DNA of 64,000 nt from an uncultured Actinomycetota bacterium. GTDB taxonomy: Bacteria > Actinomycetota > Actinomycetes > Propionibacteriales > Nocardioidaceae. The position numbers and the translations under genes are program-made. The stretch lies in assembly GCA_963826155.1 (NCBI GenBank), contig CAWGVX010000002.1, positions 455,814 to 519,813 on the forward strand. Direction: 5' to 3'. This document shows positions 1 to 64,000 of the stretch, piece by piece. The notes below the pieces were generated by a model. That model did not search any database. It saw nothing but the letters and a program-made list of their open reading frames with translations, and was not told the origin of the DNA. Positions within the stretch are counted from its first letter, which is position 1. Each line of letters opens with the position of its first letter.

Positions 1-2
1 GC

Positions 3-350
3 CACGTCCCGCTCAGCGTGCGCGGGGACGCCGACCTGACCGTGGCCGTGGAGCTGATGACGGGCACCGTGGTCAAGAGCCTGCCGGTGGTCCAGGACGG
101 CGTCGTGGTCGGCGTGGTCAGCCGTCGGGACGTGGTGGCGGTGCTCGCCCGCGGCGACGACCGGATCGAGGCCGAGGTCGACGGCCTCCTGCGCTCGGCG
201 GAGCTGGCCTGCACGGTGGCGGTGCGCGACGGCATCGCGGTGCTGGAGGGCCTCGAGGACACCCGCCGGCAGGACCTCGCCCGGGTGCTGGCCAGCACGG
301 TGCGGGGCGTGGTCGGGGTGCGGTTCGCGCGGCCCTCCCGGCGTGCCTGA
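3..350 (+). CDS. CBS + BON-like domain protein, 3' part (gene starts before the window)
   Basis: Open frame from window edge; CBS-like LPVVQDGVVVGVVSRRDVV followed by BON-like TVAVRDGIAVLEG; GC3-rich codons. Confidence 0.75.
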   Translation, partial: HVPLSVRGDADLTVAVELMTGTVVKSLPVVQDGVVVGVVSRRDVVAVLARGDDRIEAEVDGLLRSAELACTVAVRDGIAVLEGLEDTRRQDLARVLASTVRGVVGVRFARPSRRA

Positions 351-410
351 CCGCGTGCCTGACCGCGTGCCTGACCGCCTGCCTGACCGCGTGGTGCCTG
401 ACCCGGTGGC
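341..410. repeat. 12-bp tandem repeat (CGCGTGCCTGAC, about 5 imperfect copies) between convergent genes
   Basis: cgtgcctgaccg repeated directly, with decaying last copies. Confidence 0.8.
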
Positions 411-417
411 GCGGAGC

Positions 418-858
418 TCACAGGCTGCGCCGGGCCGGCATCCGGCTCAGCGCGTCCCAGCCCGCGCCCACGCGCCGGCCGGACAGCTCGCTCCAGCGCA
501 GCCGCAGGTAGAGCGTCCGGGAGCCGCCCACCCAGGGCTGCGGCGCCCACACCTCGCGGATGTGGTCGAGCTCGTCGATGTCGGTCACGAAGTCCCCGCG
601 GCCGCGCGCCACCACGCTCCAGCCGCGCTGCTCGGCGTAGTCGAACTCGTCGACCTCGAAGGCCAGCGTGGTGTCGCGGCCGTAGCTGCCGAGCAGGCTG
701 TACGGCGAGGTGCGCACGATGATCGCGTCGTCGACGACCGAGTAGTTGACCGGGATGATGTGCGGCCCGGTGGGAGTGGCGATCGCGATCCGACCGGCGA
801 CGCCCGCGCGAAGCAGTGCCTCGCACTCGTCGCGGTCCAGGTCGATGATGTCCTGCAC
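418..858 (-). CDS. Pyridoxamine 5'-phosphate oxidase-like (split-barrel flavin-binding) protein
   Basis: DLDRDECEALLRAGVAGRIAIATPTGPHIIPVNYSVVDDAIIVRT...LAFEVDEFD...GWSVVARG; GTG start after AAGGGG. Confidence 0.8.
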   Translation of the reverse strand: MQDIIDLDRDECEALLRAGVAGRIAIATPTGPHIIPVNYSVVDDAIIVRTSPYSLLGSYGRDTTLAFEVDEFDYAEQRGWSVVARGRGDFVTDIDELDHIREVWAPQPWVGGSRTLYLRLRWSELSGRRVGAGWDALSRMPARRSL

Positions 859-993
859 GTCCAGCCCCTTCGTGTCAGCCCTCCCGGCCCTCATGCTCCC
901 GGCCGGCGCGACCGCCGGGTCAGGGCCGATGGTCCTGTCGTCCTGCCCGATGCGCCCTGCCCGCTGGGAGCCTCCCGGACCAAGGTGACGACC

Positions 994-1989
994 ATGGAGA
1001 GCACCAGGCACGCGTCCGTGACCCCGGCCGGCACGATCGTCGTCGGGGTCGACGGCTCGAAGCCCGCGGACCAGGCGCTGGACTGGGCCGCCGAGCAGTC
1101 CGCGCTGGAGCACCGGGCGCTCACGCTGGTCCACGCGCTCGGCCCGATGGGCACGAGCGGGACGGCCTGGCTCGACCAGGCCGGGGTCAACCAGCGCGAC
1201 ATCCTCGACGCGATGCGCCGCGACGGCAACGAGCTGCTCGACCACGCGCGCGAGCGCGCGCTGCGCCGCCACCCGCACCTCGAGGTCCGCGAGGTGCTGC
1301 GGATGGTCGATCCCCGCGAGGCGCTGCTGGAGCTCTCCCAGGACGCCGCGATGGTGGTGCTCGGCTCGCGCGGCCGGGGCCCGGTGCGCAGCCTGGTGCT
1401 GGGGTCGGTCAGCGCGGGGGTCTCCCGGCACGCCGCCTGCCCGGTGGTGGTGCTCCGGCCCCGCAAAGTCGGCGTCGTGCGCCGGGGGGTGCTGGTCGGC
1501 GCGGACGGCACCCCGCGCTCCCGGGCCTCGCTGGAGTTCGCCTACCGGCAGGCCTCGCTGCGCCGGCTGCCGCTCACGGTGCTGCACTGCTTCTGGGACG
1601 CCGCTGGCGTCTCGTCGGCCTCGCGGCTCGTGGCGGCCGGGGAGGAGGGCGTGGAGGACGAGCGGCTGCTGCTGGCCGAGTCGGTCAGCGGGATGACCGA
1701 GAAGTTCCCCGACGTGAGCGTGCGCCTCGAGCTGGCGCGGGGGCTGGCCGACGACGCCCTGGTGCGGATCTCCCAGCAGATGGACCTGGTGGTGGTCGGC
1801 TACCACCCGGCGCGGCCGCTGGCGGGCCTGGTCTACGGCTCGGTCGCCTCGACGGTGCTGGAGCACGCGTCCTGCATCGTCGCGGTCGTGCCTGAGCCCG
1901 ACCTGGACATGCCGGCCGAGGGGACGCCCACCGACGTGAGGACCGGCGCCGCGGCCGAGGAGGTCAGCGCACCCGACGTTCCGGCGTGA
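994..1989 (+). CDS. Universal stress protein (tandem USP domains)
   Basis: Two USP domains: IVVGVDGS...VVLGSRGRG...LGSVS and VLVGADG...LVVVG...YGSVASTVLEHA. Confidence 0.9.
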   Translation: MESTRHASVTPAGTIVVGVDGSKPADQALDWAAEQSALEHRALTLVHALGPMGTSGTAWLDQAGVNQRDILDAMRRDGNELLDHARERALRRHPHLEVREVLRMVDPREALLELSQDAAMVVLGSRGRGPVRSLVLGSVSAGVSRHAACPVVVLRPRKVGVVRRGVLVGADGTPRSRASLEFAYRQASLRRLPLTVLHCFWDAAGVSSASRLVAAGEEGVEDERLLLAESVSGMTEKFPDVSVRLELARGLADDALVRISQQMDLVVVGYHPARPLAGLVYGSVASTVLEHASCIVAVVPEPDLDMPAEGTPTDVRTGAAAEEVSAPDVPA

Positions 1990-2455
1990 CCCGGCGCGCA
2001 CCGAGATGGTGGCCGGCCACCAGCGCGACGATGTCGGTCCAGGTCAGCAGGCCGACGACGCGGCCGTCGGTGTCGACGACCGGCAGCGCGTCGACGAGCT
2101 CGGCGAGCATCACCTCGGCGGCCTCGCGGACGGTGGCGTCGCGCCGGACCCGCGGGTGCCGACTGCCGACGTGCGCGCCCACCGAGGGCGACTTGCGGCC
2201 GATGGTCGCGATGGCGGCGAGCACGTGCTCGGCGGAGATCAGGCCGCGGAAGCTGCGGTCGGCATCGACGACCAGCAGGTGACGCACCGGGTGCCGCAGG
2301 AAGACGTCCACCGCCACCATCAGGTCCGCGTCGGAGCGGACCGCGACCAGCCGGCGGCTCATGATGTCGGCGACGAGGGGCTCGCCGGCGGCGACGTCAG
2401 GGGTCGGCCCCGGGAGGTCGGGCGCGGCGGCGGGCTCGCGCTCGTGGTCGATCAC
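1964..2455 (-). CDS. CBS domain protein
   Basis: VADIMSRRLVAV...RHLLVVD...GLIS and DALPVVDTDGRVVGLLTWTDIV. Confidence 0.85.
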   Translation of the reverse strand: MIDHEREPAAAPDLPGPTPDVAAGEPLVADIMSRRLVAVRSDADLMVAVDVFLRHPVRHLLVVDADRSFRGLISAEHVLAAIATIGRKSPSVGAHVGSRHPRVRRDATVREAAEVMLAELVDALPVVDTDGRVVGLLTWTDIVALVAGHHLGARRVTPERRVR

Positions 2456-2545
2456 GACCTCACCGTCGACCTCGGCCGGCTCCCTCGTCAGAGGAGAAGG
2501 TCCCCGGCCGCCGTCGGTGGTCCCGCGGCTGGGGAGGGCCTCGGG

Positions 2546-2938
2546 TCAGCCGCCGGAGGGGTCGCCGTCGACGTAGACCCAGCGGCCGGCGCGGCGCTCG
2601 AACCGGCTGCGCTCGTGCAGCACCCCGGGCCCGGCCGGCGTCTCGTAGCGGGCCGCAAACTCCACCGTGCCGGTCTCGTCGTCCGGCCCGCCGCCGCTGG
2701 TGGCCAGCACCCGCAGCCCGGTCCAGGTCAGCGCCGGGTCCGCGGCCAGGTCGGCGGGGCGGGTGCGCGGGTGCCACGTGCGGAAGACGTGGTCGAGGTC
2801 GCCCACGGCGTACGCCGAGTATCGCGAGCGCATCAGCTCCTCGGCGGTCCTCGCCACGGCCGCGCCCCGGTGCAGCCGTCCGCAGCAGGCGTCGTACGTC
2901 GCACCGCTGCCGCACGGGCAGGACCGCTGGAGGCTCAC
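2546..2938 (-). CDS. YchJ family (SEC-C motif) protein
   Basis: CPCGSGATYDACC, TAEELMRSRYSAY, GTVEFAARY, HERSRFERRAGRWVYVDG. Confidence 0.9.
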   Translation of the reverse strand: MSLQRSCPCGSGATYDACCGRLHRGAAVARTAEELMRSRYSAYAVGDLDHVFRTWHPRTRPADLAADPALTWTGLRVLATSGGGPDDETGTVEFAARYETPAGPGVLHERSRFERRAGRWVYVDGDPSGG

Positions 2939-3020
2939 CACGGGGGAACCGTAACGCGCACCCGGCCGGGCCCCCGGTCCCCGACCGCTGCGGGGGCTTT
3001 GCCCGGCGTCGTAGCGTGAA

Positions 3021-4427
3021 GTGGTGACCTCTGCTTCCACCAGCACACGTCCGGCAGCCGCCACCGTCGGGGAGCTCCGGGCCTCCGGCCACGAGCAGAA
3101 GGCGCTGCGGACCGAGCTCCGCGACAACCTGCTCGCCGCGCTGCGCGAGGGCCGGGACCCCTGGCCGGGGCTGCACGGGTTCGAGGACACCGTGATCCCG
3201 CAGCTCGAGCGGGCGCTGATCGCCGGCCACGACGTGGTGCTGCTCGGCGAGCGCGGCCAGGGCAAGACCCGGCTGCTGCGCACGCTGGTCGGGCTGCTCG
3301 ACGAGTGGTCGCCGGTGATCGCCGGCAGCGAGCTCGGTGAGCACCCCTACGAGCCGATCACGGTCACCAGCCGCCGGCGCGCGGCCGAGCTCGGCGACGA
3401 CCTGCCGGTCGCCTGGCGGCACCGCGACGAGCGGTACGCCGAGAAGCTCGCCACGCCGGACACCTCGGTGGCCGACCTGATCGGTGACGTCGACCCGATG
3501 AAGGTGGCCGAGGGCCGGTCGCTCGGGGACCCGGAGACCATCCACTTCGGCCTGATCCCGCGCTCCCACCGGGGGATCGTCGCGATCAACGAGCTGCCCG
3601 ACCTCGCCGAGCGGATCCAGGTCGCGATGCTCAACGTGATGGAGGAGCGCGACATCCAGATCCGCGGCTACGTGCTGCGGCTGCCGCTCGACGTGCTCGT
3701 GGTGGCCAGCGCCAACCCCGAGGACTACACCAACCGCGGCCGGATCATCACGCCGCTCAAGGACCGCTTCGGCGCCGAGATCCGCACGCACTACCCGACC
3801 GAGCTCGAGGACGAGGTCGCGGTGGTGCGCCAGGAGGCGCACCTGGTCGCCGACGTGCCCGACCACCTGGTCGAGGTGCTCGCCCGGTTCACCCGGGCGC
3901 TGCGCTCCTCCAGCTCGGTGGACCAGCGCTCCGGCGTCTCGGCCCGGTTCGCGATCGCGGGCGCGGAGACCATCGCCGCGGCGGCGTTGCACCGCGCCAC
4001 CTCCCAGGGGGAGGACGACGCGGTCGCGCGGGTGGTCGACCTGGAGACCGCCGTGGACGTGCTGGGCGGCAAGATCGAGTTCGAGACCGGCGAGGAGGGC
4101 CGGGAGGCCGAGATCCTCACCCACCTGCTGCGCACCGCGACCGCCGAGACCGTGCGCCAGCACTTCCGCGGCCTCGACTTCGCGGTGCTGGTCGACGCCA
4201 TCGAGCGAGGCTCGCTGGTCACCACCGGGGAGCAGGTCACCGCGCGCGACTTCCTCACCGGGCTGCCGGTGCTGGGGGAGTCCGAGCTCTACGACGAGGT
4301 CTGCGACCGGCTCGGCGCCACCAACGACGGCCAGCGCGCCGGGGCGATCGAGCTCGCGCTCGAGGGGCTCTACCTGGCGCGCAAGGTCAGCAAGGAGTCC
4401 GGCGGCGGGGAGACGGTCTATGGCTGA
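3021..4427 (+). CDS. Mg-chelatase/MoxR-like AAA+ ATPase (Rv0958-like)
   Basis: Walker A GERGQGKT, Walker B-like IAINEL, NPEDYTNRGRIITPLKDRF. Confidence 0.85.
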   Translation: MVTSASTSTRPAAATVGELRASGHEQKALRTELRDNLLAALREGRDPWPGLHGFEDTVIPQLERALIAGHDVVLLGERGQGKTRLLRTLVGLLDEWSPVIAGSELGEHPYEPITVTSRRRAAELGDDLPVAWRHRDERYAEKLATPDTSVADLIGDVDPMKVAEGRSLGDPETIHFGLIPRSHRGIVAINELPDLAERIQVAMLNVMEERDIQIRGYVLRLPLDVLVVASANPEDYTNRGRIITPLKDRFGAEIRTHYPTELEDEVAVVRQEAHLVADVPDHLVEVLARFTRALRSSSSVDQRSGVSARFAIAGAETIAAAALHRATSQGEDDAVARVVDLETAVDVLGGKIEFETGEEGREAEILTHLLRTATAETVRQHFRGLDFAVLVDAIERGSLVTTGEQVTARDFLTGLPVLGESELYDEVCDRLGATNDGQRAGAIELALEGLYLARKVSKESGGGETVYG

Positions 4428-4499
4428 CCCGTTGGCCGGCCGGTCGGCCGAGGTGCGGGGAGCGCCGGCGACGAGCCTCGAGACCCCGGAATGCCTGCG

Positions 4500-6530
4500 A
4501 TGAAGGGGCACCGCTCCCGCTACGGGCGGTACGCCGGCGGCCCGGACCCGCTGGCGCCCCCGGTCGACCTCGCCGAGGCGTTGGACGCGATCGGCGAGGA
4601 CGTGATGGCGGGCTACTCGCCCGAGCGTGCCATGCAGGAGTTCCTGCGCCGCGGCGGCCGCGACCAGACCGGGCTGGACGACCTGGCCCGGCGAGTGGCC
4701 GAGCGGCGCCGGGAGCTGCTCCAGCGGCACAACCTCGACGGCACCATGAGCGAGGTGCGCGAGCTGCTGGACCGCGCGGTGCTCGAGGAGCGCAAGCAGC
4801 TGGCCCGCGACCCGATGATGGACGAGGGCGACCGGACCTTCCGGCAGATGCAGCTGGACGGCCTGCCGCCCTCCACGGCCGCCGCGGTCTCCGAGCTGGC
4901 CGACTACGACTGGTCCTCGCGCCAGGCCCGCGAGGACTACGAGAAGATCAAGGACCTGCTCGGCCGGGAGATGCTCGACCAGCGGTTCGCCGGCATGAAG
5001 CAGGCGCTGGAGAACGCCACCGACGAGGACCGCGCGGCGGTCAACGAGATGCTGCAGGACCTCAACGGCCTGCTCGACAAGCACCGCCGCGGCGAGGACA
5101 GCCAGGCCGACTTCGAGGATTTCATGGACAAGCACGGGGACTTCTTCCCCGAGCGGCCCTCGAACATCGAGGAGCTGCTGGACTCCCTCGCCCAGCGGGC
5201 GGCCGCGGCCCAGCGGATGCTGAACTCGATGTCGCCCGAGCAGCGCGAGGAGCTCATGCAGCTCTCCGCGCAGGCGTTCGGCTCACCCGAGCTGATGGAG
5301 TCGCTGAGCCAGCTCGACGCGAACCTGCAGTCCCTGCGACCCGGCGAGGACTGGGGCGGCTCGGAGCAGATGTCCGGCTCCGACGGGTTGGGCCTGGGCG
5401 ACGGCACCGGCGTCTTCCAGGACCTCGCCGACCTCGACGAGCTCTCCGAGCAGCTCTCGCAGTCCTACGAGGGCGCGCGGATGGACGACCTCGACCTCGA
5501 CAAGCTGGCCCGCCAGCTCGGCGACGGGGCCGCGGTCGACGCGCAGACCCTGCAGCGGCTGGAGAAGGCGCTGCGCGACACCGGCTACATGAAGCGCGGC
5601 AGCGACGGCGAGCTGCGGCTGAGCCCGAAGGCGATGCGCCAGCTCGGCAAGGCGCTGCTGCGCGACGTCGCCCAGCGGATGTCGGGGCGGCAGGGGCAGC
5701 GCGACCTGCGGCAGGCGGGTGCCGCCGGCGAGCTGTCCGGGGCCACCCGCGAGTGGGCCTTCGGCGACACCGAGCCGTGGGACGTCACGCGCACGGTCAC
5801 GAACGCCGTCGTGCGCACCGTCTCCGAGGGCGGCGACCCGCGCGGCGGCGTACGCCTCGAGATCGGCGACGTCGAGGTCACCGAGACCGAGGCGCGCACC
5901 CAGGCGGCGGTGGCGCTGCTGGTCGACACCTCGTTCTCGATGGCGATGGACGGCCGCTGGGTGCCGATGAAGCGGACCGCGCTGGCGCTGCACACGCTGA
6001 TCCGCTCGCGCTTCCGCGGCGACCACCTGCAGCTGATCGGCTTCGGCCGGCACGCCGAGGTGATGGACATCGAGCAGCTCACCGCGCTGGACGCGATGTG
6101 GGACAAGGGCACCAACCTCCACCACGCGCTGCTGCTCGCCAACCGGCACTTCCGCAAGCACCCGAACGCCCAGCCGGTGCTGCTGGTCGTCACCGACGGC
6201 GAACCCACCTCGCACCTCGAGCCGGACGGCGAGGTGTTCTTCTCCTACCCGCCGCACCCGCTCACGGTCGCCTACGCCGTGCGCGAGCTCGACAACGCCG
6301 GTCGCCTGGGCGCCCAGACCACGTTCTTCCGGCTCGGCGAGGACCCCGGCCTGGCCCGGTTCATCGACTCCATGGCGCGCCGCGTCGACGGCCGGGTCGT
6401 CGCCCCCGAGCTCGACGACCTCGGCGCCGCCGTCGTCGGCTCCTACCTCGGCTCCCGCGGCTCCCGCTCGGCCTTCGGCGACCCCTACGGCGACTGGTTC
6501 GGCGGCCGCGGCTTCTGGGTCGGCGACTGA
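4500..6530 (+). CDS. VWA domain protein (Rv0959-like)
   Basis: Long coiled-coil N-terminus; MIDAS motif VDTSFSM; GTNLHHAL; VVTDGEPT. Start uncertain (4491 or 4500). Confidence 0.85.
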   Translation: MKGHRSRYGRYAGGPDPLAPPVDLAEALDAIGEDVMAGYSPERAMQEFLRRGGRDQTGLDDLARRVAERRRELLQRHNLDGTMSEVRELLDRAVLEERKQLARDPMMDEGDRTFRQMQLDGLPPSTAAAVSELADYDWSSRQAREDYEKIKDLLGREMLDQRFAGMKQALENATDEDRAAVNEMLQDLNGLLDKHRRGEDSQADFEDFMDKHGDFFPERPSNIEELLDSLAQRAAAAQRMLNSMSPEQREELMQLSAQAFGSPELMESLSQLDANLQSLRPGEDWGGSEQMSGSDGLGLGDGTGVFQDLADLDELSEQLSQSYEGARMDDLDLDKLARQLGDGAAVDAQTLQRLEKALRDTGYMKRGSDGELRLSPKAMRQLGKALLRDVAQRMSGRQGQRDLRQAGAAGELSGATREWAFGDTEPWDVTRTVTNAVVRTVSEGGDPRGGVRLEIGDVEVTETEARTQAAVALLVDTSFSMAMDGRWVPMKRTALALHTLIRSRFRGDHLQLIGFGRHAEVMDIEQLTALDAMWDKGTNLHHALLLANRHFRKHPNAQPVLLVVTDGEPTSHLEPDGEVFFSYPPHPLTVAYAVRELDNAGRLGAQTTFFRLGEDPGLARFIDSMARRVDGRVVAPELDDLGAAVVGSYLGSRGSRSAFGDPYGDWFGGRGFWVGD

Positions 6531-6533
6531 CAC

Positions 6534-6597
6534 GTCGAGCCGGGCCCGGCCGGGCGTCGAGCTGGGCCTGCCGGGCGTTGAGCTGGGGCCGGCCGGG
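6534..6597 (+). repeat. Three tandem 21-22-bp repeats GT(C/T)GAGC(T/C)GGGCC.GCCGGGC
   Basis: Copies at 6534-6555, 6556-6576 and 6577-6597; the same motif occurs inverted at 7770-7811. Confidence 0.7.
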
Positions 6598-6984
6598 TCA
6601 ACGGCGCCGGCGCTCCCAGTTGGTGCACCAGCGCGTGGAGGTACGGCGTACGCCGGCGCAGCCGGGCAGCTCCTCGGGAGCCTCGAGCTCGTCGGTGTGC
6701 ACGTCGCGGACCAGCAGCGGCCTGGCGAGCCGGAGGCCGTTCAGGAAGATCTCGCAGTCGCAGAAGCCGCCCATGCTGCCCAGCCGTCGCTCGAGGCCGG
6801 TGGCCGTCGGTGACCTCGTGTCGCGGAACCGCTGCGACCACCGCAGCGTCGTGTCACAGCCGAACTCGTCGAGCATCCGCGCCACGTAGCAGGCCAGGCA
6901 CTCCGACCCGCGGGGAAGGGTGGCCGCCTCGGCCAGCACCCGCAGCTCCGACTCGAGCTGCTCGACCACCGTCATCTCGTTCAT
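6598..6984 (-). CDS. DUF2695-like protein
   Basis: CLACYV...GCDTTLRW...LGSMGGFCDCEIFLN; ATG after GGAGGAG. Confidence 0.75.
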   Translation of the reverse strand: MNEMTVVEQLESELRVLAEAATLPRGSECLACYVARMLDEFGCDTTLRWSQRFRDTRSPTATGLERRLGSMGGFCDCEIFLNGLRLARPLLVRDVHTDELEAPEELPGCAGVRRTSTRWCTNWERRRR

Positions 6985-7103
6985 GCCCGCTCCTCCTTCG
7001 ACGCCTGGGAGTGGTCTACCGGCGAGCACCGACAGCCGGGGATTGGGTCCGCGGTGAGGCGGGTAGGAACCGGACGACAGATGTCGTTCTCGGCGGGGGG
7101 CTC

Positions 7104-7751
7104 ATGCGTTTCAAGCTGGCGGCAGTCGTGGCCGTGGTCGTCGTGGCCACCGGGTGCAGCACGGCGGTCGACGAGCCGGGGGTGGCCAGCTCGGGCAGCC
7201 CCGCAGCGGCACCGTCATCGGCCGCTCCGACGGCGACGGACCTGGCACCGGGCCTCCGTCGCGCGCTGTCCTCCCGGTTGCGCGTAGCTCCACCGCTGCG
7301 CGGTGAACGGTCCTACGAGCCGCCGGAGTTCCACACCGGCAAGGCGGCCCTGGCAGCCGGGGACACGGACTACGCCCGCCTGCTGAACCGGGAGGGCATC
7401 GAGGGGGTCGTCACCCGTCGCGTGGAGTTCCCCGCCGCCGAGGCAGCGGGACTGCGGGTCGTCCGCGTGTTCCGATCGGCTGCCGGAGCACGGAAGGCCG
7501 TGCGGCACGAGGTCGCGGGGCTGCGCGGACACCTGCGGCACATCCAGCGCTTCCCGGTCCCGCGTGTGCCCGGCGCGGTCGGGGCCGCCGTCTCGGTGGC
7601 CGGCGTGGTCACCGGTCGCAACGTCTTCTTCGCGGTGGGGCGGTTCGAGTACGTGCTGGGCGCGGCCACCAGGAGCTCGGGCAAGCCGGGCTCCGCAGCC
7701 CTCGCCCGCGGTGCGGCCCGATGGTGGCGGAGCGTGCGCGCCCTGGGGTGA
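7104..7751 (+). CDS. Hypothetical lipoprotein
   Basis: Signal peptide MRFKLAAVVAVVVVATG-C with lipobox, then Ser/Pro/Ala linker. Confidence 0.65.
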   Translation: MRFKLAAVVAVVVVATGCSTAVDEPGVASSGSPAAAPSSAAPTATDLAPGLRRALSSRLRVAPPLRGERSYEPPEFHTGKAALAAGDTDYARLLNREGIEGVVTRRVEFPAAEAAGLRVVRVFRSAAGARKAVRHEVAGLRGHLRHIQRFPVPRVPGAVGAAVSVAGVVTGRNVFFAVGRFEYVLGAATRSSGKPGSAALARGAARWWRSVRALG

Positions 7752-7769
7752 GGAGGCCCCGACGACCGG

Positions 7770-7811
7770 CCGGGCAGGCCCAGCTCAACACCCGGGGAGG
7801 CCCAACTCAAC
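7770..7811 (-). repeat. Two tandem copies of the 21-22-bp GTTGAG(C/T)TGGGCC repeat, inverted relative to 6534-6597
   Basis: ccgggcaggcccagctcaac and acccggggaggcccaactcaac. Confidence 0.65.
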
Positions 7812-8661
7812 GAGCGGGCGGGTGGAGGATCGCCGCGAGCTCCTCGACGCCGTCGACCAGCCGGGTGCCGGGGCGGGCCCAGGCGGCGTTGGCGTCGACC
7901 GGGTGCACCGGGACGCCCGCAGGCAGCACACCGGAGGCGACCAGGTCCTCGGCCAGCGCGGTCGCGCCGGTGAGGTCGTAGCCGCAGGGTGCGACCACGA
8001 CCACGTCCGGCCCGGCGGCGTGCACGGCCTCCCAGCTCACCCGCTCCGACTTCGCGCCGGGCGCACCGAGCAGCGGCACACCACCGGCGGCCTCGACCAT
8101 CTCGGGCACCCAGTGGCCGGGCGCGAACGGCGGGTCCGTCCACTCCAGCAGCATCACCCCGGGACGCGGCCGGCCGGCCACGCGCCGTCGTACGGCGTCC
8201 AGGCGTGCGCGCAGTCCCTCCACCAGGGCGCGGGCCTCGGGCTCGTGACCGGTGGCCCGGCCGAGCGCCGCGATCGACGCGAGGACCTCGTCCAGCGTGT
8301 GCGGGTCGATCGTCAGCACCTGGGCCGTGCACCCGAGATGGGCGAGCGCGTCGTCGACGACCGAGACGTCGACCGCGCAGACCGCGCACAGGTCCTGGGT
8401 GACCACGAGGTCGGCGTCGAGGCCGGCGAGCGCGCCCTCGTCGAGGTGGTAGAGGTCCTCGCCGCGCGCCATCGCGCCGGTCACGAACGCGTCGATCTCC
8501 GAGGGCGTCAGCCCCTCGGGCATCGCCGAGGTCGACACGATCCGCCGGGTCCGGGCCTCGGCGGGGAAGTCGCACTCGAAGGTCACGCCCACCACGTCCG
8601 GGCCGGCCCCGATCGCGAACAGGATCTCGGTCGTCGAGGGCAGCAGGGACACGATGCGCAC
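7807..8661 (-). CDS. Cobalamin/iron-type ABC substrate-binding protein family (BtuF-like), no signal peptide
   Basis: MRIVSLLPSTTEILFAIG...VVGVTFECDFP, TQDLCAVCAV, EWTDPPFAPGHWVPEM. Confidence 0.8.
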   Translation of the reverse strand: MRIVSLLPSTTEILFAIGAGPDVVGVTFECDFPAEARTRRIVSTSAMPEGLTPSEIDAFVTGAMARGEDLYHLDEGALAGLDADLVVTQDLCAVCAVDVSVVDDALAHLGCTAQVLTIDPHTLDEVLASIAALGRATGHEPEARALVEGLRARLDAVRRRVAGRPRPGVMLLEWTDPPFAPGHWVPEMVEAAGGVPLLGAPGAKSERVSWEAVHAAGPDVVVVAPCGYDLTGATALAEDLVASGVLPAGVPVHPVDANAAWARPGTRLVDGVEELAAILHPPAR

Positions 8662-8748
8662 CCGCCCACCCTAGGCACGCCGGTCGTGGGCCTGAGGGCG
8701 CGCCATGGCGCGTTCCCAGGCGCACGACCCGGTCCGTAGGATCGCGCG

Positions 8749-9528
8749 GTGGCCGATCCCTCGCTGACGACGATGCTCCTGCTGGGAGCGGCGGGGCTGA
8801 TGGCGGGGTTCGTCGACGCGGTGGTCGGCGGGGGCGGCCTGGTGCAGCTGCCCGCCGTGCTGCTCGGGCTGCCGGGCGCCAGCCCGGTCCAGGTGCTGGG
8901 CACCAACAAGCTCGCCTCGATCTGCGGCACGACCGTGAGCAGCGCGACGTACTACCGGCGCGTGCGGCCCGACCCGCGCACGTTCGGCCCGCTGATGCTG
9001 CTGGCGTTCACGGGGTCCGCGCTCGGAGCGGTGGCGGCCGCCCACATCCCGGAGGACGCCTTCGAGCCGATCGTGCTCGTGGCGCTGGTCCTGGTCGGGG
9101 GCTACGTGCTGTTCAAGCCCAGCCTCGGTGGGACCACGGCGCTGCGGTTCTCCGGCCACCGGCACACGCTCGCGGCGATGCTGACCGGCCTGGCCATCGG
9201 TTTCTACGACGGGGCGCTCGGCCCCGGCACCGGCAGCTTCTTCGTCTTCACGCTGGTCGGCCTGCTCGGCTACTCCTTCCTCGAGGCCTCGGCCAAGGCC
9301 CGCCTCGCCAACTGGGCCACGAACCTCGCCGCGCTGTGCGTGTTCGTGCCGCAGGGCGGCGTGCTGTGGAAGGTCGGCCTGGTGATGGGCGCCTGCAACC
9401 TGGCGGGCGGCTACCTCGGGGCGCGTACGGCGGTCGCCCGCGGCACCCGCTTCGTGCGGATCTTCTTCATCGCGGTCGTCTCCGCGTTCATCCTGCGCAT
9501 CGGCGGGGGCCTCGTGGGGGTCTGGTGA
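8749..9528 (+). CDS. TSUP (TauE/SafE) family transporter
   Basis: AGFVDAVVGGGGLVQLP, LGTNKLAS, GFYDGALGPGTGSF. Confidence 0.9.
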   Translation: MADPSLTTMLLLGAAGLMAGFVDAVVGGGGLVQLPAVLLGLPGASPVQVLGTNKLASICGTTVSSATYYRRVRPDPRTFGPLMLLAFTGSALGAVAAAHIPEDAFEPIVLVALVLVGGYVLFKPSLGGTTALRFSGHRHTLAAMLTGLAIGFYDGALGPGTGSFFVFTLVGLLGYSFLEASAKARLANWATNLAALCVFVPQGGVLWKVGLVMGACNLAGGYLGARTAVARGTRFVRIFFIAVVSAFILRIGGGLVGVW

Positions 9529-10154
9529 GCGACTCCTACCTGACCATCGCGCGGGACGGCGAGGCCGAGATCGAGGTCAAGCGGTCCCGGTTCCTGTGCA
9601 CGCTCGCGCGGGTCGAGGACGAGGAGGCGGCCCGGGCGGTGGTGGACCGGCTGCGCCGCCGGCACTGGGACGCGCGGCACCACTGCTCGGCGTTCGTGCT
9701 CGGTCCGGACGCAGCCGTCGAGCGGTCCAGCGACGACGGCGAGCCGGCCGGCACCGCGGGCGCGCCGATGCTGGAGGTGCTCCGGGGCCGCGGGGTCAGC
9801 GACGTGGTCGCGGTGGTGTCGCGCTGGTTCGGCGGGACGCTGCTCGGCGCCGGGGGACTGGTGCGGGCCTACGGCGACGCCGTACGCGCCGGTCTCGACG
9901 TGACCGGCACCCGACGCCGCGACCTGGTCCGCGAGCTCGACCTCGAGCTCGGCCACGCCGATGCCGGCCGGGTCGAGAGCGAGCTGCGGGCGCGGGGGAT
10001 CGCGGTGCTGGACACGACGTACGCCGCCGTCGTCACCCTGCGGCTCGGCGTCCCGGTCGCCGAGGTGGAGCGGCTGCACGCGCTGGTCGCCGAGCTGACG
10101 GGCGGCTCCGCGGCCGCCGTCGAGGCCGGCGAGCGCTGGGTCGACCGGCACTGA
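9525..10154 (+). CDS. YigZ/IMPACT family protein
   Basis: EIEVKRSRF, HWDARHHCSAF, SSDDGEPAGTAGAPML, RWFGGTLLGAGGLVRAY; GTGA overlap with upstream gene. Confidence 0.92.
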   Translation: MSDSYLTIARDGEAEIEVKRSRFLCTLARVEDEEAARAVVDRLRRRHWDARHHCSAFVLGPDAAVERSSDDGEPAGTAGAPMLEVLRGRGVSDVVAVVSRWFGGTLLGAGGLVRAYGDAVRAGLDVTGTRRRDLVRELDLELGHADAGRVESELRARGIAVLDTTYAAVVTLRLGVPVAEVERLHALVAELTGGSAAAVEAGERWVDRH

Positions 10155-10188
10155 GCCGGCCCGCCGGCCCCGGCGTAGCCTCGGGGCC

Positions 10189-10563
10189 ATGAGCATCCCC
10201 GTCGACGTGGCCGACCTGTCGAAGGCGCTGGGCGACTTCGGCGCCGGCTACCTGCTGACCGTCTCCGACCGCGCGCGGGTGAAGGCCGTGACCGTCGAGC
10301 CCTGGGTCCGCGACGGCGCGCTGGTGGTGTCCGGGCCGGGCAAGGGGTCGTGCGCCAACATCGCCGCCAACCCGGACGTCACCGTCATGTTCCCGCCGCT
10401 GGAGCAGCACGGCTTCACGCTGCTCGTCGACGGCACGGCCGAGGTCGACGGCGACGACGTGCTCGTCGTGCCGAGCCACGCCGTCCTGCACCGGCCGGCC
10501 GCGCACGCCGACGGACCGCCCGCGCCCGGTGGCTGCGGGAACGACTGCCACCAGGTCGGCTGA
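10189..10563 (+). CDS. Pyridoxamine 5'-phosphate oxidase-like small protein
   Basis: YLLTVSD...GKGSCANIAANPDVTVMFPP...TLLVDGTA. Confidence 0.7.
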   Translation: MSIPVDVADLSKALGDFGAGYLLTVSDRARVKAVTVEPWVRDGALVVSGPGKGSCANIAANPDVTVMFPPLEQHGFTLLVDGTAEVDGDDVLVVPSHAVLHRPAAHADGPPAPGGCGNDCHQVG

Positions 10564-10587
10564 CCCGGGCCGGCGGTCGGCCGGCGA

Positions 10588-10711
10588 GCGGTGCGTGGTC
10601 CACCGTTCTCGCCGCCCGGACGGTGGACCAGGCACCGCCGGCGTGATCGCGCCGCGGGCGGCGGTGAGTGGTCCACCGGTTCCGCGGGTCGGACGGTGGA
10701 CAGCGCACCGC
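10588..10711. repeat. Paired 51-bp palindromic REP-like units (73-bp period)
   Basis: GCGGTG.GTGGTCCACCG-N-CGGTGGAC...CACCGC at 10588-10638 and 10661-10711. Confidence 0.8.
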
Positions 10712-10759
10712 CGCTGCGGGCATTGCCACGCGTCGGCCCGCCGCCTACGGTCGGCGATC

Positions 10760-11128
10760 ATGACGACCCCGGCCACGCCGTTCTGGCTCAGTGCGTTCCT
10801 CGACCTCGTGCCCGACGAGCACGCGCAGGCGGCCGCGTTCTGGCAGGCCGTGACGGGCTACACGACGTCGGAGCCCCGCGACGAGCAAGACGAGTTCTCG
10901 CGGCTGGAGCGGGACGAGCCCCTCCCGATCCAGCTGCTGCTCCAGCGGCTCGAGGAACCGACCGGTCGGGTGCGGGCCCACCTCGACGTGGCCACCACCG
11001 ACCGGGCCGCGGAGACGGCCCGGCACGAGGCGCTCGGTGCGAGCGTCCTGGACACGAACGACCGCGGCTGGACGGTGCTGCGGCCGCCCGCCGGCCCGGC
11101 GTACTGCCTCACCGACCGCACGCCCTGA
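10760..11128 (+). CDS. VOC/glyoxalase-like protein (single domain)
   Basis: AAAFWQAVTGY, RVRAHLDVATTD, WTVLRPPAGPAYCL. Confidence 0.75.
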   Translation: MTTPATPFWLSAFLDLVPDEHAQAAAFWQAVTGYTTSEPRDEQDEFSRLERDEPLPIQLLLQRLEEPTGRVRAHLDVATTDRAAETARHEALGASVLDTNDRGWTVLRPPAGPAYCLTDRTP

Positions 11129-11542
11129 CCGCACGCCCTGCCTCGAGTCGCGCCCCCACGGCTGGACCGGGTCGCACCCGCTGCCGCTGAGGCGGTAGCC
11201 GGGCGTGGTGACGTCCACCCGCGCGCTCCAGGTCGCGGTCCCGTCGGACCAGCGGAACACGCCGACCACACCTCCCGGCAGCGCCGCGACCAGCGTCGCG
11301 GCGTCCGCCCCTCGCAGGCACGCGGCGACGTCGCCCGGCGACCCGCCCGTCGGTGCACAGGCTGAGCATCGCGGCGCCGCACCCGTCGTGCCCGCGGCGC
11401 CGGCCGGCACCCACAGGCCGAGCAGCAGCGCCGGCAGCGCCCAGATCCCCCAGCCCGACATGTGCCGATCGTGGGGTCGGTGCGCGCTGCTGTCCGCGAA
11501 ACCGGGTGGATCGGTGCCGAGACGGCGCCCTAGCGTGACGCC

Positions 11543-12061
11543 ATGACCACCGAGCGCGTCGACCCGCCCCTGGCCGCCGACGAGAGGTCCACGCTGCTGG
11601 GCTTCCTGGCCTTCCACCGCGACACCCTGCGGATGAAGACCGAGGGGTTGGACGCCGCGCAGCTCCACGCCACGCACGCCCCGTCCACGATGACGCTGGG
11701 CGGCATGCTCAAGCACCTCGCGCTCGTGGAGGACTGGTGGTTCTCGTGCGTCTTCCTCGGCCGCGACGAGGCCGAGCCGTGGGCCACGGTGGACTGGAAG
11801 GCCGACGCCGACTGGGAGTGGCACAGCGCCGTCGACGACAGCCCCGAGGAGCTGCGCTCGCTCTTCGACCGGGCGTGTGCGGCCTCCGACGAGGTGATCG
11901 CCGGTGTCGAGGACTGGTCGACGCTGTCCCAGCGCACCGGCCGCGAGGGCGGGCGGTTCAGCATGCGGTGGATCATCGTGCACATGATCGAGGAGTACGC
12001 CCGCCACAACGGGCACGCCGACCTGATCCGGGAGTCGATCGACGGCGCGACGGGGGAGTGA
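11543..12061 (+). CDS. DinB/DUF664 family protein
   Basis: ADERSTLLGFLAFHRDTL, TLGGMLKHLALVEDWWF, WIIVHMIEEYARHNGHADLIRESIDG. Confidence 0.92.
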   Translation: MTTERVDPPLAADERSTLLGFLAFHRDTLRMKTEGLDAAQLHATHAPSTMTLGGMLKHLALVEDWWFSCVFLGRDEAEPWATVDWKADADWEWHSAVDDSPEELRSLFDRACAASDEVIAGVEDWSTLSQRTGREGGRFSMRWIIVHMIEEYARHNGHADLIRESIDGATGE

Positions 12062-12069
12062 CCGCGGCG

Positions 12070-12582
12070 ATGGGCGACCCGCGGATCCGCACCGCCACCG
12101 ACGAGGACTGGTGGCGCATCTGGCCGTTCTTCGACGCGACCGTGCAGGAGGGCGAGACCTACGCGTTCCCCCTCGACCTCACCGTCGAGACCGGCCGCGG
12201 CTGGTGGATGGAGCAGCCGCCCGGGCAGACCGTGGTGCTCGAGGAGGACCTGCCCGGCTCGGGGCCGACCCTCCTCGGCAGCGCCAAGATGGGCCCGAAC
12301 CGGCCCGGGCACGGCGACCACGTCGGCACCGCGTCGTTCATGGTCGCGCCGGAGGCGCGCGGCCGCGGCGTCGGCCGGGCGCTGGGCGAGCACGTGGTCG
12401 CCTGGCACCGCGAACGCGGGTTCCGCGGCATCCAGTTCAACGCCGTGGTCGAGACCAACACCGCCGCGGTCGGCCTGTGGCGCTCGCTGGGCTTCGAGGT
12501 GGTCGGCACGGTCCCGGGTGCCTTCCGCTCACCCGCCCACGGGTACGTCGGGCTGCACGTGATGCACCTGTCGCTGGTCTAG
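12070..12582 (+). CDS. GNAT family N-acetyltransferase
   Basis: HVGTASFMVAPEARGRGVGRALG, FNAVVETNTAAVGLWRSLGF. Confidence 0.9.
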   Translation: MGDPRIRTATDEDWWRIWPFFDATVQEGETYAFPLDLTVETGRGWWMEQPPGQTVVLEEDLPGSGPTLLGSAKMGPNRPGHGDHVGTASFMVAPEARGRGVGRALGEHVVAWHRERGFRGIQFNAVVETNTAAVGLWRSLGFEVVGTVPGAFRSPAHGYVGLHVMHLSLV

Positions 12583-12601
12583 CAGCCGACCCGCCCGGAC
12601 G

Positions 12602-13471
12602 TCATCCGTCCGATCCCGGCTCGTGCAGGTCGGCGTCCACCGCCGCGCGGACCAGCGCGAGCGCCTCCTCGACGCTGCCGGTCACGTCCTGGATCGGGAA
12701 GAGCGTGCCGCGCACGACCCGGTCGCGGTCCACGACGAGGGTGAGCCGCTTGAGCCGCGGGGTGCCGTGCAGGCGGAAGGTGGGCAGCCGCAGCGCGGTG
12801 GTCAGGCCCAGGTCCTCGTCGGAGAACAGCGGGAACCCGATGCCGTTCCGGTGGGCGAACTCCGCCTGCTCGTCCGGCCGCTGGGTGCTCACCCCGACCA
12901 CGCGGGCGCCGAGCGCGGCGAAGTCGTCGAGGCGGTCGCGGTAGGTGCAGGACTCCAGGGTGCAACCGGCGCCGCCGGGGACGGCGTCGACGCCGACCAG
13001 GGCCGAGCCCGGGTAGCAGTAGATCACCGTGTGCGACGCCGAGCCCGCCGGTCCGAGCGGGTCGGGGTCGAGGGCGGGCACCGTCGTGCCGACCAGGGCG
13101 GCGACGCGGTGCGCCTCCGCTGTCTCGATGGCGGACGTGGCGCTGGTCGAGCCGTCGCCGAGCAGCCAGGTGTCGCCCCACTCCTGCAGTGCGGCGAGCA
13201 CCGGCAGCGCGGCGCGGCCACGCTCGGTGAGGTGGTACTCGAAGCGCTCCGGTCGCTCCTGGTAGCGGACCCGGCGCAGCACGTCGGCCCCGACCAGGGC
13301 GGTCAGTCGTTGGGTGAGCACCTTGCGGGAGATGCCGCTCTCGGCGAGCAGCTGCTCGAAGCGGGTGCGGCCGCGGGCGAGGTCGCGGAGCACCAGCACC
13401 GACCAGGCGTCGCCGAGCACGCCGACCGCGTGCGCCACACCGCAGTCGTCCTCGGGGGTGCGCCTGGTCAT
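12602..13471 (-). CDS. HxlR-type winged-HTH regulator fused to a peroxiredoxin (AhpC/BCP-like) domain
   Basis: N-terminal VLGDAWSVLVLRD...EYHLTERG; C-terminal YCYPG...GCTLESCTYRD...FPLFSDEDL...LKRLTLVVD. Confidence 0.85.
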   Translation of the reverse strand: MTRRTPEDDCGVAHAVGVLGDAWSVLVLRDLARGRTRFEQLLAESGISRKVLTQRLTALVGADVLRRVRYQERPERFEYHLTERGRAALPVLAALQEWGDTWLLGDGSTSATSAIETAEAHRVAALVGTTVPALDPDPLGPAGSASHTVIYCYPGSALVGVDAVPGGAGCTLESCTYRDRLDDFAALGARVVGVSTQRPDEQAEFAHRNGIGFPLFSDEDLGLTTALRLPTFRLHGTPRLKRLTLVVDRDRVVRGTLFPIQDVTGSVEEALALVRAAVDADLHEPGSDG

Positions 13472-13523
13472 GCCCCCACCCTATAGTGCGTCTCCTATAG
13501 AAACTGACTGGGAGGAGAGCGAC

Positions 13524-14702
13524 GTGCGGGACGTCCCCCGGCTGGTGTGGGTGCTGGCGGCCGGCCGGTTCGCGAGCTCGGCCAGCTCCTTCCTGATGCT
13601 GTTCCTGACGCTTTACCTCACTGGTCCGCGCGGCCTGCCGGTGCCGGTGGCCGGGGTCGTCGCCGGGACGTACGGCGTGGGCCTGCTGGTCGGCAACTTC
13701 ACCGGCGGCCGGTGGGGCGACCGGTTCGGCCATCGCAGCACGCTCGTCGGCTGCTCGACCGTCTCCGGCCTGGGCGTGGCCGCGATCCCGTGGCTGCCGC
13801 TGCCGGTGCTGGCGGTCGCGCTGCCGGTGCTGGCCTACCTCTCGGCCACGGCCGCGGTCTCCACCGGTGCGCTGAGCGCGCTGGCGGTCCGGCGCGGCGA
13901 CCGCCGTACGGCGGTGGCGATCGGCCGTGCCGCCTCGAACGCCGGCTTCGTGCTCGGGCCGCCGCTGGGCGCGCTGCTCGTGGCGCGCGGCTTCGACGCG
14001 CTGTTCGTCGTCGACGGGCTGATGACCCTCGCGGTGCGGTTCGCGGTCGCCCACAGCCTGCCGCGCGAGGAGCGGCCCGAGTCCGGTGACCGGCCCGGGC
14101 CGAGCCTGTGGCGGGCGCTGCGCGCCGACCGGGCGCTGATGATGCTGCTGCCGGCGGTCGTCCTGGTCGACGTCGTCTACCGCCAGCTCTACACCACGCT
14201 GCCGATCCACCTGCGCGATGCCGGCCAGCCGGTGGGGCTCTACACCGCGCTGATCGCGGTCGGCTCCGGGCTGATCCTGCTCCTGGAGGTCCCCGTGGCG
14301 CTCCGCCTGCGGCGGTTCTCCTCGCACCCGATCATCGCCGCGGGGTACGCCCTGGTCGGCGTCGGTTTCGCGCTCTTCGCGCTGCCGGTCTCCGCGACCA
14401 CCGCGGTCCTCGCGATGGCGGTGCTCACCGCGGGCGAGATCCTCTACAAGACCACCGCGACCGCACACGTCCTCGACGCCGCGCCCGACCACCTCGTCGG
14501 CCAGTACCAGGGGCTCTACACCGGCGCCGCCACCAGCGGCATGATGCTCGCCGCCCCGATCGGGACGGCGGTCTACGCGCTGGCGCCCGGGCTGCTCTGG
14601 CCGGCCTGCGGCCTGGCCGGCCTGCTCGCGGCGTACGTCGTCCTCGCCTCCGGCCGCAGTCCGGTCAGACCGGCTCGGCGAACCCCGGCAGGTAGTCGGT
14701 GA
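13524..14702 (+). CDS. MFS transporter
   Basis: About 12 hydrophobic segments; motif A GGRWGDRFGHR; GTG after GGAGGAGA. Confidence 0.85.
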   Translation: MRDVPRLVWVLAAGRFASSASSFLMLFLTLYLTGPRGLPVPVAGVVAGTYGVGLLVGNFTGGRWGDRFGHRSTLVGCSTVSGLGVAAIPWLPLPVLAVALPVLAYLSATAAVSTGALSALAVRRGDRRTAVAIGRAASNAGFVLGPPLGALLVARGFDALFVVDGLMTLAVRFAVAHSLPREERPESGDRPGPSLWRALRADRALMMLLPAVVLVDVVYRQLYTTLPIHLRDAGQPVGLYTALIAVGSGLILLLEVPVALRLRRFSSHPIIAAGYALVGVGFALFALPVSATTAVLAMAVLTAGEILYKTTATAHVLDAAPDHLVGQYQGLYTGAATSGMMLAAPIGTAVYALAPGLLWPACGLAGLLAAYVVLASGRSPVRPARRTPAGSR

Positions 14703-16002
14703 GGATCGCGCGGAACGGCGCCTCGGCCTCGAGCTGGCTGAGCAGGCCGACGCCGCCGAGCCAGGTGCGGTGGATGAGGAGGTACGCCGGGGGAAGGTTC
14801 AGCTTCATCGCCACGGTGTACGACGGCTCCCTGGGGTCGTTGATCCGCGCGAACTGGGTGCGCATCCACGCCCGCGAGAAGCGGAACCGCTCGACCTGGG
14901 TCGGCTCCACGAACGGGCCGAGGTACTCCAGCAGCAGGTGCGGGTCGACCGAGATGCCGTCCTTGATGAACCCCTCCGCACGCAGCCCCTCGACCAGCCG
15001 GTCCTCGTCCTCGTCCGAGGCGATCCGGATCAGCCGGCCCATCGCCTCGGGCAGGCCCTGGGCGGGGAGTCGGGCGACCGCGCCGAAGTCGAGCACGCCG
15101 AGCTGGCCGGGGTGGCCCTCGGCGTCGGGGATGACCCGGAAGTTCCCGGGGTGGGGGTCGGCGTGCAGCATGCCGGTGCGCGCCGGGCCGGAGAACAGGA
15201 AGCGGACCAGGATCTCGCCGTAGTGGTCGCGCTCCTCCTGGGTGCCCTCGGCGATGACCGTGGCGAGCGAGGCGGGGCTCTCCAGCCACTCGGTGACCAG
15301 CACCGTGGTGCCGACCGCGACCACCGCGGGCACCACGATCTCGGGGTCGTCGCGGAACGCCTCGTGGAAGGCGGTCTGCGCCTCCGCCTCGAGGTGGTAG
15401 TCCAGCTCGTCCTCGGCCCGCGCCTGCAGCTCGGCGATCAGCGGCTTGATGTCGACGCCGGGCACCAGGGTGCCGACGGTGCGGGCCAGCCGGGCGAGCT
15501 GGCGCAGGTCGGAGCGCAGGGCGTCACCGGCGCCCGGGTACTGCACCTTGACCGCGACCTCGCGGCCGTCGTGCCACCGGCCCTTGTGGACCTGGCCGAT
15601 CGAGGCCGCAGCCGAGGGGCCGCCGTCGAGCCAGACCAGCCGCTCGCGCCAGTCCTCGCCGAGGTCGCGGGCCAGGATCTCGCGCACGGTCTGCGTCGGC
15701 ATCGGCGGCGCGGAGTCCTGCAGCTTGGTGAGCTGGTCGCGGTAGGGCCCGGCGACCTCGTCGGGGAGGGCGGCCTCGAGCACCGAGAGTGCCTGCCCGA
15801 ACTTCATCGCCCCGCCCTTGAGCTCGCCCAGGGTGCGGAAGAGCTGCTCGGCGGTGCGCTGCTGGATGTCGGTCATCACGGCCTCGGCCGGCTTGCCGCC
15901 GAGCCGCTTGCCGAGCCCGAGCGCGCTGCGGCCCGCGTAGCCGAGCGGGAGCGCGGCGAGCCGGGCCGTGCGGCGCGCGGCGTTGCGCGGGAGGTCGTTC
16001 AC
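14665..16002 (-). CDS. ABC1/UbiB (AarF) atypical kinase
   Basis: LKGGAMKFGQ, AAASIGQVH, VAVKVQYPG, HADPHPGNF, LDFG. Confidence 0.92.
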   Translation of the reverse strand: MNDLPRNAARRTARLAALPLGYAGRSALGLGKRLGGKPAEAVMTDIQQRTAEQLFRTLGELKGGAMKFGQALSVLEAALPDEVAGPYRDQLTKLQDSAPPMPTQTVREILARDLGEDWRERLVWLDGGPSAAASIGQVHKGRWHDGREVAVKVQYPGAGDALRSDLRQLARLARTVGTLVPGVDIKPLIAELQARAEDELDYHLEAEAQTAFHEAFRDDPEIVVPAVVAVGTTVLVTEWLESPASLATVIAEGTQEERDHYGEILVRFLFSGPARTGMLHADPHPGNFRVIPDAEGHPGQLGVLDFGAVARLPAQGLPEAMGRLIRIASDEDEDRLVEGLRAEGFIKDGISVDPHLLLEYLGPFVEPTQVERFRFSRAWMRTQFARINDPREPSYTVAMKLNLPPAYLLIHRTWLGGVGLLSQLEAEAPFRAILTDYLPGFAEPV

Positions 16003-16095
16003 GACACCCTCCCGCGCGCACGGCTGGACCCGGAGTGAGACATCGGCTCGATGCTACCGAGCCGATGGTCGCCGGAGGCTCCGCCGAGGCCGGAC

Positions 16096-16503
16096 CTAGT
16101 GCACGGTGAGGGTGATCGTCCTGCTCGAGCTCGCGATCTCGGGGTCGCGGGGGTCGCCGACCACCCGGAGCATCCGCTCACCGGTCATCTGCAGCGCGAT
16201 GCGCAGCCGGTAGCGGTCGTTGCGGTTGGTCTGCTGCACCGCGCCGGGCAGCAGGTGCCACCGGCCGTTGCGCAGGGTCTTCACGCGGACGGTCGCGGGC
16301 ACCCGCTCGCCCTGCGACCAGACGGCGCCGGACAGGTGGAAGCGCGCGCCCGCGGCCGGCATGGTGTCGTCGGCGTGCGCGGTGGTGCGGCTCGGGGAGA
16401 GGGTGGGTGCCGCGGCGTTGGCCCCGGCCGGGACGGCCAGGGTGGCGGCGGCGGCGAGCGCCACGAGTGCGACGCCGGTACGGCGGGTGTGGGTGATGTC
16501 CAT
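16096..16503 (-). CDS. Hypothetical secreted protein
   Basis: Signal peptide RRTGVALVALAAAATLAVPAGANA; beta-rich basic mature part. Confidence 0.6.
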   Translation of the reverse strand: MDITHTRRTGVALVALAAAATLAVPAGANAAAPTLSPSRTTAHADDTMPAAGARFHLSGAVWSQGERVPATVRVKTLRNGRWHLLPGAVQQTNRNDRYRLRIALQMTGERMLRVVGDPRDPEIASSSRTITLTVH

Positions 16504-16616
16504 GCCTCGACGGTGCGCGGCGCCGCCGGGCCGGGGGACGGGCAGACGGTCACGAGCCCCCCGGCGAAGGACCCGTGCCGAGGCGACCGGACGGCCCGTG
16601 GCCCGGATCGTCCGCG

Positions 16617-17477
16617 TCAGCTCGTGACGTCCTTGCCGGCGAATCGCGCCCACGCGGCGAGGAAGAACACCACCGCGTACGCCGCCGCGACGTAGAGCCC
16701 GTGGGCGAGGCCGCCCCAGGCGATGGGGTCGCGGAACAGGTCGCCGAAGGCGGCCCAGTTGTGCGTGATCAGGTAGGGGTGGATCCAGGAGACCTGCGGG
16801 ATCGAGTCCAGGATGAAGCTGGAGGTGCTGAACACGACGACCGCGATCGTCGCCCCGATCGGCTGCTCGGTCAGCGTGGAGATGAACAGCCCCACCGCGC
16901 CGAGGGAGGCCATGCCGCAGGCGAGGTACGCCGTGGCGAGCGCGACGCGTCCCGCGCCCTCGGCGAAGCCGACCTGGGTGCCCGACAGCAGGGTCATCGG
17001 TCCGCCGCCGAAGAGCAGCAGCCCCACGACCACCCCCGTGACCGCGACGAGGAAGGTCGCGGTGAACGCGCCCACCACGAGCGCGGCGTACTTCACCGCC
17101 AGCAGCCTGGGCCGCGAGACCGGCACGGCGAGCAGGTAGCGCAGCGTGCCGAGGTTCGCCTCGCCGGCCACCGAGTCGCCGGCGACCACGGCGACCGCCA
17201 ACGGCAGGAAGAGGCCCATCTCGATGGTCAGCGCCGCGAGGGCCACGAAGAGGCCGTTCTCGGTGATCGAGCGGAAGAAGTCGGGGGCGTCCCGTCCCGG
17301 GCGGGAGGCCTGCAGCCGGACGGCGATCCCGATCAGGATCGGCACGCCGGCCAGCACCAGCAGGCCGGCGAGGTTGCGCCGCCGGCGCAGCATCAGCCGC
17401 AGCTCGGAGAGCAGGAACCGCGGGGAGGGGCCGCGACGGGCCGCCGGCCGCGCGACGGCTGCCTCAGCCGCTGACAT
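16617..17477 (-). CDS. ABC-2 type permease
   Basis: GDSVAGEANLGTLRYLLAVPVSRPRLLAVK; six TM segments; overlaps the ATPase gene. Confidence 0.9.
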   Translation of the reverse strand: MSAAEAAVARPAARRGPSPRFLLSELRLMLRRRRNLAGLLVLAGVPILIGIAVRLQASRPGRDAPDFFRSITENGLFVALAALTIEMGLFLPLAVAVVAGDSVAGEANLGTLRYLLAVPVSRPRLLAVKYAALVVGAFTATFLVAVTGVVVGLLLFGGGPMTLLSGTQVGFAEGAGRVALATAYLACGMASLGAVGLFISTLTEQPIGATIAVVVFSTSSFILDSIPQVSWIHPYLITHNWAAFGDLFRDPIAWGGLAHGLYVAAAYAVVFFLAAWARFAGKDVTS

Positions 17478-18444
17478 CGAAGCCCTCCCCGGTGAGCGAG
17501 ACGAAGATGTCCTCCAGCGTCGGGGCGTCGACCGCGAACCCGGTGACCGCCAGCCCCCGGTGCACACAGGCCGAGACGACCTTCTCCGGCGCGACGCCGG
17601 ACAGTCGGCCGACGGCCCGGGAGCGCACGACGCGGACGTCGGTGAGCCCGAGCTCGCGCATCAGGGCCGCGGCCTCGGCCGGCTGGTCGGTGTCGACGTG
17701 GGCCTCGGCCTCGCGGTCCCCGCGCAGCTCCGCGGCCGTGCCCTGGGCCACCAGCCGCCCGACGTGCATGACGCCGATGTGGGTGCAGACCTGTTCCACC
17801 TCGGCGAGCAGGTGGCTGGAGACCAGGACCGTCGTGCCGTCCTCGGCCAGCGACCCGATGAGGGTGCGCACCTCGCGGGTGCCCTGCGGGTCGAGCCCGT
17901 TGGTCGGCTCGTCGAGCACCATCAGGTCCTTCGGGGTCAGCAGTGCGGCGGCGATGGCCAGCCGCTGGCGCATGCCGAGCGAGTAGGCGCGGTAGCGCTT
18001 GCCCGCCGCCGGCAGCAGGCCGACGCGGTCGAGGGCCCGGTCGACGCGGCGTCCGGCGGTGCCCCGGTCGGTGGTCCGGTCGGCGGCGTCGAGGCGGAAC
18101 AGGTTGTCGCGGCCGGACAGGTAGGGATGGAACGCCGGCCCCTCGACCAGCGCCCCGACGCGGGGCAGCACCCGGTCGGCCCGGCCCGGGATCGGCTGCC
18201 CGAGCAGCTCCACGCTGCCCGCGGTGGGGGTGACCAGGCCGAGCAGCATCCGGATCGTGGTGGTCTTGCCCGAGCCGTTGGGACCGAGGAACCCGTAGAC
18301 GGCCCCCGCCGGCACGGTCACGTCGATGTCGTCCACGGCGGTCTGGTGGCCGAACCGCTTGACCAGGCCCCGGGTCCGGACCGCGGTCGCGCCCTCGGGC
18401 CCGCGCTCGAGCAGCGGCGCGGGGCCGCCGGCGAGCGCGGTCAC
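17464..18444 (-). CDS. ABC transporter ATP-binding protein
   Basis: GPNGSGKTT, YSLGMRQR, LDEPTNGLD, SSHLL. Confidence 0.92.
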   Translation of the reverse strand: MTALAGGPAPLLERGPEGATAVRTRGLVKRFGHQTAVDDIDVTVPAGAVYGFLGPNGSGKTTTIRMLLGLVTPTAGSVELLGQPIPGRADRVLPRVGALVEGPAFHPYLSGRDNLFRLDAADRTTDRGTAGRRVDRALDRVGLLPAAGKRYRAYSLGMRQRLAIAAALLTPKDLMVLDEPTNGLDPQGTREVRTLIGSLAEDGTTVLVSSHLLAEVEQVCTHIGVMHVGRLVAQGTAAELRGDREAEAHVDTDQPAEAAALMRELGLTDVRVVRSRAVGRLSGVAPEKVVSACVHRGLAVTGFAVDAPTLEDIFVSLTGEGFDVSG

Positions 18445-19601
18445 GGGGCGGAGAGGGCGTCGTACAGCGCGGCGGGCGGCACGGCGCCGACCGCGACCCG
18501 CCCGTCGTCGGTCAGCACGGCCGAGAACAGCGTGCCCGCCAGGACGTGGCCGCTGCCCCACGACCCGGAGACGGACGGCAGCGTCCGCAGCAGGGACGGC
18601 AGCGAGGTGCCGGCCGGGCCGCCGGAGGTGTCGGGGGTGCCCGCGCCGGCGGTGTCCGCGGCGCCCTGCGGCAGCTGCGCGACGAGCACGGAGGTCCAGC
18701 CGGAGCCGACGACCTGCGGCTTCGCCGTGCCGCCGGGAGCCGAGGGGTGGGCGTCCCTGCCCGACGACGTCCCCGGGGTCATCACGTCGGCCAGGGAGTG
18801 CTGGGTGACCGTGGCGCCCGGGGGCGGGCTGAAGTCGAAGACCGACGAGGACGGCGCGGTCGGGTCGAAGGAGGTGAAGCCCACCTCGAACGCCGGCGAG
18901 GACGCGCCCCGGGCGAAGACCTGCACCCGGGTCGGGACATGGGTCGCGCCGTCGATCGCGATCCGGATCGACCCGATGAGGGTGCCGGAGTCGCGCGGCT
19001 GCAGCTCCAGCTGGTAGGCCGGGCGCCCGGCCACCACGGCGGTGGGGTCGGTGCTGACCGCGGTGGTCGGGTCGATCGCCTGCAGGGCCTGCTTCGCCGC
19101 CTGTGGGGGCGTCAGCGCCTGGTCGGGGGTCGGCGGCCCCGTCGGGCCGCTGCCGGACGTGCCGGAGTCGTGGGCGGGCAGCGTGACGTGGGTGGCGGCG
19201 TTCTTCGCGCTGGACCAGGTCCACAGGTCGGTGCCGTTGCGGACCAGGTCGGACTCGCCGAACTGGCCGAGCAGCGCGATCCGCAGCTGCTGCGGATCGG
19301 CGGCCCAGACCCGCATCGTGTGCGAGCCCGACACCAGCGAGGAGAACTCCGCACTGTTGCCGCCGGCGACGCCCGGCAGGGCGGGCAGGCCCAGGTCGCT
19401 GGTCTGCTGGACGGTGCCGGAGAGGCCGTCGAGGTGGGCCTTCTGCACGTCGACCAGCAGCTGGGCGGCCGTGCGCGGGGCCAGCGAAGCCCGGGCGGTC
19501 GCCGTCACCGCGGAGACGATCGAGCCGGCGCTGACGAGCAGCACGCCGGCCGCCAGTGGGACGAGCCACCGCAGTGCGGGGCGTCGGGTGAGCGTGGTCA
19601 C
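18441..19601 (-). CDS. LolA-like (DUF2092-type) secreted protein
   Basis: Signal/TM segment; DLGLPALP, HTMRVW, VAGRPAYQLELQPRD, IAIDGATHVPTRVQV, GTLFSAVLTDDGRVAVGAV. Confidence 0.75.
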   Translation of the reverse strand: MTTLTRRPALRWLVPLAAGVLLVSAGSIVSAVTATARASLAPRTAAQLLVDVQKAHLDGLSGTVQQTSDLGLPALPGVAGGNSAEFSSLVSGSHTMRVWAADPQQLRIALLGQFGESDLVRNGTDLWTWSSAKNAATHVTLPAHDSGTSGSGPTGPPTPDQALTPPQAAKQALQAIDPTTAVSTDPTAVVAGRPAYQLELQPRDSGTLIGSIRIAIDGATHVPTRVQVFARGASSPAFEVGFTSFDPTAPSSSVFDFSPPPGATVTQHSLADVMTPGTSSGRDAHPSAPGGTAKPQVVGSGWTSVLVAQLPQGAADTAGAGTPDTSGGPAGTSLPSLLRTLPSVSGSWGSGHVLAGTLFSAVLTDDGRVAVGAVPPAALYDALSAP

Positions 19602-19707
19602 ACCACCATGGTGCCTCGGGGCCGGGCAGACGCGGCTGAGAAATCGCTGTGCATCGGTCGTCCGCGTGAGCGGGTGCCCTACCTGCCGCTGGTGCGGACG
19701 ACCCGGG

Positions 19708-20067
19708 TCAGCTCAGGCAGAGGCAGAACGGGTGCCCGGCGGGGTCGAGGAAGACCCGGAAGGTGGTGCCCGGCTGGTGCCCGGCCTTGGTGGCACCGAG
19801 CTCGAGCACGGCCGCCTCGCCGCGGTCGAGGTCCTCGACCACCACGTCGAGGTGCACCTGCTGGGGCACGTCCTGGCCGGGCCAGACCGGCGCGCGGTAG
19901 TCGGCGACCTGCTGGAAGGAGATGCAGCCGCTGCCGTCCTCGGGCCGGATCTCCACCCATTCGTCCTCGGTCGTGACCTGCCAGCCGAGGAGGGCGGCGT
20001 AGAAGGACGCCAGTGTGCCGGCGTCGGGGCAGTCGAGCACGAAGCTCGGAAACTTGGCGATGGCCAT
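19708..20067 (-). CDS. VOC/glyoxalase family protein
   Basis: VLDCPDAGTLASFYAALLGW, QQVHLDVVV, FRVFLDPAGHPFCL. Confidence 0.9.
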   Translation of the reverse strand: MAIAKFPSFVLDCPDAGTLASFYAALLGWQVTTEDEWVEIRPEDGSGCISFQQVADYRAPVWPGQDVPQQVHLDVVVEDLDRGEAAVLELGATKAGHQPGTTFRVFLDPAGHPFCLCLS

Positions 20068-20183
20068 GGGCACACGCTAGGACGGCGCGCCGACGGCCCG
20101 CCACCGAGCCGGTGACCGGCGCGGGCAGGATGGGCCCCCGCCAGCAGTGAGCCACCAGTGAGCCATCAGTGAGAGGAGCCGTT

Positions 20184-21218
20184 GTGCGCGCCGTGGTCTT
20201 CGACGCCTACGGGCAGCTGCCCGGGGTCCGGTCCGTCCCCGAGCCCGACTGCCCGAACGGGGCGGTCGTGGTCGCCGTCCGGGCCACCGGCGTGTGCCGC
20301 TCGGACTGGCACGCCTGGCGCGGGCACGACCCGGTGACGCTGCCGCACGTGCCGGGCCACGAGCTCGCCGGCGAGGTGGTGCGGGTCGGCGAGGGCGTAC
20401 GCCGGGTGGCGGTCGGCGACCGGGTCACCGCGCCGTTCGTGTGCGGCTGCGGGACGTGTGAGCTCTGCCTGGCCGGCGACGCGCAGGTCTGCCCGGAGCA
20501 GTACCAGCCCGGCTTCACCGGCCCGGGGTCGTTCGCCGAGCAGGTGATGGTCCCGGCCGCGGACACCAACGTGGTGCGGCTGCCCGACGGGCTCGGCTTC
20601 GTGGAGGCGGCCGCGCTCGGCTGCCGCTTCGCGACCGCGTTCCGTGCGGTGCAGGCGCACGGGCGGGTCCAGCCGGGCCAGTGGCTCGCGGTGTGGGGCT
20701 GTGGCGGCGCGGGCCTCTCCGCGGTGATGGTCGGCCGGGCGCTGGGCGCGCGGGTGGTGGCCCTCGACCTGTCCGCGGCCGCGCTGGAGCAGGCCACCCG
20801 GCTGGGCGCCGAGGTCGCGGTCGACGCCGGGGACCTCGCGACCGCCGTCGAGCGGGTTCGTGCGACCACTGGTGGCGGCGCGCACGTCGGCGTCGATGCG
20901 ATCGGCTCACCCGGCGTGGCCGCTGCCTCGGTCCGGTCGCTGCGCCGCCGGGGACGCCACGTGCAGGTCGGGCTGCTGCTGGGCGAGCACGCGCTCACCG
21001 CGCTGCCGATGGACCGGGTGGTCGCCCACGAGCTGGAGGTGATCGGCTCCCACGGGATGGCCGCGACCGACTATCCCGCGATGCTCGACCTGGTCACGCG
21101 GGGCGACCTGGACCCGAGCGCGCTGGTCGCCCGGGTCGTGGCGCTCGAGGAGGCGGGCCCCGCCCTGGCCGCGATGGACCACCCGGGCCCGCCCGGGGTC
21201 ACGGTCGTCGTCCCCTGA
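20184..21218 (+). CDS. Zinc-dependent alcohol dehydrogenase (MDR family)
   Basis: GVCRSDWH, GHE, CGCGTCELC...C, GCGGAG. Confidence 0.92.
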   Translation: MRAVVFDAYGQLPGVRSVPEPDCPNGAVVVAVRATGVCRSDWHAWRGHDPVTLPHVPGHELAGEVVRVGEGVRRVAVGDRVTAPFVCGCGTCELCLAGDAQVCPEQYQPGFTGPGSFAEQVMVPAADTNVVRLPDGLGFVEAAALGCRFATAFRAVQAHGRVQPGQWLAVWGCGGAGLSAVMVGRALGARVVALDLSAAALEQATRLGAEVAVDAGDLATAVERVRATTGGGAHVGVDAIGSPGVAAASVRSLRRRGRHVQVGLLLGEHALTALPMDRVVAHELEVIGSHGMAATDYPAMLDLVTRGDLDPSALVARVVALEEAGPALAAMDHPGPPGVTVVVP

Positions 21219-21358
21219 CCTGCCCTGGCCGGTGCGGCCCGGTTGGTGGTCGAACGTTCGTCCACCAACGGGACCCATCCGCCTGAGCGTGGATCCAGGC
21301 TGGGGATCGGTCGCCGGCGGGGGTTGTCGCCCAGGAGCGTGGTGCCTGGGTTCGGCCC

Positions 21359-21592
21359 ATGACCGACTTCGTCATCCGGGAGTGGAACCTCCGGCCCTGT
21401 CGCGGGGACCAGGCACGGCTGCACGTCGTACGGGCCGGATCGGCGCACACCTTCGCCACCGTCGGCGACGAGGGCGCGCGCGTCCTGTGCGTGATGACCC
21501 CGGAGATCGACGCGCTGGTGCGGCGGCTCCACGACCCGGACGTCGAGGACCTCGCGGCCGTGTGGACCGATCACCACTCGTCCCTGGTGTGA
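21359..21592 (+). pseudogene. Short cupin-like ORF, apparently missing the cupin core
   Basis: Keeps the N-terminal and HTFATV...VLCVMTPEIDAL parts but is only 77 aa and lacks the HxHxxxxE motif. Confidence 0.5.
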
Positions 21593-21623
21593 CCGCGCCG
21601 GCGTCGGCCGACCCCGGGCGGAC

Positions 21624-22418
21624 CTACGACCGCTTGGCCACCAGCTCCACGAGCACGCCGTCGGGGCCACGCACGACGGCGTTGCGGTTGCCGTTGCCCG
21701 CGTCGTGCGGCGCCGCCACCGCGGGCGCGCCGCCGTCGGTGACCTGCTGCCAGGTGGCGTCGACGTCGTCGACCCAGAAGACCAGCGTCATCGCCGGCGC
21801 CCCGACCTCGGCGTCCAGCCCGTGCACGCGCCGGGCGGCCTCCGCGGTGCTGATCGCGAGCACGAAGCCACCGGCCTCCATCTCGACGTGCTCGGGAGTG
21901 CCCTCGCGGGGAGTCCTGAACGTCTCCGGCAGCCCCAGCACACCCTGGTAGAACGCGACGGCCGCCTCGATGTCGTGGGTGAAGACGTTGACCAGTCCCG
22001 AGGTGACCATGGGCACAGGCTGGCCCGCCGCGGCGGGCGCGTCGGACGAGCTGAGCTGGGCGGCCATCAGCAGGTTGCCGTCGGGGTCGCGGAAGGTGGC
22101 GAAGCGGAGGCTGCCGATGTCCTCCACGGGCGACACCTCCGTGGCACCGATCGCGCCGACGTGGGCGACCGTGGCGTCGAGGTCCTCGGTGAGGAAGAAG
22201 CAGCGCGCCGGGCCGGAGGCCACGAAGTCCGGCTGGTTGGCGTCCAGGCAGAGGTACGGCGGTGCGTCGGTGGGGATGTCGAAGATCGTGTCCCCGTGGC
22301 CGAGGCGGCCGGTGTCGGCGTCGAAGCCGAAGAGGCGCGCGTACCACGCCACCGCCGCCGGCATGTCCCGGACCGGGATGAAGACCTGCCCGACGCGGGT
22401 GCTCAGAGGGCTGCTCAC
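21624..22418 (-). CDS. Tandem VOC/glyoxalase domain protein
   Basis: Two VOC domains: QVFIPVRDMPAAVAWY...FRDPDGNLL and NVFTHDIEAAVAFY...RGPDGVLVEL. Confidence 0.85.
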   Translation of the reverse strand: MSSPLSTRVGQVFIPVRDMPAAVAWYARLFGFDADTGRLGHGDTIFDIPTDAPPYLCLDANQPDFVASGPARCFFLTEDLDATVAHVGAIGATEVSPVEDIGSLRFATFRDPDGNLLMAAQLSSSDAPAAAGQPVPMVTSGLVNVFTHDIEAAVAFYQGVLGLPETFRTPREGTPEHVEMEAGGFVLAISTAEAARRVHGLDAEVGAPAMTLVFWVDDVDATWQQVTDGGAPAVAAPHDAGNGNRNAVVRGPDGVLVELVAKRS

Positions 22419-22455
22419 GCCGCAGAGGCTAACCGCCGGCCCCGACGGCCGGCGA

Positions 22456-22815
22456 TCACGAGGTCCGCGGTTGCGGCTTGAAGCGGCGGACCTCCTGGGG
22501 CCAGCCGCAGGCCTCCGCGACCTTGCCGGCCCACATCCTGGCGGCCGCCTCGTCGGCGACGTCCACCACGGTGAGCCCGCCCAGGAACTCCTTGGTCTCG
22601 ACGTAGGGCCCGTCGGTGAAGGCCAGCGTGCCGCTGGTCGCGTCCGCGCTGAAGGCCGTGTCGACCTCCTCGTCCAGCCCCCCGGCGAAGACGTACACGC
22701 CCGCGGCCTTCATCTCGTCCAGGACCGCCATGGCGAGCGGCGCGCGGCCTCGGAACCACTCCTCGGTGTGGTCGCCCACCCACTGCTGGTTGAAGAAGAT
22801 GAGGTACTCGGTCAT
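22456..22815 (-). CDS. YciI/DGPF family protein
   Basis: FTDGPYVETKEFLGGLTVVDV, EVRRF. Confidence 0.88.
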   Translation of the reverse strand: MTEYLIFFNQQWVGDHTEEWFRGRAPLAMAVLDEMKAAGVYVFAGGLDEEVDTAFSADATSGTLAFTDGPYVETKEFLGGLTVVDVADEAAARMWAGKVAEACGWPQEVRRFKPQPRTS

Positions 22816-22967
22816 GGCTGCTCCTCCTGCTCCGGCGGACCCGGTGGCCCGCGTTCACCTGCTCCACGAACGGCCACAGGTGGATCCGACACGATCATGC
22901 AGGGAATCTCACGCGCGAGGGAGCCCGCCGAAGCCGTGGGGGCATGGGCCGCAGCCGGCTACTGCCG

Positions 22968-23852
22968 CTACTGCCGGTCCGGGTGGTCCTCGCGGTCGGA
23001 GGCCGCCTGGGTCCGGTCCGCCGCGGCGTCCTCCCGGTCGTGCTCGGCCGCCGTGCGGTCCTTCGCGGCATGCTCCCGGTCCTGCTCGGCCGCGGCCCGG
23101 TCGCGGCTGGCCAGGAAGCGGTCCTCCTCCGCGTCGGACAGGCCGGTCCGGATCCGGTCGAGCATCTCGATGAGGTAGGCCCGGTCCGCGGCCGCGGCGT
23201 CGCGGTCCCTGCCGCTCATCGTCCGGTCGGCGGCGGCATCGGCCCGGTCGCGAGTGTCGTGCGGACCAGCGGGGCTGCGGTCCTCGGCCGCGGTGTCGCG
23301 TTCCTCGGCCCTGCGGTCTCGGCCCTCGGCGCGCAGGTCCCGCTGGTCGGAGCGTTGCACGAGGTCGGCGATGCCTCGGTGGTCCGCGGCGCGGCCGGGA
23401 CGGGAGGCGCGCGCCGGACGGGAAGCGTGCCGGTCGCGGGCATCGGCGTCGCGGTCCCTGCGATCGGAGTCGCGGTCGCGGTCGTCCGCGGTCCGGTCGC
23501 GCGCCTCGGCCCTCCGGTCCCGGGCGTCGGCGGAGCGGTCACGCGCATCGGCGGCCAGGTCGATGGACTCCCGCCTGGCCGCGGCCTCGTCCCGTGCGGC
23601 CCGGCCCTGCTCGCGGGCGGCTGCGGCACGCGCTCGCGCACCAGCCGCCTCGTCGCGCAGCTCGGCGTCCCGGTCGCGCTGGCTCGATGGCCGCGCCGGA
23701 CCCGCCGTACGCCGAGCCTCGGCCGCGCGCTCGCGCTCGTCGGCGATCCGGTCACGCTCGTCGGCGATCCGGTCGCGTTGGTCCGCGACGCCGTCGCGCT
23801 GCCCGCGTCGATCCGGGTGCTCGGCATCGGGGCCGGCACCTGGCTGCTCCAT
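22968..23852 (-). CDS. Asp/Arg/Ala-rich heptad-repeat (coiled-coil) protein
   Basis: ADERDRI-type heptads; strong GC3 bias in this frame; ATG after GAGCGTGAC. Confidence 0.6.
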   Translation of the reverse strand: MEQPGAGPDAEHPDRRGQRDGVADQRDRIADERDRIADERERAAEARRTAGPARPSSQRDRDAELRDEAAGARARAAAAREQGRAARDEAAARRESIDLAADARDRSADARDRRAEARDRTADDRDRDSDRRDRDADARDRHASRPARASRPGRAADHRGIADLVQRSDQRDLRAEGRDRRAEERDTAAEDRSPAGPHDTRDRADAAADRTMSGRDRDAAAADRAYLIEMLDRIRTGLSDAEEDRFLASRDRAAAEQDREHAAKDRTAAEHDREDAAADRTQAASDREDHPDRQ

Positions 23853-24011
23853 GTCACGCTCACTGGGCAACTGTGACCACCGCCGGCCAGCCTAGCGCCC
23901 CGACCGGGTCCCGACCATGGCCGGAACGCACCACCGGGCCGGCCCTGCGGCTGCTCCCGGGGCTGTTGTTGGGTGCCGCTGGGGGGCATAGTGGGGTGCA
24001 CGAGGGGAGAG

Positions 24012-24431
24012 GTGCGTCCTCCGGGGTCCACGCCCGAGGTGGTGCTTGCGAACGTGATCGACAAGTTGCGGCTCGAGCACGACATCCGGTCGCCGGGACG
24101 GGCCAGGCACTGGATCGTGCAGCGCTGCCACGCGTGGGACTGTGACGGGCTCGCCGACCACGCCGCGCTCCTGACCAGCGAGCTGGTGACGAACGTCTTC
24201 CTGCACGCCCGCACCGACTGCCTGGTCGAGGCCGCCTTCGAGCCCCCGACGCTGACCGTGAGCGTCACCGACGGGGACGTCCACGACGTGTCCCCGCAGT
24301 CGCCGGGCACCGGCGCAGAGGCCGGACGCGGACTCGCCATCATCGCCGCATTGGCCGACGCCTGGGGGGTGGAGCACGGCGAGGGCACCAAGAGCGTCTG
24401 GTTCGACCTCGGGGGCCAGGCGTCGCGGTGA
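24012..24431 (+). CDS. Anti-sigma factor-type ATP-binding protein (RsbW-like HATPase_c)
   Basis: LLTSELVTNVFLHA, VSVTDG, GRGLAIIAALADAWGV, KSVWFDL; start approximate. Confidence 0.85.
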   Translation: MRPPGSTPEVVLANVIDKLRLEHDIRSPGRARHWIVQRCHAWDCDGLADHAALLTSELVTNVFLHARTDCLVEAAFEPPTLTVSVTDGDVHDVSPQSPGTGAEAGRGLAIIAALADAWGVEHGEGTKSVWFDLGGQASR

Positions 24432-24485
24432 CGGCGCGGTCACGCGGTCTCGGTGGCCGCTCGGGTTCGTCGCGAGGTGCTGCTG

Positions 24486-24839
24486 TCAGTCATCGGCGTG
24501 GTGATCCGGCGCGTGTGGCTCCAGATAGCTCACTGCCACCCCGCGCGATCGCGCGTGCTCGATCTCGCGGCGGGTGCTTTCCCCGACGTGGTCGCCCACG
24601 TTGACGATGAGGACCTCATCCGCCATCGCGACCTTCTGCAGGTGTATCCGGCCGAGCCGTGCGCGTTCCTCCGCGTTGAGCTCCCTGGACGGAGCCATGG
24701 TGGTCGGGGTCAGCACCACGTGTCCGGCGAGCGTCAGCTCGGCGTCAAGCCGCTCGAACTCGTCACGGAATCGCATGGAGCCGCAGAGCGTGATGACGGT
24801 GAACTCATCGGGCGCGGCGCGCGGCTCCCCCAGTGGCAC
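24486..24839 (-). CDS. Conserved hypothetical protein, nucleoside-deoxyribosyltransferase-like fold
   Basis: VITLCGSMRF...HLQKVAMADEVLIVNVGDHVGESTRREIEHA (G-S...E pattern). Confidence 0.65.
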   Translation of the reverse strand: MPLGEPRAAPDEFTVITLCGSMRFRDEFERLDAELTLAGHVVLTPTTMAPSRELNAEERARLGRIHLQKVAMADEVLIVNVGDHVGESTRREIEHARSRGVAVSYLEPHAPDHHADD

Positions 24840-24989
24840 CGGACGAGGCTAACGCCCGGACCAGGCGTCCGAGCGGAACCGAGCTCTCGTCGCCGAGTGG
24901 CCTCGGACCCGTGTACGTGCTCCGCCAGGCACTGCTGGTGGCGGTCCGCGTCACACACGGTGGCAGGACGGCGCCACTACCGTGACCGC

Positions 24990-25325
24990 ATGGTGTCCTT
25001 CATCAAGTCGGTGACATTTGACTGTCGAGAACCCATGCTCGTCGCGGCGTTCTGGGCGGAGGCGCTCGGGTCGAACGTGGATGAGGACAGCACCGTCGAC
25101 CGGGCATGGGTCGAACCGGCGGGCTGGGGAGGACCGAGCCTCTGGTTCGTCAAGGTTCCTGAGGAGAAGGTCGCGAAGAACCGCCAGCACTTCGATCTAC
25201 GTCCGGCCGCCGATCCGGCGTCAGAAGTCGGACGCCTGGTCGCCCTTGGAGCTCGCGTGCTTCGTGAAGAGGCGGGTCTCGTCGTGATGGCGGACCCAGA
25301 GGGCAACGAGTTCTGCGTCGAGTAG
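24990..25325 (+). CDS. VOC/glyoxalase family protein
   Basis: VTFDCREP...AAFWAEALG, KNRQHFDL, MADPEGNEFCV. Confidence 0.88.
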   Translation: MVSFIKSVTFDCREPMLVAAFWAEALGSNVDEDSTVDRAWVEPAGWGGPSLWFVKVPEEKVAKNRQHFDLRPAADPASEVGRLVALGARVLREEAGLVVMADPEGNEFCVE

Positions 25326-25333
25326 ACCCGGAC

Positions 25334-25360
25334 GAGGAAGGGGCCACGTGGCCCCTCCTC
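25334..25360. terminator. Palindrome between convergent genes, putative bidirectional terminator
   Basis: Perfect 18-bp palindrome AGGGGCCACGTGGCCCCT (25339-25356) extended by GAGG/CCTC. Confidence 0.5.
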
Positions 25361-25370
25361 GCAGCAGTGG

Positions 25371-26021
25371 TCAGGCGGTCTCGGGGAACCTGACGCCGGT
25401 GTTGGCGTGGCAGCGGTAGCCGTTCGGGTTCTTCGCGAGGTACTGCTGGTGCAGGTCCTCGGCGTAGTAGTACGTCGGCACCGGCCGGATCTCGGTGGTG
25501 ATGTCGCCGAGGCGCCGTCGGCGCAGCTCCGCGCCGTACACCTCGGTCAGCTCGCGCGCCACCTGCTCCTGCTCCGGTGTCGTGTAGTAGATCGCCGAGC
25601 GGTACTGCGTGCCGACGTCGTTGCCCTGGCGCATGCCCTGGGTCGGGTCGTGCACCTCGAAGAACTGCTTGACCAGGTCGGCGTAGGCGACCTTGGTGGG
25701 GTCGTAGACCACCCGCACGGCCTCGGTGTGGTTGGTCCGGCCGGTGCAGACCTCCTCGTACGACGGGTTCGGGGTCGTGCCGCCGGCGTACCCGACAGAG
25801 GTGGACCACACCCCGGGGACCTGCCAGAAGACCTCCTCGGCCCCCCAGAAGCAGCCCAGGCCGAAGACCGCGACCTCGTAGCCCGCGGGCGCCTCGTCGG
25901 TGACCAGCGGGGTGCCGAGGACGCGGTGCTTGTCGGCGAGGTGGAACGTGCGCTCGCTGCGGCCGGGCAGGGCCTGGTCGGGCGCGACGAGCTCGGACTT
26001 GTGGCGGCTGAAGATGGACAC
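25371..26021 (-). CDS. msrA: Peptide-methionine (S)-S-oxide reductase
   Basis: GCFWG, SYEEVCTG, HDPTQGMRQGNDVGTQYRS, YYAEDLHQQYL. Confidence 0.97.
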   Translation of the reverse strand: MSIFSRHKSELVAPDQALPGRSERTFHLADKHRVLGTPLVTDEAPAGYEVAVFGLGCFWGAEEVFWQVPGVWSTSVGYAGGTTPNPSYEEVCTGRTNHTEAVRVVYDPTKVAYADLVKQFFEVHDPTQGMRQGNDVGTQYRSAIYYTTPEQEQVARELTEVYGAELRRRRLGDITTEIRPVPTYYYAEDLHQQYLAKNPNGYRCHANTGVRFPETA

Positions 26022-26123
26022 GTCACTCCTCGGGTCTGGGGGCGTTCACCAGTCTGCAACAACGGGGGAGCCCGGCGCGTTCCCGGTCCACGCGCCGTCC
26101 GGCCGGGTCGGTAGCCTCGGCCC

Positions 26124-27287
26124 ATGAGCGAGCAGCAGCACCGACAGAAGTCCGGCTTCGAGACGCGTGCGATCCACGCGGGCTACGAGCCGGACCCGAC
26201 GACGGGCGCGGTGATCCCGCCCATCTACGCCACCTCGACCTACAAGCAGGACGGCGTCGGCGGGCTGCGCGGCGGCTACGAGTACAGCCGCTCGGCCAAC
26301 CCGACCCGCACCGCGCTCGAGGGCGCGCTGGCGGCGCTGGAGGAGGGCGAGCGCGGCTTCGCGTTCGCCTCCGGCCTCGCCGCCGAGGACACCCTGGTCC
26401 GGTCGGTCTGCCGGCCCGGCGACCACGCGGTCATCCCCGACGACGCGTACGGCGGCACCTTCCGGCTCTTCGACAAGGTCGAGAAGGTGTGGGGGCTCGA
26501 GCACAGCCCCGCCGCGGTCTCCGACGTCGACGCGGTCCGCGCCGCGATCCGCCCGGGGCAGACGAAGCTGGTGTGGGTCGAGACTCCGACCAACCCGCTG
26601 CTGAACATCGGCGACATCGAGGCGCTCGCCGCGGTCGCCCACGACGCCGGCGCGCTGCTGGTCGTCGACAACACCTTCGCCTCGCCGTACCTCCAGCAGC
26701 CGCTCACCCTCGGCGCCGACGTGGTGCTGCACTCCACGACGAAGTACTGCGGCGGCCACTCCGACGTGGTCGGCGGCGCGATGGTGGTCCGCGACCTCGA
26801 CCTGGCCGAGCAGGTGGCCTTCCACCAGAACTCCATGGGCGCGGTGCCCGGCCCGTTCGACGCGTTCCTCACCCACCGCGGCCTGAAGACCCTCGGCGTG
26901 CGGATGGACCGGCACTGCGACAACGCCGAGCGGGTCGTGGAGTTCCTCACCGCCCACCCCTCGGTGCACCAGGTCATCTACCCCGGCCTCGAGGAGCACC
27001 CCGGCCACCGGGTGGCCGCGAAGCAGATGAAGCGGTTCGGCGGCATGGTCTCCTTCCGCGTCACCGGCGGCGAGGCCCAGGCGCTCGCGGTGTGCGAGGG
27101 GGCCGAGGTGTTCACGCTCGGGGAGTCCCTCGGCGGCGTCGAGTCGCTCATCGAGCACCCCGGCCGGATGACCCACGCCAGCGTCGCCGGCACCGACCTC
27201 GAGGTGCCCGCCGACCTGATCCGCCTCAGCGTCGGGATCGAGACCGCCGACGACCTGGTCGCCGACCTCGACCGTGCCCTCGCCTGA
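26124..27287 (+). CDS. metB: Cystathionine gamma-synthase / gamma-lyase
   Basis: YEYSRSANPTR, VETPTNP, DNTFASP, HSTTKY PLP lysine, LGESLGGVESL. Confidence 0.9.
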   Translation: MSEQQHRQKSGFETRAIHAGYEPDPTTGAVIPPIYATSTYKQDGVGGLRGGYEYSRSANPTRTALEGALAALEEGERGFAFASGLAAEDTLVRSVCRPGDHAVIPDDAYGGTFRLFDKVEKVWGLEHSPAAVSDVDAVRAAIRPGQTKLVWVETPTNPLLNIGDIEALAAVAHDAGALLVVDNTFASPYLQQPLTLGADVVLHSTTKYCGGHSDVVGGAMVVRDLDLAEQVAFHQNSMGAVPGPFDAFLTHRGLKTLGVRMDRHCDNAERVVEFLTAHPSVHQVIYPGLEEHPGHRVAAKQMKRFGGMVSFRVTGGEAQALAVCEGAEVFTLGESLGGVESLIEHPGRMTHASVAGTDLEVPADLIRLSVGIETADDLVADLDRALA

Positions 27288-27305
27288 GCGTCGAGACCCA
27301 GTGAG

Positions 27306-28748
27306 ATGACCGCGAACCGCGCCGCCGACGTCGTCATCTGCGTCGACTTCGGCTCCACCTTCACCAAGGCCGCGCTCGTCGACCTCGCGCAGGGGCGGAT
27401 CGTCGCCTCGGCCTCGCACCCGACGACGATCCCCGCGGCCGACGGCAGCGGCGACGTGCTGGACGGGTACGACGCCTGCCTGGCGCGGTTGGTCGACAGT
27501 GACCCCCGCGCGGCGTACGCCGAGGTGCTGGCCTGCTCGAGCGCCGGCGGGGGCCTGCGGATCGCGGTCGTCGGCAACGAGGAGCTGGTGACCGCCGAGG
27601 CCGGTCGCCGGGTCGCGCTGTCCAGCGGCGGCAAGGTCGTCGACGTGGTCGCCATGGCGGGTCGTCCGCACGAGCGGGCCCTGGAGGTGCTGGACATGCG
27701 GACGACCCGGCCCGACGTGGTGCTGCTGACCGGCGGCACCGACGGGGGCAACGCCGAGGTGGTCCTGCAGGCCGCGCGCGGGCTGGTCGAGGCGGGCTGG
27801 CGCGGCCCGGTCGTCGTCGCCGGGAACGCCGAGGCGCAGGCCGAGGTCGCGGCGGTGCTGGCCGACGTGCCGCACGTGGTCGCCGACAACGTGGTGCCGC
27901 GCATCGGGGTGCTCGCGCCCGGCTCGGCCCGGGCGGCGATCCGGGAGATGTTCCTGGCCCACGTGATCGGCGGCAAGCACCTCTCCCGGCGGGCCGACCA
28001 GTCGACGGGCGCAGGACACCAGTTCACCGCGATGGTCCGCGGTGCCACCCCCGACGTGGTGCTCACCGGCGTCGAGCTGCTCGCCCGGGGCCTGGACCCC
28101 GAGCGGCCCGGGGTCGGCGACGTGGTCGTCGTCGACGTGGGCGGGGCCACGACCGACGTGCACTCGGTGGTCGAGGTCGACCCCGAGGACGGGTCCGTCG
28201 ACGCCTCGGGGCTGGCCCGCGAGGTGGTCGCGACCACGCCGGTCACCCGCACCGTCGAGGGGGACCTGGGCATGCGCTGGTCCGCGGTGACCACCGTGGC
28301 CGAGGCCGGTCTGGTCGACCTCGAGGAGCCGGCCGCGCGCCGCCAGCGGGACCCGTCGTACCTCCCCGACAGCGACGCAGAGGCGGACGCCGACGAGGCC
28401 ATCGCCCGCGCCGCCGTCGGCCTGGCGCTGCGACGCCACGCGGGCCGGTCCCGGGTCGTGGTCAGCCCCGAGGGCCGGGTCGTGGAGCGCACCGGCAAGG
28501 ACCTGCGCGAGGTCGCGCTGCTGGTCGGCTCCGGCGGGGTGCTGCGCAACGGACGCCCCGGCGTCGCCGACCGGGTGCTGGCCGACAGCATCGGCGCCCA
28601 CCTCGAGGGCGGCTGGCAGCTGCCCGAGCGAGCCCGGGTCGTCGTCGACGTCGACTACGTGCTCGCCGCCGCCGGCCTGCTGGCCGGGCCGCACCCGGAC
28701 GCGGCGTACCGGCTGGTCGTGCGCGTGCTCGACCACGTCGCTGGGTAG
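27306..28748 (+). CDS. Glutamate mutase L (GlmL/MutL)-like ASKHA ATPase
   Basis: VDFGSTFTK, ACSSAGGGLR, LTGGTDGGN, VDVGGATTDVHS, RTVEGDLGMRWSA. Confidence 0.85.
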   Translation: MTANRAADVVICVDFGSTFTKAALVDLAQGRIVASASHPTTIPAADGSGDVLDGYDACLARLVDSDPRAAYAEVLACSSAGGGLRIAVVGNEELVTAEAGRRVALSSGGKVVDVVAMAGRPHERALEVLDMRTTRPDVVLLTGGTDGGNAEVVLQAARGLVEAGWRGPVVVAGNAEAQAEVAAVLADVPHVVADNVVPRIGVLAPGSARAAIREMFLAHVIGGKHLSRRADQSTGAGHQFTAMVRGATPDVVLTGVELLARGLDPERPGVGDVVVVDVGGATTDVHSVVEVDPEDGSVDASGLAREVVATTPVTRTVEGDLGMRWSAVTTVAEAGLVDLEEPAARRQRDPSYLPDSDAEADADEAIARAAVGLALRRHAGRSRVVVSPEGRVVERTGKDLREVALLVGSGGVLRNGRPGVADRVLADSIGAHLEGGWQLPERARVVVDVDYVLAAAGLLAGPHPDAAYRLVVRVLDHVAG

Positions 28749-28757
28749 CCTGACGCG

Positions 28758-30188
28758 GTGAGCAACGAGGCTGGCCGACCGGGGGACGGTGGCGCGGACC
28801 AGGACCCCGGCGCCGGGGCCGACAACGGCACGGGCGGCGGGGCGGCCGGTGGCGCCCCGAGCGGCACCGGCGGCACCGGCGGCACCGGCGGCAGCGCGTC
28901 CGCCGGCGGCCGCCGCCGGCTGCCGATCCCCGGCCTGCGCCCCCGGGTCCAGGACGACGAGGGCATCGCCCAGCGGCTGGCCCACCAGTGGTCGCAGATG
29001 CGCGAGGAGCGCAAGGCCGAGCCGGAGCCGATCACGGCCGGACCCTCGAACTTCACCCGCGCCCAGGTGCCGTGGGGCCTCGACCTCGCCGCCGCCTGGG
29101 GGTGGCGGTTCCTGGTCATCGTCGCCGCCGGGTACGTCGTGTTCTGGGCGGTCGGGTTCTTCGCCGTCGTGGTGCTGCCGATCGTGGTGGCACTCCTGAT
29201 CACCGCGCTGGTGAGCCCGGTCGTCGCCGGCATGAACCGGATCGGGCTGCCGCGCGGGTTCGCGTCGTTCCTGGTCGTGCTCGCCAGCCTCGCCTTCGTC
29301 GCGGCCCTGCTGACCTTCGCCGGGCAGCAGGTCGCCAACGGCGCCAACGACCTCGCCGACCAGACCGTCCAGGGCCTCGACGAGGTCAAGAGGTGGCTGA
29401 AGACCGGGCCGCTGCACGCCAGCGACAGCCAGATCCAGCACTACATCAGCAAGGCCCAGGAGGCGATCACCCCCTCGCCGGACAAGTCGATCCTGTCCCG
29501 GGTCACCGAGGTCGGCACGGCGGTCGGGCACGTGGTCGCGGGGCTGTTCATCGTGCTGTTCTCGACGTACTTCTTCCTCGCCGACGGCGAGCGGATCTGG
29601 GCCTGGGTGGTGCGGCTCTCCCCGCGCGCGGGCCGGCGCCACGTCGACAGCTCCGGGCGGGTCGCCTGGGTCTCGCTGACCCAGTTCGTGCGGGCCACGG
29701 TGATCGTGGCCGCCACCGACGCCATCGGCATCATGATCGTGGCCACGATCCTGGGCGTGCCGTTCGTGCTGGCGATCGGCGTGCTGGTCTTCCTCGGGGC
29801 GTTCGTCCCGATGGTGGGCGCCACGGTGGCCGGCACGATCGCGGTGCTGGTCGCGCTGGTCGACCAGGGACCGATCGCGGCGCTGTTCATGCTCGGCGGG
29901 GTGATCCTCGTCCAGCAGATCGAGGGCCACGTGCTGCAGCCGTTCCTCATGGGCCGGTGGGTCTCGCTGCACCCGCTCGGCGTGATCGTCGCGATCGGGT
30001 GCGGGGTGCTGGTCGCCGGCATCCCGGGCGCCCTGGTGGCGGTCCCGTTCGCGGCCGCGGTCAACGCGGTGGTGCAGCACCTGGCCAACTACACCGATCC
30101 GGGGGACGCCGCCGAGGACGGGCTGGCGCAGGACTATCGACAGATGGGCGAACGAGCCCCGGGCAAGGAGACGCTGGAGCATGAGTGA
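28758..30188 (+). CDS. AI-2E family transporter
   Basis: YFFLADGERIW, FLGAFVPMVGA, QQIEGHVLQPFLMG...LHPL. Confidence 0.9.
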   Translation: MSNEAGRPGDGGADQDPGAGADNGTGGGAAGGAPSGTGGTGGTGGSASAGGRRRLPIPGLRPRVQDDEGIAQRLAHQWSQMREERKAEPEPITAGPSNFTRAQVPWGLDLAAAWGWRFLVIVAAGYVVFWAVGFFAVVVLPIVVALLITALVSPVVAGMNRIGLPRGFASFLVVLASLAFVAALLTFAGQQVANGANDLADQTVQGLDEVKRWLKTGPLHASDSQIQHYISKAQEAITPSPDKSILSRVTEVGTAVGHVVAGLFIVLFSTYFFLADGERIWAWVVRLSPRAGRRHVDSSGRVAWVSLTQFVRATVIVAATDAIGIMIVATILGVPFVLAIGVLVFLGAFVPMVGATVAGTIAVLVALVDQGPIAALFMLGGVILVQQIEGHVLQPFLMGRWVSLHPLGVIVAIGCGVLVAGIPGALVAVPFAAAVNAVVQHLANYTDPGDAAEDGLAQDYRQMGERAPGKETLEHE

Positions 30189-31395
30189 GGTCGCCACGGT
30201 GACGCTGGCCGACATCGAGGCGGCCCGGGAGGTGCTGCGCGGGGTCGCCGTCGACACCCCGATGGAGGAGTCGCGCTGGCTCTCGGCGTACGCCGGGGGT
30301 CCGGTGCGGCTGAAGTGCGAGAACCTGCAGCGCACCGGCTCGTTCAAGGCCCGGGGCGCCTACGTGCGGATCTCGCGGCTCTCCGCGGAGGAGCGCGCGC
30401 ACGGGGTCGTGGCCGCCTCGGCCGGCAACCACGCCCAGGGCGTCGCGCTGGCCGCCCAGCTGCTCGGCATCAAGTCGACGGTGTTCATGCCCGAGGGCGC
30501 GCCGATCCCGAAGGAGAACGCCACCCGGGGGTACGGCGCCGACGTGGTCTTCCACGGCCGCTACCTCGAGAACGCCCTGGAGGCGGCCGAGAAGTTCGCC
30601 GCCGAGACCGGTGCGGTGCTCATCCACCCCTTCGACCACGTCGACATCGTGGCCGGGCAGGGCACCGTGGGGCTGGAGATCCTCGAGCAGGCGCCCGAGG
30701 TGGAGACCGTCGTGGTGCCCACCGGGGGCGGGGGGCTGCTCGCCGGCATCGCGATCGCGGTCAAGGCCGTGCGGCCCGACGTCCGCGTGATCGGCGTGCA
30801 GGCGGCCGGCGCCGCGGCGTACCCCGACTCGCTGGCCCAGGGGCGTCCGGTGCCGCTGGAGGCGATGCGGACGATGGCCGACGGGATCGCGGTGGGCCGG
30901 CCCGGCGACATCACGTTCGCGGCGGTGCGCGACCACGTCGACGAGGTCGTCACGGTCTCGGAGGACTCGCTGTCGCGGGCGCTGCTGGCCCTGGTGGAGC
31001 GGGCCAAGATGATCGTGGAGCCGGCCGGCGCCGCGGCGGTCGCCGCGATCCTGGACCGGCCCGCGGAGTTCCGTACGCCGACCGTGGCGCTGCTCTCCGG
31101 CGGCAACATCGACCCGCTGCTGCTGGGCAAGGTGATCCGGCACGGCATGGCCGCCGCCGGCCGCTACCTGACCCTGCGGGTGTGCATCCCCGACCTGCCC
31201 GGTGAGCTGGCCACCCTGCTCGGCGAGGTCAGCGCCGAGGGCGCGAACGTCCTCGAGATCATGCACGAGCGCAACTCGGCGTCCCTGCACCTCGGCGAGG
31301 TGGAGGTGCACCTCCAGCTCGAGACCCGGGGCGAGCCGCACGCCGAGGCCGTCGCGGCCCGCCTGCGCGACCGCGGCTACCGCGTCTTCGCCTGA
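30181..31395 (+). CDS. ilvA: Threonine ammonia-lyase with C-terminal ACT domain
   Basis: LKCENLQRTGSFKARG, ASAGNHAQG, TGGGGL, EPAGA, SGGNID. Confidence 0.92.
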   Translation: MSEVATVTLADIEAAREVLRGVAVDTPMEESRWLSAYAGGPVRLKCENLQRTGSFKARGAYVRISRLSAEERAHGVVAASAGNHAQGVALAAQLLGIKSTVFMPEGAPIPKENATRGYGADVVFHGRYLENALEAAEKFAAETGAVLIHPFDHVDIVAGQGTVGLEILEQAPEVETVVVPTGGGGLLAGIAIAVKAVRPDVRVIGVQAAGAAAYPDSLAQGRPVPLEAMRTMADGIAVGRPGDITFAAVRDHVDEVVTVSEDSLSRALLALVERAKMIVEPAGAAAVAAILDRPAEFRTPTVALLSGGNIDPLLLGKVIRHGMAAAGRYLTLRVCIPDLPGELATLLGEVSAEGANVLEIMHERNSASLHLGEVEVHLQLETRGEPHAEAVAARLRDRGYRVFA

Positions 31396-31414
31396 CCCCC
31401 ACGGACGCCGACAC

Positions 31415-31520
31415 GGCACTTGCGTGCACTCTCAGCAGCGCGAGAGGGCATTCCGGGGCAGTCTCAACGCGACGACCGGGCACTTCGTGCAGCAGAAGTG
31501 CCCGGTCGCGCGGTTGGGAG
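31415..31520. repeat. Intergenic palindromic element (GGCACTT...AAGTGCC family)
   Basis: 13-bp stem 31474-31486/31495-31507; shares GGCACTTGC and GCGAGAGGGCA with the inverted copy at 63170-63270. Confidence 0.65.
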
Positions 31521-31552
31521 TGCCGGGGATCGCCCGGTCGCGCTGAGGTGGG

Positions 31553-32062
31553 TCAGCCGGTGTAGGGCTTGGCGTCGAGGATGACGACCTCGAGCATCTT
31601 GCCGGTGGGGGCCTCGTAGGAGACGGTGTCGCCGACCTTGGCGCCGATGATGGCCGCGCCGAGCGGCGACTGCGGGGAGTAGACCTTGGTCCCCGCCACC
31701 GAGTCCTCGATCTCGCGGGCGCCGAGCAGGAAGGTCTCGGCCTCGTCGTCGTCGTCGCCGACGAACTTGTAGGTGACCTTCATGCCGGGCTCGACGATGC
31801 CGTCGTCGGCCGGGGTCTCGCCGACCTCGGCGCGCTCCAGCATGTCCTCGAGCTGGCGGATGCGGCCCTCGACCTTGCCCTGCTCCTCGCGGGCCGCGTG
31901 GTAGCCGCCGTTCTCCTTCAGGTCGCCCTCGTCACGAGCGGCGCTGATGCGGGCGATGACCTCCTGGCGGACCGGGCCCTTGAGGTCCTCCAGCTCCGCC
32001 TTGAGCTTGTCGTAGGCGTCCTGGGTCAGCCAGATCGTGCCCTGCTCGGTGGACTGCGTCAT
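31553..32062 (-). CDS. greA: Transcription elongation factor GreA
   Basis: AARDEGDLKENGGYHAAREEQ, YSPQSPLGAAIIG. Confidence 0.97.
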   Translation of the reverse strand: MTQSTEQGTIWLTQDAYDKLKAELEDLKGPVRQEVIARISAARDEGDLKENGGYHAAREEQGKVEGRIRQLEDMLERAEVGETPADDGIVEPGMKVTYKFVGDDDDEAETFLLGAREIEDSVAGTKVYSPQSPLGAAIIGAKVGDTVSYEAPTGKMLEVVILDAKPYTG

Positions 32063-32315
32063 GGGTACTCCTGGGAATACTCGTGGGCCGGCGGTACCAG
32101 CCGCCGGATGATCGGTGGTTGTCCCGTGACGGGCGACCTGCGGTCTGCCTCGAGCAAGCGGGCCCGTGGCTGGACCCGGCGGCGGGACAGTCAGAACGTT
32201 CAGTCTAACAATCCGCTGGTCGCGGCGCAGGTCGACGCGTGGTCGTGGTCACGCAGCGGTCAGGCAGCGGTCAACCAGGCGTCACGCACGGGGCAGGAGG
32301 TACGCCGGGGAGCGG

Positions 32316-32723
32316 TCACTGCGGCCGGGGCTGGCCGGGGGCGGTGCACCCGACCAGCTCGATCGACGTCGCGCGGCGCTCGGTCCGCACCCGCTCGACC
32401 AGCGGCTGCGGGTCGGCGTACCGGGGGACGAACGAGAGCTCGCCGACCACCGCGTGGTCGGCGGCGTAGGCGCGCAGCAGGCACCGGGCGCGGACGTCGG
32501 TGTCGTGCAGGTGCACCGACACCTTGGCGGTCGCGGCGTGCTCACCCTCGACCGACCAGCCGACCAGGTCGGAGTCGACCCGGGGGTCGGCGTGCGCCCA
32601 CGCGGCCCAGGCCAGCCAGCCGAGGAACGCCAGCGCCACGACCACGCTCGCCGCGATCGTCACCCGGCGGCGCCACGGCGCGGGCGCGCCGTACCGCTCG
32701 GTGAGCGCGTCGGAGGTGGTCAC
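32316..32723 (-). CDS. DUF4307-like membrane-anchored protein
   Basis: LTERYG, single TM segment, [30 protein letters not shown]; typical position between greA and mca. Confidence 0.8.
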
Positions 32724-32785
32724 CCCCACATGCTCGCACCCGGACGGGTGCACCCGCCCGCGGGGCCGCGGCGCCGCGACCTACG

Positions 32786-33691
32786 ATGAGACCCATGTCG
32801 CACGCCCTCTGCAGCGGCCCTCGCGCCGGCCTGCGCCTCATGCACGTCCACGCCCACCCCGACGACGAGTCGAGCAAGGGTGCGGCGACGACGGCGCGCT
32901 ACGTCGACGAGGGCGTCGACGTGCACGTGGTGACGTGCACCGGCGGCGAGCGCGGCTCGATCCTGAACCCCAAGATGGACCGCCCGGACGTGCTGGAGAA
33001 CATCAGCGAGATCCGGCGCCAGGAGATGGAGCGGGCCCGCGACATCCTGGGCGTGCGCCAGGACTGGCTCGGCTTCGTCGACTCCGGCTGGCCGGAGGGC
33101 GACCCGAAGCCGCCGCTGCCCGAGGGCTGCTTCGCGCTGGTGCCGGTCGAGGAGGCGGCCGCGCCGCTGGTGCGGCTGATCCGCGAGTTCCGGCCGCACG
33201 TCGTCACGACGTACGACGAGAAGGGCGGCTACCCGCACCCCGACCACATCATGTGCCACAAGGTCGCGGTGGCGGCGTTCGAGGCGGCCGGTGATCCCGA
33301 GCGCTACCCGGAGGCCGGCGAGCCGTGGCAGCCGCTGAAGCTCTACTACCAGCACTCCTTCAACCGTCCGCGGATGCAGGCGCTGCACGACGCGATGCTC
33401 GCGCACGGGCTGGAGTCCCCCTGGGAGGAGCGGCTCAAGGAGTGGAAGCCCGACCCGGAGTGGGACGCGCGGATCACCACCCGGGTGCCGTGCGGCGACT
33501 ACTTCGGCGTGCGCGACCAGGCGCTGCTCGCCCACGCCACCCAGATCGACCCCGACGGCCACTGGTTCGCCATCCCGCGCGAGCTGCAGGAGAAGACCTG
33601 GCCGACCGAGGACTACGAGCTGGTCGTGAGCCACGTCCCCACCCAGACCCCGGAGGACGACCTGTTCGCCGGCGTCCCCACCCACGCCTGA
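32786..33691 (+). CDS. mca: Mycothiol conjugate amidase
   Basis: [42 protein letters not shown]. Confidence 0.95.
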
Positions 33692-33703
33692 GAGACTGGA
33701 CCC

Positions 33704-34027
33704 ATGTTCCTCACGACCGTCACGGACCTGGCGCAGCCCGTCTGGGCCCTCGTGCTTCCGCTCACCGACGAGTCGCCGAAGCCGGAGGACGTCAAGGCCG
33801 GATGGACCGCCTTCGCGATCTTCATCCTGCTCGGCCTCGCCGTGGTGCTGCTCGCGGTCAGCCTGGTCAAGCAGCTGAAGAAGGCGCAGGCGGCCAAGGA
33901 CGCCGGGGTGTACGGCGACGACCCGGCCGAGCCGGGGGCTCCTGGCGGTCCTGGCGCGCCCGGTGCGTCGGCGGGCCCGACGGGCCCGGCGGAGAAGCCG
34001 GCCAACCACGACCAGCCGTCGTCCTGA
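33704..34027 (+). CDS. Small membrane protein downstream of mca
   Basis: One TM segment (GWTAFAIFILLGLAVVLL...SLVKQLKK). Confidence 0.7.
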   Translation: MFLTTVTDLAQPVWALVLPLTDESPKPEDVKAGWTAFAIFILLGLAVVLLAVSLVKQLKKAQAAKDAGVYGDDPAEPGAPGGPGAPGASAGPTGPAEKPANHDQPSS

Positions 34028-34073
34028 GCTGACCCAGCCAGGGCGGCCCGGCCGGTGAAACCTGCAGCCGCCC

Positions 34074-34691
34074 TCAGCCCCGCCGCACCACCCGCACCAG
34101 GCAGTCCCACGCGGTGCGGGCCGGCTCCTCGCCGTGCCCGTCCTCGACGGTCCGGGCGACCCGGCCGGCGCGCACGACCTCGAACGACCGGTCACCGAGG
34201 TCTGCGAGCACGTCCTCGGCGGTCATGAGCACCGCCGGGTCCTGCGGGCCGCCGGTGCCCTCGGCGAGGTTGGTGGAGTCGTGGGCCACCAGCAGGAAGG
34301 TGCCGCCCGGGCGCAGCGCGTCGAAGGCCCGGCGTACGGCGGCCCGGCGCTGCCCGGCGGGCAGCTGCAGGTAGGCGACGACCGCCACGTCGTACTCCCC
34401 GTCGGCCCGCCAGGAGGTCGCGTCGGCGCACTCCCAGCGCACCGCGCCCGACAGCCGCTGCTCGGAGGCGAGCCGCCGGCCCTTGTCCAGCGCCACCTGC
34501 GAGAAGTCCACGGCGGTGACGTCCCAGCCGCGGCCGGCCAGCCAGATCGCGTTGCGGCCCTCGCCGGCCGCGAGGTCGACCGCCCGACCGGCGGGCAGCG
34601 CGGTCAGCTCCTCCTCGACGAACCGGTTCGGCGTGACCGACCACACCAGCTCGGCGGCGGCGTACCTGTCGTCCCAGTCATGCGCGTCCAC
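34074..34691 (-). CDS. Class I SAM-dependent methyltransferase
   Basis: WDDRY...PNRFV, DLAAGEGRNAIWLA, VDFS. Confidence 0.88.
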   Translation of the reverse strand: MDAHDWDDRYAAAELVWSVTPNRFVEEELTALPAGRAVDLAAGEGRNAIWLAGRGWDVTAVDFSQVALDKGRRLASEQRLSGAVRWECADATSWRADGEYDVAVVAYLQLPAGQRRAAVRRAFDALRPGGTFLLVAHDSTNLAEGTGGPQDPAVLMTAEDVLADLGDRSFEVVRAGRVARTVEDGHGEEPARTAWDCLVRVVRRG

Positions 34692-34810
34692 GCCGCCACG
34701 CTACCGCCGGCCCCCGCAGCCCCACCGGAGACGACAGTCCCGCCCGCCGGCACCCCGCGCCCCGGCCCACCCGGCCCACCGCCCGGTAACGATCCTTCGT
34801 CCCGGCGCCC

Positions 34811-34824
34811 GGGACCTAGGGCCC
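34811..34824. promoter_or_regulatory. DosR/DevR-like box upstream of the Acg nitroreductase
   Basis: GGGAC-CTAG-GGCCC resembles GGGAC-N4-GTCCC, about 75 bp upstream of the start. Confidence 0.4.
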
Positions 34825-34896
34825 TGCTCGGGGTCGACGCCGCCCGGGAGGCTGGCGGAGGCATCAGCAGGGAAACACCAGCGAGAAGGGCGAGCG

Positions 34897-35931
34897 ATGA
34901 GCGAGACCACCACGGCCCGGGGGCCAGCAGCCGAGTCGAGGCCTGCTCCGTCCCCGGCGTCGACGCGTGAGCTGGTGGAGCTCGCCTGCCGTGCACCGAG
35001 CCTCCACAACACCCAGCCCTGGCGGTGGCGGGCGGACGGCGCGCGACTGCGGCTGTACGCCGACCGCGGCCGCCAGCTCCGGCACTCGGACCCCTCCGGC
35101 CGCGCGCTGGTCATCAGCTGCGGGGCGGCGCTGCACCATGCGCAGGTGGCGGCGGAGGCGCTGGGCTGGGAGGTCGTCGTACGCCGCTGCCCGGACCCCG
35201 CCGACCCGGACCTGCTGGCCACGCTCGACCTGGTCCCGGGGCGTGTTGTCCCCGCGGCCCAGGAGCGGCTCGAGTCGCTGCGGGCCCGCAGCACCGACCG
35301 CCGCCGGTTCACCTCGTGGCCGCTCCCGGCCGAACGACTGGACCGGCTCGCCGAGCGGGCTGCGGCCTGGGGGGCGACGGTCGTCCCCGTGGTGGATCCG
35401 GGTCGGCAGGTGGTCCTCGAGGCGCTGATGCGGCGCGCCGACGCGATCGAGCGCGGGGACCCCGGGTACGCCGCCGAGGTGGCGCCGTGGGTGGGGTCCC
35501 GCGGCCCCGACGGGGTGCCCGTCACGAGCATCCCGGAGGTCAACCCGCACCGACCGGCGATGCCCTCGCGCTACCGGCCCGGCGACGCCGTGGACCGGCG
35601 GGGCGACCTCGCGGACCCGCAGGGCGAGACCGACGAGTTCGTCGAGGGGCTGATGGTGCTGTGCACGCTCGACGACGACCCGCTGGCCTGGCTGCGCTGC
35701 GGGGAGACGCTCAGCGCGCTGTGGCTCGGCACCCTCGGGCAGGGGCTGTCCCTGCTGCCGCTGAGCCAGGTCACCGAGGTGCCCGCCACCCGCGAGGAGC
35801 TGCGCACCGAGGTGCTCGGCGGCCGGCTCTGGCCGCAGCTCACGGTGCGGGTCGGGTGGCAGGAGATCACCCGCGGCGAGCTGCCGCGCACGCCGCGGCG
35901 CCCGGTCGAGGAGGTGCTCCGGTTCGACTAG
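34897..35931 (+). CDS. Acg family FMN-binding nitroreductase-like protein
   Basis: ACRAPSLHNTQPWRW, LVISCGAALHHA, RSTDRRRF, WPQLTVRVGW. Confidence 0.9.
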   Translation: MSETTTARGPAAESRPAPSPASTRELVELACRAPSLHNTQPWRWRADGARLRLYADRGRQLRHSDPSGRALVISCGAALHHAQVAAEALGWEVVVRRCPDPADPDLLATLDLVPGRVVPAAQERLESLRARSTDRRRFTSWPLPAERLDRLAERAAAWGATVVPVVDPGRQVVLEALMRRADAIERGDPGYAAEVAPWVGSRGPDGVPVTSIPEVNPHRPAMPSRYRPGDAVDRRGDLADPQGETDEFVEGLMVLCTLDDDPLAWLRCGETLSALWLGTLGQGLSLLPLSQVTEVPATREELRTEVLGGRLWPQLTVRVGWQEITRGELPRTPRRPVEEVLRFD

Positions 35932-35953
35932 TGCCCGACGGGGGAGGCGCCGG

Positions 35954-36934
35954 TCAGTAGCCCTCCACCACGCGGCCGTGCGGTCGGCCCGGGTCGTCGA
36001 CGGCCGGGGAGTCCTGCCCGGCGCGCAGCGCCTCGAGCTGCGCACACACCGCGACCCCGTAGAAGAACGAGATCGAGCAGAGCAGCGACCACATCAGCAG
36101 CGCGACGATGCCGGCGAGGGGGCCGTAGGTGCTGCCGAACGACGAGCTGATCTTGACGTACGCCGCGAGCCCGCCGGTGGCCGCCAGCGTGAGCACCACC
36201 GCGATCGCGGCGCCGAGCGCCAGCCAGGACAGGGCCGGCTGCCGGCGCCGGGGGGCGTGGTCGAGCAGGACCGCGATCGCGAAGACCAGCATCACCACCG
36301 CGACCGGCCACCGGGCGACCTGCCAGGCGGTGACCATGGTGGGCGACCAGCCGTACCACTTGTGCATCGCCTGGCCGAAGGGGCCGCCGGCCACCAGCAT
36401 CAGGAAGCCGACGCCGACCGGCCCGGCCAGGACCGCGGTGAGCACCGCGGACCGGCCGTACTTCTGCAGGCCCGGCCGGTCGCGTCGGATGCCGTAGATC
36501 CGGTTGCTGCCGCGCTCGACCTGGGCCATCGCGGTGGTCATGGAGACCAGCGAGAACGCCAGCCCGAGCACCAGCGCCAGCTCGCCCGTGTGGGACCCGC
36601 CGTGGCCGCTGTCCACCGCCTTGGCCAGCGCGTCGGTGCCGCCCTGGCCGGGGGAGACGTGCTCGATGGTCGCCGCGACCACCCGGCTCGGCCGCTCCGC
36701 GTCCAGGTCGGTGGCCAGCCCGGTCAGCGCGAGCAGGAACGGCAGCAGCGCCAGGCAGGTCTGCAGCGCCAGGGCGCGGCTGTTGGTGAAGCCGTCGCCG
36801 TAGCGGAACCGCACGAACGCCCCCACCAGGACCCGGCGTACGCCGGCCCGCCGGACCAGGTGCCAGGCGTCCTCCATGTCCAGCTCGTCGCCGTCCATCT
36901 CGATGGTCACGGGGACGAGGCGCGCGGTGGTCAT
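35954..36934 (-). CDS. YihY/BrkB family membrane protein
   Basis: RFRYGDGFTNSRALA, TYGPLAGIVALLMW. Confidence 0.85.
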   Translation of the reverse strand: MTTARLVPVTIEMDGDELDMEDAWHLVRRAGVRRVLVGAFVRFRYGDGFTNSRALALQTCLALLPFLLALTGLATDLDAERPSRVVAATIEHVSPGQGGTDALAKAVDSGHGGSHTGELALVLGLAFSLVSMTTAMAQVERGSNRIYGIRRDRPGLQKYGRSAVLTAVLAGPVGVGFLMLVAGGPFGQAMHKWYGWSPTMVTAWQVARWPVAVVMLVFAIAVLLDHAPRRRQPALSWLALGAAIAVVLTLAATGGLAAYVKISSSFGSTYGPLAGIVALLMWSLLCSISFFYGVAVCAQLEALRAGQDSPAVDDPGRPHGRVVEGY

Positions 36935-36981
36935 GACCGCAGCCTATTTGGCCGCCGGTCGCGGTTCGCCGGCTGCGGCGC

Positions 36982-38556
36982 TCACCGCCGAGGCGGAGCG
37001 GCACCGGCCGGTCCCGGTGTGGAGCCCGCGAGCGAGGCGTCGGTCTCGTAGATCGTGAATCCTCCGGGCGTCGCGACGCGGGTGTAGTGCCGGCGGAGCA
37101 CGGGCTCGGCGGCGGAGGCGTCCAGGCCCCACGTGCCCAGCCTCGCGCCGAAGACCACGAGCCAGGTGGGCCGGTCGGGGCCGCGCAGCACCTCGGTGAA
37201 CATGCGCAGCCGGGGGTCCCGGACCCGCACCGGCAGGCTCCAGAGCTGGGGGTAGGGGCTGGGCAGCCCGGCGGCGCGCAGGATGGCCGGATCGCCGAAC
37301 GCGACGGTGCCGGTGTCGCCCGGTTGCGCGTGGGTGCGGAGGAAGTGGACGACCCCGGCGTCCGCGCCCGGGCCCGGGGCCCGGGCGTGGGAGACCAGGG
37401 TGCCGACCACGACGACCGCGGCGGCATAGAGGAGCGAGACCCGCAGGCCACGTCGCAGCGGCGGCCCGGCCCCGCCGAGCACGGCGGCCGCCAGCACCAG
37501 CCCGGTGACCAGGGACATCTGGTAGTGCCACCACCAGCTGCCCCCACCCGCGATCCCCACCGCCTCCCAGGCGAGCGCGGCGAGCGCCAGCGCGGCCACG
37601 TGGCGGGGACCCGTCGGCGGCTCCGGCAGGCCTCCTCGGCCCCGGAGGACCGCACCCAGGAGGAGCAGCACCAGCAGCGGGGCGCCGCTGAGGGCGAAGA
37701 CCCCGAGCAGGTGCACGAGCCGGACGTCGTTCGGGTGTGCGGCGCCACCGGCGATCACCTGGGCGGCCTGGAGCCGGAACACGACCACCGCGTCCCAGAG
37801 GCCCGCCGGTCCGGTGCCGAGCAGGTCGGCGACCGCGAGCACGCTCGCGGTGAGCAGGGCAGCACCGAGCGCGAACCACCCGCCGGCGCGGGCGGCGGCC
37901 CCCAGGGCGGTACGCCGGGGGCTGCCGGCACCGGGCCGCAACACGGTGAGCACCAGCGCGGTGGCGGCCACGACCGCCACGTCGATCATGTTCTGCTTCA
38001 CCAGCGCCGCGGCGGCGCCGAGCGCACCCGCCGCGAACCACCAGCGGGACGGGTGGCGGGCGCCCTCGGGGAGGGCGGCGAGCACGCAGCCGGTCCCCGC
38101 GAGCAGGAGCGGCAGCGCCAGCAGCTCGGCGTCGACCTCCAGGGCGTCGAAGAGCGGCATGCTCACGAAGACGGCCGCGGTCGCGGCCGCGTAGACCGCG
38201 CCGGTGGGACGCGGGGTCACGAGACGTCCGATCCACCCGGCGAGCAGGACGCAGGCCACCGCCGCCGCCAGGCCGAGCACCCGCAGCGCGACCGTCCCGC
38301 CCCCGGCGTCCGCGAGCCGGAACAGCGCGATCAGCAGCGGCGGCCGGTCCACCCAGTAGTCGCCGTACAGGCTGGTCCCGGGGTGCCACTGGGCGGCGAC
38401 CATGAGGAGACCGCCCTCGTCCGAGCTCAGCGGTCGGGCCAGGAACGGCAGCCGGATGGCCGCCGCGAGCCCGGCGGCGACGACGACCCAGCCCCGTGGC
38501 GGGACGCCACGCGGCTGCCGGTGGAGGCCGGGGCGCTGGCGGGTCTGGGTGGGCAC
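36982..38556 (-). CDS. GT-C (PMT_2/GT39-like) multi-TM glycosyltransferase
   Basis: LSSDEGG first-loop acidic motif, WVDRPPLL, AALVKQN, many TM segments. Confidence 0.7.
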   Translation of the reverse strand: MPTQTRQRPGLHRQPRGVPPRGWVVVAAGLAAAIRLPFLARPLSSDEGGLLMVAAQWHPGTSLYGDYWVDRPPLLIALFRLADAGGGTVALRVLGLAAAVACVLLAGWIGRLVTPRPTGAVYAAATAAVFVSMPLFDALEVDAELLALPLLLAGTGCVLAALPEGARHPSRWWFAAGALGAAAALVKQNMIDVAVVAATALVLTVLRPGAGSPRRTALGAAARAGGWFALGAALLTASVLAVADLLGTGPAGLWDAVVVFRLQAAQVIAGGAAHPNDVRLVHLLGVFALSGAPLLVLLLLGAVLRGRGGLPEPPTGPRHVAALALAALAWEAVGIAGGGSWWWHYQMSLVTGLVLAAAVLGGAGPPLRRGLRVSLLYAAAVVVVGTLVSHARAPGPGADAGVVHFLRTHAQPGDTGTVAFGDPAILRAAGLPSPYPQLWSLPVRVRDPRLRMFTEVLRGPDRPTWLVVFGARLGTWGLDASAAEPVLRRHYTRVATPGGFTIYETDASLAGSTPGPAGAAPPRR

Positions 38557-38753
38557 TGGCTCGTCTCGGCTGGAGGGACACCGGCCCGGCTGGTCCCGGG
38601 CCTGTCCCCGACGGTGCCCCGTCCCGGTCGCCCGCGGACCAGCCGTTGGTCCCCGGACCTGCCGTCCGCGGGACCCGGCCGACCGGCCCTCATCGTTCCT
38701 TCATCCCCACCGTCGCACTGTGGGGGCGTTCTTCGGCGACGAGAGGTGGCGGC

Positions 38754-39350
38754 ATGTCCTGGGACGGGATCCAGCGTCAGGGGTACCTGGCGGTCAATGA
38801 CCTGAGTGCGGACACCCCGGCGCTGCACGGCGTGCTGCGGGACTACGCGATCTACGGCGTGGTGCTGTTCGCGGTGCTCCTGCTGGCGGGCTGGTGGCTC
38901 GCCCGGGGGCGCGGCCCGGTCGCGATGGCGTCCGCGCTCTGGGCGCCGGTCGGCATGCTGCTGGCGATCGCCGTCAACCAGCCGATCGGCCGGCTGGTGC
39001 ACGAGGCCCGACCGTACGCCGTGCTCCCGCACGTCCTCGTCCTGGTGCCACGCAGCCACGACTTCTCCTTCCCCAGCGACCACGCGGTGATGGCCGGTGC
39101 GGTGGCCGCCGGCGTGTGGCTGGTGAGCCGGCGCCTCGGGCTCGTCGCCGTGGCCTTCGCGCTGCTGATGGCCTTCACCCGGGTCTACGTCGGCGCGCAC
39201 TTCCCCCTCGACGTGGTGGCGGGCCTGCTCGTGGGTGCCGTCGTCGTGCTGGTCGGGCACCGGCTGCTGCTGCCGCTCCTGCGCGCCCTGGTGGTGCGCC
39301 TGGAGCGCACCCCGCTGCGCCCGCTGCTGGCGGCCGAGCCGACGCCCTGA
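38754..39350 (+). CDS. PAP2 family phosphatase (BcrC-like)
   Basis: HEARPY, SFPSDH, RVYVGAHFPLDV. Confidence 0.9.
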   Translation: MSWDGIQRQGYLAVNDLSADTPALHGVLRDYAIYGVVLFAVLLLAGWWLARGRGPVAMASALWAPVGMLLAIAVNQPIGRLVHEARPYAVLPHVLVLVPRSHDFSFPSDHAVMAGAVAAGVWLVSRRLGLVAVAFALLMAFTRVYVGAHFPLDVVAGLLVGAVVVLVGHRLLLPLLRALVVRLERTPLRPLLAAEPTP

Positions 39351-39399
39351 CCCCACGCACCCCACCCCGGGGTCTGTCCGCCGGGCCGGGGAGGACGCT

Positions 39400-39855
39400 C
39401 AGCCGCCGAGTAAGGCGCGCACCCGCGGCACCACCAGGTCCGCGAACTCCTCGAAGAAGCCGTGCCGCCCGCCGGCCACCAGGTGCAGCTCGGCACCGGG
39501 CACCCGGGAGGCGACCAGCGCGGCGTTGCGCACCGGCGACATCAGGTCCGCGTCGCCGTGCGTCACCAACACCCTCACGCAGACCTCCGGGAGCCACCAG
39601 CCGCCGGACCCGGGCCGGGTGCTCGACGACGAGCCGCTGCGCTACCCGGCCGCCCATCGAGGTGCCGTGGACCAGGACGTCGTCGTACCCGAGGTCGTCG
39701 AGCACCGCGGCCGCGTCCGCGGCGAACGACGAGGTCGACCACGAGCCCGCGGCGCCCTCGTCGGCAGCAGGAGCAGGGGCGGCGCGGACTCGGGCCCCAC
39801 GAGCTGCCAGGCCGGCCCGGCCCCCGTCGTACGTCGTGGTCCGCCCGGTCGGCAC
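39400..39855 (-). pseudogene. Alpha/beta hydrolase pseudogene with internal deletions and frameshifts
   Basis: Segments in different frames: AWQLVGPESAPPLLLLP; FAADAAAVLDDLG...HGTSMGG; VLVTHGDADLMSPV...GGRHGFFEEF...stop. Confidence 0.75.
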
Positions 39856-40047
39856 GGCGTGACTCTGCACGGCGCGACTCTGCCAGACCCGGTGGTTCGG
39901 ACCCGGTGGGGGAGGCGGGGCCCGGCCATACCCCATTCTCGGGACCTTTGTCCCGCCGGCGTGCCCTATCTGGGGGAAGCGCCCTTGGTCGGGGGCGCGG
40001 AACTTTCTAGGTTGCAGTGTCCCGTCAACCGGGGCGCCCTCCCGGTC

Positions 40048-40568
<521 letters not shown>

Positions 40569-40997
40569 CCCCAGCCTGGAGCCGGAGCCTCGAGGCGGAG
40601 CCTCGAGCCCTCGACGTCCGACGAGCGCACCCCCCGGCGCTCGTCGGGCCCGCCGGGGTGCGGGAGCCCGTGGCACCGGGCCCCCGCACCCCGACGCACC
40701 CCGACGTCCCCCCGGTTCGACCGACGGGCACCCTTCCGAGCGGGTCGCGGCATGACCGGACGGTCGTGGGGAGGATCTCTGCGGCTGAAGGGGGCTGTCT
40801 GGCTGCCTGTGGGCCGGTGTTGTGGACCGGGGTGTTCCGGATCCCGGGGTTCCGGTGGCGGCGTTGTGCGACGGCGTTTCCCACAACGCCGACAAATCGC
40901 GGGCCGGGAAGCGGGACACGGTGTGCCACAACGCCGCACGCGGGGCGCGCGGCGCGGCTCGTGACGGAGTCAGCGGGACCGCGGCCGGGCCAGGCCG

Positions 40998-41477
40998 TCA
41001 GGCGGCCACGGTCTCCCGGACCCGGTCGATCATCGCCTGCTCGCGCTCGCTGACGCGCACCGCGTGGAAGCCGAGGAAGCCGCCCTCCCGCGCCGCCTCG
41101 GCGGCCGCCTGAGCGGCGCTGACCAGCCACGCGCCGAACGCCGCGGACTCCTCGGACGATGCCTTGGCCGCGACCAGGTCGTGCACCGCCCGCAGCTCGG
41201 CGAGCACCAGGTCGCCGGTCGGCTGGTCCCCGGTGGGCCGGTAGCCCTTCAGCGGGTTCTCCTTGTGCTGGACCATCTCCTGCACGTCCAGCGCGACCTC
41301 GGAGAGCAGCTGCTCGCGGCTCGGCGGGTTGGTGGCGCTGCGCATCGTGGCCATCGTCTCCTTGGCGGCCTCGATCGGGCCGCCGGGATCGGCCAGCGTG
41401 ATCGCCAGCCCGGCCACCATGGGGGCGCGGACGATCCGCGCCCACTCCTCGGGATCGAAGTCGCTCTTCGTGGTCAC
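40998..41477 (-). CDS. Conserved hypothetical protein
   Basis: DFDPEEW...AAREGGFLGFHAVRVSEREQAMI; GC3-biased frame. Confidence 0.7.
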   Translation of the reverse strand: MTTKSDFDPEEWARIVRAPMVAGLAITLADPGGPIEAAKETMATMRSATNPPSREQLLSEVALDVQEMVQHKENPLKGYRPTGDQPTGDLVLAELRAVHDLVAAKASSEESAAFGAWLVSAAQAAAEAAREGGFLGFHAVRVSEREQAMIDRVRETVAA

Positions 41478-41610
41478 GGCGCAGCCCTCCGTCGGGTCGG
41501 TGCGGACCGCTCCACCGTGGCCGACGTACGCCCTCCGGCGCCTCACCCCGGGCGGGTGAGGCGGACGCGGCGCGAGGGGCCGGTCAGCCCGGTGGCCTCG
41601 GCAGGACCCG

Positions 41611-41734
41611 GCGGTGGGTCAGCCACCGTCTCCGGCGCTGGTCCGGTGGACAGCTCACCGCCGGGGACCGACGGGGCGATCGGGCGGTGGGTCAGCCACC
41701 CTTTCCGGCGCTGGTTCGGTGGACAGCTCACCGC
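41611..41734. repeat. Paired 51-bp palindromic REP-like units (73-bp period)
   Basis: GCGGTGGGTCAGCCACC-N-CGGTGGACAGCTCACCGC at 41611-41661 and 41684-41734; same family as 10588-10711. Confidence 0.8.
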
Positions 41735-41811
41735 CGCCCCCGGCCTCCGTCACCGTCACCGAGCGCCGGCCGCACGACGCCGGCATCCTCAGGCGTGCCG
41801 GGGGAGACCGC

Positions 41812-42609
41812 TCAGCCGGCGGCCAGCAGCAGCACGACGTCGGTGAGCGCGATGCCGATCGCGGCGAGGAACGGGCCGCGCCCGTCCCGGGTCAGCGCGA
41901 CCAGGGCGAGCAGCGCGACCACCCCCAGGGCGGCGAGCGACGAGGGGCGTCCGAGGCCGGCGCCGAGCACGACCACGACCGTGCCGGCGACGAGCACGCC
42001 GGTGGCGACCGCCGGCAGCAGCCGCGGGCCGATCCGGTGCGGCAGCCCGCGGACCCCGGTGGCCGCGTCGTCCTCGAGGTCGGGCAGCACGTTGAGCAGG
42101 TGCGCACCCACGCCGAGCAGGGCCCCGGCCAGCGGCATCCACCACGGTGGCAGCGCCGGCGGGACGTCGGCGAGCGAGACGAACACGACCAGGGCGCCGA
42201 AGGCGACGGCGTACGGCGCCCACGACCACACCGTGGCCTTCAGCCCGGCGTTGTAGAGCCAGCCCGAGCCGACGCACACCAGGTGCACCAGCCCGGCCGC
42301 CCACCCGCAGGCCAGCGAGAGCGGCACCACCGCGAGGACCGCGAGGGTGCACGCCCACCGGACCGTCCGGGTCGAGACCTCGCCCGCGGCGAGCGGCTTG
42401 TCGCGGCGCGCCACCGCCCGGTCCCGGACCTCGTCGAGGAGGTCGTTGGACCAGCCGATCGAGAGCTGGCCGGTGAGCACCGCCGCGACCACGAGGGCGG
42501 TCCGGCCGGGCGTGAGCCCGTCGGCCACGGCGAGCAGCCCCGCGAGCACCACCACCGCGAGCGCCGGGCCGGGGTGCGCGGCCCGGAACAGGGCGGGCAG
42601 CGCGGTCAC
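41812..42609 (-). CDS. UbiA family prenyltransferase
   Basis: AAHPGP, WSNDLLDEVRD...RRDKPL, NVLPDLEDD; multiple TM segments. Confidence 0.88.
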   Translation of the reverse strand: MTALPALFRAAHPGPALAVVVLAGLLAVADGLTPGRTALVVAAVLTGQLSIGWSNDLLDEVRDRAVARRDKPLAAGEVSTRTVRWACTLAVLAVVPLSLACGWAAGLVHLVCVGSGWLYNAGLKATVWSWAPYAVAFGALVVFVSLADVPPALPPWWMPLAGALLGVGAHLLNVLPDLEDDAATGVRGLPHRIGPRLLPAVATGVLVAGTVVVVLGAGLGRPSSLAALGVVALLALVALTRDGRGPFLAAIGIALTDVVLLLAAG

Positions 42610-43208
42610 CGCGGTTCCCGCAGCGCCGGAGGCAGCGCCGAGGGCGGCGCCGACCCGGCGGCGAGCGGGTCCGCGGGGAGCTGGCGCACCTGGTCGCGGC
42701 ACCACGGGCTGACCTCCCGACTGCCGTCGAGGACGCCCGCGCGGAAGTCGCCCCAGTCCGCCCAGCGTGCCTCGGCGACCTCGTCGGGGTCGGGGGTGAG
42801 CGGGTCGGTGGTGGTCGCGACCAGCACCGGGCACATCTCGTTCTCGACCACGCCGTTGGGCATCACCGCGCGGTAGCGGAAGCCGGGCAGCAGCAGCCGG
42901 ACCCCCTCGGCCCGCACGCCGACCTCGGCCAGCACCCGCCGTCGTACGGCGTCGTGGAGGTCCTCGCCCGGTGCCGGGTGCCCGCAGACGCTGTTGGTCC
43001 ACGCGCCCGGCCAGGTCGGCTTGTGCAGCGCCCGTCGGGTCAGCAGCAACCGGCCCCGGTCGTCGAAGAGGTAGCAGGAGAAGGCCAGGTGCAGCGGGGT
43101 GGCGGCGTGGTGCACCTCGGCCTTGGGCGTGGTGCCGGTCGCGCGGCCCTCCTCGTCGAGCAGCACCACCAGCTCGACCCCGCCCCCGGGCTGCTGCCCG
43201 GGGCTCAC
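42606..43208 (-). CDS. idi: Isopentenyl-diphosphate delta-isomerase (type 1)
   Basis: LHLAFSCYLF, WTNSVCGHP, RRVLAEVG, ENEMCPV. Confidence 0.93.
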   Translation of the reverse strand: MSPGQQPGGGVELVVLLDEEGRATGTTPKAEVHHAATPLHLAFSCYLFDDRGRLLLTRRALHKPTWPGAWTNSVCGHPAPGEDLHDAVRRRVLAEVGVRAEGVRLLLPGFRYRAVMPNGVVENEMCPVLVATTTDPLTPDPDEVAEARWADWGDFRAGVLDGSREVSPWCRDQVRQLPADPLAAGSAPPSALPPALREPR

Positions 43209-44227
43209 GCCGGCCTCGCGAGCTGGTCGACCGCGGCGCCGAAGACGCGCGGGGCCGCCGCGGCGAGCGGCACCAGCCGCCGGCGTACGGCGGGCCGCCG
43301 GGTCGCCCGCAGCAGCGCGTGGGTGAGCAGCTCGTGGCGCCGGCCCAGGCGGCGGGCGGCCGGCTCGTAGCGGTCCGGACGGCCCGCGGCCACCGCCGCC
43401 ACCGCCGCGCGGGCCTGGGCGAGCCCGAGCGCGAGACCCTCGCCGGTGAGCGCGTCGACGTAGCCGGCCGCGTCGCCGACCAGCAGCACCCGCCCGGCCA
43501 CCCGGCGGCTGGCCCGCTGCCGCAGCGGGCCGGCGCCGCGCACCGGGGCCAGGTCCGCGCCCGCCAGCCGGTGGGCGAGCCGCGGGAAGCAGGGGAGCAG
43601 GTCGGCGACCGGCCGGCGGACGTCGCTGAGCACCGCCACGCCGACCAGGTCGCCGGCGACCGGGGTCACGTAGGCCTCGCCGATCGCCGACCAGTGCACC
43701 TCGACCATCGAGGTCCACGGCGTCACGGGCAGGTGGCCGCGCTGGCCGTAGCGCCGCCGGCCGCGCACCGGCCGGTCGAGGCCGAGCAGCCGGCGCACGG
43801 GGGAGTGCAGCCCGTCGGCCGCGAGGAGGTAGCGGGTGGGCTCGCCGTCGACGAGCAGGTGGTCGCCGCGATCCTCGACCGCCCGCACCGGCCGGTGGTC
43901 GGTCCCGATCCCGGCGTCGGCGGCCGCCGCGGCGAGCGCCGCGTGCAGGGTGGTGCGGCGCACGCCGCGCCCCGGGCCGCGGCGGAACGGCGCCTCGGCG
44001 ACGTGCGTGCCGTCGAGGTAGCGGATCCCGCTCAGCGGCCGGCCGTCCGGGTCCACGCCCACGTCGGCCAGGGCGGCGAGCGCACCGGGCATCAGGCCCT
44101 CGCCGCAGGCCTTGTCGATGACGCCCGCGCGGGGCTCGACCACGCCCACGTCGAGCCCCGCGCGCCGGGCGTGCAGCGCGGCGGCCAGGCCCACCGGGCC
44201 GCCGCCGGCCACCAGCAGGTCACGCAC
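43205..44227 (-). CDS. FAD-dependent monooxygenase/oxidoreductase (SrsC-like)
   Basis: GGGPVG, KACGEGLMP, AADGLHS, GDAAGYVDALTGEG. Confidence 0.88.
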   Translation of the reverse strand: MRDLLVAGGGPVGLAAALHARRAGLDVGVVEPRAGVIDKACGEGLMPGALAALADVGVDPDGRPLSGIRYLDGTHVAEAPFRRGPGRGVRRTTLHAALAAAAADAGIGTDHRPVRAVEDRGDHLLVDGEPTRYLLAADGLHSPVRRLLGLDRPVRGRRRYGQRGHLPVTPWTSMVEVHWSAIGEAYVTPVAGDLVGVAVLSDVRRPVADLLPCFPRLAHRLAGADLAPVRGAGPLRQRASRRVAGRVLLVGDAAGYVDALTGEGLALGLAQARAAVAAVAAGRPDRYEPAARRLGRRHELLTHALLRATRRPAVRRRLVPLAAAAPRVFGAAVDQLARPA

Positions 44228-44756
44228 GGCCGGCGCTCCCGGGCAGCGTCGCCAGCGCCGCGTCCTCGACCCGGATCCGGACGGTGAGCAGCGCGGCGTT
44301 GGCCAGCGTGAACCCCAGCGCGGTGAGCCAGGCCGCGTGCACCAGCGGGAGCGCGATGCCCTCCGCGACCACCGCGACGTAGTTGGGGTGGCGCAGCAGC
44401 CGGTAGGGGCCGCCGGTGACCGGCGGCAGGCCGGGCACCACGATCACCCGGGTGTTCCAGCGCCGGCCCAGGGTGGCGATGCACCACCAGCGCAGCGCCT
44501 GCGAGGCCAGCACCACCACCAGCATCGACCAGGCGAGCGCGGCGGGCACCGCGGGCCGGCGCACCCAGGCCTCCACGAGCATCGCCGCCAGGAAGCCGGT
44601 GTGCAGCGCGACCATCACCGGGTAGTGGCCCCGGCCGGTCTCCCGGCCGCCGCGCGCGAGGCTCCACCGGGCGTTGCGGGTGGAGACCACGAGCTCGGCG
44701 AGCCGCTCGACGCCGACCAGCGCGACCAGCACGGTGAACGCGGCCAGGCCGGTCAC
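44220..44756 (-). CDS. Isoprenylcysteine carboxyl methyltransferase family (SrsB/Pmt-like)
   Basis: ERLAELVVSTRN, HYPVMVALH, TLGRRWNTRV, RHPNYVAV, RIRVED. Confidence 0.9.
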   Translation of the reverse strand: MTGLAAFTVLVALVGVERLAELVVSTRNARWSLARGGRETGRGHYPVMVALHTGFLAAMLVEAWVRRPAVPAALAWSMLVVVLASQALRWWCIATLGRRWNTRVIVVPGLPPVTGGPYRLLRHPNYVAVVAEGIALPLVHAAWLTALGFTLANAALLTVRIRVEDAALATLPGSAGRA

Positions 44757-45913
44757 GCCGCCACCTCGTCGGGGGCGCGCACCAGCACCAGCTCGGAGCA
44801 GAACCCGGGACCCATGGCGAGCACGATGCCGTAGGACCCCGGCCGCGGCGGCCGGTCGCGCAGCGTGTCCTCCAGGACGTGCAGCACCGAGGCCGAGGAC
44901 AGGTTGCCGATCCGGGCCAGCGAGTCCCAGGTGAGCCGGACCGCCTCCCGCGGGACCTCGAGCGCGCCCTGGAGGGCCTCGATCACCTTCGGGCCGCCGG
45001 GGTGGCAGACCCACCACTCCACGTCGGTGCGGGACAGCCCGTGGTCGGCCAGGAAGGCGTCGACGTCGTCGCGGAGGTAGTGGCTCACCACCGCCGGCAC
45101 CTGGGCGTCCAGCACGATCCGCAGGCCGCCGCTGGTCACGTCGAAGCCCATCGTGCGCTCGGAGTCGGGGTAGAGCCGGCTGCGGGTGGCGAGCACCTCG
45201 GCGGCCGCGGGGCACCCGGCGTCGTCGCCGCCCCGCGCGACCACCGCCGCCGCGCCGTCGCCGAAGAGCCCGCTGGCCACCAGGTTCGGGACCGACATGT
45301 CGTCGCGCTGCACGGTCAGCGAGCAGAGCTCGACGGTGAGCAGCACCGCCACCCCGCCGGGGTGCCCGCGCAGGTAGTCGTGCAGCCGGGCCAGCCCCGC
45401 CGCGCCCGCGACGCAGCCCAGCCCCACCAGCGGGACCCGCTTGACGTCGGGACGCAGCCCGATGCTGGACGCGATCCGCGCGTCCAGGGTGGGCACCGCC
45501 AGCCCGGTCACGGTCGCGCACATGACCAGGTCGACGTCGCTCGGGGTGAGCCCCGCCGCCTTCAGCGCGTCGAGCACCGCGCGGGAGCCGAGCTCGACGG
45601 CGTGCTCGATGAACAGGTCGTTGGCGCGGGTGAAGTCCCCGAGGCCGGCGTACTCCTCCAGCGGCAGCGCCAGGCTGCGGTGCTCCACGCCGGCGTTGCG
45701 GTGGAAGCGGCGCAGCACCCGCTCGTCGAGGCCGCCGCCGCGGGCGATGACGCCGGCGAAGGCGTCGGTGATCTCGGCCTGGGGGTAGCGGTTCGGGGGC
45801 AGCACGCCGCGCACCGCCAGCACCTGGGTGCGCGCCTCGGGGGCGGCCGCCGCGCCGCCGGGGGCCGGTCGCGCCGGCTGTGGGGTCTCGCCGGGTGCCG
45901 GTGCGTCCGCCAT
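44753..45913 (-). CDS. Type III polyketide synthase (SrsA/Pks11-like)
   Basis: Catalytic triad GLGCVAG, CHPGGPKV, GNLSSAS; AMGPGF. Confidence 0.93.
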   Translation of the reverse strand: MADAPAPGETPQPARPAPGGAAAAPEARTQVLAVRGVLPPNRYPQAEITDAFAGVIARGGGLDERVLRRFHRNAGVEHRSLALPLEEYAGLGDFTRANDLFIEHAVELGSRAVLDALKAAGLTPSDVDLVMCATVTGLAVPTLDARIASSIGLRPDVKRVPLVGLGCVAGAAGLARLHDYLRGHPGGVAVLLTVELCSLTVQRDDMSVPNLVASGLFGDGAAAVVARGGDDAGCPAAAEVLATRSRLYPDSERTMGFDVTSGGLRIVLDAQVPAVVSHYLRDDVDAFLADHGLSRTDVEWWVCHPGGPKVIEALQGALEVPREAVRLTWDSLARIGNLSSASVLHVLEDTLRDRPPRPGSYGIVLAMGPGFCSELVLVRAPDEVAA

Positions 45914-46014
45914 CTCGTCACGGTACCCGGCGGCCGCACACCGCTGCCGGGCCCGGCGGCGGCCTCACCCGGGACGGGTGATCCCGGCGGGAGGGCCCCG
46001 GGTGACAGTGGAGG

Positions 46015-47052
46015 GTGTCGACGCGGACGGGACGGGAGAGGGCGGCCTCGGGCCTCGGCTCGGTCCGCCTCCTGGTCCGGTACGCCGTGGGCCGGGCGCG
46101 TGGCCTCGCCGCGACGGTGCTCGACACGGTGCCGCCGGTGCGCCGGACCGTCCAGGAGCTGGTGCGGGTCGAGGTGATCGACCGGACGCTGGTGGTGGCC
46201 GCGCAGGCGCTGCTGGCGCTGGTGCCCCTGGTCGTCGTGCTGGCCGCGTTCCTGCCCGCCGACCTGACCAGCACGAGCATGCAGCGCTTCGACGACGTCA
46301 CGGGGCTGTCGCGGGCCTCCGGCCAGCGGGTGGTCGGGCAGGTCGAGCCGCTGAAGTCCGGGGACGAGATCCGGGCCCAGACCGGCCTGGTCGGACTGGT
46401 CGTGGCGGTGCTCTCCTCCTCCAGCTTCGCGCGGGCGCTGATGCGCGCCTACGAGCGGATCTGGGCGCTGCCCAGCGTCCCCGGGCTCCGCGGCCGCCGG
46501 CGGGCGCTCGGCTGGCTGCTGGGTTGGCTGGTCGCGCTGCAGCTGCTGGTGCTCACCGGCTGGGCCCGGTCGCAGGTGGAGGCGCGAGCCGGGGAGCCGC
46601 CGGTGGCGGCCACCTTCGGCGCGGTAGGGGTCGCCGTGCAGGTGGGCGTCGCGGCGCTGGTGTGGTGGTGGACGCTGCACGTGCTGCTGAGCGGCCGGGT
46701 GCGGTGGAGGGCGCTGGTGGTGCCGGCGACGGTCACCGGCGCCGCGGTGGTCGCGTTCTCCGCCGGGTCCGCGCTGGTGATGCCGCAGTACGCCGACTCC
46801 TCGGCCGCGCAGTTCGGGACCGTGGGCCTGGTGCTCGCGGTGGCGACCTGGCTGGTCGCGTTCGCCGGCGTCCTGGTGGTGGCGGCGGTGGTCGGCCGGG
46901 TGCTCGCCGAGGACGAGACCAGCCGGGCGGTCCTGGCGCGGGTGGCCGCCCGGATCAGGCGGGTCGTCGCGGTCCGGCACCCCGACCGGTTCGCGGCTGA
47001 CCCCGCGCCCGGGTCGGCTCGGACCCGCCGCAGACCGGGGCCCGGTCGCTGA
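46015..47052 (+). CDS. YihY/BrkB-like membrane protein
   Basis: RALMRAYERIW, QFGTVGLVLAVATWL; TM pattern. Confidence 0.7.
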   Translation: MSTRTGRERAASGLGSVRLLVRYAVGRARGLAATVLDTVPPVRRTVQELVRVEVIDRTLVVAAQALLALVPLVVVLAAFLPADLTSTSMQRFDDVTGLSRASGQRVVGQVEPLKSGDEIRAQTGLVGLVVAVLSSSSFARALMRAYERIWALPSVPGLRGRRRALGWLLGWLVALQLLVLTGWARSQVEARAGEPPVAATFGAVGVAVQVGVAALVWWWTLHVLLSGRVRWRALVVPATVTGAAVVAFSAGSALVMPQYADSSAAQFGTVGLVLAVATWLVAFAGVLVVAAVVGRVLAEDETSRAVLARVAARIRRVVAVRHPDRFAADPAPGSARTRRRPGPGR

Positions 47053-47083
47053 GCCGGGCGCGCCGGGTCGGCGCTGCGGTCCC

Positions 47084-47437
47084 TCAACGCTCCCGGTCGA
47101 GCTCGCGGCCGGCGTGCTTGACCACCTCGACCGGATCGAGCAGCACGAGCCCCTCGGTCACCAGCTCGTCGAGCGCCGGGAGGAACCCGCGGATCTTGTC
47201 CTCGAGGTCGACGATGATGATCGAGCAGGGCAGGTCGTCGCTGAGGTCGAGGATGCGGGAGGTGTGGATCATCTCGGACTTCCCGAAGCCCTCGATGCCG
47301 TGGAAGACGCTCGCCCCGGCCAGGCCGTGCTCGTGGGCGCGGTGCACGATCTCGGTGTAGAGCGGCCGGTGGTGCCAGCGGTCGTCGGCCCTGACGAAGA
47401 TCGTCAGCCGCACGGCCGGCCCGGACTCGAGTTTCAT
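47084..47437 (-). CDS. DUF190 (PII-like) protein
   Basis: [15 protein letters not shown]...LSDDLP. Confidence 0.9.
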
Positions 47438-47503
47438 CTGTGCTCCCGCGCTCAGCGTATCGCCTCCCGGCCGGTCAGGGGCGGGGACAGCGACAGGGAC
47501 TGG

Positions 47504-47872
47504 TCAGGACGCCGAGCCGATCGCCAGGCCGACGAGGGCGGCACCCAGGCCGGCCATCAGCGAGATGACGATGTTGAGGCCGGCGTAGAGCCGGGCGCCG
47601 GTCTCGTGGAGCCGCAGCGTCTCGTAGCTGAACGTGCTGTAGGTCGTGAGGGCGCCGCAGAACCCGGTGCCCACCGCCAGCGACACCGCCTCGGGGACGT
47701 GGTGGGCCCGGCCCACCCCGGTCAGCAGCCCGAGGACGAGTGACCCCACGACGTTGGCGGTCATGGTGCCCCACGGGACCACGGTGTCGTGCCGGGCCTG
47801 GACCGCCCGGTCGGTCAGGTAGCGCGCGGGTGCGCCGAGGGCGGCACCCAGGCAGAGGAAGACGAACCCCAT
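47504..47872 (-). CDS. crcB: Fluoride channel Fluc/CrcB (second subunit)
   Basis: PWGTMTANV, GFCGALTTYSTF. Confidence 0.92.
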   Translation of the reverse strand: MGFVFLCLGAALGAPARYLTDRAVQARHDTVVPWGTMTANVVGSLVLGLLTGVGRAHHVPEAVSLAVGTGFCGALTTYSTFSYETLRLHETGARLYAGLNIVISLMAGLGAALVGLAIGSAS

Positions 47873-48438
47873 CAGCGCGCCCGCCCCTCGAGCTCGCGTC
47901 CGCGTGCGCGGCGCAACAGGGCCAGCGCGACGCGTCCGAGGACCACGCCCGCGGTCACCGCGAGCAGCGCGGCCAGGACCGTGCCGAACAGGTAGACCAG
48001 CGCGAGGACCGGCTCGCGGGCGTCCATCAGGTCGGTCGTCTGCACGGTGTAGGTGGAGAAGGTGGTGAAGCCGCCGAGCACGCCGACCCCCACGAACGGA
48101 CGCAGCAGCGGATGGCCGGCGCCCAGCTCCACGACGTACACCATCAGCAGGCCGATCAGGGCGCAGCCAGCCGCGTTGGTGAGGAACGTGGCCCACGGGA
48201 AGTCGCCCGCGGCCACCGGCCAGGCCAGCTCCAGCGCGTGCCGGGCGCTCGCACCCACCATGCCGCCGAGCGCGATCGTCGGCAGCATCCAGCGGTGCGC
48301 GCTCCACTCCCGGCGCTGCCGGGGCTGGCTGAGGTCGACGTCCGGGTCGACCGGCCCGTGCTCGGGGTCCCCGTGCCGAGGCTCGCGGTCGCGCGGCGCC
48401 GAGCTCTTCGGCAGCGTGTCGCGCGGTTCCTCGGGCAT
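47872..48438 (-). CDS. crcB: Fluoride channel Fluc/CrcB (first subunit, N-terminal extension)
   Basis: FPWATFLTN, GVLGGFTTFSTY. Confidence 0.92.
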   Translation of the reverse strand: MPEEPRDTLPKSSAPRDREPRHGDPEHGPVDPDVDLSQPRQRREWSAHRWMLPTIALGGMVGASARHALELAWPVAAGDFPWATFLTNAAGCALIGLLMVYVVELGAGHPLLRPFVGVGVLGGFTTFSTYTVQTTDLMDAREPVLALVYLFGTVLAALLAVTAGVVLGRVALALLRRARGRELEGRAR

Positions 48439-48444
48439 GGCGCT

Positions 48445-48522
48445 CCTACCTGTGTCGTCTCGTCGTCAGGTAGGGACTGTTGGCAGCGCGTCGCTGCGGT
48501 TGTCGGCGAGCCCCACCGCCAT
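48445..48522 (-). ncRNA. Fluoride (crcB) riboswitch with anti-SD expression platform
   Basis: Minus strand GGCGGTGGGGCTCGCC-GACAACC-GCAGCG(ACG)CGCTGC-CAACAGTCCCTAC directly upstream of crcB. Confidence 0.8.
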
Positions 48523-48631
48523 CGACGGCTCAGTCTAACGACGTCCCGCGGCCCGGTCCGGCCCCGGGACGGACAGCACGAAGGGGGCCCGGCGCCGCGG
48601 TGGCGCAGGACCCCCTCCATGAGGTGCCGGG

Positions 48632-49786
48632 TCAGCGGCTGAGGAACGAGCTCCACATCGGCTTCACGCCGTTGGCGGCGTCGCCGGCGTGGCCGAGGTA
48701 GCCCAGGCCCCAGTTCTGCTCGATGGTGGTGAGCAGCGAGTAGTGGTTGTAGGCGTGGTGGTCCACGTGGCCGCCCCTGGACTGGTGGCCCACGATGATC
48801 GCGGGGATCAGGCCGCCGCCGTAGGTGCCGCCCGGCCAGTCCTTGGAGATGCGCGGGTCGCCGGCCTCGACGTACGGCGAGTCGCAGCAGCCGTCGGTGC
48901 TCTCCCAGCCGCCGTTGGTCTCGTCGCCGGTGTAGTCGTTCTCGTCGGTGACGATCACGATGGCCGAGTGCTTCGTCCAGGCCTTGGAGTGGCGGATGGT
49001 GCGGACGGCCTGCTTGACGAACGTGTCGGCCTTCTGCTTCAGCGCCGCGTCGTTGGCGTCGTCCTTGGCGCTGCCGTACGGGCAGGGGGTCTCGGGGTGG
49101 TCCGCGACCGTGTCGTAGACGCCGCCGTGCATGTCGTTGCACTGGTTCGGCGAGATCCAGACGAACTCCGGGGCGTCCTTGCCGTTCAGGTCACTGCCGA
49201 GCGCGGTGTAGTCCTTGACCTTGGCCATCCGCTCGGGGTTGTTCTTCACGTCGTCGAAGAGCACGAACGGGTTGTGCTTCTTGGCATAGAGCGAGATCTG
49301 GGTGCCGTCGGCCCGGTCGGGACCGAAGCGCGCCAGCTTGTCGGCCGGCAGGTCCTGCATGTAGGCGCCCCAGCTGACGTGCCTGGCCTCGAGCTGGTCG
49401 ACGAGGTTCTTCCGGTCGAGGTTGACGATGTTCTGGTCGTTGTCGTCCTGGATGCCGAAGTTGTCACCAGCGATCGACGCGATGTAGTTCGGCATCGACG
49501 GGTGGGTGACGCCGTAGTAGTGGTCGGCCATCGTGTAGTGGTGCGCGAGCTTGGTGATGTACGGCGCGTTCGCGTCGTCGATCACGCTCGACTTCGAGTG
49601 GTTCTCGAGCATGATCACGTAGACGTGGTCGAGGCTGCCCTTCGCCCACACGCTGGAGTGCTTGGCTGCGTCCGCGGTGGCGTGGGCGCCCGGGTGGGCG
49701 TGCGGGGCGGCCTGGGCGGCGGAGACTGCGGTCGCCACGACGGCGGTGGTCGCGGCTGCTGCCGCGGCGATACGACGAGGTCGCAC
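48632..49786 (-). CDS. Secreted phosphoesterase (acid phosphatase / PLC-like family)
   Basis: Signal peptide, HVYVIMLENH, HPSMPNY, YAKKHNPF, PNQCNDMH, VTDEND, YNHYSLL. Confidence 0.88.
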   Translation of the reverse strand: MRPRRIAAAAAATTAVVATAVSAAQAAPHAHPGAHATADAAKHSSVWAKGSLDHVYVIMLENHSKSSVIDDANAPYITKLAHHYTMADHYYGVTHPSMPNYIASIAGDNFGIQDDNDQNIVNLDRKNLVDQLEARHVSWGAYMQDLPADKLARFGPDRADGTQISLYAKKHNPFVLFDDVKNNPERMAKVKDYTALGSDLNGKDAPEFVWISPNQCNDMHGGVYDTVADHPETPCPYGSAKDDANDAALKQKADTFVKQAVRTIRHSKAWTKHSAIVIVTDENDYTGDETNGGWESTDGCCDSPYVEAGDPRISKDWPGGTYGGGLIPAIIVGHQSRGGHVDHHAYNHYSLLTTIEQNWGLGYLGHAGDAANGVKPMWSSFLSR

Positions 49787-50173
49787 GATGGTTCCTTTCG
49801 AGAGCTGGGCCGAGGCCGGCCCAGTGAGAGTGGCCCTGCGTGGAAATGCCTGGTGAGGACCGTCCGGCCGGACGGCACCCGGTCTCCGATCGCGTTCCCC
49901 GGTTCACCCCCCCCGACGTCGGCCGTCGATCGCAGAGCGACCGCCGACGCCAGGGACCGCCACCCGTCGAAGGCGGCTGGTCACGGCACCCTGGTGCGGT
50001 CCGTCGCAGGCCGGGAGTCAAGCAGAGGCGGTCCGCCGTGTCTAGGAAATCGGGACAATTCGCAGCGTCGCGTACGACGGCGCGGCGACCTTGCTCCGCC
50101 GGCGCGGACCACAGAAGGATCTGCGCGCCTCCGGCCGGGGTCGAGCTGGGGTCGACGCGGCCCCCGGGGGGAT

Positions 50174-50263
50174 GGCTTCACCTAGGTATGTCGACCGAGG
50201 TTCGCTGCCCTAGCCGAATTCGGCCCGGGAAGCGGCGCTTCCCCGACATACCTAGGTGAAGCC
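50174..50263. repeat. 90-bp element with perfect 20-bp terminal inverted repeats
   Basis: GGCTTCACCTAGGTATGTCG (50174-50193) and its exact reverse complement (50244-50263). Confidence 0.85.
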
Positions 50264-50317
50264 GGGCCAGGAGGACGGCAGGGGCCGGGGCGGCCGCGTC
50301 CGGCCGGGCGGTGGCTG

Positions 50318-51406
50318 TCACAGCCGGCCGACGAGGTCGGCGGCGGTCTCGCGCGCACTCTGGCCGACCCCGGCCAGGGTGGCGGAGGCGGGGCCGACCC
50401 AGTCGCCGTACCCGACCAGGTAGAGGCGCGGCTCGTGGAGGGCCCGGGTGCCGGGCGGCCCGCCGACCGGGACCCGTCCGTCATGGTCGCGCAGGCCGAG
50501 CTCCCTGAGGTGCTGCAGCGCGGGCCGGAAGCCGGTGCACCAGATCACGGCGTCCGCGGGGTGGGTGGTGCCGTCGGCCCAGGCCACGCCGGTGGTGGTG
50601 AGGCGGTCGAACATCGGTTGCGCCTTCAGGACGCCCCGGTCGCGTGCCTCCCGTACGCCGGGGACCATCACGATGTCGCCGAGCCCGGCGACGCCGGCGT
50701 GGTCGCGACCCTCGCGGAGGGCCTGGATGCGGGCCCGGGCGGTCGCGAAGAGCACCCGTCCGTCGACGTCGTCGGCAAGGAACCGGGGCGGCCTCGCCGT
50801 GACCCAGGTGGTGTCCGCGACCCGGGAGACCTCGGCCAGGATCTGGGCGGCCGAGTTGCCACCGCCGACGATCACGACCTGCTGCCCGGCGAACAGGTCA
50901 GGTCGGCGGTAGTCCGAGGCGTGCAGCTGCCGGCCCGCGAACTCGCGCATCCCCGGGTAGGACGGCCAGAACGGCCGGTCCCAGGTGCCGGTCGCGGAGA
51001 CGACGAACCGGGTGCTGATGGCCGGTCCGGGGCCGGCGACCAGCAGCTGCCCCGCCGGGTCGTCGTCGGCGCGGGTGACGGCGTCGACGCGGTGCGGCCG
51101 GCGCACGCGCAGGTCGTAGCGGGCCTCGTAGCGCGTCAGGTAGTCCACGACGTGGGCGCGGGGCGGGTATCCGTGCTCGGCGTCGTTCCAGGCCGGCATC
51201 ATCCAGCCGGGCAGCGAGGAGTGGGTGGAGGGGGAGAAGAGCCTCAGGTCCTCCCACATGTGCGACCACGAGCCGCCGGGTGCGGCGCCGGCGTCGAGGA
51301 TGACGAAGTCCTCGCCGGGAGTGAGTCCGGCGCGGCGCAGGTAGAAGCCGGTGGCGAGGCCGGCCTGGCCACCGCCCACGACGACGGCCTGGGTGCGGGC
51401 GGGCAC
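50318..51406 (-). CDS. arsO: ArsO-like flavin-containing monooxygenase
   Basis: GGGQAG, QLHASDY, GGGNSA, WCTGFRP; downstream of arsR in an ars cluster. Confidence 0.8.
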   Translation of the reverse strand: MPARTQAVVVGGGQAGLATGFYLRRAGLTPGEDFVILDAGAAPGGSWSHMWEDLRLFSPSTHSSLPGWMMPAWNDAEHGYPPRAHVVDYLTRYEARYDLRVRRPHRVDAVTRADDDPAGQLLVAGPGPAISTRFVVSATGTWDRPFWPSYPGMREFAGRQLHASDYRRPDLFAGQQVVIVGGGNSAAQILAEVSRVADTTWVTARPPRFLADDVDGRVLFATARARIQALREGRDHAGVAGLGDIVMVPGVREARDRGVLKAQPMFDRLTTTGVAWADGTTHPADAVIWCTGFRPALQHLRELGLRDHDGRVPVGGPPGTRALHEPRLYLVGYGDWVGPASATLAGVGQSARETAADLVGRL

Positions 51407-51417
51407 GAGCGGGTCGG

Positions 51418-51798
51418 TCAGCCGGTGAAGGCGAGGGCGTCGCGCACCTCGGCGAGGCGCTCGGGGACGACCCGGTAGTAGACCCAGGTGCCGCGCTTCT
51501 CGGTCGCGACCAGCCCGGCCTCGCGCAGCAGCTTGAGGTGGTGGCTGGTGGTGGCGGCGGTCTTCCCGATGCCGGCGCTGAAGTCGCAGGCGCACACCTC
51601 GTCGGCGTTGAGCAGCATCGACATGATCTTCACCCGGGCGGGGTCGGCCAGCGCCTTGAACATGCGGGCCAGCTCGGTTGCCGCGTCGTCACTCACGCTC
51701 GACGACGGGGTGCAGCAGGCGGCGATCACCGGGAGCGCAGTGCCCGGGCCAGGAGTCGCGGATCGGGTCACGGCCGGGGCGGTTTTCGTGCTGCTCAC
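51418..51798 (-). CDS. arsR: ArsR/SmtB regulator
   Basis: AACCTP, FKALADPARVKI, EVCACDF, SHHLKLLREAGLV...GTWVYY. Confidence 0.88.
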   Translation of the reverse strand: MSSTKTAPAVTRSATPGPGTALPVIAACCTPSSSVSDDAATELARMFKALADPARVKIMSMLLNADEVCACDFSAGIGKTAATTSHHLKLLREAGLVATEKRGTWVYYRVVPERLAEVRDALAFTG

Positions 51799-51829
51799 GG
51801 GCCCCAGCCTATCCGGGAACCACGGCTGT

Positions 51830-51891
51830 TTCGAGAAATGTCGAAGAAATGCTTTGATCTCTGTCGAACCTATGCTTCGATGAATGTCGAA
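51830..51891. promoter_or_regulatory. Three ArsR-type operator palindromes TT(C/T)GA-N6-TCGAA with 23-bp period
   Basis: 51830-51845, 51853-51868 and 51876-51891 in the divergent arsR/arsI intergenic region. Confidence 0.75.
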
Positions 51892-51926
51892 TCATCCTTC
51901 GTTCCCTTCCCGACAGGAGCACCGAC

Positions 51927-52364
51927 ATGTCCCGCCTGCAGCTCGCCCTCAATGTCGACGACATCGACGCGGCCGTGGACTTCTACACCACGCTGTTCGA
52001 CACCGCCCCGGCCAAGCGCCGGCCCGGCTACGCCAACTTCGCGGTGGCGGACCCGCCGCTGAAGCTGGTGCTCTTCGAGAACCCCGACGCCACCGGCACG
52101 CTGAACCACCTCGGCGTCGAGCGCGAGTCGATGGAGGAGGTCGAGGCCCAGGCGGACCGGCTGGAGGCGGCCGGCCTGCAGCTCCGCGTGGAGGGCGACG
52201 TGGTCTGCTGCTACGCGCGCCAGGACAAGCACTGGGTCACCGGTCCCGACGGTCAGTCCTGGGAGAACTACGTCGTGCGCGCCGACGCCCAGCCCGAGCT
52301 CGAGGGCAGGACGTACGCCGACCTCGGGCTCAGCGCGGCCTCGGGCGGCGGCTGCTGCTCCTGA
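51927..52364 (+). CDS. arsI: ArsI/CadI family glyoxalase-fold protein (C-As lyase-like)
   Basis: QLALNV, PLKLVLFEN, LNHLGVE, CCYARQDKHWVTGPDG..WE. Confidence 0.85.
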   Translation: MSRLQLALNVDDIDAAVDFYTTLFDTAPAKRRPGYANFAVADPPLKLVLFENPDATGTLNHLGVERESMEEVEAQADRLEAAGLQLRVEGDVVCCYARQDKHWVTGPDGQSWENYVVRADAQPELEGRTYADLGLSAASGGGCCS

Positions 52365-52438
52365 GTGGGTGGCGGCAGGTGCCGACCCGGGCCGACCGGC
52401 ACTTGCCGCCGGACATCGACGGCTGTCAACATAGACGC

Positions 52439-52861
52439 GTGTCGAAATCCTCTGGCGTCTCGACGCCCCGGCAACTGCCGCTCGCCGAGGGCTCCCTGAC
52501 GTGTTGCGTCCCGCTCGCGCACCAGCCGATGAGTGCCGGGCAGGCCGCGCAGGTGGCGCTCCTGCTGAAGGCGATCGCCGACCCGGCCCGGTTGCGGCTG
52601 CTCTCACTCGTGCTCTCCCACGAGGGTGCCGAGGCCTGCGTGTGCGACCTGACGCCGTACTTCGACCTGAGCCAGCCCACGATCAGCCACCACCTCAAGG
52701 TGCTGCACGAGAGCGGTCTGCTGGACCGCGAGAAGCGGGGGACCTGGGTGTTCTACAAGGCGCGCCCCGAGGCCATGGCCGCACTCGGCAGCCTGTTCGC
52801 GACCGGAGCCCTCGACGAGGCGGCCGGCCCCGGCGCGGGACTGGTGGGGGCCGACGGATGA
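52439..52861 (+). CDS. arsR: ArsR/SmtB regulator
   Basis: TCCVPL, KAIADPARLRL, EACVCDL, SQPTISHHLKVL. Confidence 0.88.
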   Translation: MSKSSGVSTPRQLPLAEGSLTCCVPLAHQPMSAGQAAQVALLLKAIADPARLRLLSLVLSHEGAEACVCDLTPYFDLSQPTISHHLKVLHESGLLDREKRGTWVFYKARPEAMAALGSLFATGALDEAAGPGAGLVGADG

Positions 52862-53973
52862 GCGACACGGTGCGCGAGGGCGGCGCGACCCGCAGCGACG
52901 GGACGGTCCTCCGGCAGCTCTCGACCCTGGACCGGTTCCTGCCGGTCTGGATCATCGCCGCGATGGTTCTCGGCCTGCTGCTCGGCCGCCTCGTGCCGGG
53001 GCTGGACGACGCGCTCGCGGCGGTCGAGATCGGATCGGTGTCGCTGCCGATCGCGGTCGGACTGCTCGTGATGATGTACCCGGTGCTGGCCAAGGTGCGC
53101 TACGACGAGCTCGGCCACGTCACCGGCGACCGGCGCCTGCTGGTGACCTCGATCCTGCTCAACTGGGTGCTCGGTCCCGCGCTGATGTTCACGCTGGCCT
53201 GGCTGCTGCTGCCCGACCTGCCCGACTACCGCACCGGCCTGATCATCGTGGGGCTGGCCCGCTGCATCGCGATGGTGCTGATCTGGAACGACCTGGCCTG
53301 CGGCGACCGCGAGGCCGCCGCGATCCTGGTGGCGCTCAACGCGGTCTTCCAGATCCTCGCGTTCGCCGTGCTCGGCTGGTTCTACCTCCAGGTCCTGCCC
53401 GGGTGGCTGGGCCTGGCGCAGGACGCGCTCGACGTCTCCATGTGGGGCATCGCCCGGTCCGTGCTGGTCTTCCTCGGCATCCCCCTGCTCGCCGGCTACC
53501 TCACCCGCACCCTCGGCGAGCGCGCCAGGGGCCGCGACTGGTACGAGGCCGAGCTGCTGCCCCGGATCGGTCCCGCCGCGCTCTACGGGCTGCTGTTCAC
53601 GATCGTCATCCTCTTCGCCCTGCAGGGCCGCACCATCACCAGCCAGCCGCTCGACGTGGCCCGCATCGCCGTACCCCTGCTGGTCTACTTCGCCGTGATG
53701 TGGGGCGGGTCGATGCTGCTGACGAAGGCGCTCGGCTTCGACTACCAGCGCGCCACCGCGGTCTCCTTCACCGCCGCCGGCAACAACTTCGAGCTCGCCA
53801 TCGCCGTCGCCATCGGCGTCTTCGGTGTCGCCTCCGGCCAGGCCCTCGCGGGCGTGGTCGGGCCGCTGATCGAGGTCCCCGCCCTCGTCGGGCTGGTCTA
53901 CGTCAGCCTCTGGGCCCGCCGCTTGTTCCCCGACCGCGGCGCCGCCACCACCTCGACGGGAGCTCTCCAGTGA
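52858..53973 (+). CDS. acr3: Acr3 arsenite efflux permease
   Basis: LSTLDRFLPVWI, MMYPVLAKV, GLARCIAMV, NNFELAIAVA, GPLIEVP. Confidence 0.95.
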   Translation: MSDTVREGGATRSDGTVLRQLSTLDRFLPVWIIAAMVLGLLLGRLVPGLDDALAAVEIGSVSLPIAVGLLVMMYPVLAKVRYDELGHVTGDRRLLVTSILLNWVLGPALMFTLAWLLLPDLPDYRTGLIIVGLARCIAMVLIWNDLACGDREAAAILVALNAVFQILAFAVLGWFYLQVLPGWLGLAQDALDVSMWGIARSVLVFLGIPLLAGYLTRTLGERARGRDWYEAELLPRIGPAALYGLLFTIVILFALQGRTITSQPLDVARIAVPLLVYFAVMWGGSMLLTKALGFDYQRATAVSFTAAGNNFELAIAVAIGVFGVASGQALAGVVGPLIEVPALVGLVYVSLWARRLFPDRGAATTSTGALQ

Positions 53974-54437
53974 CCGGTGCAGTGACCGGTGCAGTGACCG
54001 CCACCCGCGCCCCCCAGGTCGTCTTCGCCTGCGTCCGCAACGGCGGGCGCTCGGTCGCGGCCCGGGTGCTCACCGAGCACTACGCCGGCGGTCGCGTCGT
54101 CGCGCTCTCGGCCGGCACCCAGCCCGGCGAGCACATCCACCCCGAGGTCGCCGAGGTGCTCGAGAAGCTCGGCCTCGACACCTCCGCCGAGCACCCCAAG
54201 ATGCTCACCCGCGAGACCGTGGCGGCGAGCGACCTGGCGATCACCCTCGGCTGCGGCGAGGAGTGCCCCTACGTCCCGGGCGTGAGGTACGTCGACTGGC
54301 CGGTCGACGACCCGGGCGGGCAGGACGAGGCGACCGTGCGCCGGATCATCGCCGACCTCGACGGGCGGGTCCGCTCCCTGCTGGTCGACCTCGTCCCGGG
54401 CCTGGCGCTGCCGCCGTCGGTGCTCGCCCGGGGCTGA
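53970..54437 (+). CDS. arsC: LMW arsenate reductase / arsenate-mycothiol transferase
   Basis: CVRNGGRS (CX5R), SAGTQP, TLGCGEECPYVPG, DWPVDDP. Confidence 0.85.
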   Translation: MTGAVTGAVTATRAPQVVFACVRNGGRSVAARVLTEHYAGGRVVALSAGTQPGEHIHPEVAEVLEKLGLDTSAEHPKMLTRETVAASDLAITLGCGEECPYVPGVRYVDWPVDDPGGQDEATVRRIIADLDGRVRSLLVDLVPGLALPPSVLARG

Positions 54438-54464
54438 GGGTGCCTGCAGCTGCCGAGCCGGGGC

Positions 54465-56150
54465 TCAGGCGTCGATGACGATCGGGATGATCAGGGGGCT
54501 TCGCCGGAAGGCCTTGTGCGACCAGCGCCCGATGTCCCGGCTGAGCATCTGCTCGAGCTGGTGGGCGTCGCCGATGCCCTCGGACGCGGCCCGCGCGAGC
54601 GCCCGCTCGATGACCGGCTCGGCGGCGTCGAACGCGTCGGGCTCGTGCACGAAGCCGCGGACGAGGAAGTCCGGCCGGTCCGCGAGCAGGCCGGTGTCGG
54701 CGTCGACGATCACGAGCACGGTGACGACGCCCTGCTCGGCGAGGGTGCGGCGGTCCTTGAGCGTGGCCTCGGTGGCGCCGCCGACGGTCGCCGCGTCGAC
54801 GTACACGTTGCCGGCGGGCACCTTGCCCGTGATGCTGGCCCGCCCGTTCACGAGGTCGACCACCACGCCGTCCTCGGCGATGACCACGTGGTCGGGGTCG
54901 ATGCCGGTGCTGATGGCCAGGTCGGCGTTCGCGCGGAGGTGCCGCCACTCGCCGTGCACCGGCATGACGTTGCGGGGCCGGATGATGTTGTAGCAGTAGA
55001 CCAGCTCGCCGGCGCTGGCGTGGCCCGAGACGTGCACCTTGGCGTTGCCCTTGTGGACCACGCTGGCACCCCACCGGGTCAGTCCGTTGATGACCGTCGA
55101 GATGGCGTTCTCGTTCCCCGGGATGACCGAGCTCGCCATCAGGATCGTGTCGCCCTCGCCGACGCGGATCTTGTGGTCGCGGTTGGCCATCCGGGAGAGG
55201 GCCGCCATCGGCTCCCCCTGCGACCCGGTGCAGATGAGGGTGACCTTGTTCGGAGCCATGCGCTCGAGCTCGTTCAGCGGAACGACCAGCTTCGGGGGTA
55301 CGTCGAGGTAGCCGAGGTCCTGGGCGACGCCCATGTTGCGGACCATCGAGCGCCCGACGAAGGCCACCTTGCGGCCGTGGGCCTGGGCGGCGTCCAGCAC
55401 CTGCTGGATGCGGTGCACGTGGCTGGCGAAGCTGGAGACGATGATGCGTCGCGGGGCGTCGCGGAACACCTTCTCGATCGCCGGGGCGAGGTCGCGCTCC
55501 GACGTGGTGAAGCCCGGGACCTCGGCGTTGGTGGAGTCCGCCAGGAAGAGGTCCACGCCCTCGTCGCCCAGGCGCGCGAACCCCCGTAGGTCGGTGATCC
55601 GGCGGTCCAGCGGGAACTGGTCCATCTTGAAGTCCCCCGTGTGGAGCACCAGCCCCGCGCGGCTGCGGATGGCGACGGCGAGCCCGTCGGGGATCGAGTG
55701 GTTGACGGCGAGGAACTCGCAGCCGAAGGCCCCCAGGTCCACCGTGTCGCCCTCGGCGACCTCGCGCAGGCGGGGCCGGATCCGGTGCTCCTTCAGCTTC
55801 TCCTTGATGAGCGCCAGGGTCAGCCGAGACCCGATGACCGGGATGTCGGGGCGCTCCCGCAGCAGGTAGGGCACCCCGCCGATGTGGTCCTCGTGCCCGT
55901 GGGTCAGCACCAGGCCCACGACGGAGTCCAGCCGGTCCCGGATCCAGCTGAAGTCGGGCAGGATCACGTCGATGCCCGGCTGGTGCTCCTCGGGGAAGAG
56001 CACGCCGCAGTCGACGATCAGGAGCGACCCGTCGTGCTCGAAGACGGTCATGTTGCGGCCGATCTCGCCCAGGCCGCCCAGGCCCACGATGCGGAGTCCG
56101 CCCTTGGGTAGCCGTGGCGGCCTCTGCAGCTCGGGGTGGGGGTGACTCAC
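54465..56150 (-). CDS. rnj: Ribonuclease J
   Basis: [51 protein letters not shown]. Confidence 0.96.
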
Positions 56151-56266
56151 GGGCGACTCCGTTCTCGGGTGGTGCAGGCGACTGGGGGTCAATCCTGCCG
56201 CACCCGCGCTGCGCGGTCGGTACGGGCGCCGCTGCACACGGCACCGAACTGGCTAACGTGGGTCCG

Positions 56267-56429
56267 ATGCCGAACCGTCTTGCGACCGCGACCTCGCCGT
56301 ACCTCCTCCAGCACGCCGACAAACCGGTGGACTGGTGGGAGTGGGGCAGCGAGCCCTTCGAGGAGGCGCGGCGCCGCAACGTCCCGGTGTTGCTCAGCGT
56401 CGGCTACGCCACTGGTGCCACGTGATGGC
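56267..56429 (+). pseudogene. Original 5' fragment of the YyaL/DUF255 thioredoxin-domain gene, displaced by island insertion
   Basis: [27 protein letters not shown]...LLSVGYA; 37/48 aa identical to the 5' end at 61174; host-like codons; 7-bp deletion before the core. Confidence 0.85.
56408..56429 (+). repeat. attL-like core, 22-bp direct repeat GCCACTGGTGCCACGTGATGGC
   Basis: Identical to 61322-61343. Confidence 0.9.
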
Positions 56430-56524
56430 CGGTGGGCGTGAGGGTAGGGCGGCGGGCCAGGTTCAGGCGTAGAGCGGCTCGTTCTGTCCGGCCGGCACCC
56501 AGGTGGTTCCGGTCTTTCCGGAAC

Positions 56525-56547
56525 AATCTCAGTCTGGAATCTCTGTC
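56525..56547 (+). repeat. Tandem 13-bp-period AATCTC(A/T)GTC repeats (arm-type-like, left end)
   Basis: aatctcagtc-tgg-aatctctgtc; the 14-mer CTGGAATCTCTGTC recurs at 61104-61117. Confidence 0.65.
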
Positions 56548-56615
56548 TGACACAGGTTCTCGAGACCCAGGGGGAGGGGCTTGCCGCTAGTGGTCAGTGT
56601 CGCATGGTTGACAGG

Positions 56616-57269
56616 TCAGATCTCGACGCGGAGAAAGGTCAGCACCGCGAGGACGCGGCGGTGATCGTCGCTGGTGTCGGGGAGGTTGAGCTTGGTGAAG
56701 ATGTTGGAGATGTGTTTCTCGACTGCGCCGAGCGTGACGACCAGTTCTTTGGCGATGCCGGCGTTGGTGCGGCCTTCGGCCATCAGCGCGAGTGTCTCGC
56801 GTTCGCGTGGTGTGAGTGGGTCGAGTTCGTTGCTGCTTGCTGAGCGGACGCGTACGAGCTCGGAGACGACCTCGCGGTCCAGGGCAGTGCCGCCGGCCGC
56901 GACGCGTTGTAGCGCGTCGACGAACTCGGCGATGTCGCTGACTCGCTCCTTGAGGAGGTAGCCGAGGCCGCCGCCGGGTGAGTCGAGGAGCTCGGCGGTG
57001 TACACGGGTTCGACGTACTGCGACAGGATGAGGGCGGCTAGCTCTGGGTGCTTGGCCCTCGCGGAGATGGCTGCGCGGATGCCTTCGTCGGTGAAGGTGG
57101 GAGGCAGGCGGACGTCGATGATCGCGAGGTCTGGGTTGTGCTCGGCGATGATGTCGAGCAGGCCGGGGCCGGTGTCGGTGAAGGCCACGACCTCGATGTC
57201 GACGTCGTTGAGCAGGGCGATGAGTCCCTCGCGTAGGAGTGCGTGATCCTCGGCGATCACTACGCGCAC
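56616..57269 (-). CDS. NarL/LuxR family response regulator
   Basis: VIAEDH, IDVRLPP, YLLK, LTPRERETLALMAEGRTNAGIA...VEKHISNIFTKL. Confidence 0.95.
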   Translation of the reverse strand: MRVVIAEDHALLREGLIALLNDVDIEVVAFTDTGPGLLDIIAEHNPDLAIIDVRLPPTFTDEGIRAAISARAKHPELAALILSQYVEPVYTAELLDSPGGGLGYLLKERVSDIAEFVDALQRVAAGGTALDREVVSELVRVRSASSNELDPLTPRERETLALMAEGRTNAGIAKELVVTLGAVEKHISNIFTKLNLPDTSDDHRRVLAVLTFLRVEI

Positions 57270-58306
57270 GGCACCTCCGCATGGACGTGTGTTGGCCCTC
57301 CCTCGGGTGAGAAGAGCTCGAACGTGCCGTCTAGGGCCTCGACACGCGCCCGCAAGCCTTGCACACCGGTTCCCGTCAGGTCGACGCCGCCGGGGCCTTG
57401 GTCGGTGACGTCGGCGGCCAATGAGTCGAGGGCGTAAGTGAGGCGGATGTGGACAGCGGAGCCTGGGGCGTGCTTGGTCGCGTTCGTCAACGCTTCGGCG
57501 ACCACGAAGTAGATGGCACTCTCGGCCGCGGGCGGTGGACGGTTGCTGTCGCTGGGGCTCGCGCCGATGACCTCGATCGTGGCGCTTCCGCGCTGGGTGA
57601 GGGACTGGATGGCTGCGACCAGGCCCCGGTCGGCCAGCACGGGCGGTGCGATGCCTCGGGAGATGTCACGCAGTTCGCCGATGGCGAGGTTGGCCTCCTC
57701 GCGGGCGGCGCGGACGAGGGCGGCTGCCTTGGGTTCGTGGGCGACGGCGAGCTCGGCGCGGCCGAGCTGCATGGTGAGGGCGACCAGTCGGGCCTGCGCG
57801 CCGTCGTGGAGGTCGCGCTCGATGCGGCGCAGCTCCGCGGCCTGGGCGTCGACGGCTTGGCGACGGGTTCGGCTGAGGGTGTCGACGCGTTCCTGCAGCT
57901 TGCGGGTCCCGAAGGCAGGGAGATCGTCGCGGAGGTCGATGAGGGCGTGCAGGCCCAGCAGGACGCCGAGGCCGATGACGGACCAGAGCACCCACGGTCC
58001 CTGGTGGCCGGTGAAGGCCCACACGAACACCAGGGCGACGGACAGCGTGATGGTGACTTCCAGGTGCAGTCGCACTCGGGCATGCGGGGTGTTGGGCGTG
58101 CCGCGCACGTGCTGTCGCCACAGGAGCGGGACCAGGACGGTCGCGCACCCGAGGATGACCCAGCTCGGCCAGAAGTAGCCTCCTCCGGCTGCGACCCAGA
58201 CGGCCACGCAGGTCAGCACGGTGATGAGGCTGAGAGCGGTCAGGAACGCCAGGGGCGAGGCGACCGGTCGGTTCGCCTCGCCTCGACGGGGGGTGATACC
58301 CCTCAT
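57260..58306 (-). CDS. Membrane sensor histidine kinase (HisKA_3)
   Basis: Four TM segments, IERDLHDGAQARL, AEALTNATKHA, DQGPGG, GLRARVEALDG. Confidence 0.92.
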   Translation of the reverse strand: MRGITPRRGEANRPVASPLAFLTALSLITVLTCVAVWVAAGGGYFWPSWVILGCATVLVPLLWRQHVRGTPNTPHARVRLHLEVTITLSVALVFVWAFTGHQGPWVLWSVIGLGVLLGLHALIDLRDDLPAFGTRKLQERVDTLSRTRRQAVDAQAAELRRIERDLHDGAQARLVALTMQLGRAELAVAHEPKAAALVRAAREEANLAIGELRDISRGIAPPVLADRGLVAAIQSLTQRGSATIEVIGASPSDSNRPPPAAESAIYFVVAEALTNATKHAPGSAVHIRLTYALDSLAADVTDQGPGGVDLTGTGVQGLRARVEALDGTFELFSPEGGPTHVHAEVPCA

Positions 58307-60582
58307 GCTGTGTCCTGTCCTTCGGGAGCACTGATGGCGGCATTCTTCCAGCCGGGCATCCGCCAGCCGCGCTCTCCGAGGAGGGCGACGACGGCTGGCA
58401 GAGCTACGCCTCGCACCAGTGTCGCGTCGATCAGGACCGCTGCCGCAAGGCCCACACCCAGCTGCTTGAAGGTGATGACGTCTAGCGTCGCGAAGATCGA
58501 GAACACGGCGACCATGACGATGGCGGCGCTGGTGATCGTGCCCGCGGTGGCGCCGACACCCTCCGCGGCAGCAGCGCGGGGGCTCAGCCCCGCAAGACGC
58601 GCCTCGCGGATGCGCTCGAGGACCAGCACGGTGTAGTCCATGGAGAGCCCGAACAGCACCACGAACATGAACAGGGGCAGCCAGTTGATGATGTGCCCGG
58701 TGGAGTGGAAGTGGAGCAGGCCTTCTGCCCAGCTGTGCTGGAAGACCAGCGTGAGGACGCCGTAGGCGGCGCCCACGGAGAGCAGGTTCAACCCCATCAC
58801 AGCCGCCGCCAGGAGGGGCGACCGGAAGGTCAGCAGCAACAGCAGGAAACCGAGCAGCAGAACGAACCCGATGACCTCAGGGGTGGCCACGCTCATGCGG
58901 TCGGAGTAGTCCATGGTCGACGCGGCATCGCCGGTGACCAGCGCGGACGAGGTGACGCCGTCGATCTTGGTCGCCTCCGGCGCGACGTCCGTCCGCAGCT
59001 GCGTGATGGTGTCGCTCGCCTCGTCGAGGCTCTGGTCCGGCATCGGCACATTCACGCGGGCGACCTGACCATCGGAGGAGACCGTGACGGTGATCGGGCC
59101 CTGTCCACCGGTGGCCTTGCTCGCCTGCTGCCCGAGGGCGGTGAGGGCTTTCTTGGCGTCGGGGGTGTCGAGGTCGTGGCCGGAGACGACCAGCTGGCTG
59201 TCCGATGGGGCGCCGGGGAACGACGTCTCGATGGCGTTGAGCGCCTGGACCACCGGGAGGTCTTGGGGCAGGTCGGCGACCTGTAGGTCCCCGGTCTGCA
59301 TCGAGGCGAACGGGACGGTCAGGGCACCGAGGACGCCGACAGCGGCCAGGAGGAACCCGAGCGGGTGGTTGGTGACGACGCGGGCGAGCCGGGCCCAGAA
59401 GCCGTTCGGCCGGCCGGCAGCCGAGGCGCGCTGCTCTCGTCGGGCGCGGGCCGCGGCGCGGCGGCGGTAGCCCGGGATGCGGCCACGGTCGACGCGGTCA
59501 CCGAGAAGGGCGAGCGTCGCGGGCAGCACGGTGAGCGAGCCGAGCACGGCGATCGCGACCACCGTCATGGTGCCCAGGCCGATCGAGACGAGGTCGCCGG
59601 CGCCGGTGATGAGCAGGCCGGCCAGGGAGATGATCACGGTGAGTCCCGAGATGAAGATCGCTCGGCCCACGGACGCGGCTGCAGCGATCAACGCGGACTC
59701 CGGCATGGCCCGACCGGCAACGCGTGCCGGCCCGCGGCCGCGGCGGCGCTCCTCACGCTCGCGGCGCACGTAGAACAGGGAGTAGTCGACCCCGACCGCG
59801 AGACCGATGAGAACGACGATCGCCGAGGTCGACCCGCTGTTGGGTGCGATGTGCGACACCAACCCCAGGGCACCGATGGCCGCGACCACGGAGGTGAGGC
59901 CCAGCACGAGCGGCACGCTGGCGGCGACGAGGGCGCCGAACGCCAGGACGAGGATCAGCAGCGTCAGCGGCAGTGAAATCATCTCGGCACGGTGAAGACC
60001 CGTCCCGATGACGTCGTTGATCGCCTTGGTCTCGGTCCCGTCGCCGACCTCCTGGAGCTGAGTGCCTGGATGTGCGGCTTCGACCTTGTCGTTGAGCTCG
60101 AGTAGCGGGTCGACGTGGTCGGCGGCATCGTCGGGGTTCCCGCTCAGCTGGACCTGCACGAGAACGGTCCGGCCACCATCGGCGACCAGCTCCTCAGACT
60201 GAGCCGGCCCCGTCACCGACGCCACGCTCGGCAGGGCGGCCGCCTGCTTGGTCAGGTCAGCAGCCGCATCGCTCGCCTTGGTCGCCGTAGGTGCCGTGAT
60301 CGGGATGTTCTCCGTGGCAGGGTCACGAAGCCCCTTCTGCTGAAGGAGGGAGTCGGCCTGCGCAGACTCACCGACCTCCGACTGAACCTCGGTGAGGTTC
60401 TGGGTGCCGACGAAGCTGCCCATGGCGACGCACGCCACCACGAACAGCAACCACGCGGCGATGATCTTCCTCGGATGACGCTGCGCGACCAACGCGGACC
60501 CCCGCACCAAACGAACCAAAGAGCCCTGCGACTTCGTCGTCGGCAGGTCGCCGCCGCGCTCGCGAGAGAGGGAGAAAGTCAT
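58303..60582 (-). CDS. MMPL (RND-superfamily) transporter
   Basis: GLAVGVDYSLF and FGLSMDYTVLVLERIRE motifs; two extracytoplasmic loops. Confidence 0.93.
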   Translation of the reverse strand: MTFSLSRERGGDLPTTKSQGSLVRLVRGSALVAQRHPRKIIAAWLLFVVACVAMGSFVGTQNLTEVQSEVGESAQADSLLQQKGLRDPATENIPITAPTATKASDAAADLTKQAAALPSVASVTGPAQSEELVADGGRTVLVQVQLSGNPDDAADHVDPLLELNDKVEAAHPGTQLQEVGDGTETKAINDVIGTGLHRAEMISLPLTLLILVLAFGALVAASVPLVLGLTSVVAAIGALGLVSHIAPNSGSTSAIVVLIGLAVGVDYSLFYVRREREERRRGRGPARVAGRAMPESALIAAAASVGRAIFISGLTVIISLAGLLITGAGDLVSIGLGTMTVVAIAVLGSLTVLPATLALLGDRVDRGRIPGYRRRAAARARREQRASAAGRPNGFWARLARVVTNHPLGFLLAAVGVLGALTVPFASMQTGDLQVADLPQDLPVVQALNAIETSFPGAPSDSQLVVSGHDLDTPDAKKALTALGQQASKATGGQGPITVTVSSDGQVARVNVPMPDQSLDEASDTITQLRTDVAPEATKIDGVTSSALVTGDAASTMDYSDRMSVATPEVIGFVLLLGFLLLLLTFRSPLLAAAVMGLNLLSVGAAYGVLTLVFQHSWAEGLLHFHSTGHIINWLPLFMFVVLFGLSMDYTVLVLERIREARLAGLSPRAAAAEGVGATAGTITSAAIVMVAVFSIFATLDVITFKQLGVGLAAAVLIDATLVRGVALPAVVALLGERGWRMPGWKNAAISAPEGQDTA

Positions 60583-60655
60583 ACCTCAATCGTCGAAGAA
60601 TGCGCCCGCTCGGTCACTGGAGCCAACCGGCGTCCAGCTCAGCGGGCACCCCCCC

Positions 60656-60689
60656 GGACTCATGGTGGGGATAACCCCACCATGAGTCC
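60656..60689. promoter_or_regulatory. Perfect 15-bp inverted repeat upstream of the MMPL gene, putative response-regulator operator
   Basis: GGACTCATGGTGGGG-ATAA-CCCCACCATGAGTCC. Confidence 0.55.
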
Positions 60690-60811
60690 ATGGTGAAAGG
60701 TTGTGGCTGCCGCCTGGACTGGCGCCGCGCGCAACCAGCCTCACGCGCCGTAGGACCCCGGACTGCCCGCGGGCTAGGTCATTTCCATCTCGGCCTTGGT
60801 GAGGTGTTCCC

Positions 60812-60996
60812 TTACCAGGACGTATCTTCAGGGGTGTCGAGGCGGTACTTGCCGCCGAGGACGGGCCGGGGAGAGCCGGGCGTCTTGAGGTGTACGTAGC
60901 CCTGTGTCTTGCCCCAGCCGTAGCGGGCGAAGACGTCGCGGGCGGACAGGAACTGTGCCGGGGGGCGAGCCCCTCGAGCGTTGTTGGTGTGGTCAT
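60812..60996 (-). pseudogene. AlpA/excisionase-like small HTH gene, frameshifted
   Basis: ATG at 60996 gives [11 protein letters not shown]; after the C6 run (60960-60965) another frame gives [43 protein letters not shown]. Confidence 0.65.
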
Positions 60997-61103
60997 GGGG
61001 TGGAACGTGCTGGCTCTGAAATCGGCCGCAATCACGGAGTTCTGGTCGTCCCTGACCCGGTCTGGACCCGGCCGGACGGACCGGTCGGAACCAGCTCTTC
61101 TGC

Positions 61104-61123
61104 CTGGAATCTCTGTCGGGAAT
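61104..61123 (+). repeat. CTGGAATCTCTGTC plus partial second copy (arm-type-like, right end)
   Basis: ctggaatctctgtc-ggg-aatcc; the 14-mer is identical to 56534-56547. Confidence 0.65.
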
Positions 61124-61173
61124 CCCAAGCAGCTGCTCGCCTGTCACTTGGGCAGTGGCAGAGACTGGTCACT

Positions 61174-63162
61174 ATGCCCAACCGTCTCGCTGCATCATTG
61201 AGCCCGTACCTGCAGCAGCACAAGGACAATCCGGTGGACTGGTGGGAGTGGGGACCCGAGCCGTTCGCTGAGGCTCGCCGGTTAGACATACCTGTCCTTT
61301 TGAGCGTCGGGTACGCCGCGTGCCACTGGTGCCACGTGATGGCGCACGAGTCGTTCGAGGACGAGGCGACCGCGGCCTACCTCAACGAGCACTTCGTCGC
61401 GATCAAGGTCGACCGCGAGGAGCGGCCCGACGTCGACGCGGTCTACATGCAGGCGACCACGGCGATGACCGGGCAGGGCGGCTGGCCGATGACGGTGGTG
61501 CTCGACCACGACGGCACCCCGTTCTTCGCCGGCACCTACTTCCCAGACAAGCCGCGGCACGGCCAGCCGTCGTTCGGCCAGGTGCTGCAGGCGCTCGTCG
61601 ACGCGTGGCGGGACCGCGGCGACGACGTACGCCGGGTCGCGGGCAGCGTCCGCGAGCACCTCAGCCAGGGGCTGTCGCTCACCGGTTCGGCCCAGCCCAT
61701 CGGCGCCGAGCTGCTCGACGCCGCGGTCGCGACGCTGGCCGGGGAGCTCGACGCGCGCAACGGCGGGTTCGGCGGCGCGCCGAAGTTCCCGCCGTCGATG
61801 GTGCTGGAGCTCTTGGCCCGCCATGCGGTCGCGACAGGCTCGACCAGCGAGGGGCGCGAGCGCGCGACGGTGATGCTCGACGCGACCTGCGAGGCGATGG
61901 CCCGCGGCGGGATCTACGACCAGCTCGGCGGGGGCTTCGCGCGCTACTCGGTCGACGCCGGCTGGGTGGTGCCGCACTTCGAGAAGATGCTCTACGACAA
62001 CGCCCAGCTGCTCGGTGTCTACGCCCGCTGGGGCGGGCCGCTGGGGGACAGGGTCGCCCGCGAGACCGCCGACTTCCTGCTCCGCGAGCTGCGCACGGCC
62101 GAGGGCGGGTTCGCCTCCGCGCTCGACGCCGACAGCGAGGGTGTCGAGGGCCGGTTCTACTCCTGGACGCCGGCGCAGCTGGCCGAGGTGCTGACCCCCG
62201 AGGACGCCGCCTGGGCCGCGCAGGTCTTCGAGGTCACCGAGGCCGGCACCTTCGAGCACGGCGCCTCCACGCTGCAGCTGCTCCGCGACCCCGAGGGCCC
62301 GGGGGAGCAGCGGCTGCGCGACGTGCGCACGGTGCTGCTCGCCGCCCGCGAGACCCGGGTCCGGCCGGCCCGCGACGACAAGGTGGTCGCGGCCTGGAAC
62401 GGGCTGGCGATCTCCGGGCTCTGTGCGGCCGGGCTGCTGCTCGAGGAGCCGTCGTACGTCGAGGCCGCGGCGACCGCCGGCGAGCTGCTCGCCTCGTTGC
62501 ACATCGTGGACGGCCGGCTGCGCCGGGTCTCCCGCGACGGCGTGGTGGGCCGGCACGCGGCGGTGCTCGAGGACCTCGGCTGCGTGGCCGCCGGCTACCT
62601 CGCGCTGCTCCGGGCCACCGGCGACGCGGTGTGGCTGGAGCGCGCCCGGGTGCTGCTCGACGACGCGCTGATGAGGTTCCGCGCCGAGGACGGCGGCTTC
62701 TTCGACACCGGCTCCGACGCCGAGGCGCTGGTCGCCCGGCCGCGGGACCCGTCGGACAACGCCAGCCCGTCCGGCCTGTCCGCGACCGTGCACGCGCTCG
62801 CCGAGTACGCCGCGCTCACCGGCTCCGGCCGGCACCGGCAGGCCGCCGAGGAGGCGCTCGCGACGGTGGCGGCGCTGGCCGAGCGGGCGCCCCGGTTCGC
62901 CGGCTGGTCGCTCGCGGCCGCCGAGGCGATGCTCGACGGACCGTTGGAGATCGCGGTCGTCGGCCCCGCCGGACCGGACCGCGACGCGCTCGCCGCCCGC
63001 GCCCGGCGGGTCCCCGGCGCAGTGGTCGTCGTCGCCGACGGGCCCCGCGAGGACGTGCCCCTGCTGGTCGGGCGGACCGCGGTCGACGGCCGCGCGGCGG
63101 CGTACGTCTGCCGGCACCAGGTCTGCGAACGCCCGGTCACCGACCCAGCCGACCTCCCCTGA
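61174..63162 (+). CDS. YyaL/DUF255 (SPATA20-like) thioredoxin-domain + alpha/alpha-toroid protein; 5' end supplied by the island
   Basis: [64 protein letters not shown]. Confidence 0.93.
61322..61343 (+). repeat. attR-like core, 22-bp direct repeat
   Basis: Identical to 56408-56429; spans the CHWCHVMA codons. Confidence 0.9.
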
Positions 63163-63169
63163 CCCTGCG

Positions 63170-63270
63170 CGAGACGGCACTTCGGTCAAGTCTCACGGCG
63201 CCGAGACGGCACTTGTGCCGGCGCGAGTGCCGTCTCGGCACGTCGGGAGTTGATGCAAGTGCCCTCTCGC
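63170..63270. repeat. Intergenic palindromic element (GGCACTT...AAGTGCC family)
   Basis: 14-bp stem 63200-63213/63226-63239; reverse-complement matches to 31415-31423 and 31440-31450. Confidence 0.65.
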
Positions 63271-63331
63271 CATTCCGTCGGCCGCTACCGGCGGGTACGT
63301 TCGGCACCACCTCCGAGGTGAAGGACGTCAC

Positions 63332-64000
63332 ATGGCATCGAGCGACACAGCGACGAGCAGGGCCGAGAGCTACGACTACGTGATCGTCGGCGCGGGCAGC
63401 GCCGGCGCGGTGCTCGCGGCGCGGCTCAGCGAGGAGCCGCGCACGACCGTGCTGCTGCTCGAGGCCGGGGGCGAGGCCGACGCCGACGAGATCCGCATCC
63501 CGGCCGCCTTCGCGAGCCTGTTCCAGACCCGGTGGGACTGGAACTACAGCACCACCGAGCAGAAGCAGCTGCACGACCGGCGGGCCTACTGGCCGCGGAT
63601 GAAGGCGCTCGGCGGCTGCTCCTCGATGAACGCGATGATCTACATCCGCGGCAACCGCGCCGACTACGACGGCTGGCGCGACCAGTACGGCGCCGCCGGG
63701 TGGGGCTACGACGACTGCCTGCCCTACTTCGTCAGGGCCGAGGACAACACCCGCCTCGGGAGCCCGTTCCACGGTCGCGGCGGCCCCCTGCACGTCGAGG
63801 ACCGGGTCTACACCCACGAGCTCAGCGAGCTGTTCGTCGAGAGCGCGGTCGCCGCCGGCCTGAAGCGCAACGACGACTTCAACGGCGCCGAGCAGCAGGG
63901 CGCGGGCCAGTACCAGGTCACCTGCCGCGGCGGCCGCCGCTGGTCGACCAACGAGGCCTACCTCCGCCCGGCCCGCGACCGGGAGAACCTCACCGTCGCC
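63332..64000 (+). CDS. GMC oxidoreductase (choline dehydrogenase-like), runs off the window
   Basis: YDYVIVGAGSAG, LLLEAGG, KALGGCSSMNAMIYIRG, GWGYDDCLPYF. Confidence 0.92.
   Translation, partial: MASSDTATSRAESYDYVIVGAGSAGAVLAARLSEEPRTTVLLLEAGGEADADEIRIPAAFASLFQTRWDWNYSTTEQKQLHDRRAYWPRMKALGGCSSMNAMIYIRGNRADYDGWRDQYGAAGWGYDDCLPYFVRAEDNTRLGSPFHGRGGPLHVEDRVYTHELSELFVESAVAAGLKRNDDFNGAEQQGAGQYQVTCRGGRRWSTNEAYLRPARDRENLTVA

Follow-up and report, generated by a model that had tools for sequence, protein, structure and literature searches.

A probable decayed genomic island at the CXXC codons of yyaL in a Nocardioides strain, and its relation to integrase-bearing islands of Actinobacteria

Results

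The window, by which we mean the whole 64-kb stretch of DNA that was analysed, holds two copies of the start of yyaL on either side of three opposite-strand genes, and only the right-hand copy continues into a complete gene. The features at the locus are listed below; the terms attL, attR and arm follow the interpretation developed in the text.

54465..56237, minus strand: left flank, host gene rnj (RNase J), outside the island; Pfam RNase_J_b_CASP, RNase_J_C and Lactamase_B
56267..56425, plus strand: displaced native start of yyaL, reduced to a pseudogene fragment (47-48 homologous codons, GC3, identity to relatives)
56408..56429, no strand: putative attL copy of the 22-bp repeat (core region), spanning the CHWCHVMA codons of the original yyaL
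56430..56615, no strand: putative left arm (P' arm) without coding sequence; CTGGAATCTCTGTC, a candidate arm-type site, at 56534-56547
56616..57269, minus strand: cargo, NarL/LuxR-type response regulator; Pfam Response_reg and GerE; GC3 0.844
57260..58306, minus strand: cargo, HisKA_3 sensor histidine kinase; Pfam HisKA_3 and HATPase_c; GC3 0.862
58303..60582, minus strand: cargo, MMPL-family RND transporter; Pfam MMPL at E 5e-71; GC3 0.875
60656..60689, no strand: perfect 15-bp inverted repeat, GGACTCATGGTGGGG ATAA CCCCACCATGAGTCC, read from the sequence
60815..60964, minus strand: putative truncated remnant of an excisionase-like (RDF-like) gene, from tblastn to a small gene of L004
60965..61173, no strand: putative right arm (P arm), presumed promoter region of the chimeric yyaL; CTGGAATCTCTGTC at 61104-61117
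61174..61321, plus strand: probable element-borne replacement 5' end of yyaL, about 49 codons (low GC3, low identity to relatives)
61322..61343, no strand: putative attR copy of the 22-bp repeat, encoding the CXXC active site of the working yyaL
61344..63162, plus strand: native rest of yyaL, with thioredoxin-like DUF255 domain and C-terminal domain (identity, Pfam, GC3)

The 64-kb window contains just two exact copies of the 22-mer GCCACTGGTGCCACGTGATGGC (56408-56429 and 61322-61343), in agreement with the first-pass annotation, which had described a perfect direct repeat over the CHWCHVMA codons. No further base matches at either end of either copy, and by our own arithmetic the chance expectation for exact 22-mer pairs in 64 kb of random sequence is about 1e-4 to 1e-3. 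From core to core (56408-61343) the spacing is 4914 bp. The repeat is the terminus of a longer homology (56297-56410 versus 61204-61317, 75% identity), and a second perfect repeat, a 23-mer over the PVDWWEWG codons, lies at 56324-56346 and 61231-61253. A detail that the earlier annotation did not contain is that the left yyaL copy lacks 7 bp (GCCGCGT) directly before the repeat, a deficit which shifts the frame and leads to a TGA at 56423-56425. The insert is thus flanked by a direct repeat of att-core type within coding sequence, as is characteristic of islands of this class.

Pfam searches of the insert recovered only the response regulator, the histidine kinase and the MMPL transporter, and no conjugation, FtsK-type or replication genes. 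The top NCBIfam matches of the response regulator (MadR/MctR) and the MmpL3-like match of the transporter are under cut-off. GC3 of the cargo is 0.84-0.88, versus about 0.975 in host genes; rnj, which likely has its true start near 56150, has a GC3 of 0.975 and is 94.7% identical in nucleotide sequence to rnj of Nocardioides panaciterrulae. The 64-kb window contains no tRNA gene, and neither 56430-61173 nor the rest of the window contains an integrase homologue by Pfam or by tblastn with the integrase of a related island (L001).

The two 5' ends of yyaL differ in composition. Starting at the ATG at 56267, the left ORF is homologous to the right copy for 47-48 codons, with 37/48 amino acids identical, and its GC3 of 0.936 bears out the earlier description of a 48-codon fragment with host-like codons. 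Full-length yyaL (61174-63162) encodes 662 aa and matches Pfam Thioredox_DsbH/DUF255 at E 3e-71. Its codon usage does switch at the repeat, as had been claimed: GC3 is 0.755 in codons 1-49 and 0.977 in the rest of the gene. A binomial test that took 0.975 as the reference GC3 gave p 2e-9 for the right-copy 5' end and 0.11 for the left fragment.

Comparison with relatives points the same way. The left fragment is 91% identical in nucleotide sequence to the functional yyaL 5' end of the closest relative, N. panaciterrulae (L081), and 81-82% identical to those of two empty-site relatives (L082 and L083), values that follow host phylogeny. For the right 5' end, identity is 70% to its functional counterpart in N. 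panaciterrulae and 67-72% to close relatives, while their gene bodies are 84-93% identical; for the native body at 61344..63162 the identity to N. panaciterrulae is 93%. Among the 5' ends of 91 loci, the best match to the 61174-type end is at most 80%. Composition and phylogeny therefore agree in marking the left fragment as native and the right 5' end as foreign, and the locus has the arrangement expected of the island class, with a displaced native 5' fragment on the left and an intact chimeric yyaL with a foreign 5' end on the right.

Other genomes provided both empty and occupied versions of the site. L082 and L083 are empty: they lack a displaced fragment and have host-type 5' ends with a GC3 of 0.94-0.98. 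The first-pass annotation had noted that a 61174-type 5' end in relatives without the insert would speak against an insertion; both empty sites, as well as the functional gene of L081, carry the 56267-type. It had also expected an empty site to show this type of 5' end next to rnj, and here only the first part stood, since neither L082 nor L083 has RNase J adjoining yyaL, nor does any of 80 species-representative loci.

Five genomes (L002, L004, L052, L081 and L087) have occupied yyaL sites with differing cargo. In four of the five, divergence from yyaL begins 0-4 nt past TGGTGCCA; in L052 it begins after TGGTGTCA, and the right junction is broken. With the window included, homology ends at most 9 bp past the same octamer in five of six occupied genomes, the sixth being L052. 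A junction alignment of the six occupied sites places the insertion point of the window, too, at the CHWCH codons (core TGCCACTGGTGCCA), and 36 of 74 yyaL genes, drawn from several phyla, contain this core 14-mer without a mismatch. The inserts in L002, L052 and L081 lack an integrase, and L004 has only a truncated integrase gene; the complete island in L087 has a displaced yyaL 5' fragment at its flank. The simple model does not fit every occupied site, for N. panaciterrulae has a functional 5' end that is host-like and not element-like. That the duplication is an assembly artefact, or that the left fragment is the foreign one and the right copy native, is scarcely credible, as the identical architecture recurs in five independent assemblies, complete genomes and long contigs among them, the window is part of a 4.48-Mb contig, and it is the right 5' end, not the left, that composition and phylogeny mark as foreign.

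The same architecture would also result if a circular DNA with a yyaL 5' fragment on it had recombined homologously (Campbell-type insertion), with no integrase involved, and the two yyaL 5' copies of L081, which are identical across about 150 nt, show that homologous exchange or gene conversion acts on such duplicates. In the window, however, the 5' copies are only about 70-75% identical and their longest perfect match is 23 bp, which makes a poor recombination substrate. The recurrent end of homology near one octamer likewise argues against this route, as do the conserved arm repeats and the adjoining integrase of intact relatives, and we regard it as very improbable.

The integrase of these relatives is a predicted tyrosine integrase of 468 aa. 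At E <= 1e-20 it has 343 homologues, of which the 120 listed show 83-92% identity and represent at least eight genera. In all eight genomes whose integrase context was examined (L001, L084-L088, L090 and L091), the gene is divergent from and adjoins full-length yyaL. The 5' ends of these integrase-adjacent yyaL genes are 87-90% identical across genera, while the gene bodies are 67-75% identical, and GC3 is 0.68-0.77 in the 5' ends and 0.85-0.96 in the bodies. The 468-aa protein matches PHROG 1 'integrase' at E 2e-21. No Pfam or NCBIfam model matches the family above threshold; PF00589 and PF14659 give sub-threshold matches in 17/20 and 16/20 members, respectively, with a best E of 2.7e-6 for PF00589. 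With reference to the canonical set R-K-H-R-H/W-Y, residues R257, K296, R416, H417 and Y450 are invariant, whereas R413 and D441 look like substitutions at two canonical positions. The AlphaFold model has a pLDDT of 42, a quality that is unusable, and the PDB yielded no sequence match.

The relatives' islands carry mostly anti-phage defence cargo together with a portable yyaL 5' end. Those sampled are about 2 kb long at the smallest and exceed 12 kb at the largest, and they contain no conjugation genes except for a TrwC-type relaxase in L090. The suggestion of an island family that targets yyaL/DUF255 has held up, given the integrase-yyaL linkage in 8/8 genomes, the fragment-flanked island in L087 and the mosaic 5' ends.

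Three features would link the window island to this family: the core that they share, the placement of the arm repeat and the excisionase-like remnant. The canonical family has a 13-bp arm repeat, TCGTGCATCACTC, in two to three copies in both arms of L087 and L004. This repeat is missing from the window arms, each of which instead has one copy of a different 14-mer, CTGGAATCTCTGTC; in the P' arm, both the canonical repeats and CTGGAATCTCTGTC lie about 115-125 nt past the core. A CAGGT(T)CAG motif in the left arm of the window also resembles, by eye, the canonical P' arm. A tblastn search aligns the remnant with the small gene of L004 (6452-6712) over 42-46 aa at 48-50% identity; this L004 gene is in turn 73% identical to intact genes of 93-105 aa in the integrase-bearing islands L087 and L088. 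At E 0.01-0.02 the intact genes match PHROG 66, 'excisionase and transcriptional regulator'. The window remnant ends early and has no Pfam match, a search with the remnant itself returned no match, and none of the loci compared offers a close match to the window arms, the arm motif or the yyaL 5' copy. As the arm layout is the same but the arm sequence differs, the window island may best be regarded as a sister lineage and not as a member of the family.

Discussion

We consider it probable (about 0.85) that a foreign island integrated at the CHWCH(VMA) codons, restored a chimeric yyaL and has since decayed, and that it is a sister of the islands bearing the 468-aa integrase. The inference of site-specific recombination draws on the relatives and not on the window island itself, as no integrase is encoded in the window. 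The island would have entered the chromosome of a Nocardioides strain by recombination between an attP core and the CHWCH(VMA)-coding sequence of yyaL, and the integrase side of attP would have borne the first ~49 yyaL codons together with upstream sequence. Integration would have moved the native yyaL start (56267-56425) 4.9 kb away and rebuilt a chimeric gene at 61174-63162. The native promoter now lies 4.9 kb upstream with three opposite-strand genes in between, and transcription of the chimeric yyaL would accordingly start inside the island. We infer an element-borne promoter from this geometry; a sigma-70 consensus scan of the right arm gave no match, although actinobacterial promoters fit that consensus poorly.

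Decay would have involved loss of the integrase gene, which in intact relatives lies between the excisionase-like region and the yyaL 5' copy, a position that corresponds to 60965..61173 in the window, where the gene is missing. It would further have involved truncation of the excisionase-like gene and deletion of the 7 bp beside the attL core. Both arms, one 14-bp candidate arm-type site in each, and the NarL-type two-component system with its MMPL transporter would have been retained, and the island is probably immobile now and fixed in place.

A less probable, though not negligible, reading is that the island is no fossil but a cis-mobilizable element, moved in trans by a cognate integrase and excisionase that are encoded elsewhere in the 4.48-Mb genome or arrive with an incoming element; attL, attR and the two arms would then still be sound enough to serve as substrates. 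The perfect 22-bp repeat and the candidate site kept in each arm are consistent with it, and the integrase-less inserts are common enough (L002, L052 and L081, with a truncated gene in L004) that they could be trans-mobilised and not independently decayed. Against it, the 7-bp deletion touches the attL core and alters the left core-flanking bases, the putative excisionase-like gene is truncated, no integrase is encoded within the 64-kb window, and each arm has one repeat where the canonical islands have two to three in tandem. Decay after integration is therefore the reading that we prefer.

The closest parallel in arrangement is provided by the dusA-associated islands and prophages with DAI integrases (Farrugia et al., 2015, PMC4482086). 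These tyrosine-integrase islands enter a conserved protein gene of housekeeping type at its 5' end, the gene stays intact through an island-borne replacement 5' end, and across many genomes the integrase family is tightly tied to a single target gene. The yyaL islands similarly swap the 5' end of their target and have an integrase family linked to one gene; this likeness is drawn on arrangement, not on integrase sequence. They differ in that they target yyaL/DUF255 at the CXXC active-site codons, reside in high-GC Actinobacteria and not in Proteobacteria, and carry mainly defence systems, and in that the window copy has no integrase. The want of an above-threshold Pfam or NCBIfam model also sets the yyaL integrase family apart from the DAIs.

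Other integrative elements share parts of this anatomy. SXT/R391 ICEs enter the 5' end of prfC and bring the gene a replacement 5' coding end together with a promoter; SXT is large and conjugative, whereas Pfam detects no conjugation genes in the window insert. The CIMEs of streptococci are att-flanked, integrase-less, cis-mobilizable derivatives of ICEs, and the window island resembles them in having both att sites and arms and no recombination genes, but its attL flank is damaged by the 7-bp deletion. Among Actinobacteria, the AICEs (pSAM2/SLP1 type) are integrative elements with a tyrosine integrase and Xis. Typically their site is a tRNA gene and they have FtsK-like Tra and Rep genes, of which there are none in the window insert or among the Pfam-matched genes of the sampled yyaL islands.

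No publication that we found describes yyaL as an attachment site, and the yyaL-docked defence islands of Actinobacteria apparently represent a widespread family that has so far gone undescribed. The target lends itself to a broad host range, because the invariant catalytic motif and the high-GC codon bias keep its DNA nearly constant. Islands that dock at yyaL leave the yyaL genes mosaic. Of the remaining non-coding parts of the window island, the 15-bp inverted repeat sits 75-105 nt upstream of the MMPL start and could be an operator or a terminator.

A putative attachment site in yyaL

We consider it likely, at a probability of roughly 0.7, that a large and apparently undescribed family of actinobacterial islands uses the CXXC-coding sequence of yyaL as its dedicated attachment site. 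Such islands would carry a conserved, divergent 468-aa tyrosine integrase that is nameless in Pfam and NCBIfam, ferry anti-phage defence systems across genera and put a portable copy in place of the first ~48 yyaL codons, leaving the gene mosaic class-wide; at least two more lineages with other arms, those of the window and of Dactylosporangium, would have converged on the site or diverged at it. The first-pass annotation had read the insert in the window yyaL as a genomic island, and this is supported here, with the caveat that the window copy is a decayed, integrase-less relative.

Anatomy of the window island

Exactly two copies of the 22-mer GCCACTGGTGCCACGTGATGGC are present in the window (56408-56429 and 61322-61343), and neither can be extended, which confirms the direct repeat over the CHWCHVMA codons noted at first pass. 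It is the end of a longer homologous stretch, in which 56297-56410 and 61204-61317 are 75% identical at a start-to-start spacing of 4907 and share a perfect 23-mer over the PVDWWEWG codons. Absent from the earlier account is a gap of 7 bp (GCCGCGT) in the left copy directly 5' of the repeat, because of which the left ORF is out of frame and reaches a TGA at 56423-56425. Neither an integrase nor a tRNA gene was found between the repeats.

Features of the window locus
From 56267: left yyaL ORF, 37/48 residues identical to the right copy
56616-57269, minus strand: NarL/LuxR-type response regulator, between the repeats
57260-58306, minus strand: HisKA_3 histidine kinase, between the repeats
58303-60582, minus strand: MMPL transporter, between the repeats
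60815-60964: excisionase-like remnant, 48 aa, of a small gene that is also present in L004 (a Propionibacteriales MAG)
61174-63162: right yyaL, full-length YyaL/DUF255, 662 aa (Thioredox_DsbH, E 3e-71)

Upstream of the MMPL gene, 75-105 nt from its start, the sequence GGACTCATGGTGGGG ATAA CCCCACCATGAGTCC (60656-60689) forms a perfect inverted repeat of 15 bp around a 4-nt loop; the adjacent LuxR-type regulator might use it as an operator, or it could act as a terminator.

Origin of the yyaL 5' end

Codon usage separates the two copies as the first-pass annotation had described: the left fragment is host-like, whereas the first codons of the right copy are foreign in composition (binomial p = 2e-9 when tested against 0.975) and give way to host values in the remainder of the gene.

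GC3 in and around the window island
Left fragment: 0.936
Right copy, codons 1-49: 0.755
Remainder of yyaL: 0.977
Neighbouring host genes: about 0.975
Cargo genes: 0.84-0.88

The window genome is a Nocardioides, and its closest relative is N. panaciterrulae (L081), whose YyaL is 91% identical. Identities to this species and to two relatives with empty sites (L082, L083) indicate that the left fragment tracks host phylogeny and that the 5' end of the working gene does not.

Nucleotide identity to relatives (gene body; window left fragment; window right 5' end)
N. panaciterrulae, L081: 93%; 91%; 70%
Empty-site L082: 87%; 81%; 67%
Empty-site L083: 84%; 82%; 72%

Composition and identity together show the 5' end of the working gene to be of foreign origin. 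Relatives without the insert had been expected to carry the 5' end of the type at 56267, the type at 61174 speaking against insertion; both empty-site relatives have the former, with host-type 5' ends (GC3 0.94-0.98) and no upstream yyaL fragment. Separate trees for the two parts of the gene had also been proposed, and an identity matrix run in their place bears out that 5' ends and gene bodies differ in history. Where an integrase adjoins the gene, the 5' ends (nt 1-141; L001, L084, L085 and L087) are mutually 87-90% identical and their gene bodies 67-75%; GC3 of the integrase-adjacent 5' ends is 0.68-0.77 in five of six genes and 0.89 in L088, with bodies at 0.85-0.96, and left fragments have 0.83-0.98. 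The yyaL 5' end apparently moves together with the island.

Recurrent use of the site

A search of actinobacterial genomes for duplicated yyaL 5' ends flanking inserts had been proposed at first pass, and five such loci were found. Among 80 yyaL loci from species-representative genomes, a further yyaL 5' end precedes the full-length gene by 2-5.5 kb in three (L002, L004 and L052), and the same layout occurs beyond that survey in L081 and L087. Cargo between the copies is different in each occupied locus.

Cargo of occupied loci
L002, Actinomycetota MAG: TOTE primase-helicase, Fic, HTH
L004, Propionibacteriales MAG: DUF1016 nuclease, HTH, DUF6880, PIN
L052, Dactylosporangium vinaceum: NYN, DUF6551
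L081, N. panaciterrulae: PIN_3/VapC50, HTH_17, DUF2510
L087, Yimella radicis: Wadjet JetABCD

Homology between the copies stops 0-9 nt past the octamer TGGTGCCA in the CHWCH codons, both in the window and in four of the five other genomes; in L052 it stops after TGGTGTCA and the right junction is broken. A breakpoint that recurs with unrelated cargo favours site-specific insertion over chance duplication or assembly error, the latter having been raised at first pass. A search of sequencing runs for this strain found only soil metagenomes, in which no more than 14% of the words were present. Of 74 yyaL genes, drawn from several phyla, 36 have the core 14-mer TGCCACTGGTGCCA without a mismatch, with at least 90% conservation in most columns, and the choice of target is sensible because an invariant motif and strong codon bias fix the DNA.

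The integrase and its cargo

Beside the right yyaL copy of L004 lies a truncated integrase N-terminus, and N. vastitatis (L001) has a complete, divergent integrase gene of 468 aa 107 nt upstream of yyaL. For this L001 protein, 343 homologues were found at E <= 1e-20; among the 120 listed, nearly all are ~468 aa and 83-92% identical. Hosts among the matches listed include Nocardioides, Yimella, Marmoricola, Georgenia, Isoptericola, Aeromicrobium, Phycicoccus and Jiangellales, and the protein is mostly annotated there as 'hypothetical protein'. The first-pass annotation had proposed to collect the integrases associated with yyaL inserts; in 8/8 contexts examined (L001, L084, L085, L086, L087, L088, L090 and L091), the gene of this family is divergent from and adjacent to full-length yyaL. 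Tandem duplication followed by an unrelated insertion is rejected on the grounds of the recurrent breakpoint and this integrase linkage.

The 468-aa protein matches PHROG 1 'integrase' (E 2e-21), while its matches to PF00589 and PF14659 fall below Pfam cut-offs in 17/20 and 16/20 members, respectively, and NCBIfam has no model for it. Residues R257, K296, R416, H417 and Y450 are invariant and, on our reading, two canonical tyrosine-recombinase positions appear to be substituted; we conclude that this is a putative divergent tyrosine recombinase. PDB sequence and profile searches gave nothing meaningful, and an AlphaFold2 model from a shallow alignment of 20 close homologues was unusable (pLDDT 42).

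Across the eight contexts, the cargo beside the integrase is mostly defence.

Cargo beside the integrase
L085, L090: type I restriction-modification with AAA_15 or KAP NTPase
L084, L086: MmeI-type enzymes
L086, L088: SIR2_2
L087: Wadjet; complete island, ~11.3 kb, with a host-type fragment at the far end
L091: LmuB_C, MC3, CTD7

Only the island of L090 (Aeromicrobium sp.) has, in addition to type I restriction-modification and a KAP NTPase, a TrwC-type relaxase (L090 12876-13224), and some members may therefore be mobilisable by conjugation. In L086 (N. terrisoli), two DDE_5 transposase genes of identical length are found distal to yyaL, and an ISL3 transposase sits within the island beside a short SIR2_2 ORF (transposases at L086 682-1878, 3972-5168 and 12367-13665), which suggests IS activity in and around that island.

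Arms and the lineage of the window island

A 13-bp unit, TCGTGCATCACTC (TCGTGTATCACT in L004), stands in 2-3 tandem copies at two places in L087 and L004, namely between the integrase and the yyaL 5' copy and ~115-125 nt beyond the left core. The intergenic region of L001 has the unit too, and in L002 and L081 the repeat survives in just the left arm. We infer that these repeats are candidate arm-type binding sites of the integrase. They are absent from the window arms, where a 14-mer, CTGGAATCTCTGTC, occurs once per arm, at 56534-56547 (112 nt past the core octamer) and at 61104-61117; this motif is absent from all other fetched loci, among which the window 5' copy likewise has no close match (best 80% identity). 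The gene of the excisionase-like remnant is intact in L087 and L088 (93-105 aa), with a weak match to PHROG 66 'excisionase and transcriptional regulator'. Since layout and core are common to the family, and arm sequences and 5' copy differ, we take the window island for a sister lineage that no longer has an integrase. Intact islands of this lineage were found neither by a protein search with the remnant, which yielded zero candidates, nor by scans for the arm motif. A metagenome scan for the arm motif plus a yyaL start returned one match, an AT-rich gut contig, which is rejected as chance.

Proposed mechanism, known systems and implications

Architecture, foreign 5' end, recurrent breakpoint, integrase linkage and common arm layout are observed features of these loci, and the mechanism we propose builds on them. 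Integrase-mediated recombination between attP and attB would take place in or beside TGGTGCCA, with the gene rebuilt on integration because attP carries a copy of the yyaL 5' end. The window island would later have lost its integrase, part of the excisionase-like gene and the 7 bp beside the attL core, and is now probably immobile. The native yyaL promoter is now 4.9 kb upstream of the chimeric gene, with three opposite-strand genes in between. Transcription of the chimera would start from island sequence; a consensus promoter and terminator scan found no promoter-like site, and actinobacterial promoters may fit that consensus poorly.

The yyaL case would work like the dusA-associated islands (Farrugia et al., 2015; PMC4482086), from which its target gene, its hosts, its clade of integrases and its cargo set it apart. 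Like a CIME, the window copy has att flanks and no integrase, and its identity as an AICE is ruled out by the absence of Tra/Rep genes and of a tRNA target. The suggestion that yyaL is a new integration site agrees with our literature search, in which yyaL/DUF255 was nowhere described as an attachment site, although large automated catalogues such as TIGER and Islander may hold these islands; one paper that covers both YyaL and an integrase lists YyaL only as ICE cargo in an archaeon.

With yyaL, a protein-coding attB in a redox active-site motif would join the short list of genes (prfC, dusA and others) whose 5' ends are overwritten by islands inserting there. The integrases add a clade to which annotation pipelines mostly give the name 'hypothetical protein'. 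Among soil Actinobacteria, the family appears to be a vehicle for defence systems, namely type I and MmeI-type restriction-modification, Wadjet, SIR2, Lamassu-like and KAP NTPase. Phylogenies should allow for a history of the first ~48 yyaL codons that can differ from that of the remainder, and small upstream 'Thioredox_DsbH' ORFs should be recognized as marking the far end of an island. Given the near-universal core sequence, the integrase is a candidate for use in inserting DNA at a specific site in high-GC actinomycete genomes. For the present strain, the two-component system and MMPL transporter would be a fixed acquisition, with the chimeric yyaL presumably run from island sequence.

Complex loci and flanking regions

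The simple 5'-replacement model does not fit every occupied site. In N. panaciterrulae (L081), the yyaL 5' copies match perfectly for ~150 nt, as gene conversion would leave them, and the functional copy is host-like (GC3 0.98). Directly upstream of it (L081 9848-9965) is a stretch of 112-118 bp from the 3' end of an arsC gene. It shares only 85% identity with the arsC that this genome has at 5148-5264, and 81% with the window arsC, and it resembles the relic of an arsC-yyaL junction from a different host, imported with the right module of the island. Most likely, DNA from a Nocardioides in which arsC directly precedes yyaL was the source of this module or took its place, with gene conversion between the copies in addition. 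In D. vinaceum (L052), the right junction (10100-10215) reads TGCCACTGGT, AGCTTCCGCAACTCAATT and TGGTGTCACGTC; the extra 18 nt are flanked by TGGT and introduce a stop codon after CHW, so that yyaL seems disrupted. The arms of this island are unlike both the canonical family and the window, and it may be a third lineage at the site.

An empty site had been expected to show rnj next to an intact yyaL; this adjacency is not general, the region upstream of yyaL being highly variable. We compared positions 50322-56266 of the window, which include rnj and the arsenic-resistance/FMO block (FMO, ArsR, glyoxalase, ArsR, ACR3, ArsC), with L081 1-5260. In the window the order is block, rnj and yyaL fragment, with rnj abutting the native fragment and only ~31 nt of native yyaL upstream sequence left before the rnj upstream region, whereas L081 has rnj, the 4-kb block on the opposite side of rnj, 1.8 kb and the yyaL fragment. 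The upstream flank of yyaL is a rearrangement hot spot.

Just downstream of yyaL, at 63169-63270, the window has an inverted repeat with abutting 51-nt arms that are 76% complementary, and a similar self-complementary stretch of 100 nt occupies the same place in L081 (12013-12114); we regard this as a putative palindrome conserved in the interval from yyaL to the gene for the GMC oxidoreductase.

Follow-up and report, generated by a model that had tools for sequence, protein, structure and literature searches.

In a known family of integrative elements, the members share a near-identical tyrosine integrase and enter the 5' end of one conserved housekeeping-type gene through near-identical attP x attB recombination, with variable cargo. 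The islands described here resemble that family in these respects, but they differ in that they enter yyaL of Actinomycetota at its CxxC codons, they are small, and the copy in the window (the whole 64-kb stretch of high-GC actinobacterial DNA that was analysed, from a 4.48-Mb genome) is without an integrase. When the literature was searched for yyaL or DUF255 as an integration site, no description was found. A second point of comparison is provided by cryptic, decayed prophages and genomic islands, in which att sites are degenerate. As in these, the integrase appears to have been lost from the island in the window, accessory genes are broken and the flanking repeats are mutated, which would leave the cargo anchored; the difference is that the damaged repeat lies within a displaced gene fragment, so that the lesion sets the allele that would be rebuilt by excision. 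The locus also shares with toxin-antitoxin and addiction systems, in principle, the penalty on loss of the element. However, there is no active killing and there are no dedicated genes, and, unlike addiction, the penalty depends on the existence of an excision enzyme and falls on a single route of loss out of at least two.

The insert in yyaL is 4.9 kb in size. To its right lies an intact chimeric yyaL (61174-63162, forward strand), encoding a thioredoxin-domain DUF255 protein of 662 aa (Pfam E 3e-71) that is 91% identical in amino acids to YyaL of Nocardioides panaciterrulae, the closest named relative; the RNase J regions of the window and this species share 95% DNA identity. To its left, in the host arm of attL, is a displaced host 5' fragment of yyaL (56267-56425, forward strand), 52 codons plus a stop, whose ORF (ATG at 56267, 52 aa) matches Pfam Thioredox_DsbH/DUF255 over positions 1-48 (E 2.4e-18). 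The two 5' regions align in register, at ~70% identity, as far as a TAC codon. The left fragment is 89-92% identical in nucleotides to the yyaL 5' end of N. panaciterrulae and has a GC3 of 0.94, as against 71-78% identity and a GC3 of 0.74 for the right 5' end, the replacement borne by the element (61174-61321, forward strand; 70% identical to the left fragment). Identity and codon composition mark the left fragment as the old 5' end of the host, as the first-pass annotation had proposed, and the right one as foreign. A longer ORF that overlaps yyaL (61320-63383, 687 codons) was set aside as an alternative frame, a high-GC artefact that could mislead gene calls at the junction.

Two side observations concern the same neighbourhood in N. 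panaciterrulae (locus L085). Its displaced fragment (L085:7092-7286) is the same as its intact gene (L085:10001-10160) over ~150 bp, and the similarity runs on upstream of the start codon; this identity suggests gene conversion between its two yyaL copies. Judged from the sequence, the RNase J/yyaL neighbourhood is also rearranged between the window and L085. In N. panaciterrulae the arsenic-resistance cluster (window 50318-54437, L085:1188-5259) is flanked by RNase J and the yyaL fragment, but in the window it occupies the opposite side of RNase J; the 3' end of arsC in the window (54326-54437) resembles, at 81%, a 53-codon ORF just upstream of yyaL in L085.

At the two junctions of the island stands a perfect 22-bp direct repeat, GCCACTGGTGCCACGTGATGGC, with one copy at attL (56408-56429) and an identical one at attR (61322-61343), both on the forward strand. 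The intact right copy reads GGG TAC GCC GCG TGC CAC TGG TGC CAC GTG ATG (TAC at 61312-61314, junction 61312-61329), and the left copy reads GGC TAC GCC ACT GGT GCC ACG TGA (TAC at 56405-56407, TGA at 56423-56425). The deletion junction, TAC GCC ACT, is at 56405-56413 on the forward strand, with 7 bp gone after 56407 between two GCC microhomologies. Because GCC flanks the gap on both sides, the lost bases can be placed equivalently as GCCGCGT, CCGCGTG, CGCGTGC or GCGTGCC. Without them, the first Cys codon is gone and the shifted reading frame runs into a stop at 56423-56425, within the attL copy of the core. Each element of the first-pass description of this lesion was recovered, namely a 7-bp deletion in the old 5' fragment (the bases are absent on the left and present in the intact right junction and in relatives), the loss of GCGTGCC between GCC microhomologies, and the missing first Cys with the frameshift that follows.

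The same annotation had claimed that precise excision through the 22-bp core would now leave a null yyaL, and this was borne out by simulation, since joining the flanks through the core gives MPNRL…GYATGAT*, a product of 52 aa. A second route of loss exists upstream of the deletion, where a 23-bp run, CCGGTGGACTGGTGGGAGTGGGG, one base longer than the core, at 56324-56346 (forward strand) is identical to 61231-61253. Simulated recombination in this run removed the island and gave a 662-aa in-frame chimera with CxxC kept and no internal stop, so that it is a possible site of island loss that leaves yyaL intact. The penalty on island loss thus applies to the core route and not to every route. The deletion also bears on the attachment site itself. 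The missing 7 bp fall within TACGCCGCSTGCCACTGGTGCCAC, a block that is the same in attL and attR of all family members; in L102 the perfect identity of attL and attR covers only TGCCACTGGTGCCACG. Because everything to the left of the lesion within the family-shared block is shifted, attL is probably crippled; the deletion would probably disable it directly, with the left half of the core destroyed.

Among the junctions compared, the lesion was seen only in the window, where it was read from the assembly. In an alignment of nine junctions, taken from the window, both copies of N. panaciterrulae L085, and loci L001, L002 and L004, the gap occurs only in the left copy of the window and the eight others keep the 7 bp. 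Among ~22 independent attL junctions, the 7 bp were kept in all but the window, and ~20 of the 22 are intact; the other frameshift is a +1 C in one lineage (L114/L116). Soil-metagenome contigs that are 95-97% identical to 56176-56422, a match that takes in the non-coding spacer between RNase J and yyaL, have GCCGCGT behind 56407 (at all depth in run X2 and at half the depth in run X7). Since these contigs still carry the bases, the loss is, by comparison, derived and recent. The contigs of this sister lineage cover the host fragment, with ~0 depth on the island arms (56434-56560) and on most of the cargo, and the element-borne 5' end of yyaL has low depth in the sister-strain metagenomes. The near-total lack of depth on the arms in X2 and X7 suggests that these close soil relatives are without this island. 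The Logan metagenome contigs all break at the conserved core, and none joins the host 5' end to the host 3' part. Among the public sequencing runs searched for this genome, none was found to hold it (best share 0.09-0.20).

The family to which the insert belongs was found among yyaL relatives with 10-kb flanks. The arrangement of displaced 5' fragment, insert and intact gene is also present in L002, L004, L052 and L085, and attL/attR pairs at the same yyaL codons occur in L002, L004, L052, L085, L102 and L124; the window likewise has the insertion at the CxxC codons and a replacement 5' end carried by the element. A 468-aa tyrosine integrase is encoded divergently from yyaL in L001 (1516-2922, reverse strand), L081 and L082 (10001-11407 in each), L102 (919-2307) and L129 (845-2185), and a truncated copy is found in L004. 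The 468-aa protein matches a PHROG integrase (6e-20) and, weakly, Pfam Phage_integrase and SAM_3, and its hundreds of homologues, at 84-91% identity, are spread over Nocardioides, Georgenia, Yimella, Isoptericola and other genera. L001 has tandem CGTGCATCACT repeats between yyaL and the integrase, and in two complete genomes the integrase adjoins yyaL, with restriction-modification, SIR2, SMC-like ATPase and helicase genes beyond it. In Actinomycetota, the CxxC codons of yyaL form a recurrent insertion point, predicted to be specified by the integrase, and the set with the 468-aa integrase seems to be a widely distributed family of yyaL-site islands with many defence genes. The islands measure 2-10 kb or more, and conjugation genes were not seen in them.

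The cargo of the family is diverse. It includes type I restriction-modification systems, an MmeI-like enzyme, SIR2_2, SMC-like ATPases, T5orf172 and DEAD helicases. At L002:5703-9287, where the integrase is absent and attL is intact, there are a TOTE-type archaeo-eukaryotic primase-helicase fusion, Fic and HTH proteins. The island of L085, also without integrase, has PIN/VapC-like, HTH_17 and DUF2510 genes.

A conserved small ORF links the window to this family. Its copy in the window (60815-60996, reverse strand; 50% aa identity to L004), a candidate excisionase-like gene, is degenerate when judged against full-length family members, as it needs a +1 correction for a frameshift at a C6 run and its conserved C-terminal half is missing. 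It had no Pfam or PHROG match, and the PHROG excisionase match of its L004 homologue reached only E 0.07. A profile of the small ORF found 67 loci among metagenome contigs, many of them beside yyaL and/or the 468-aa integrase and many followed, a few kb further downstream, by a 5' fragment of yyaL. Several were ordered yyaL, integrase, small ORF, and others, like the window, lacked the integrase and had the small ORF directly after yyaL. From the shared small ORF and these integrase-less loci, it can therefore be deduced that the insert in the window is a member of the yyaL-site integrative island family with its integrase lost. At two of the loci (L092:7579-8126 and L123:875-5554), two copies of the small ORF lie upstream of a single yyaL fragment, which suggests tandem or nested islands at the yyaL site.

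No integrase or recombinase domain was detected by Pfam among the ORFs of the island, and tblastn with the family integrase gave no match in the whole 64-kb window; the place divergent from yyaL at attR, where other members encode the 468-aa integrase, is without one. This state is common among the islands that were fully captured, a sample of seven skewed to short islands, since five of the seven have no integrase and one more has a truncated copy, and in all but the window attL is intact. Integrase-less islands with an intact attL are L002, L052, L085 and L124.

What the island does carry is a three-gene operon on the reverse strand, consisting of a NarL/LuxR-type response regulator (56616-57269; Pfam Response_reg and GerE), a HisKA_3 sensor kinase (57260-58306; Pfam HisKA_3 and HATPase_c) and an MMPL-family transporter (58303-60582; Pfam MMPL, E 5e-71). 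Over 4,058 bp, from ~100 bp ahead of the start of the MMPL gene through the stop of the regulator (60682-56627), the operon is 84% identical in nucleotides to a chromosomal locus outside any island (window 56627-60682 against L083:9771-13812). The L083 copy is near lon and dnaK, between unrelated housekeeping genes, and L084 is a second such locus. From this match, the cargo is, as compared here, an ordinary chromosomal module. The interior of the island looks like a captured or replaced chromosomal module. Between the repeats there remain ~490 bp without a convincing gene in the listed 180-codon frame; this frame ('orf180', 60586-61128, reverse strand) was rejected as a gene, with a GC3 of 0.66 as against 0.84-0.98 in real genes and no Pfam match.

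The arms of the island set it apart from the members with the 468-aa integrase. Each arm holds one copy of a 14-mer, CTGGAATCTCTGTC, which occurs exactly twice in the window, at 56534-56547 and at 61104-61117 (the latter on the forward strand), where 0.17 matches would be expected by chance with up to two mismatches allowed; the second copy is a candidate arm-type site. The left arm (56430-56626) is unique sequence, with no homology to L083 or to the arms of other family members. The window and the 468-aa-integrase family are alike in insertion point, replacement 5' end, small ORF and the presence of direct repeats within both arms. They are unlike in that the window has no integrase, a regulatory/transport operon in place of the defence-type cargo of several members, and unrelated arms, whose repeats (GGAATCTCTGTC) differ from the CGTGYATCACT arms of the family. 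With blastn, no similarity was found between the arms of the window and those of the family, and tandem CGTGYATCACT was absent from the window. A 13-mer of the window arms was not found in the 86 loci in which it was looked for; near-matches in L127 and L138 were rejected, being inversely oriented and part of another conserved arm motif. The foreign 5' end was likewise rejected as a cluster mate of the 5' ends borne by the integrase family, with at most 76% identity. Because its arms have nothing in common with those of the 468-aa-integrase members, the island may originally have used a different integrase.

The reading that we prefer, with a probability of roughly 70%, is that the deletion is neutral decay of a dead attL in a stranded, decayed integrative island, and not a stabilising device. 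An element of the family that targets the CxxC stretch of yyaL would have integrated by site-specific recombination with a tyrosine recombinase, as intact members suggest, pushing the first 48 codons of the host gene to the left and supplying a 5' end and promoter of its own, so that yyaL would have stayed functional. Later decay would have removed the integrase, frameshifted and truncated the small ORF, and left an interior that is a chromosomal-type MMPL/kinase/regulator operon. The displaced fragment would by then be a pseudogene without selection, from which 7 bp could be lost between two GCC triplets by slippage or by microhomology-mediated repair. Excision through the remaining core would, according to the simulation, rebuild a frameshifted yyaL, and the left half of attL is probably destroyed, but neither consequence would matter much because no excision machinery is present in the 64-kb window.

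Neutral decay accounts less easily for one feature of the family. Two of the ~22 attLs are frameshifted, and both lesions begin at the same nucleotide after TACGCC. In the second lineage, seen in two metagenome contigs, the displaced yyaL fragments of L114 (8089-8219) and L116 (6642-6769) are 100% identical and share the +1 C (TACGCCCGCCTGT) at the spot of the deletion in the window. Random decay explains this shared spot only moderately well, roughly 1 in 10. An unlikely alternative is that frameshifts at the crossover side of attL recur in yyaL-site islands, either as scars of abortive exchange or as selected attL-disabling lesions, with the island fixed in either case.

The first-pass annotation went further and claimed that the deletion, if yyaL matters for fitness, fixes the cargo as a passive lock, since excision gives a null yyaL; on this reading, island-free segregants would be counter-selected. 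The 52-aa product of core excision and the second lineage frameshifted at the same spot are in keeping with this, as is selection on yyaL, suggested by the replacement 5' end with which all elements of the family keep the gene whole. However, with no integrase visible in the 64-kb window and the small ORF degenerate, there is nothing visible to lock against; attL is itself probably damaged, and the 23-bp run allows the island to be lost with the gene intact. Most integrase-less islands persist with an intact attL, and the frameshift is therefore not needed for persistence. Moreover, L114 and L116 share their frameshifted fragment, yet their island arms have diverged and their cargo differs, so the frameshift there did not freeze the content of the island. 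The lock was not upheld, and we regard a selected role of this kind as very unlikely.

A scar of abortive recombination is another account of the lesion, and one that we hold to be highly improbable. The missing 7 bp would be, or abut, the strand-exchange overlap, lost when a staggered break made in attL by the integrase was closed by end joining. Lambda-type integrases typically use an overlap of seven bp, and the length of the deletion matches this; the lesion lies within the family-wide common core, and a second, independent lesion starts from the same nucleotide. On the other hand, slippage at the GCC microhomology and the GC-rich GCCGC(C/G) repeat accounts for the loss equally well, and the sample consists of two events.

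The order of events could also be reversed, with the 7 bp lost first from an uninterrupted yyaL, giving a null allele that integration then repaired, so that the insertion was selected as a rescue. This needs as many events as the decay of attL, the 3' part of yyaL is intact, and the 22-bp core that is left would in principle have been usable as attB. But the sister contigs at 95-97% identity keep the 7 bp, so that such a null allele would have to be very recent; an incomplete family-wide core would have made a poor attB, and the other marks of decay argue that the island has been in place for enough time for the deletion to have come afterwards. Such a rescue seems hardly probable. Least probable of all is an assembly or sequencing artefact in a genome that really has the 7 bp, since, although the region is a diverged repeat, its copies are ~70% identical outside the core and should not be collapsed, and no sequencing platform typically drops 7 bp outside a homopolymer.

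As neutral decay, the 7-bp loss alone is an ordinary mark in a stranded island and changes little, although it can serve as a marker, dating the lesion after the split from the soil relatives that are 95-97% identical. Were the recurrence of attL frameshifts real, a once-mobile island would have been fixed by a killed site together with a null host gene from any residual excision. The locus also shows how an island may integrate site-specifically, rebuild its target gene and finish with an excision product that would be lethal to that gene. For the yyaL-site islands as a family, the context of the insertion site is more useful than the deletion, as the cargo found there is varied and often of the defence type, PIN and Fic included.
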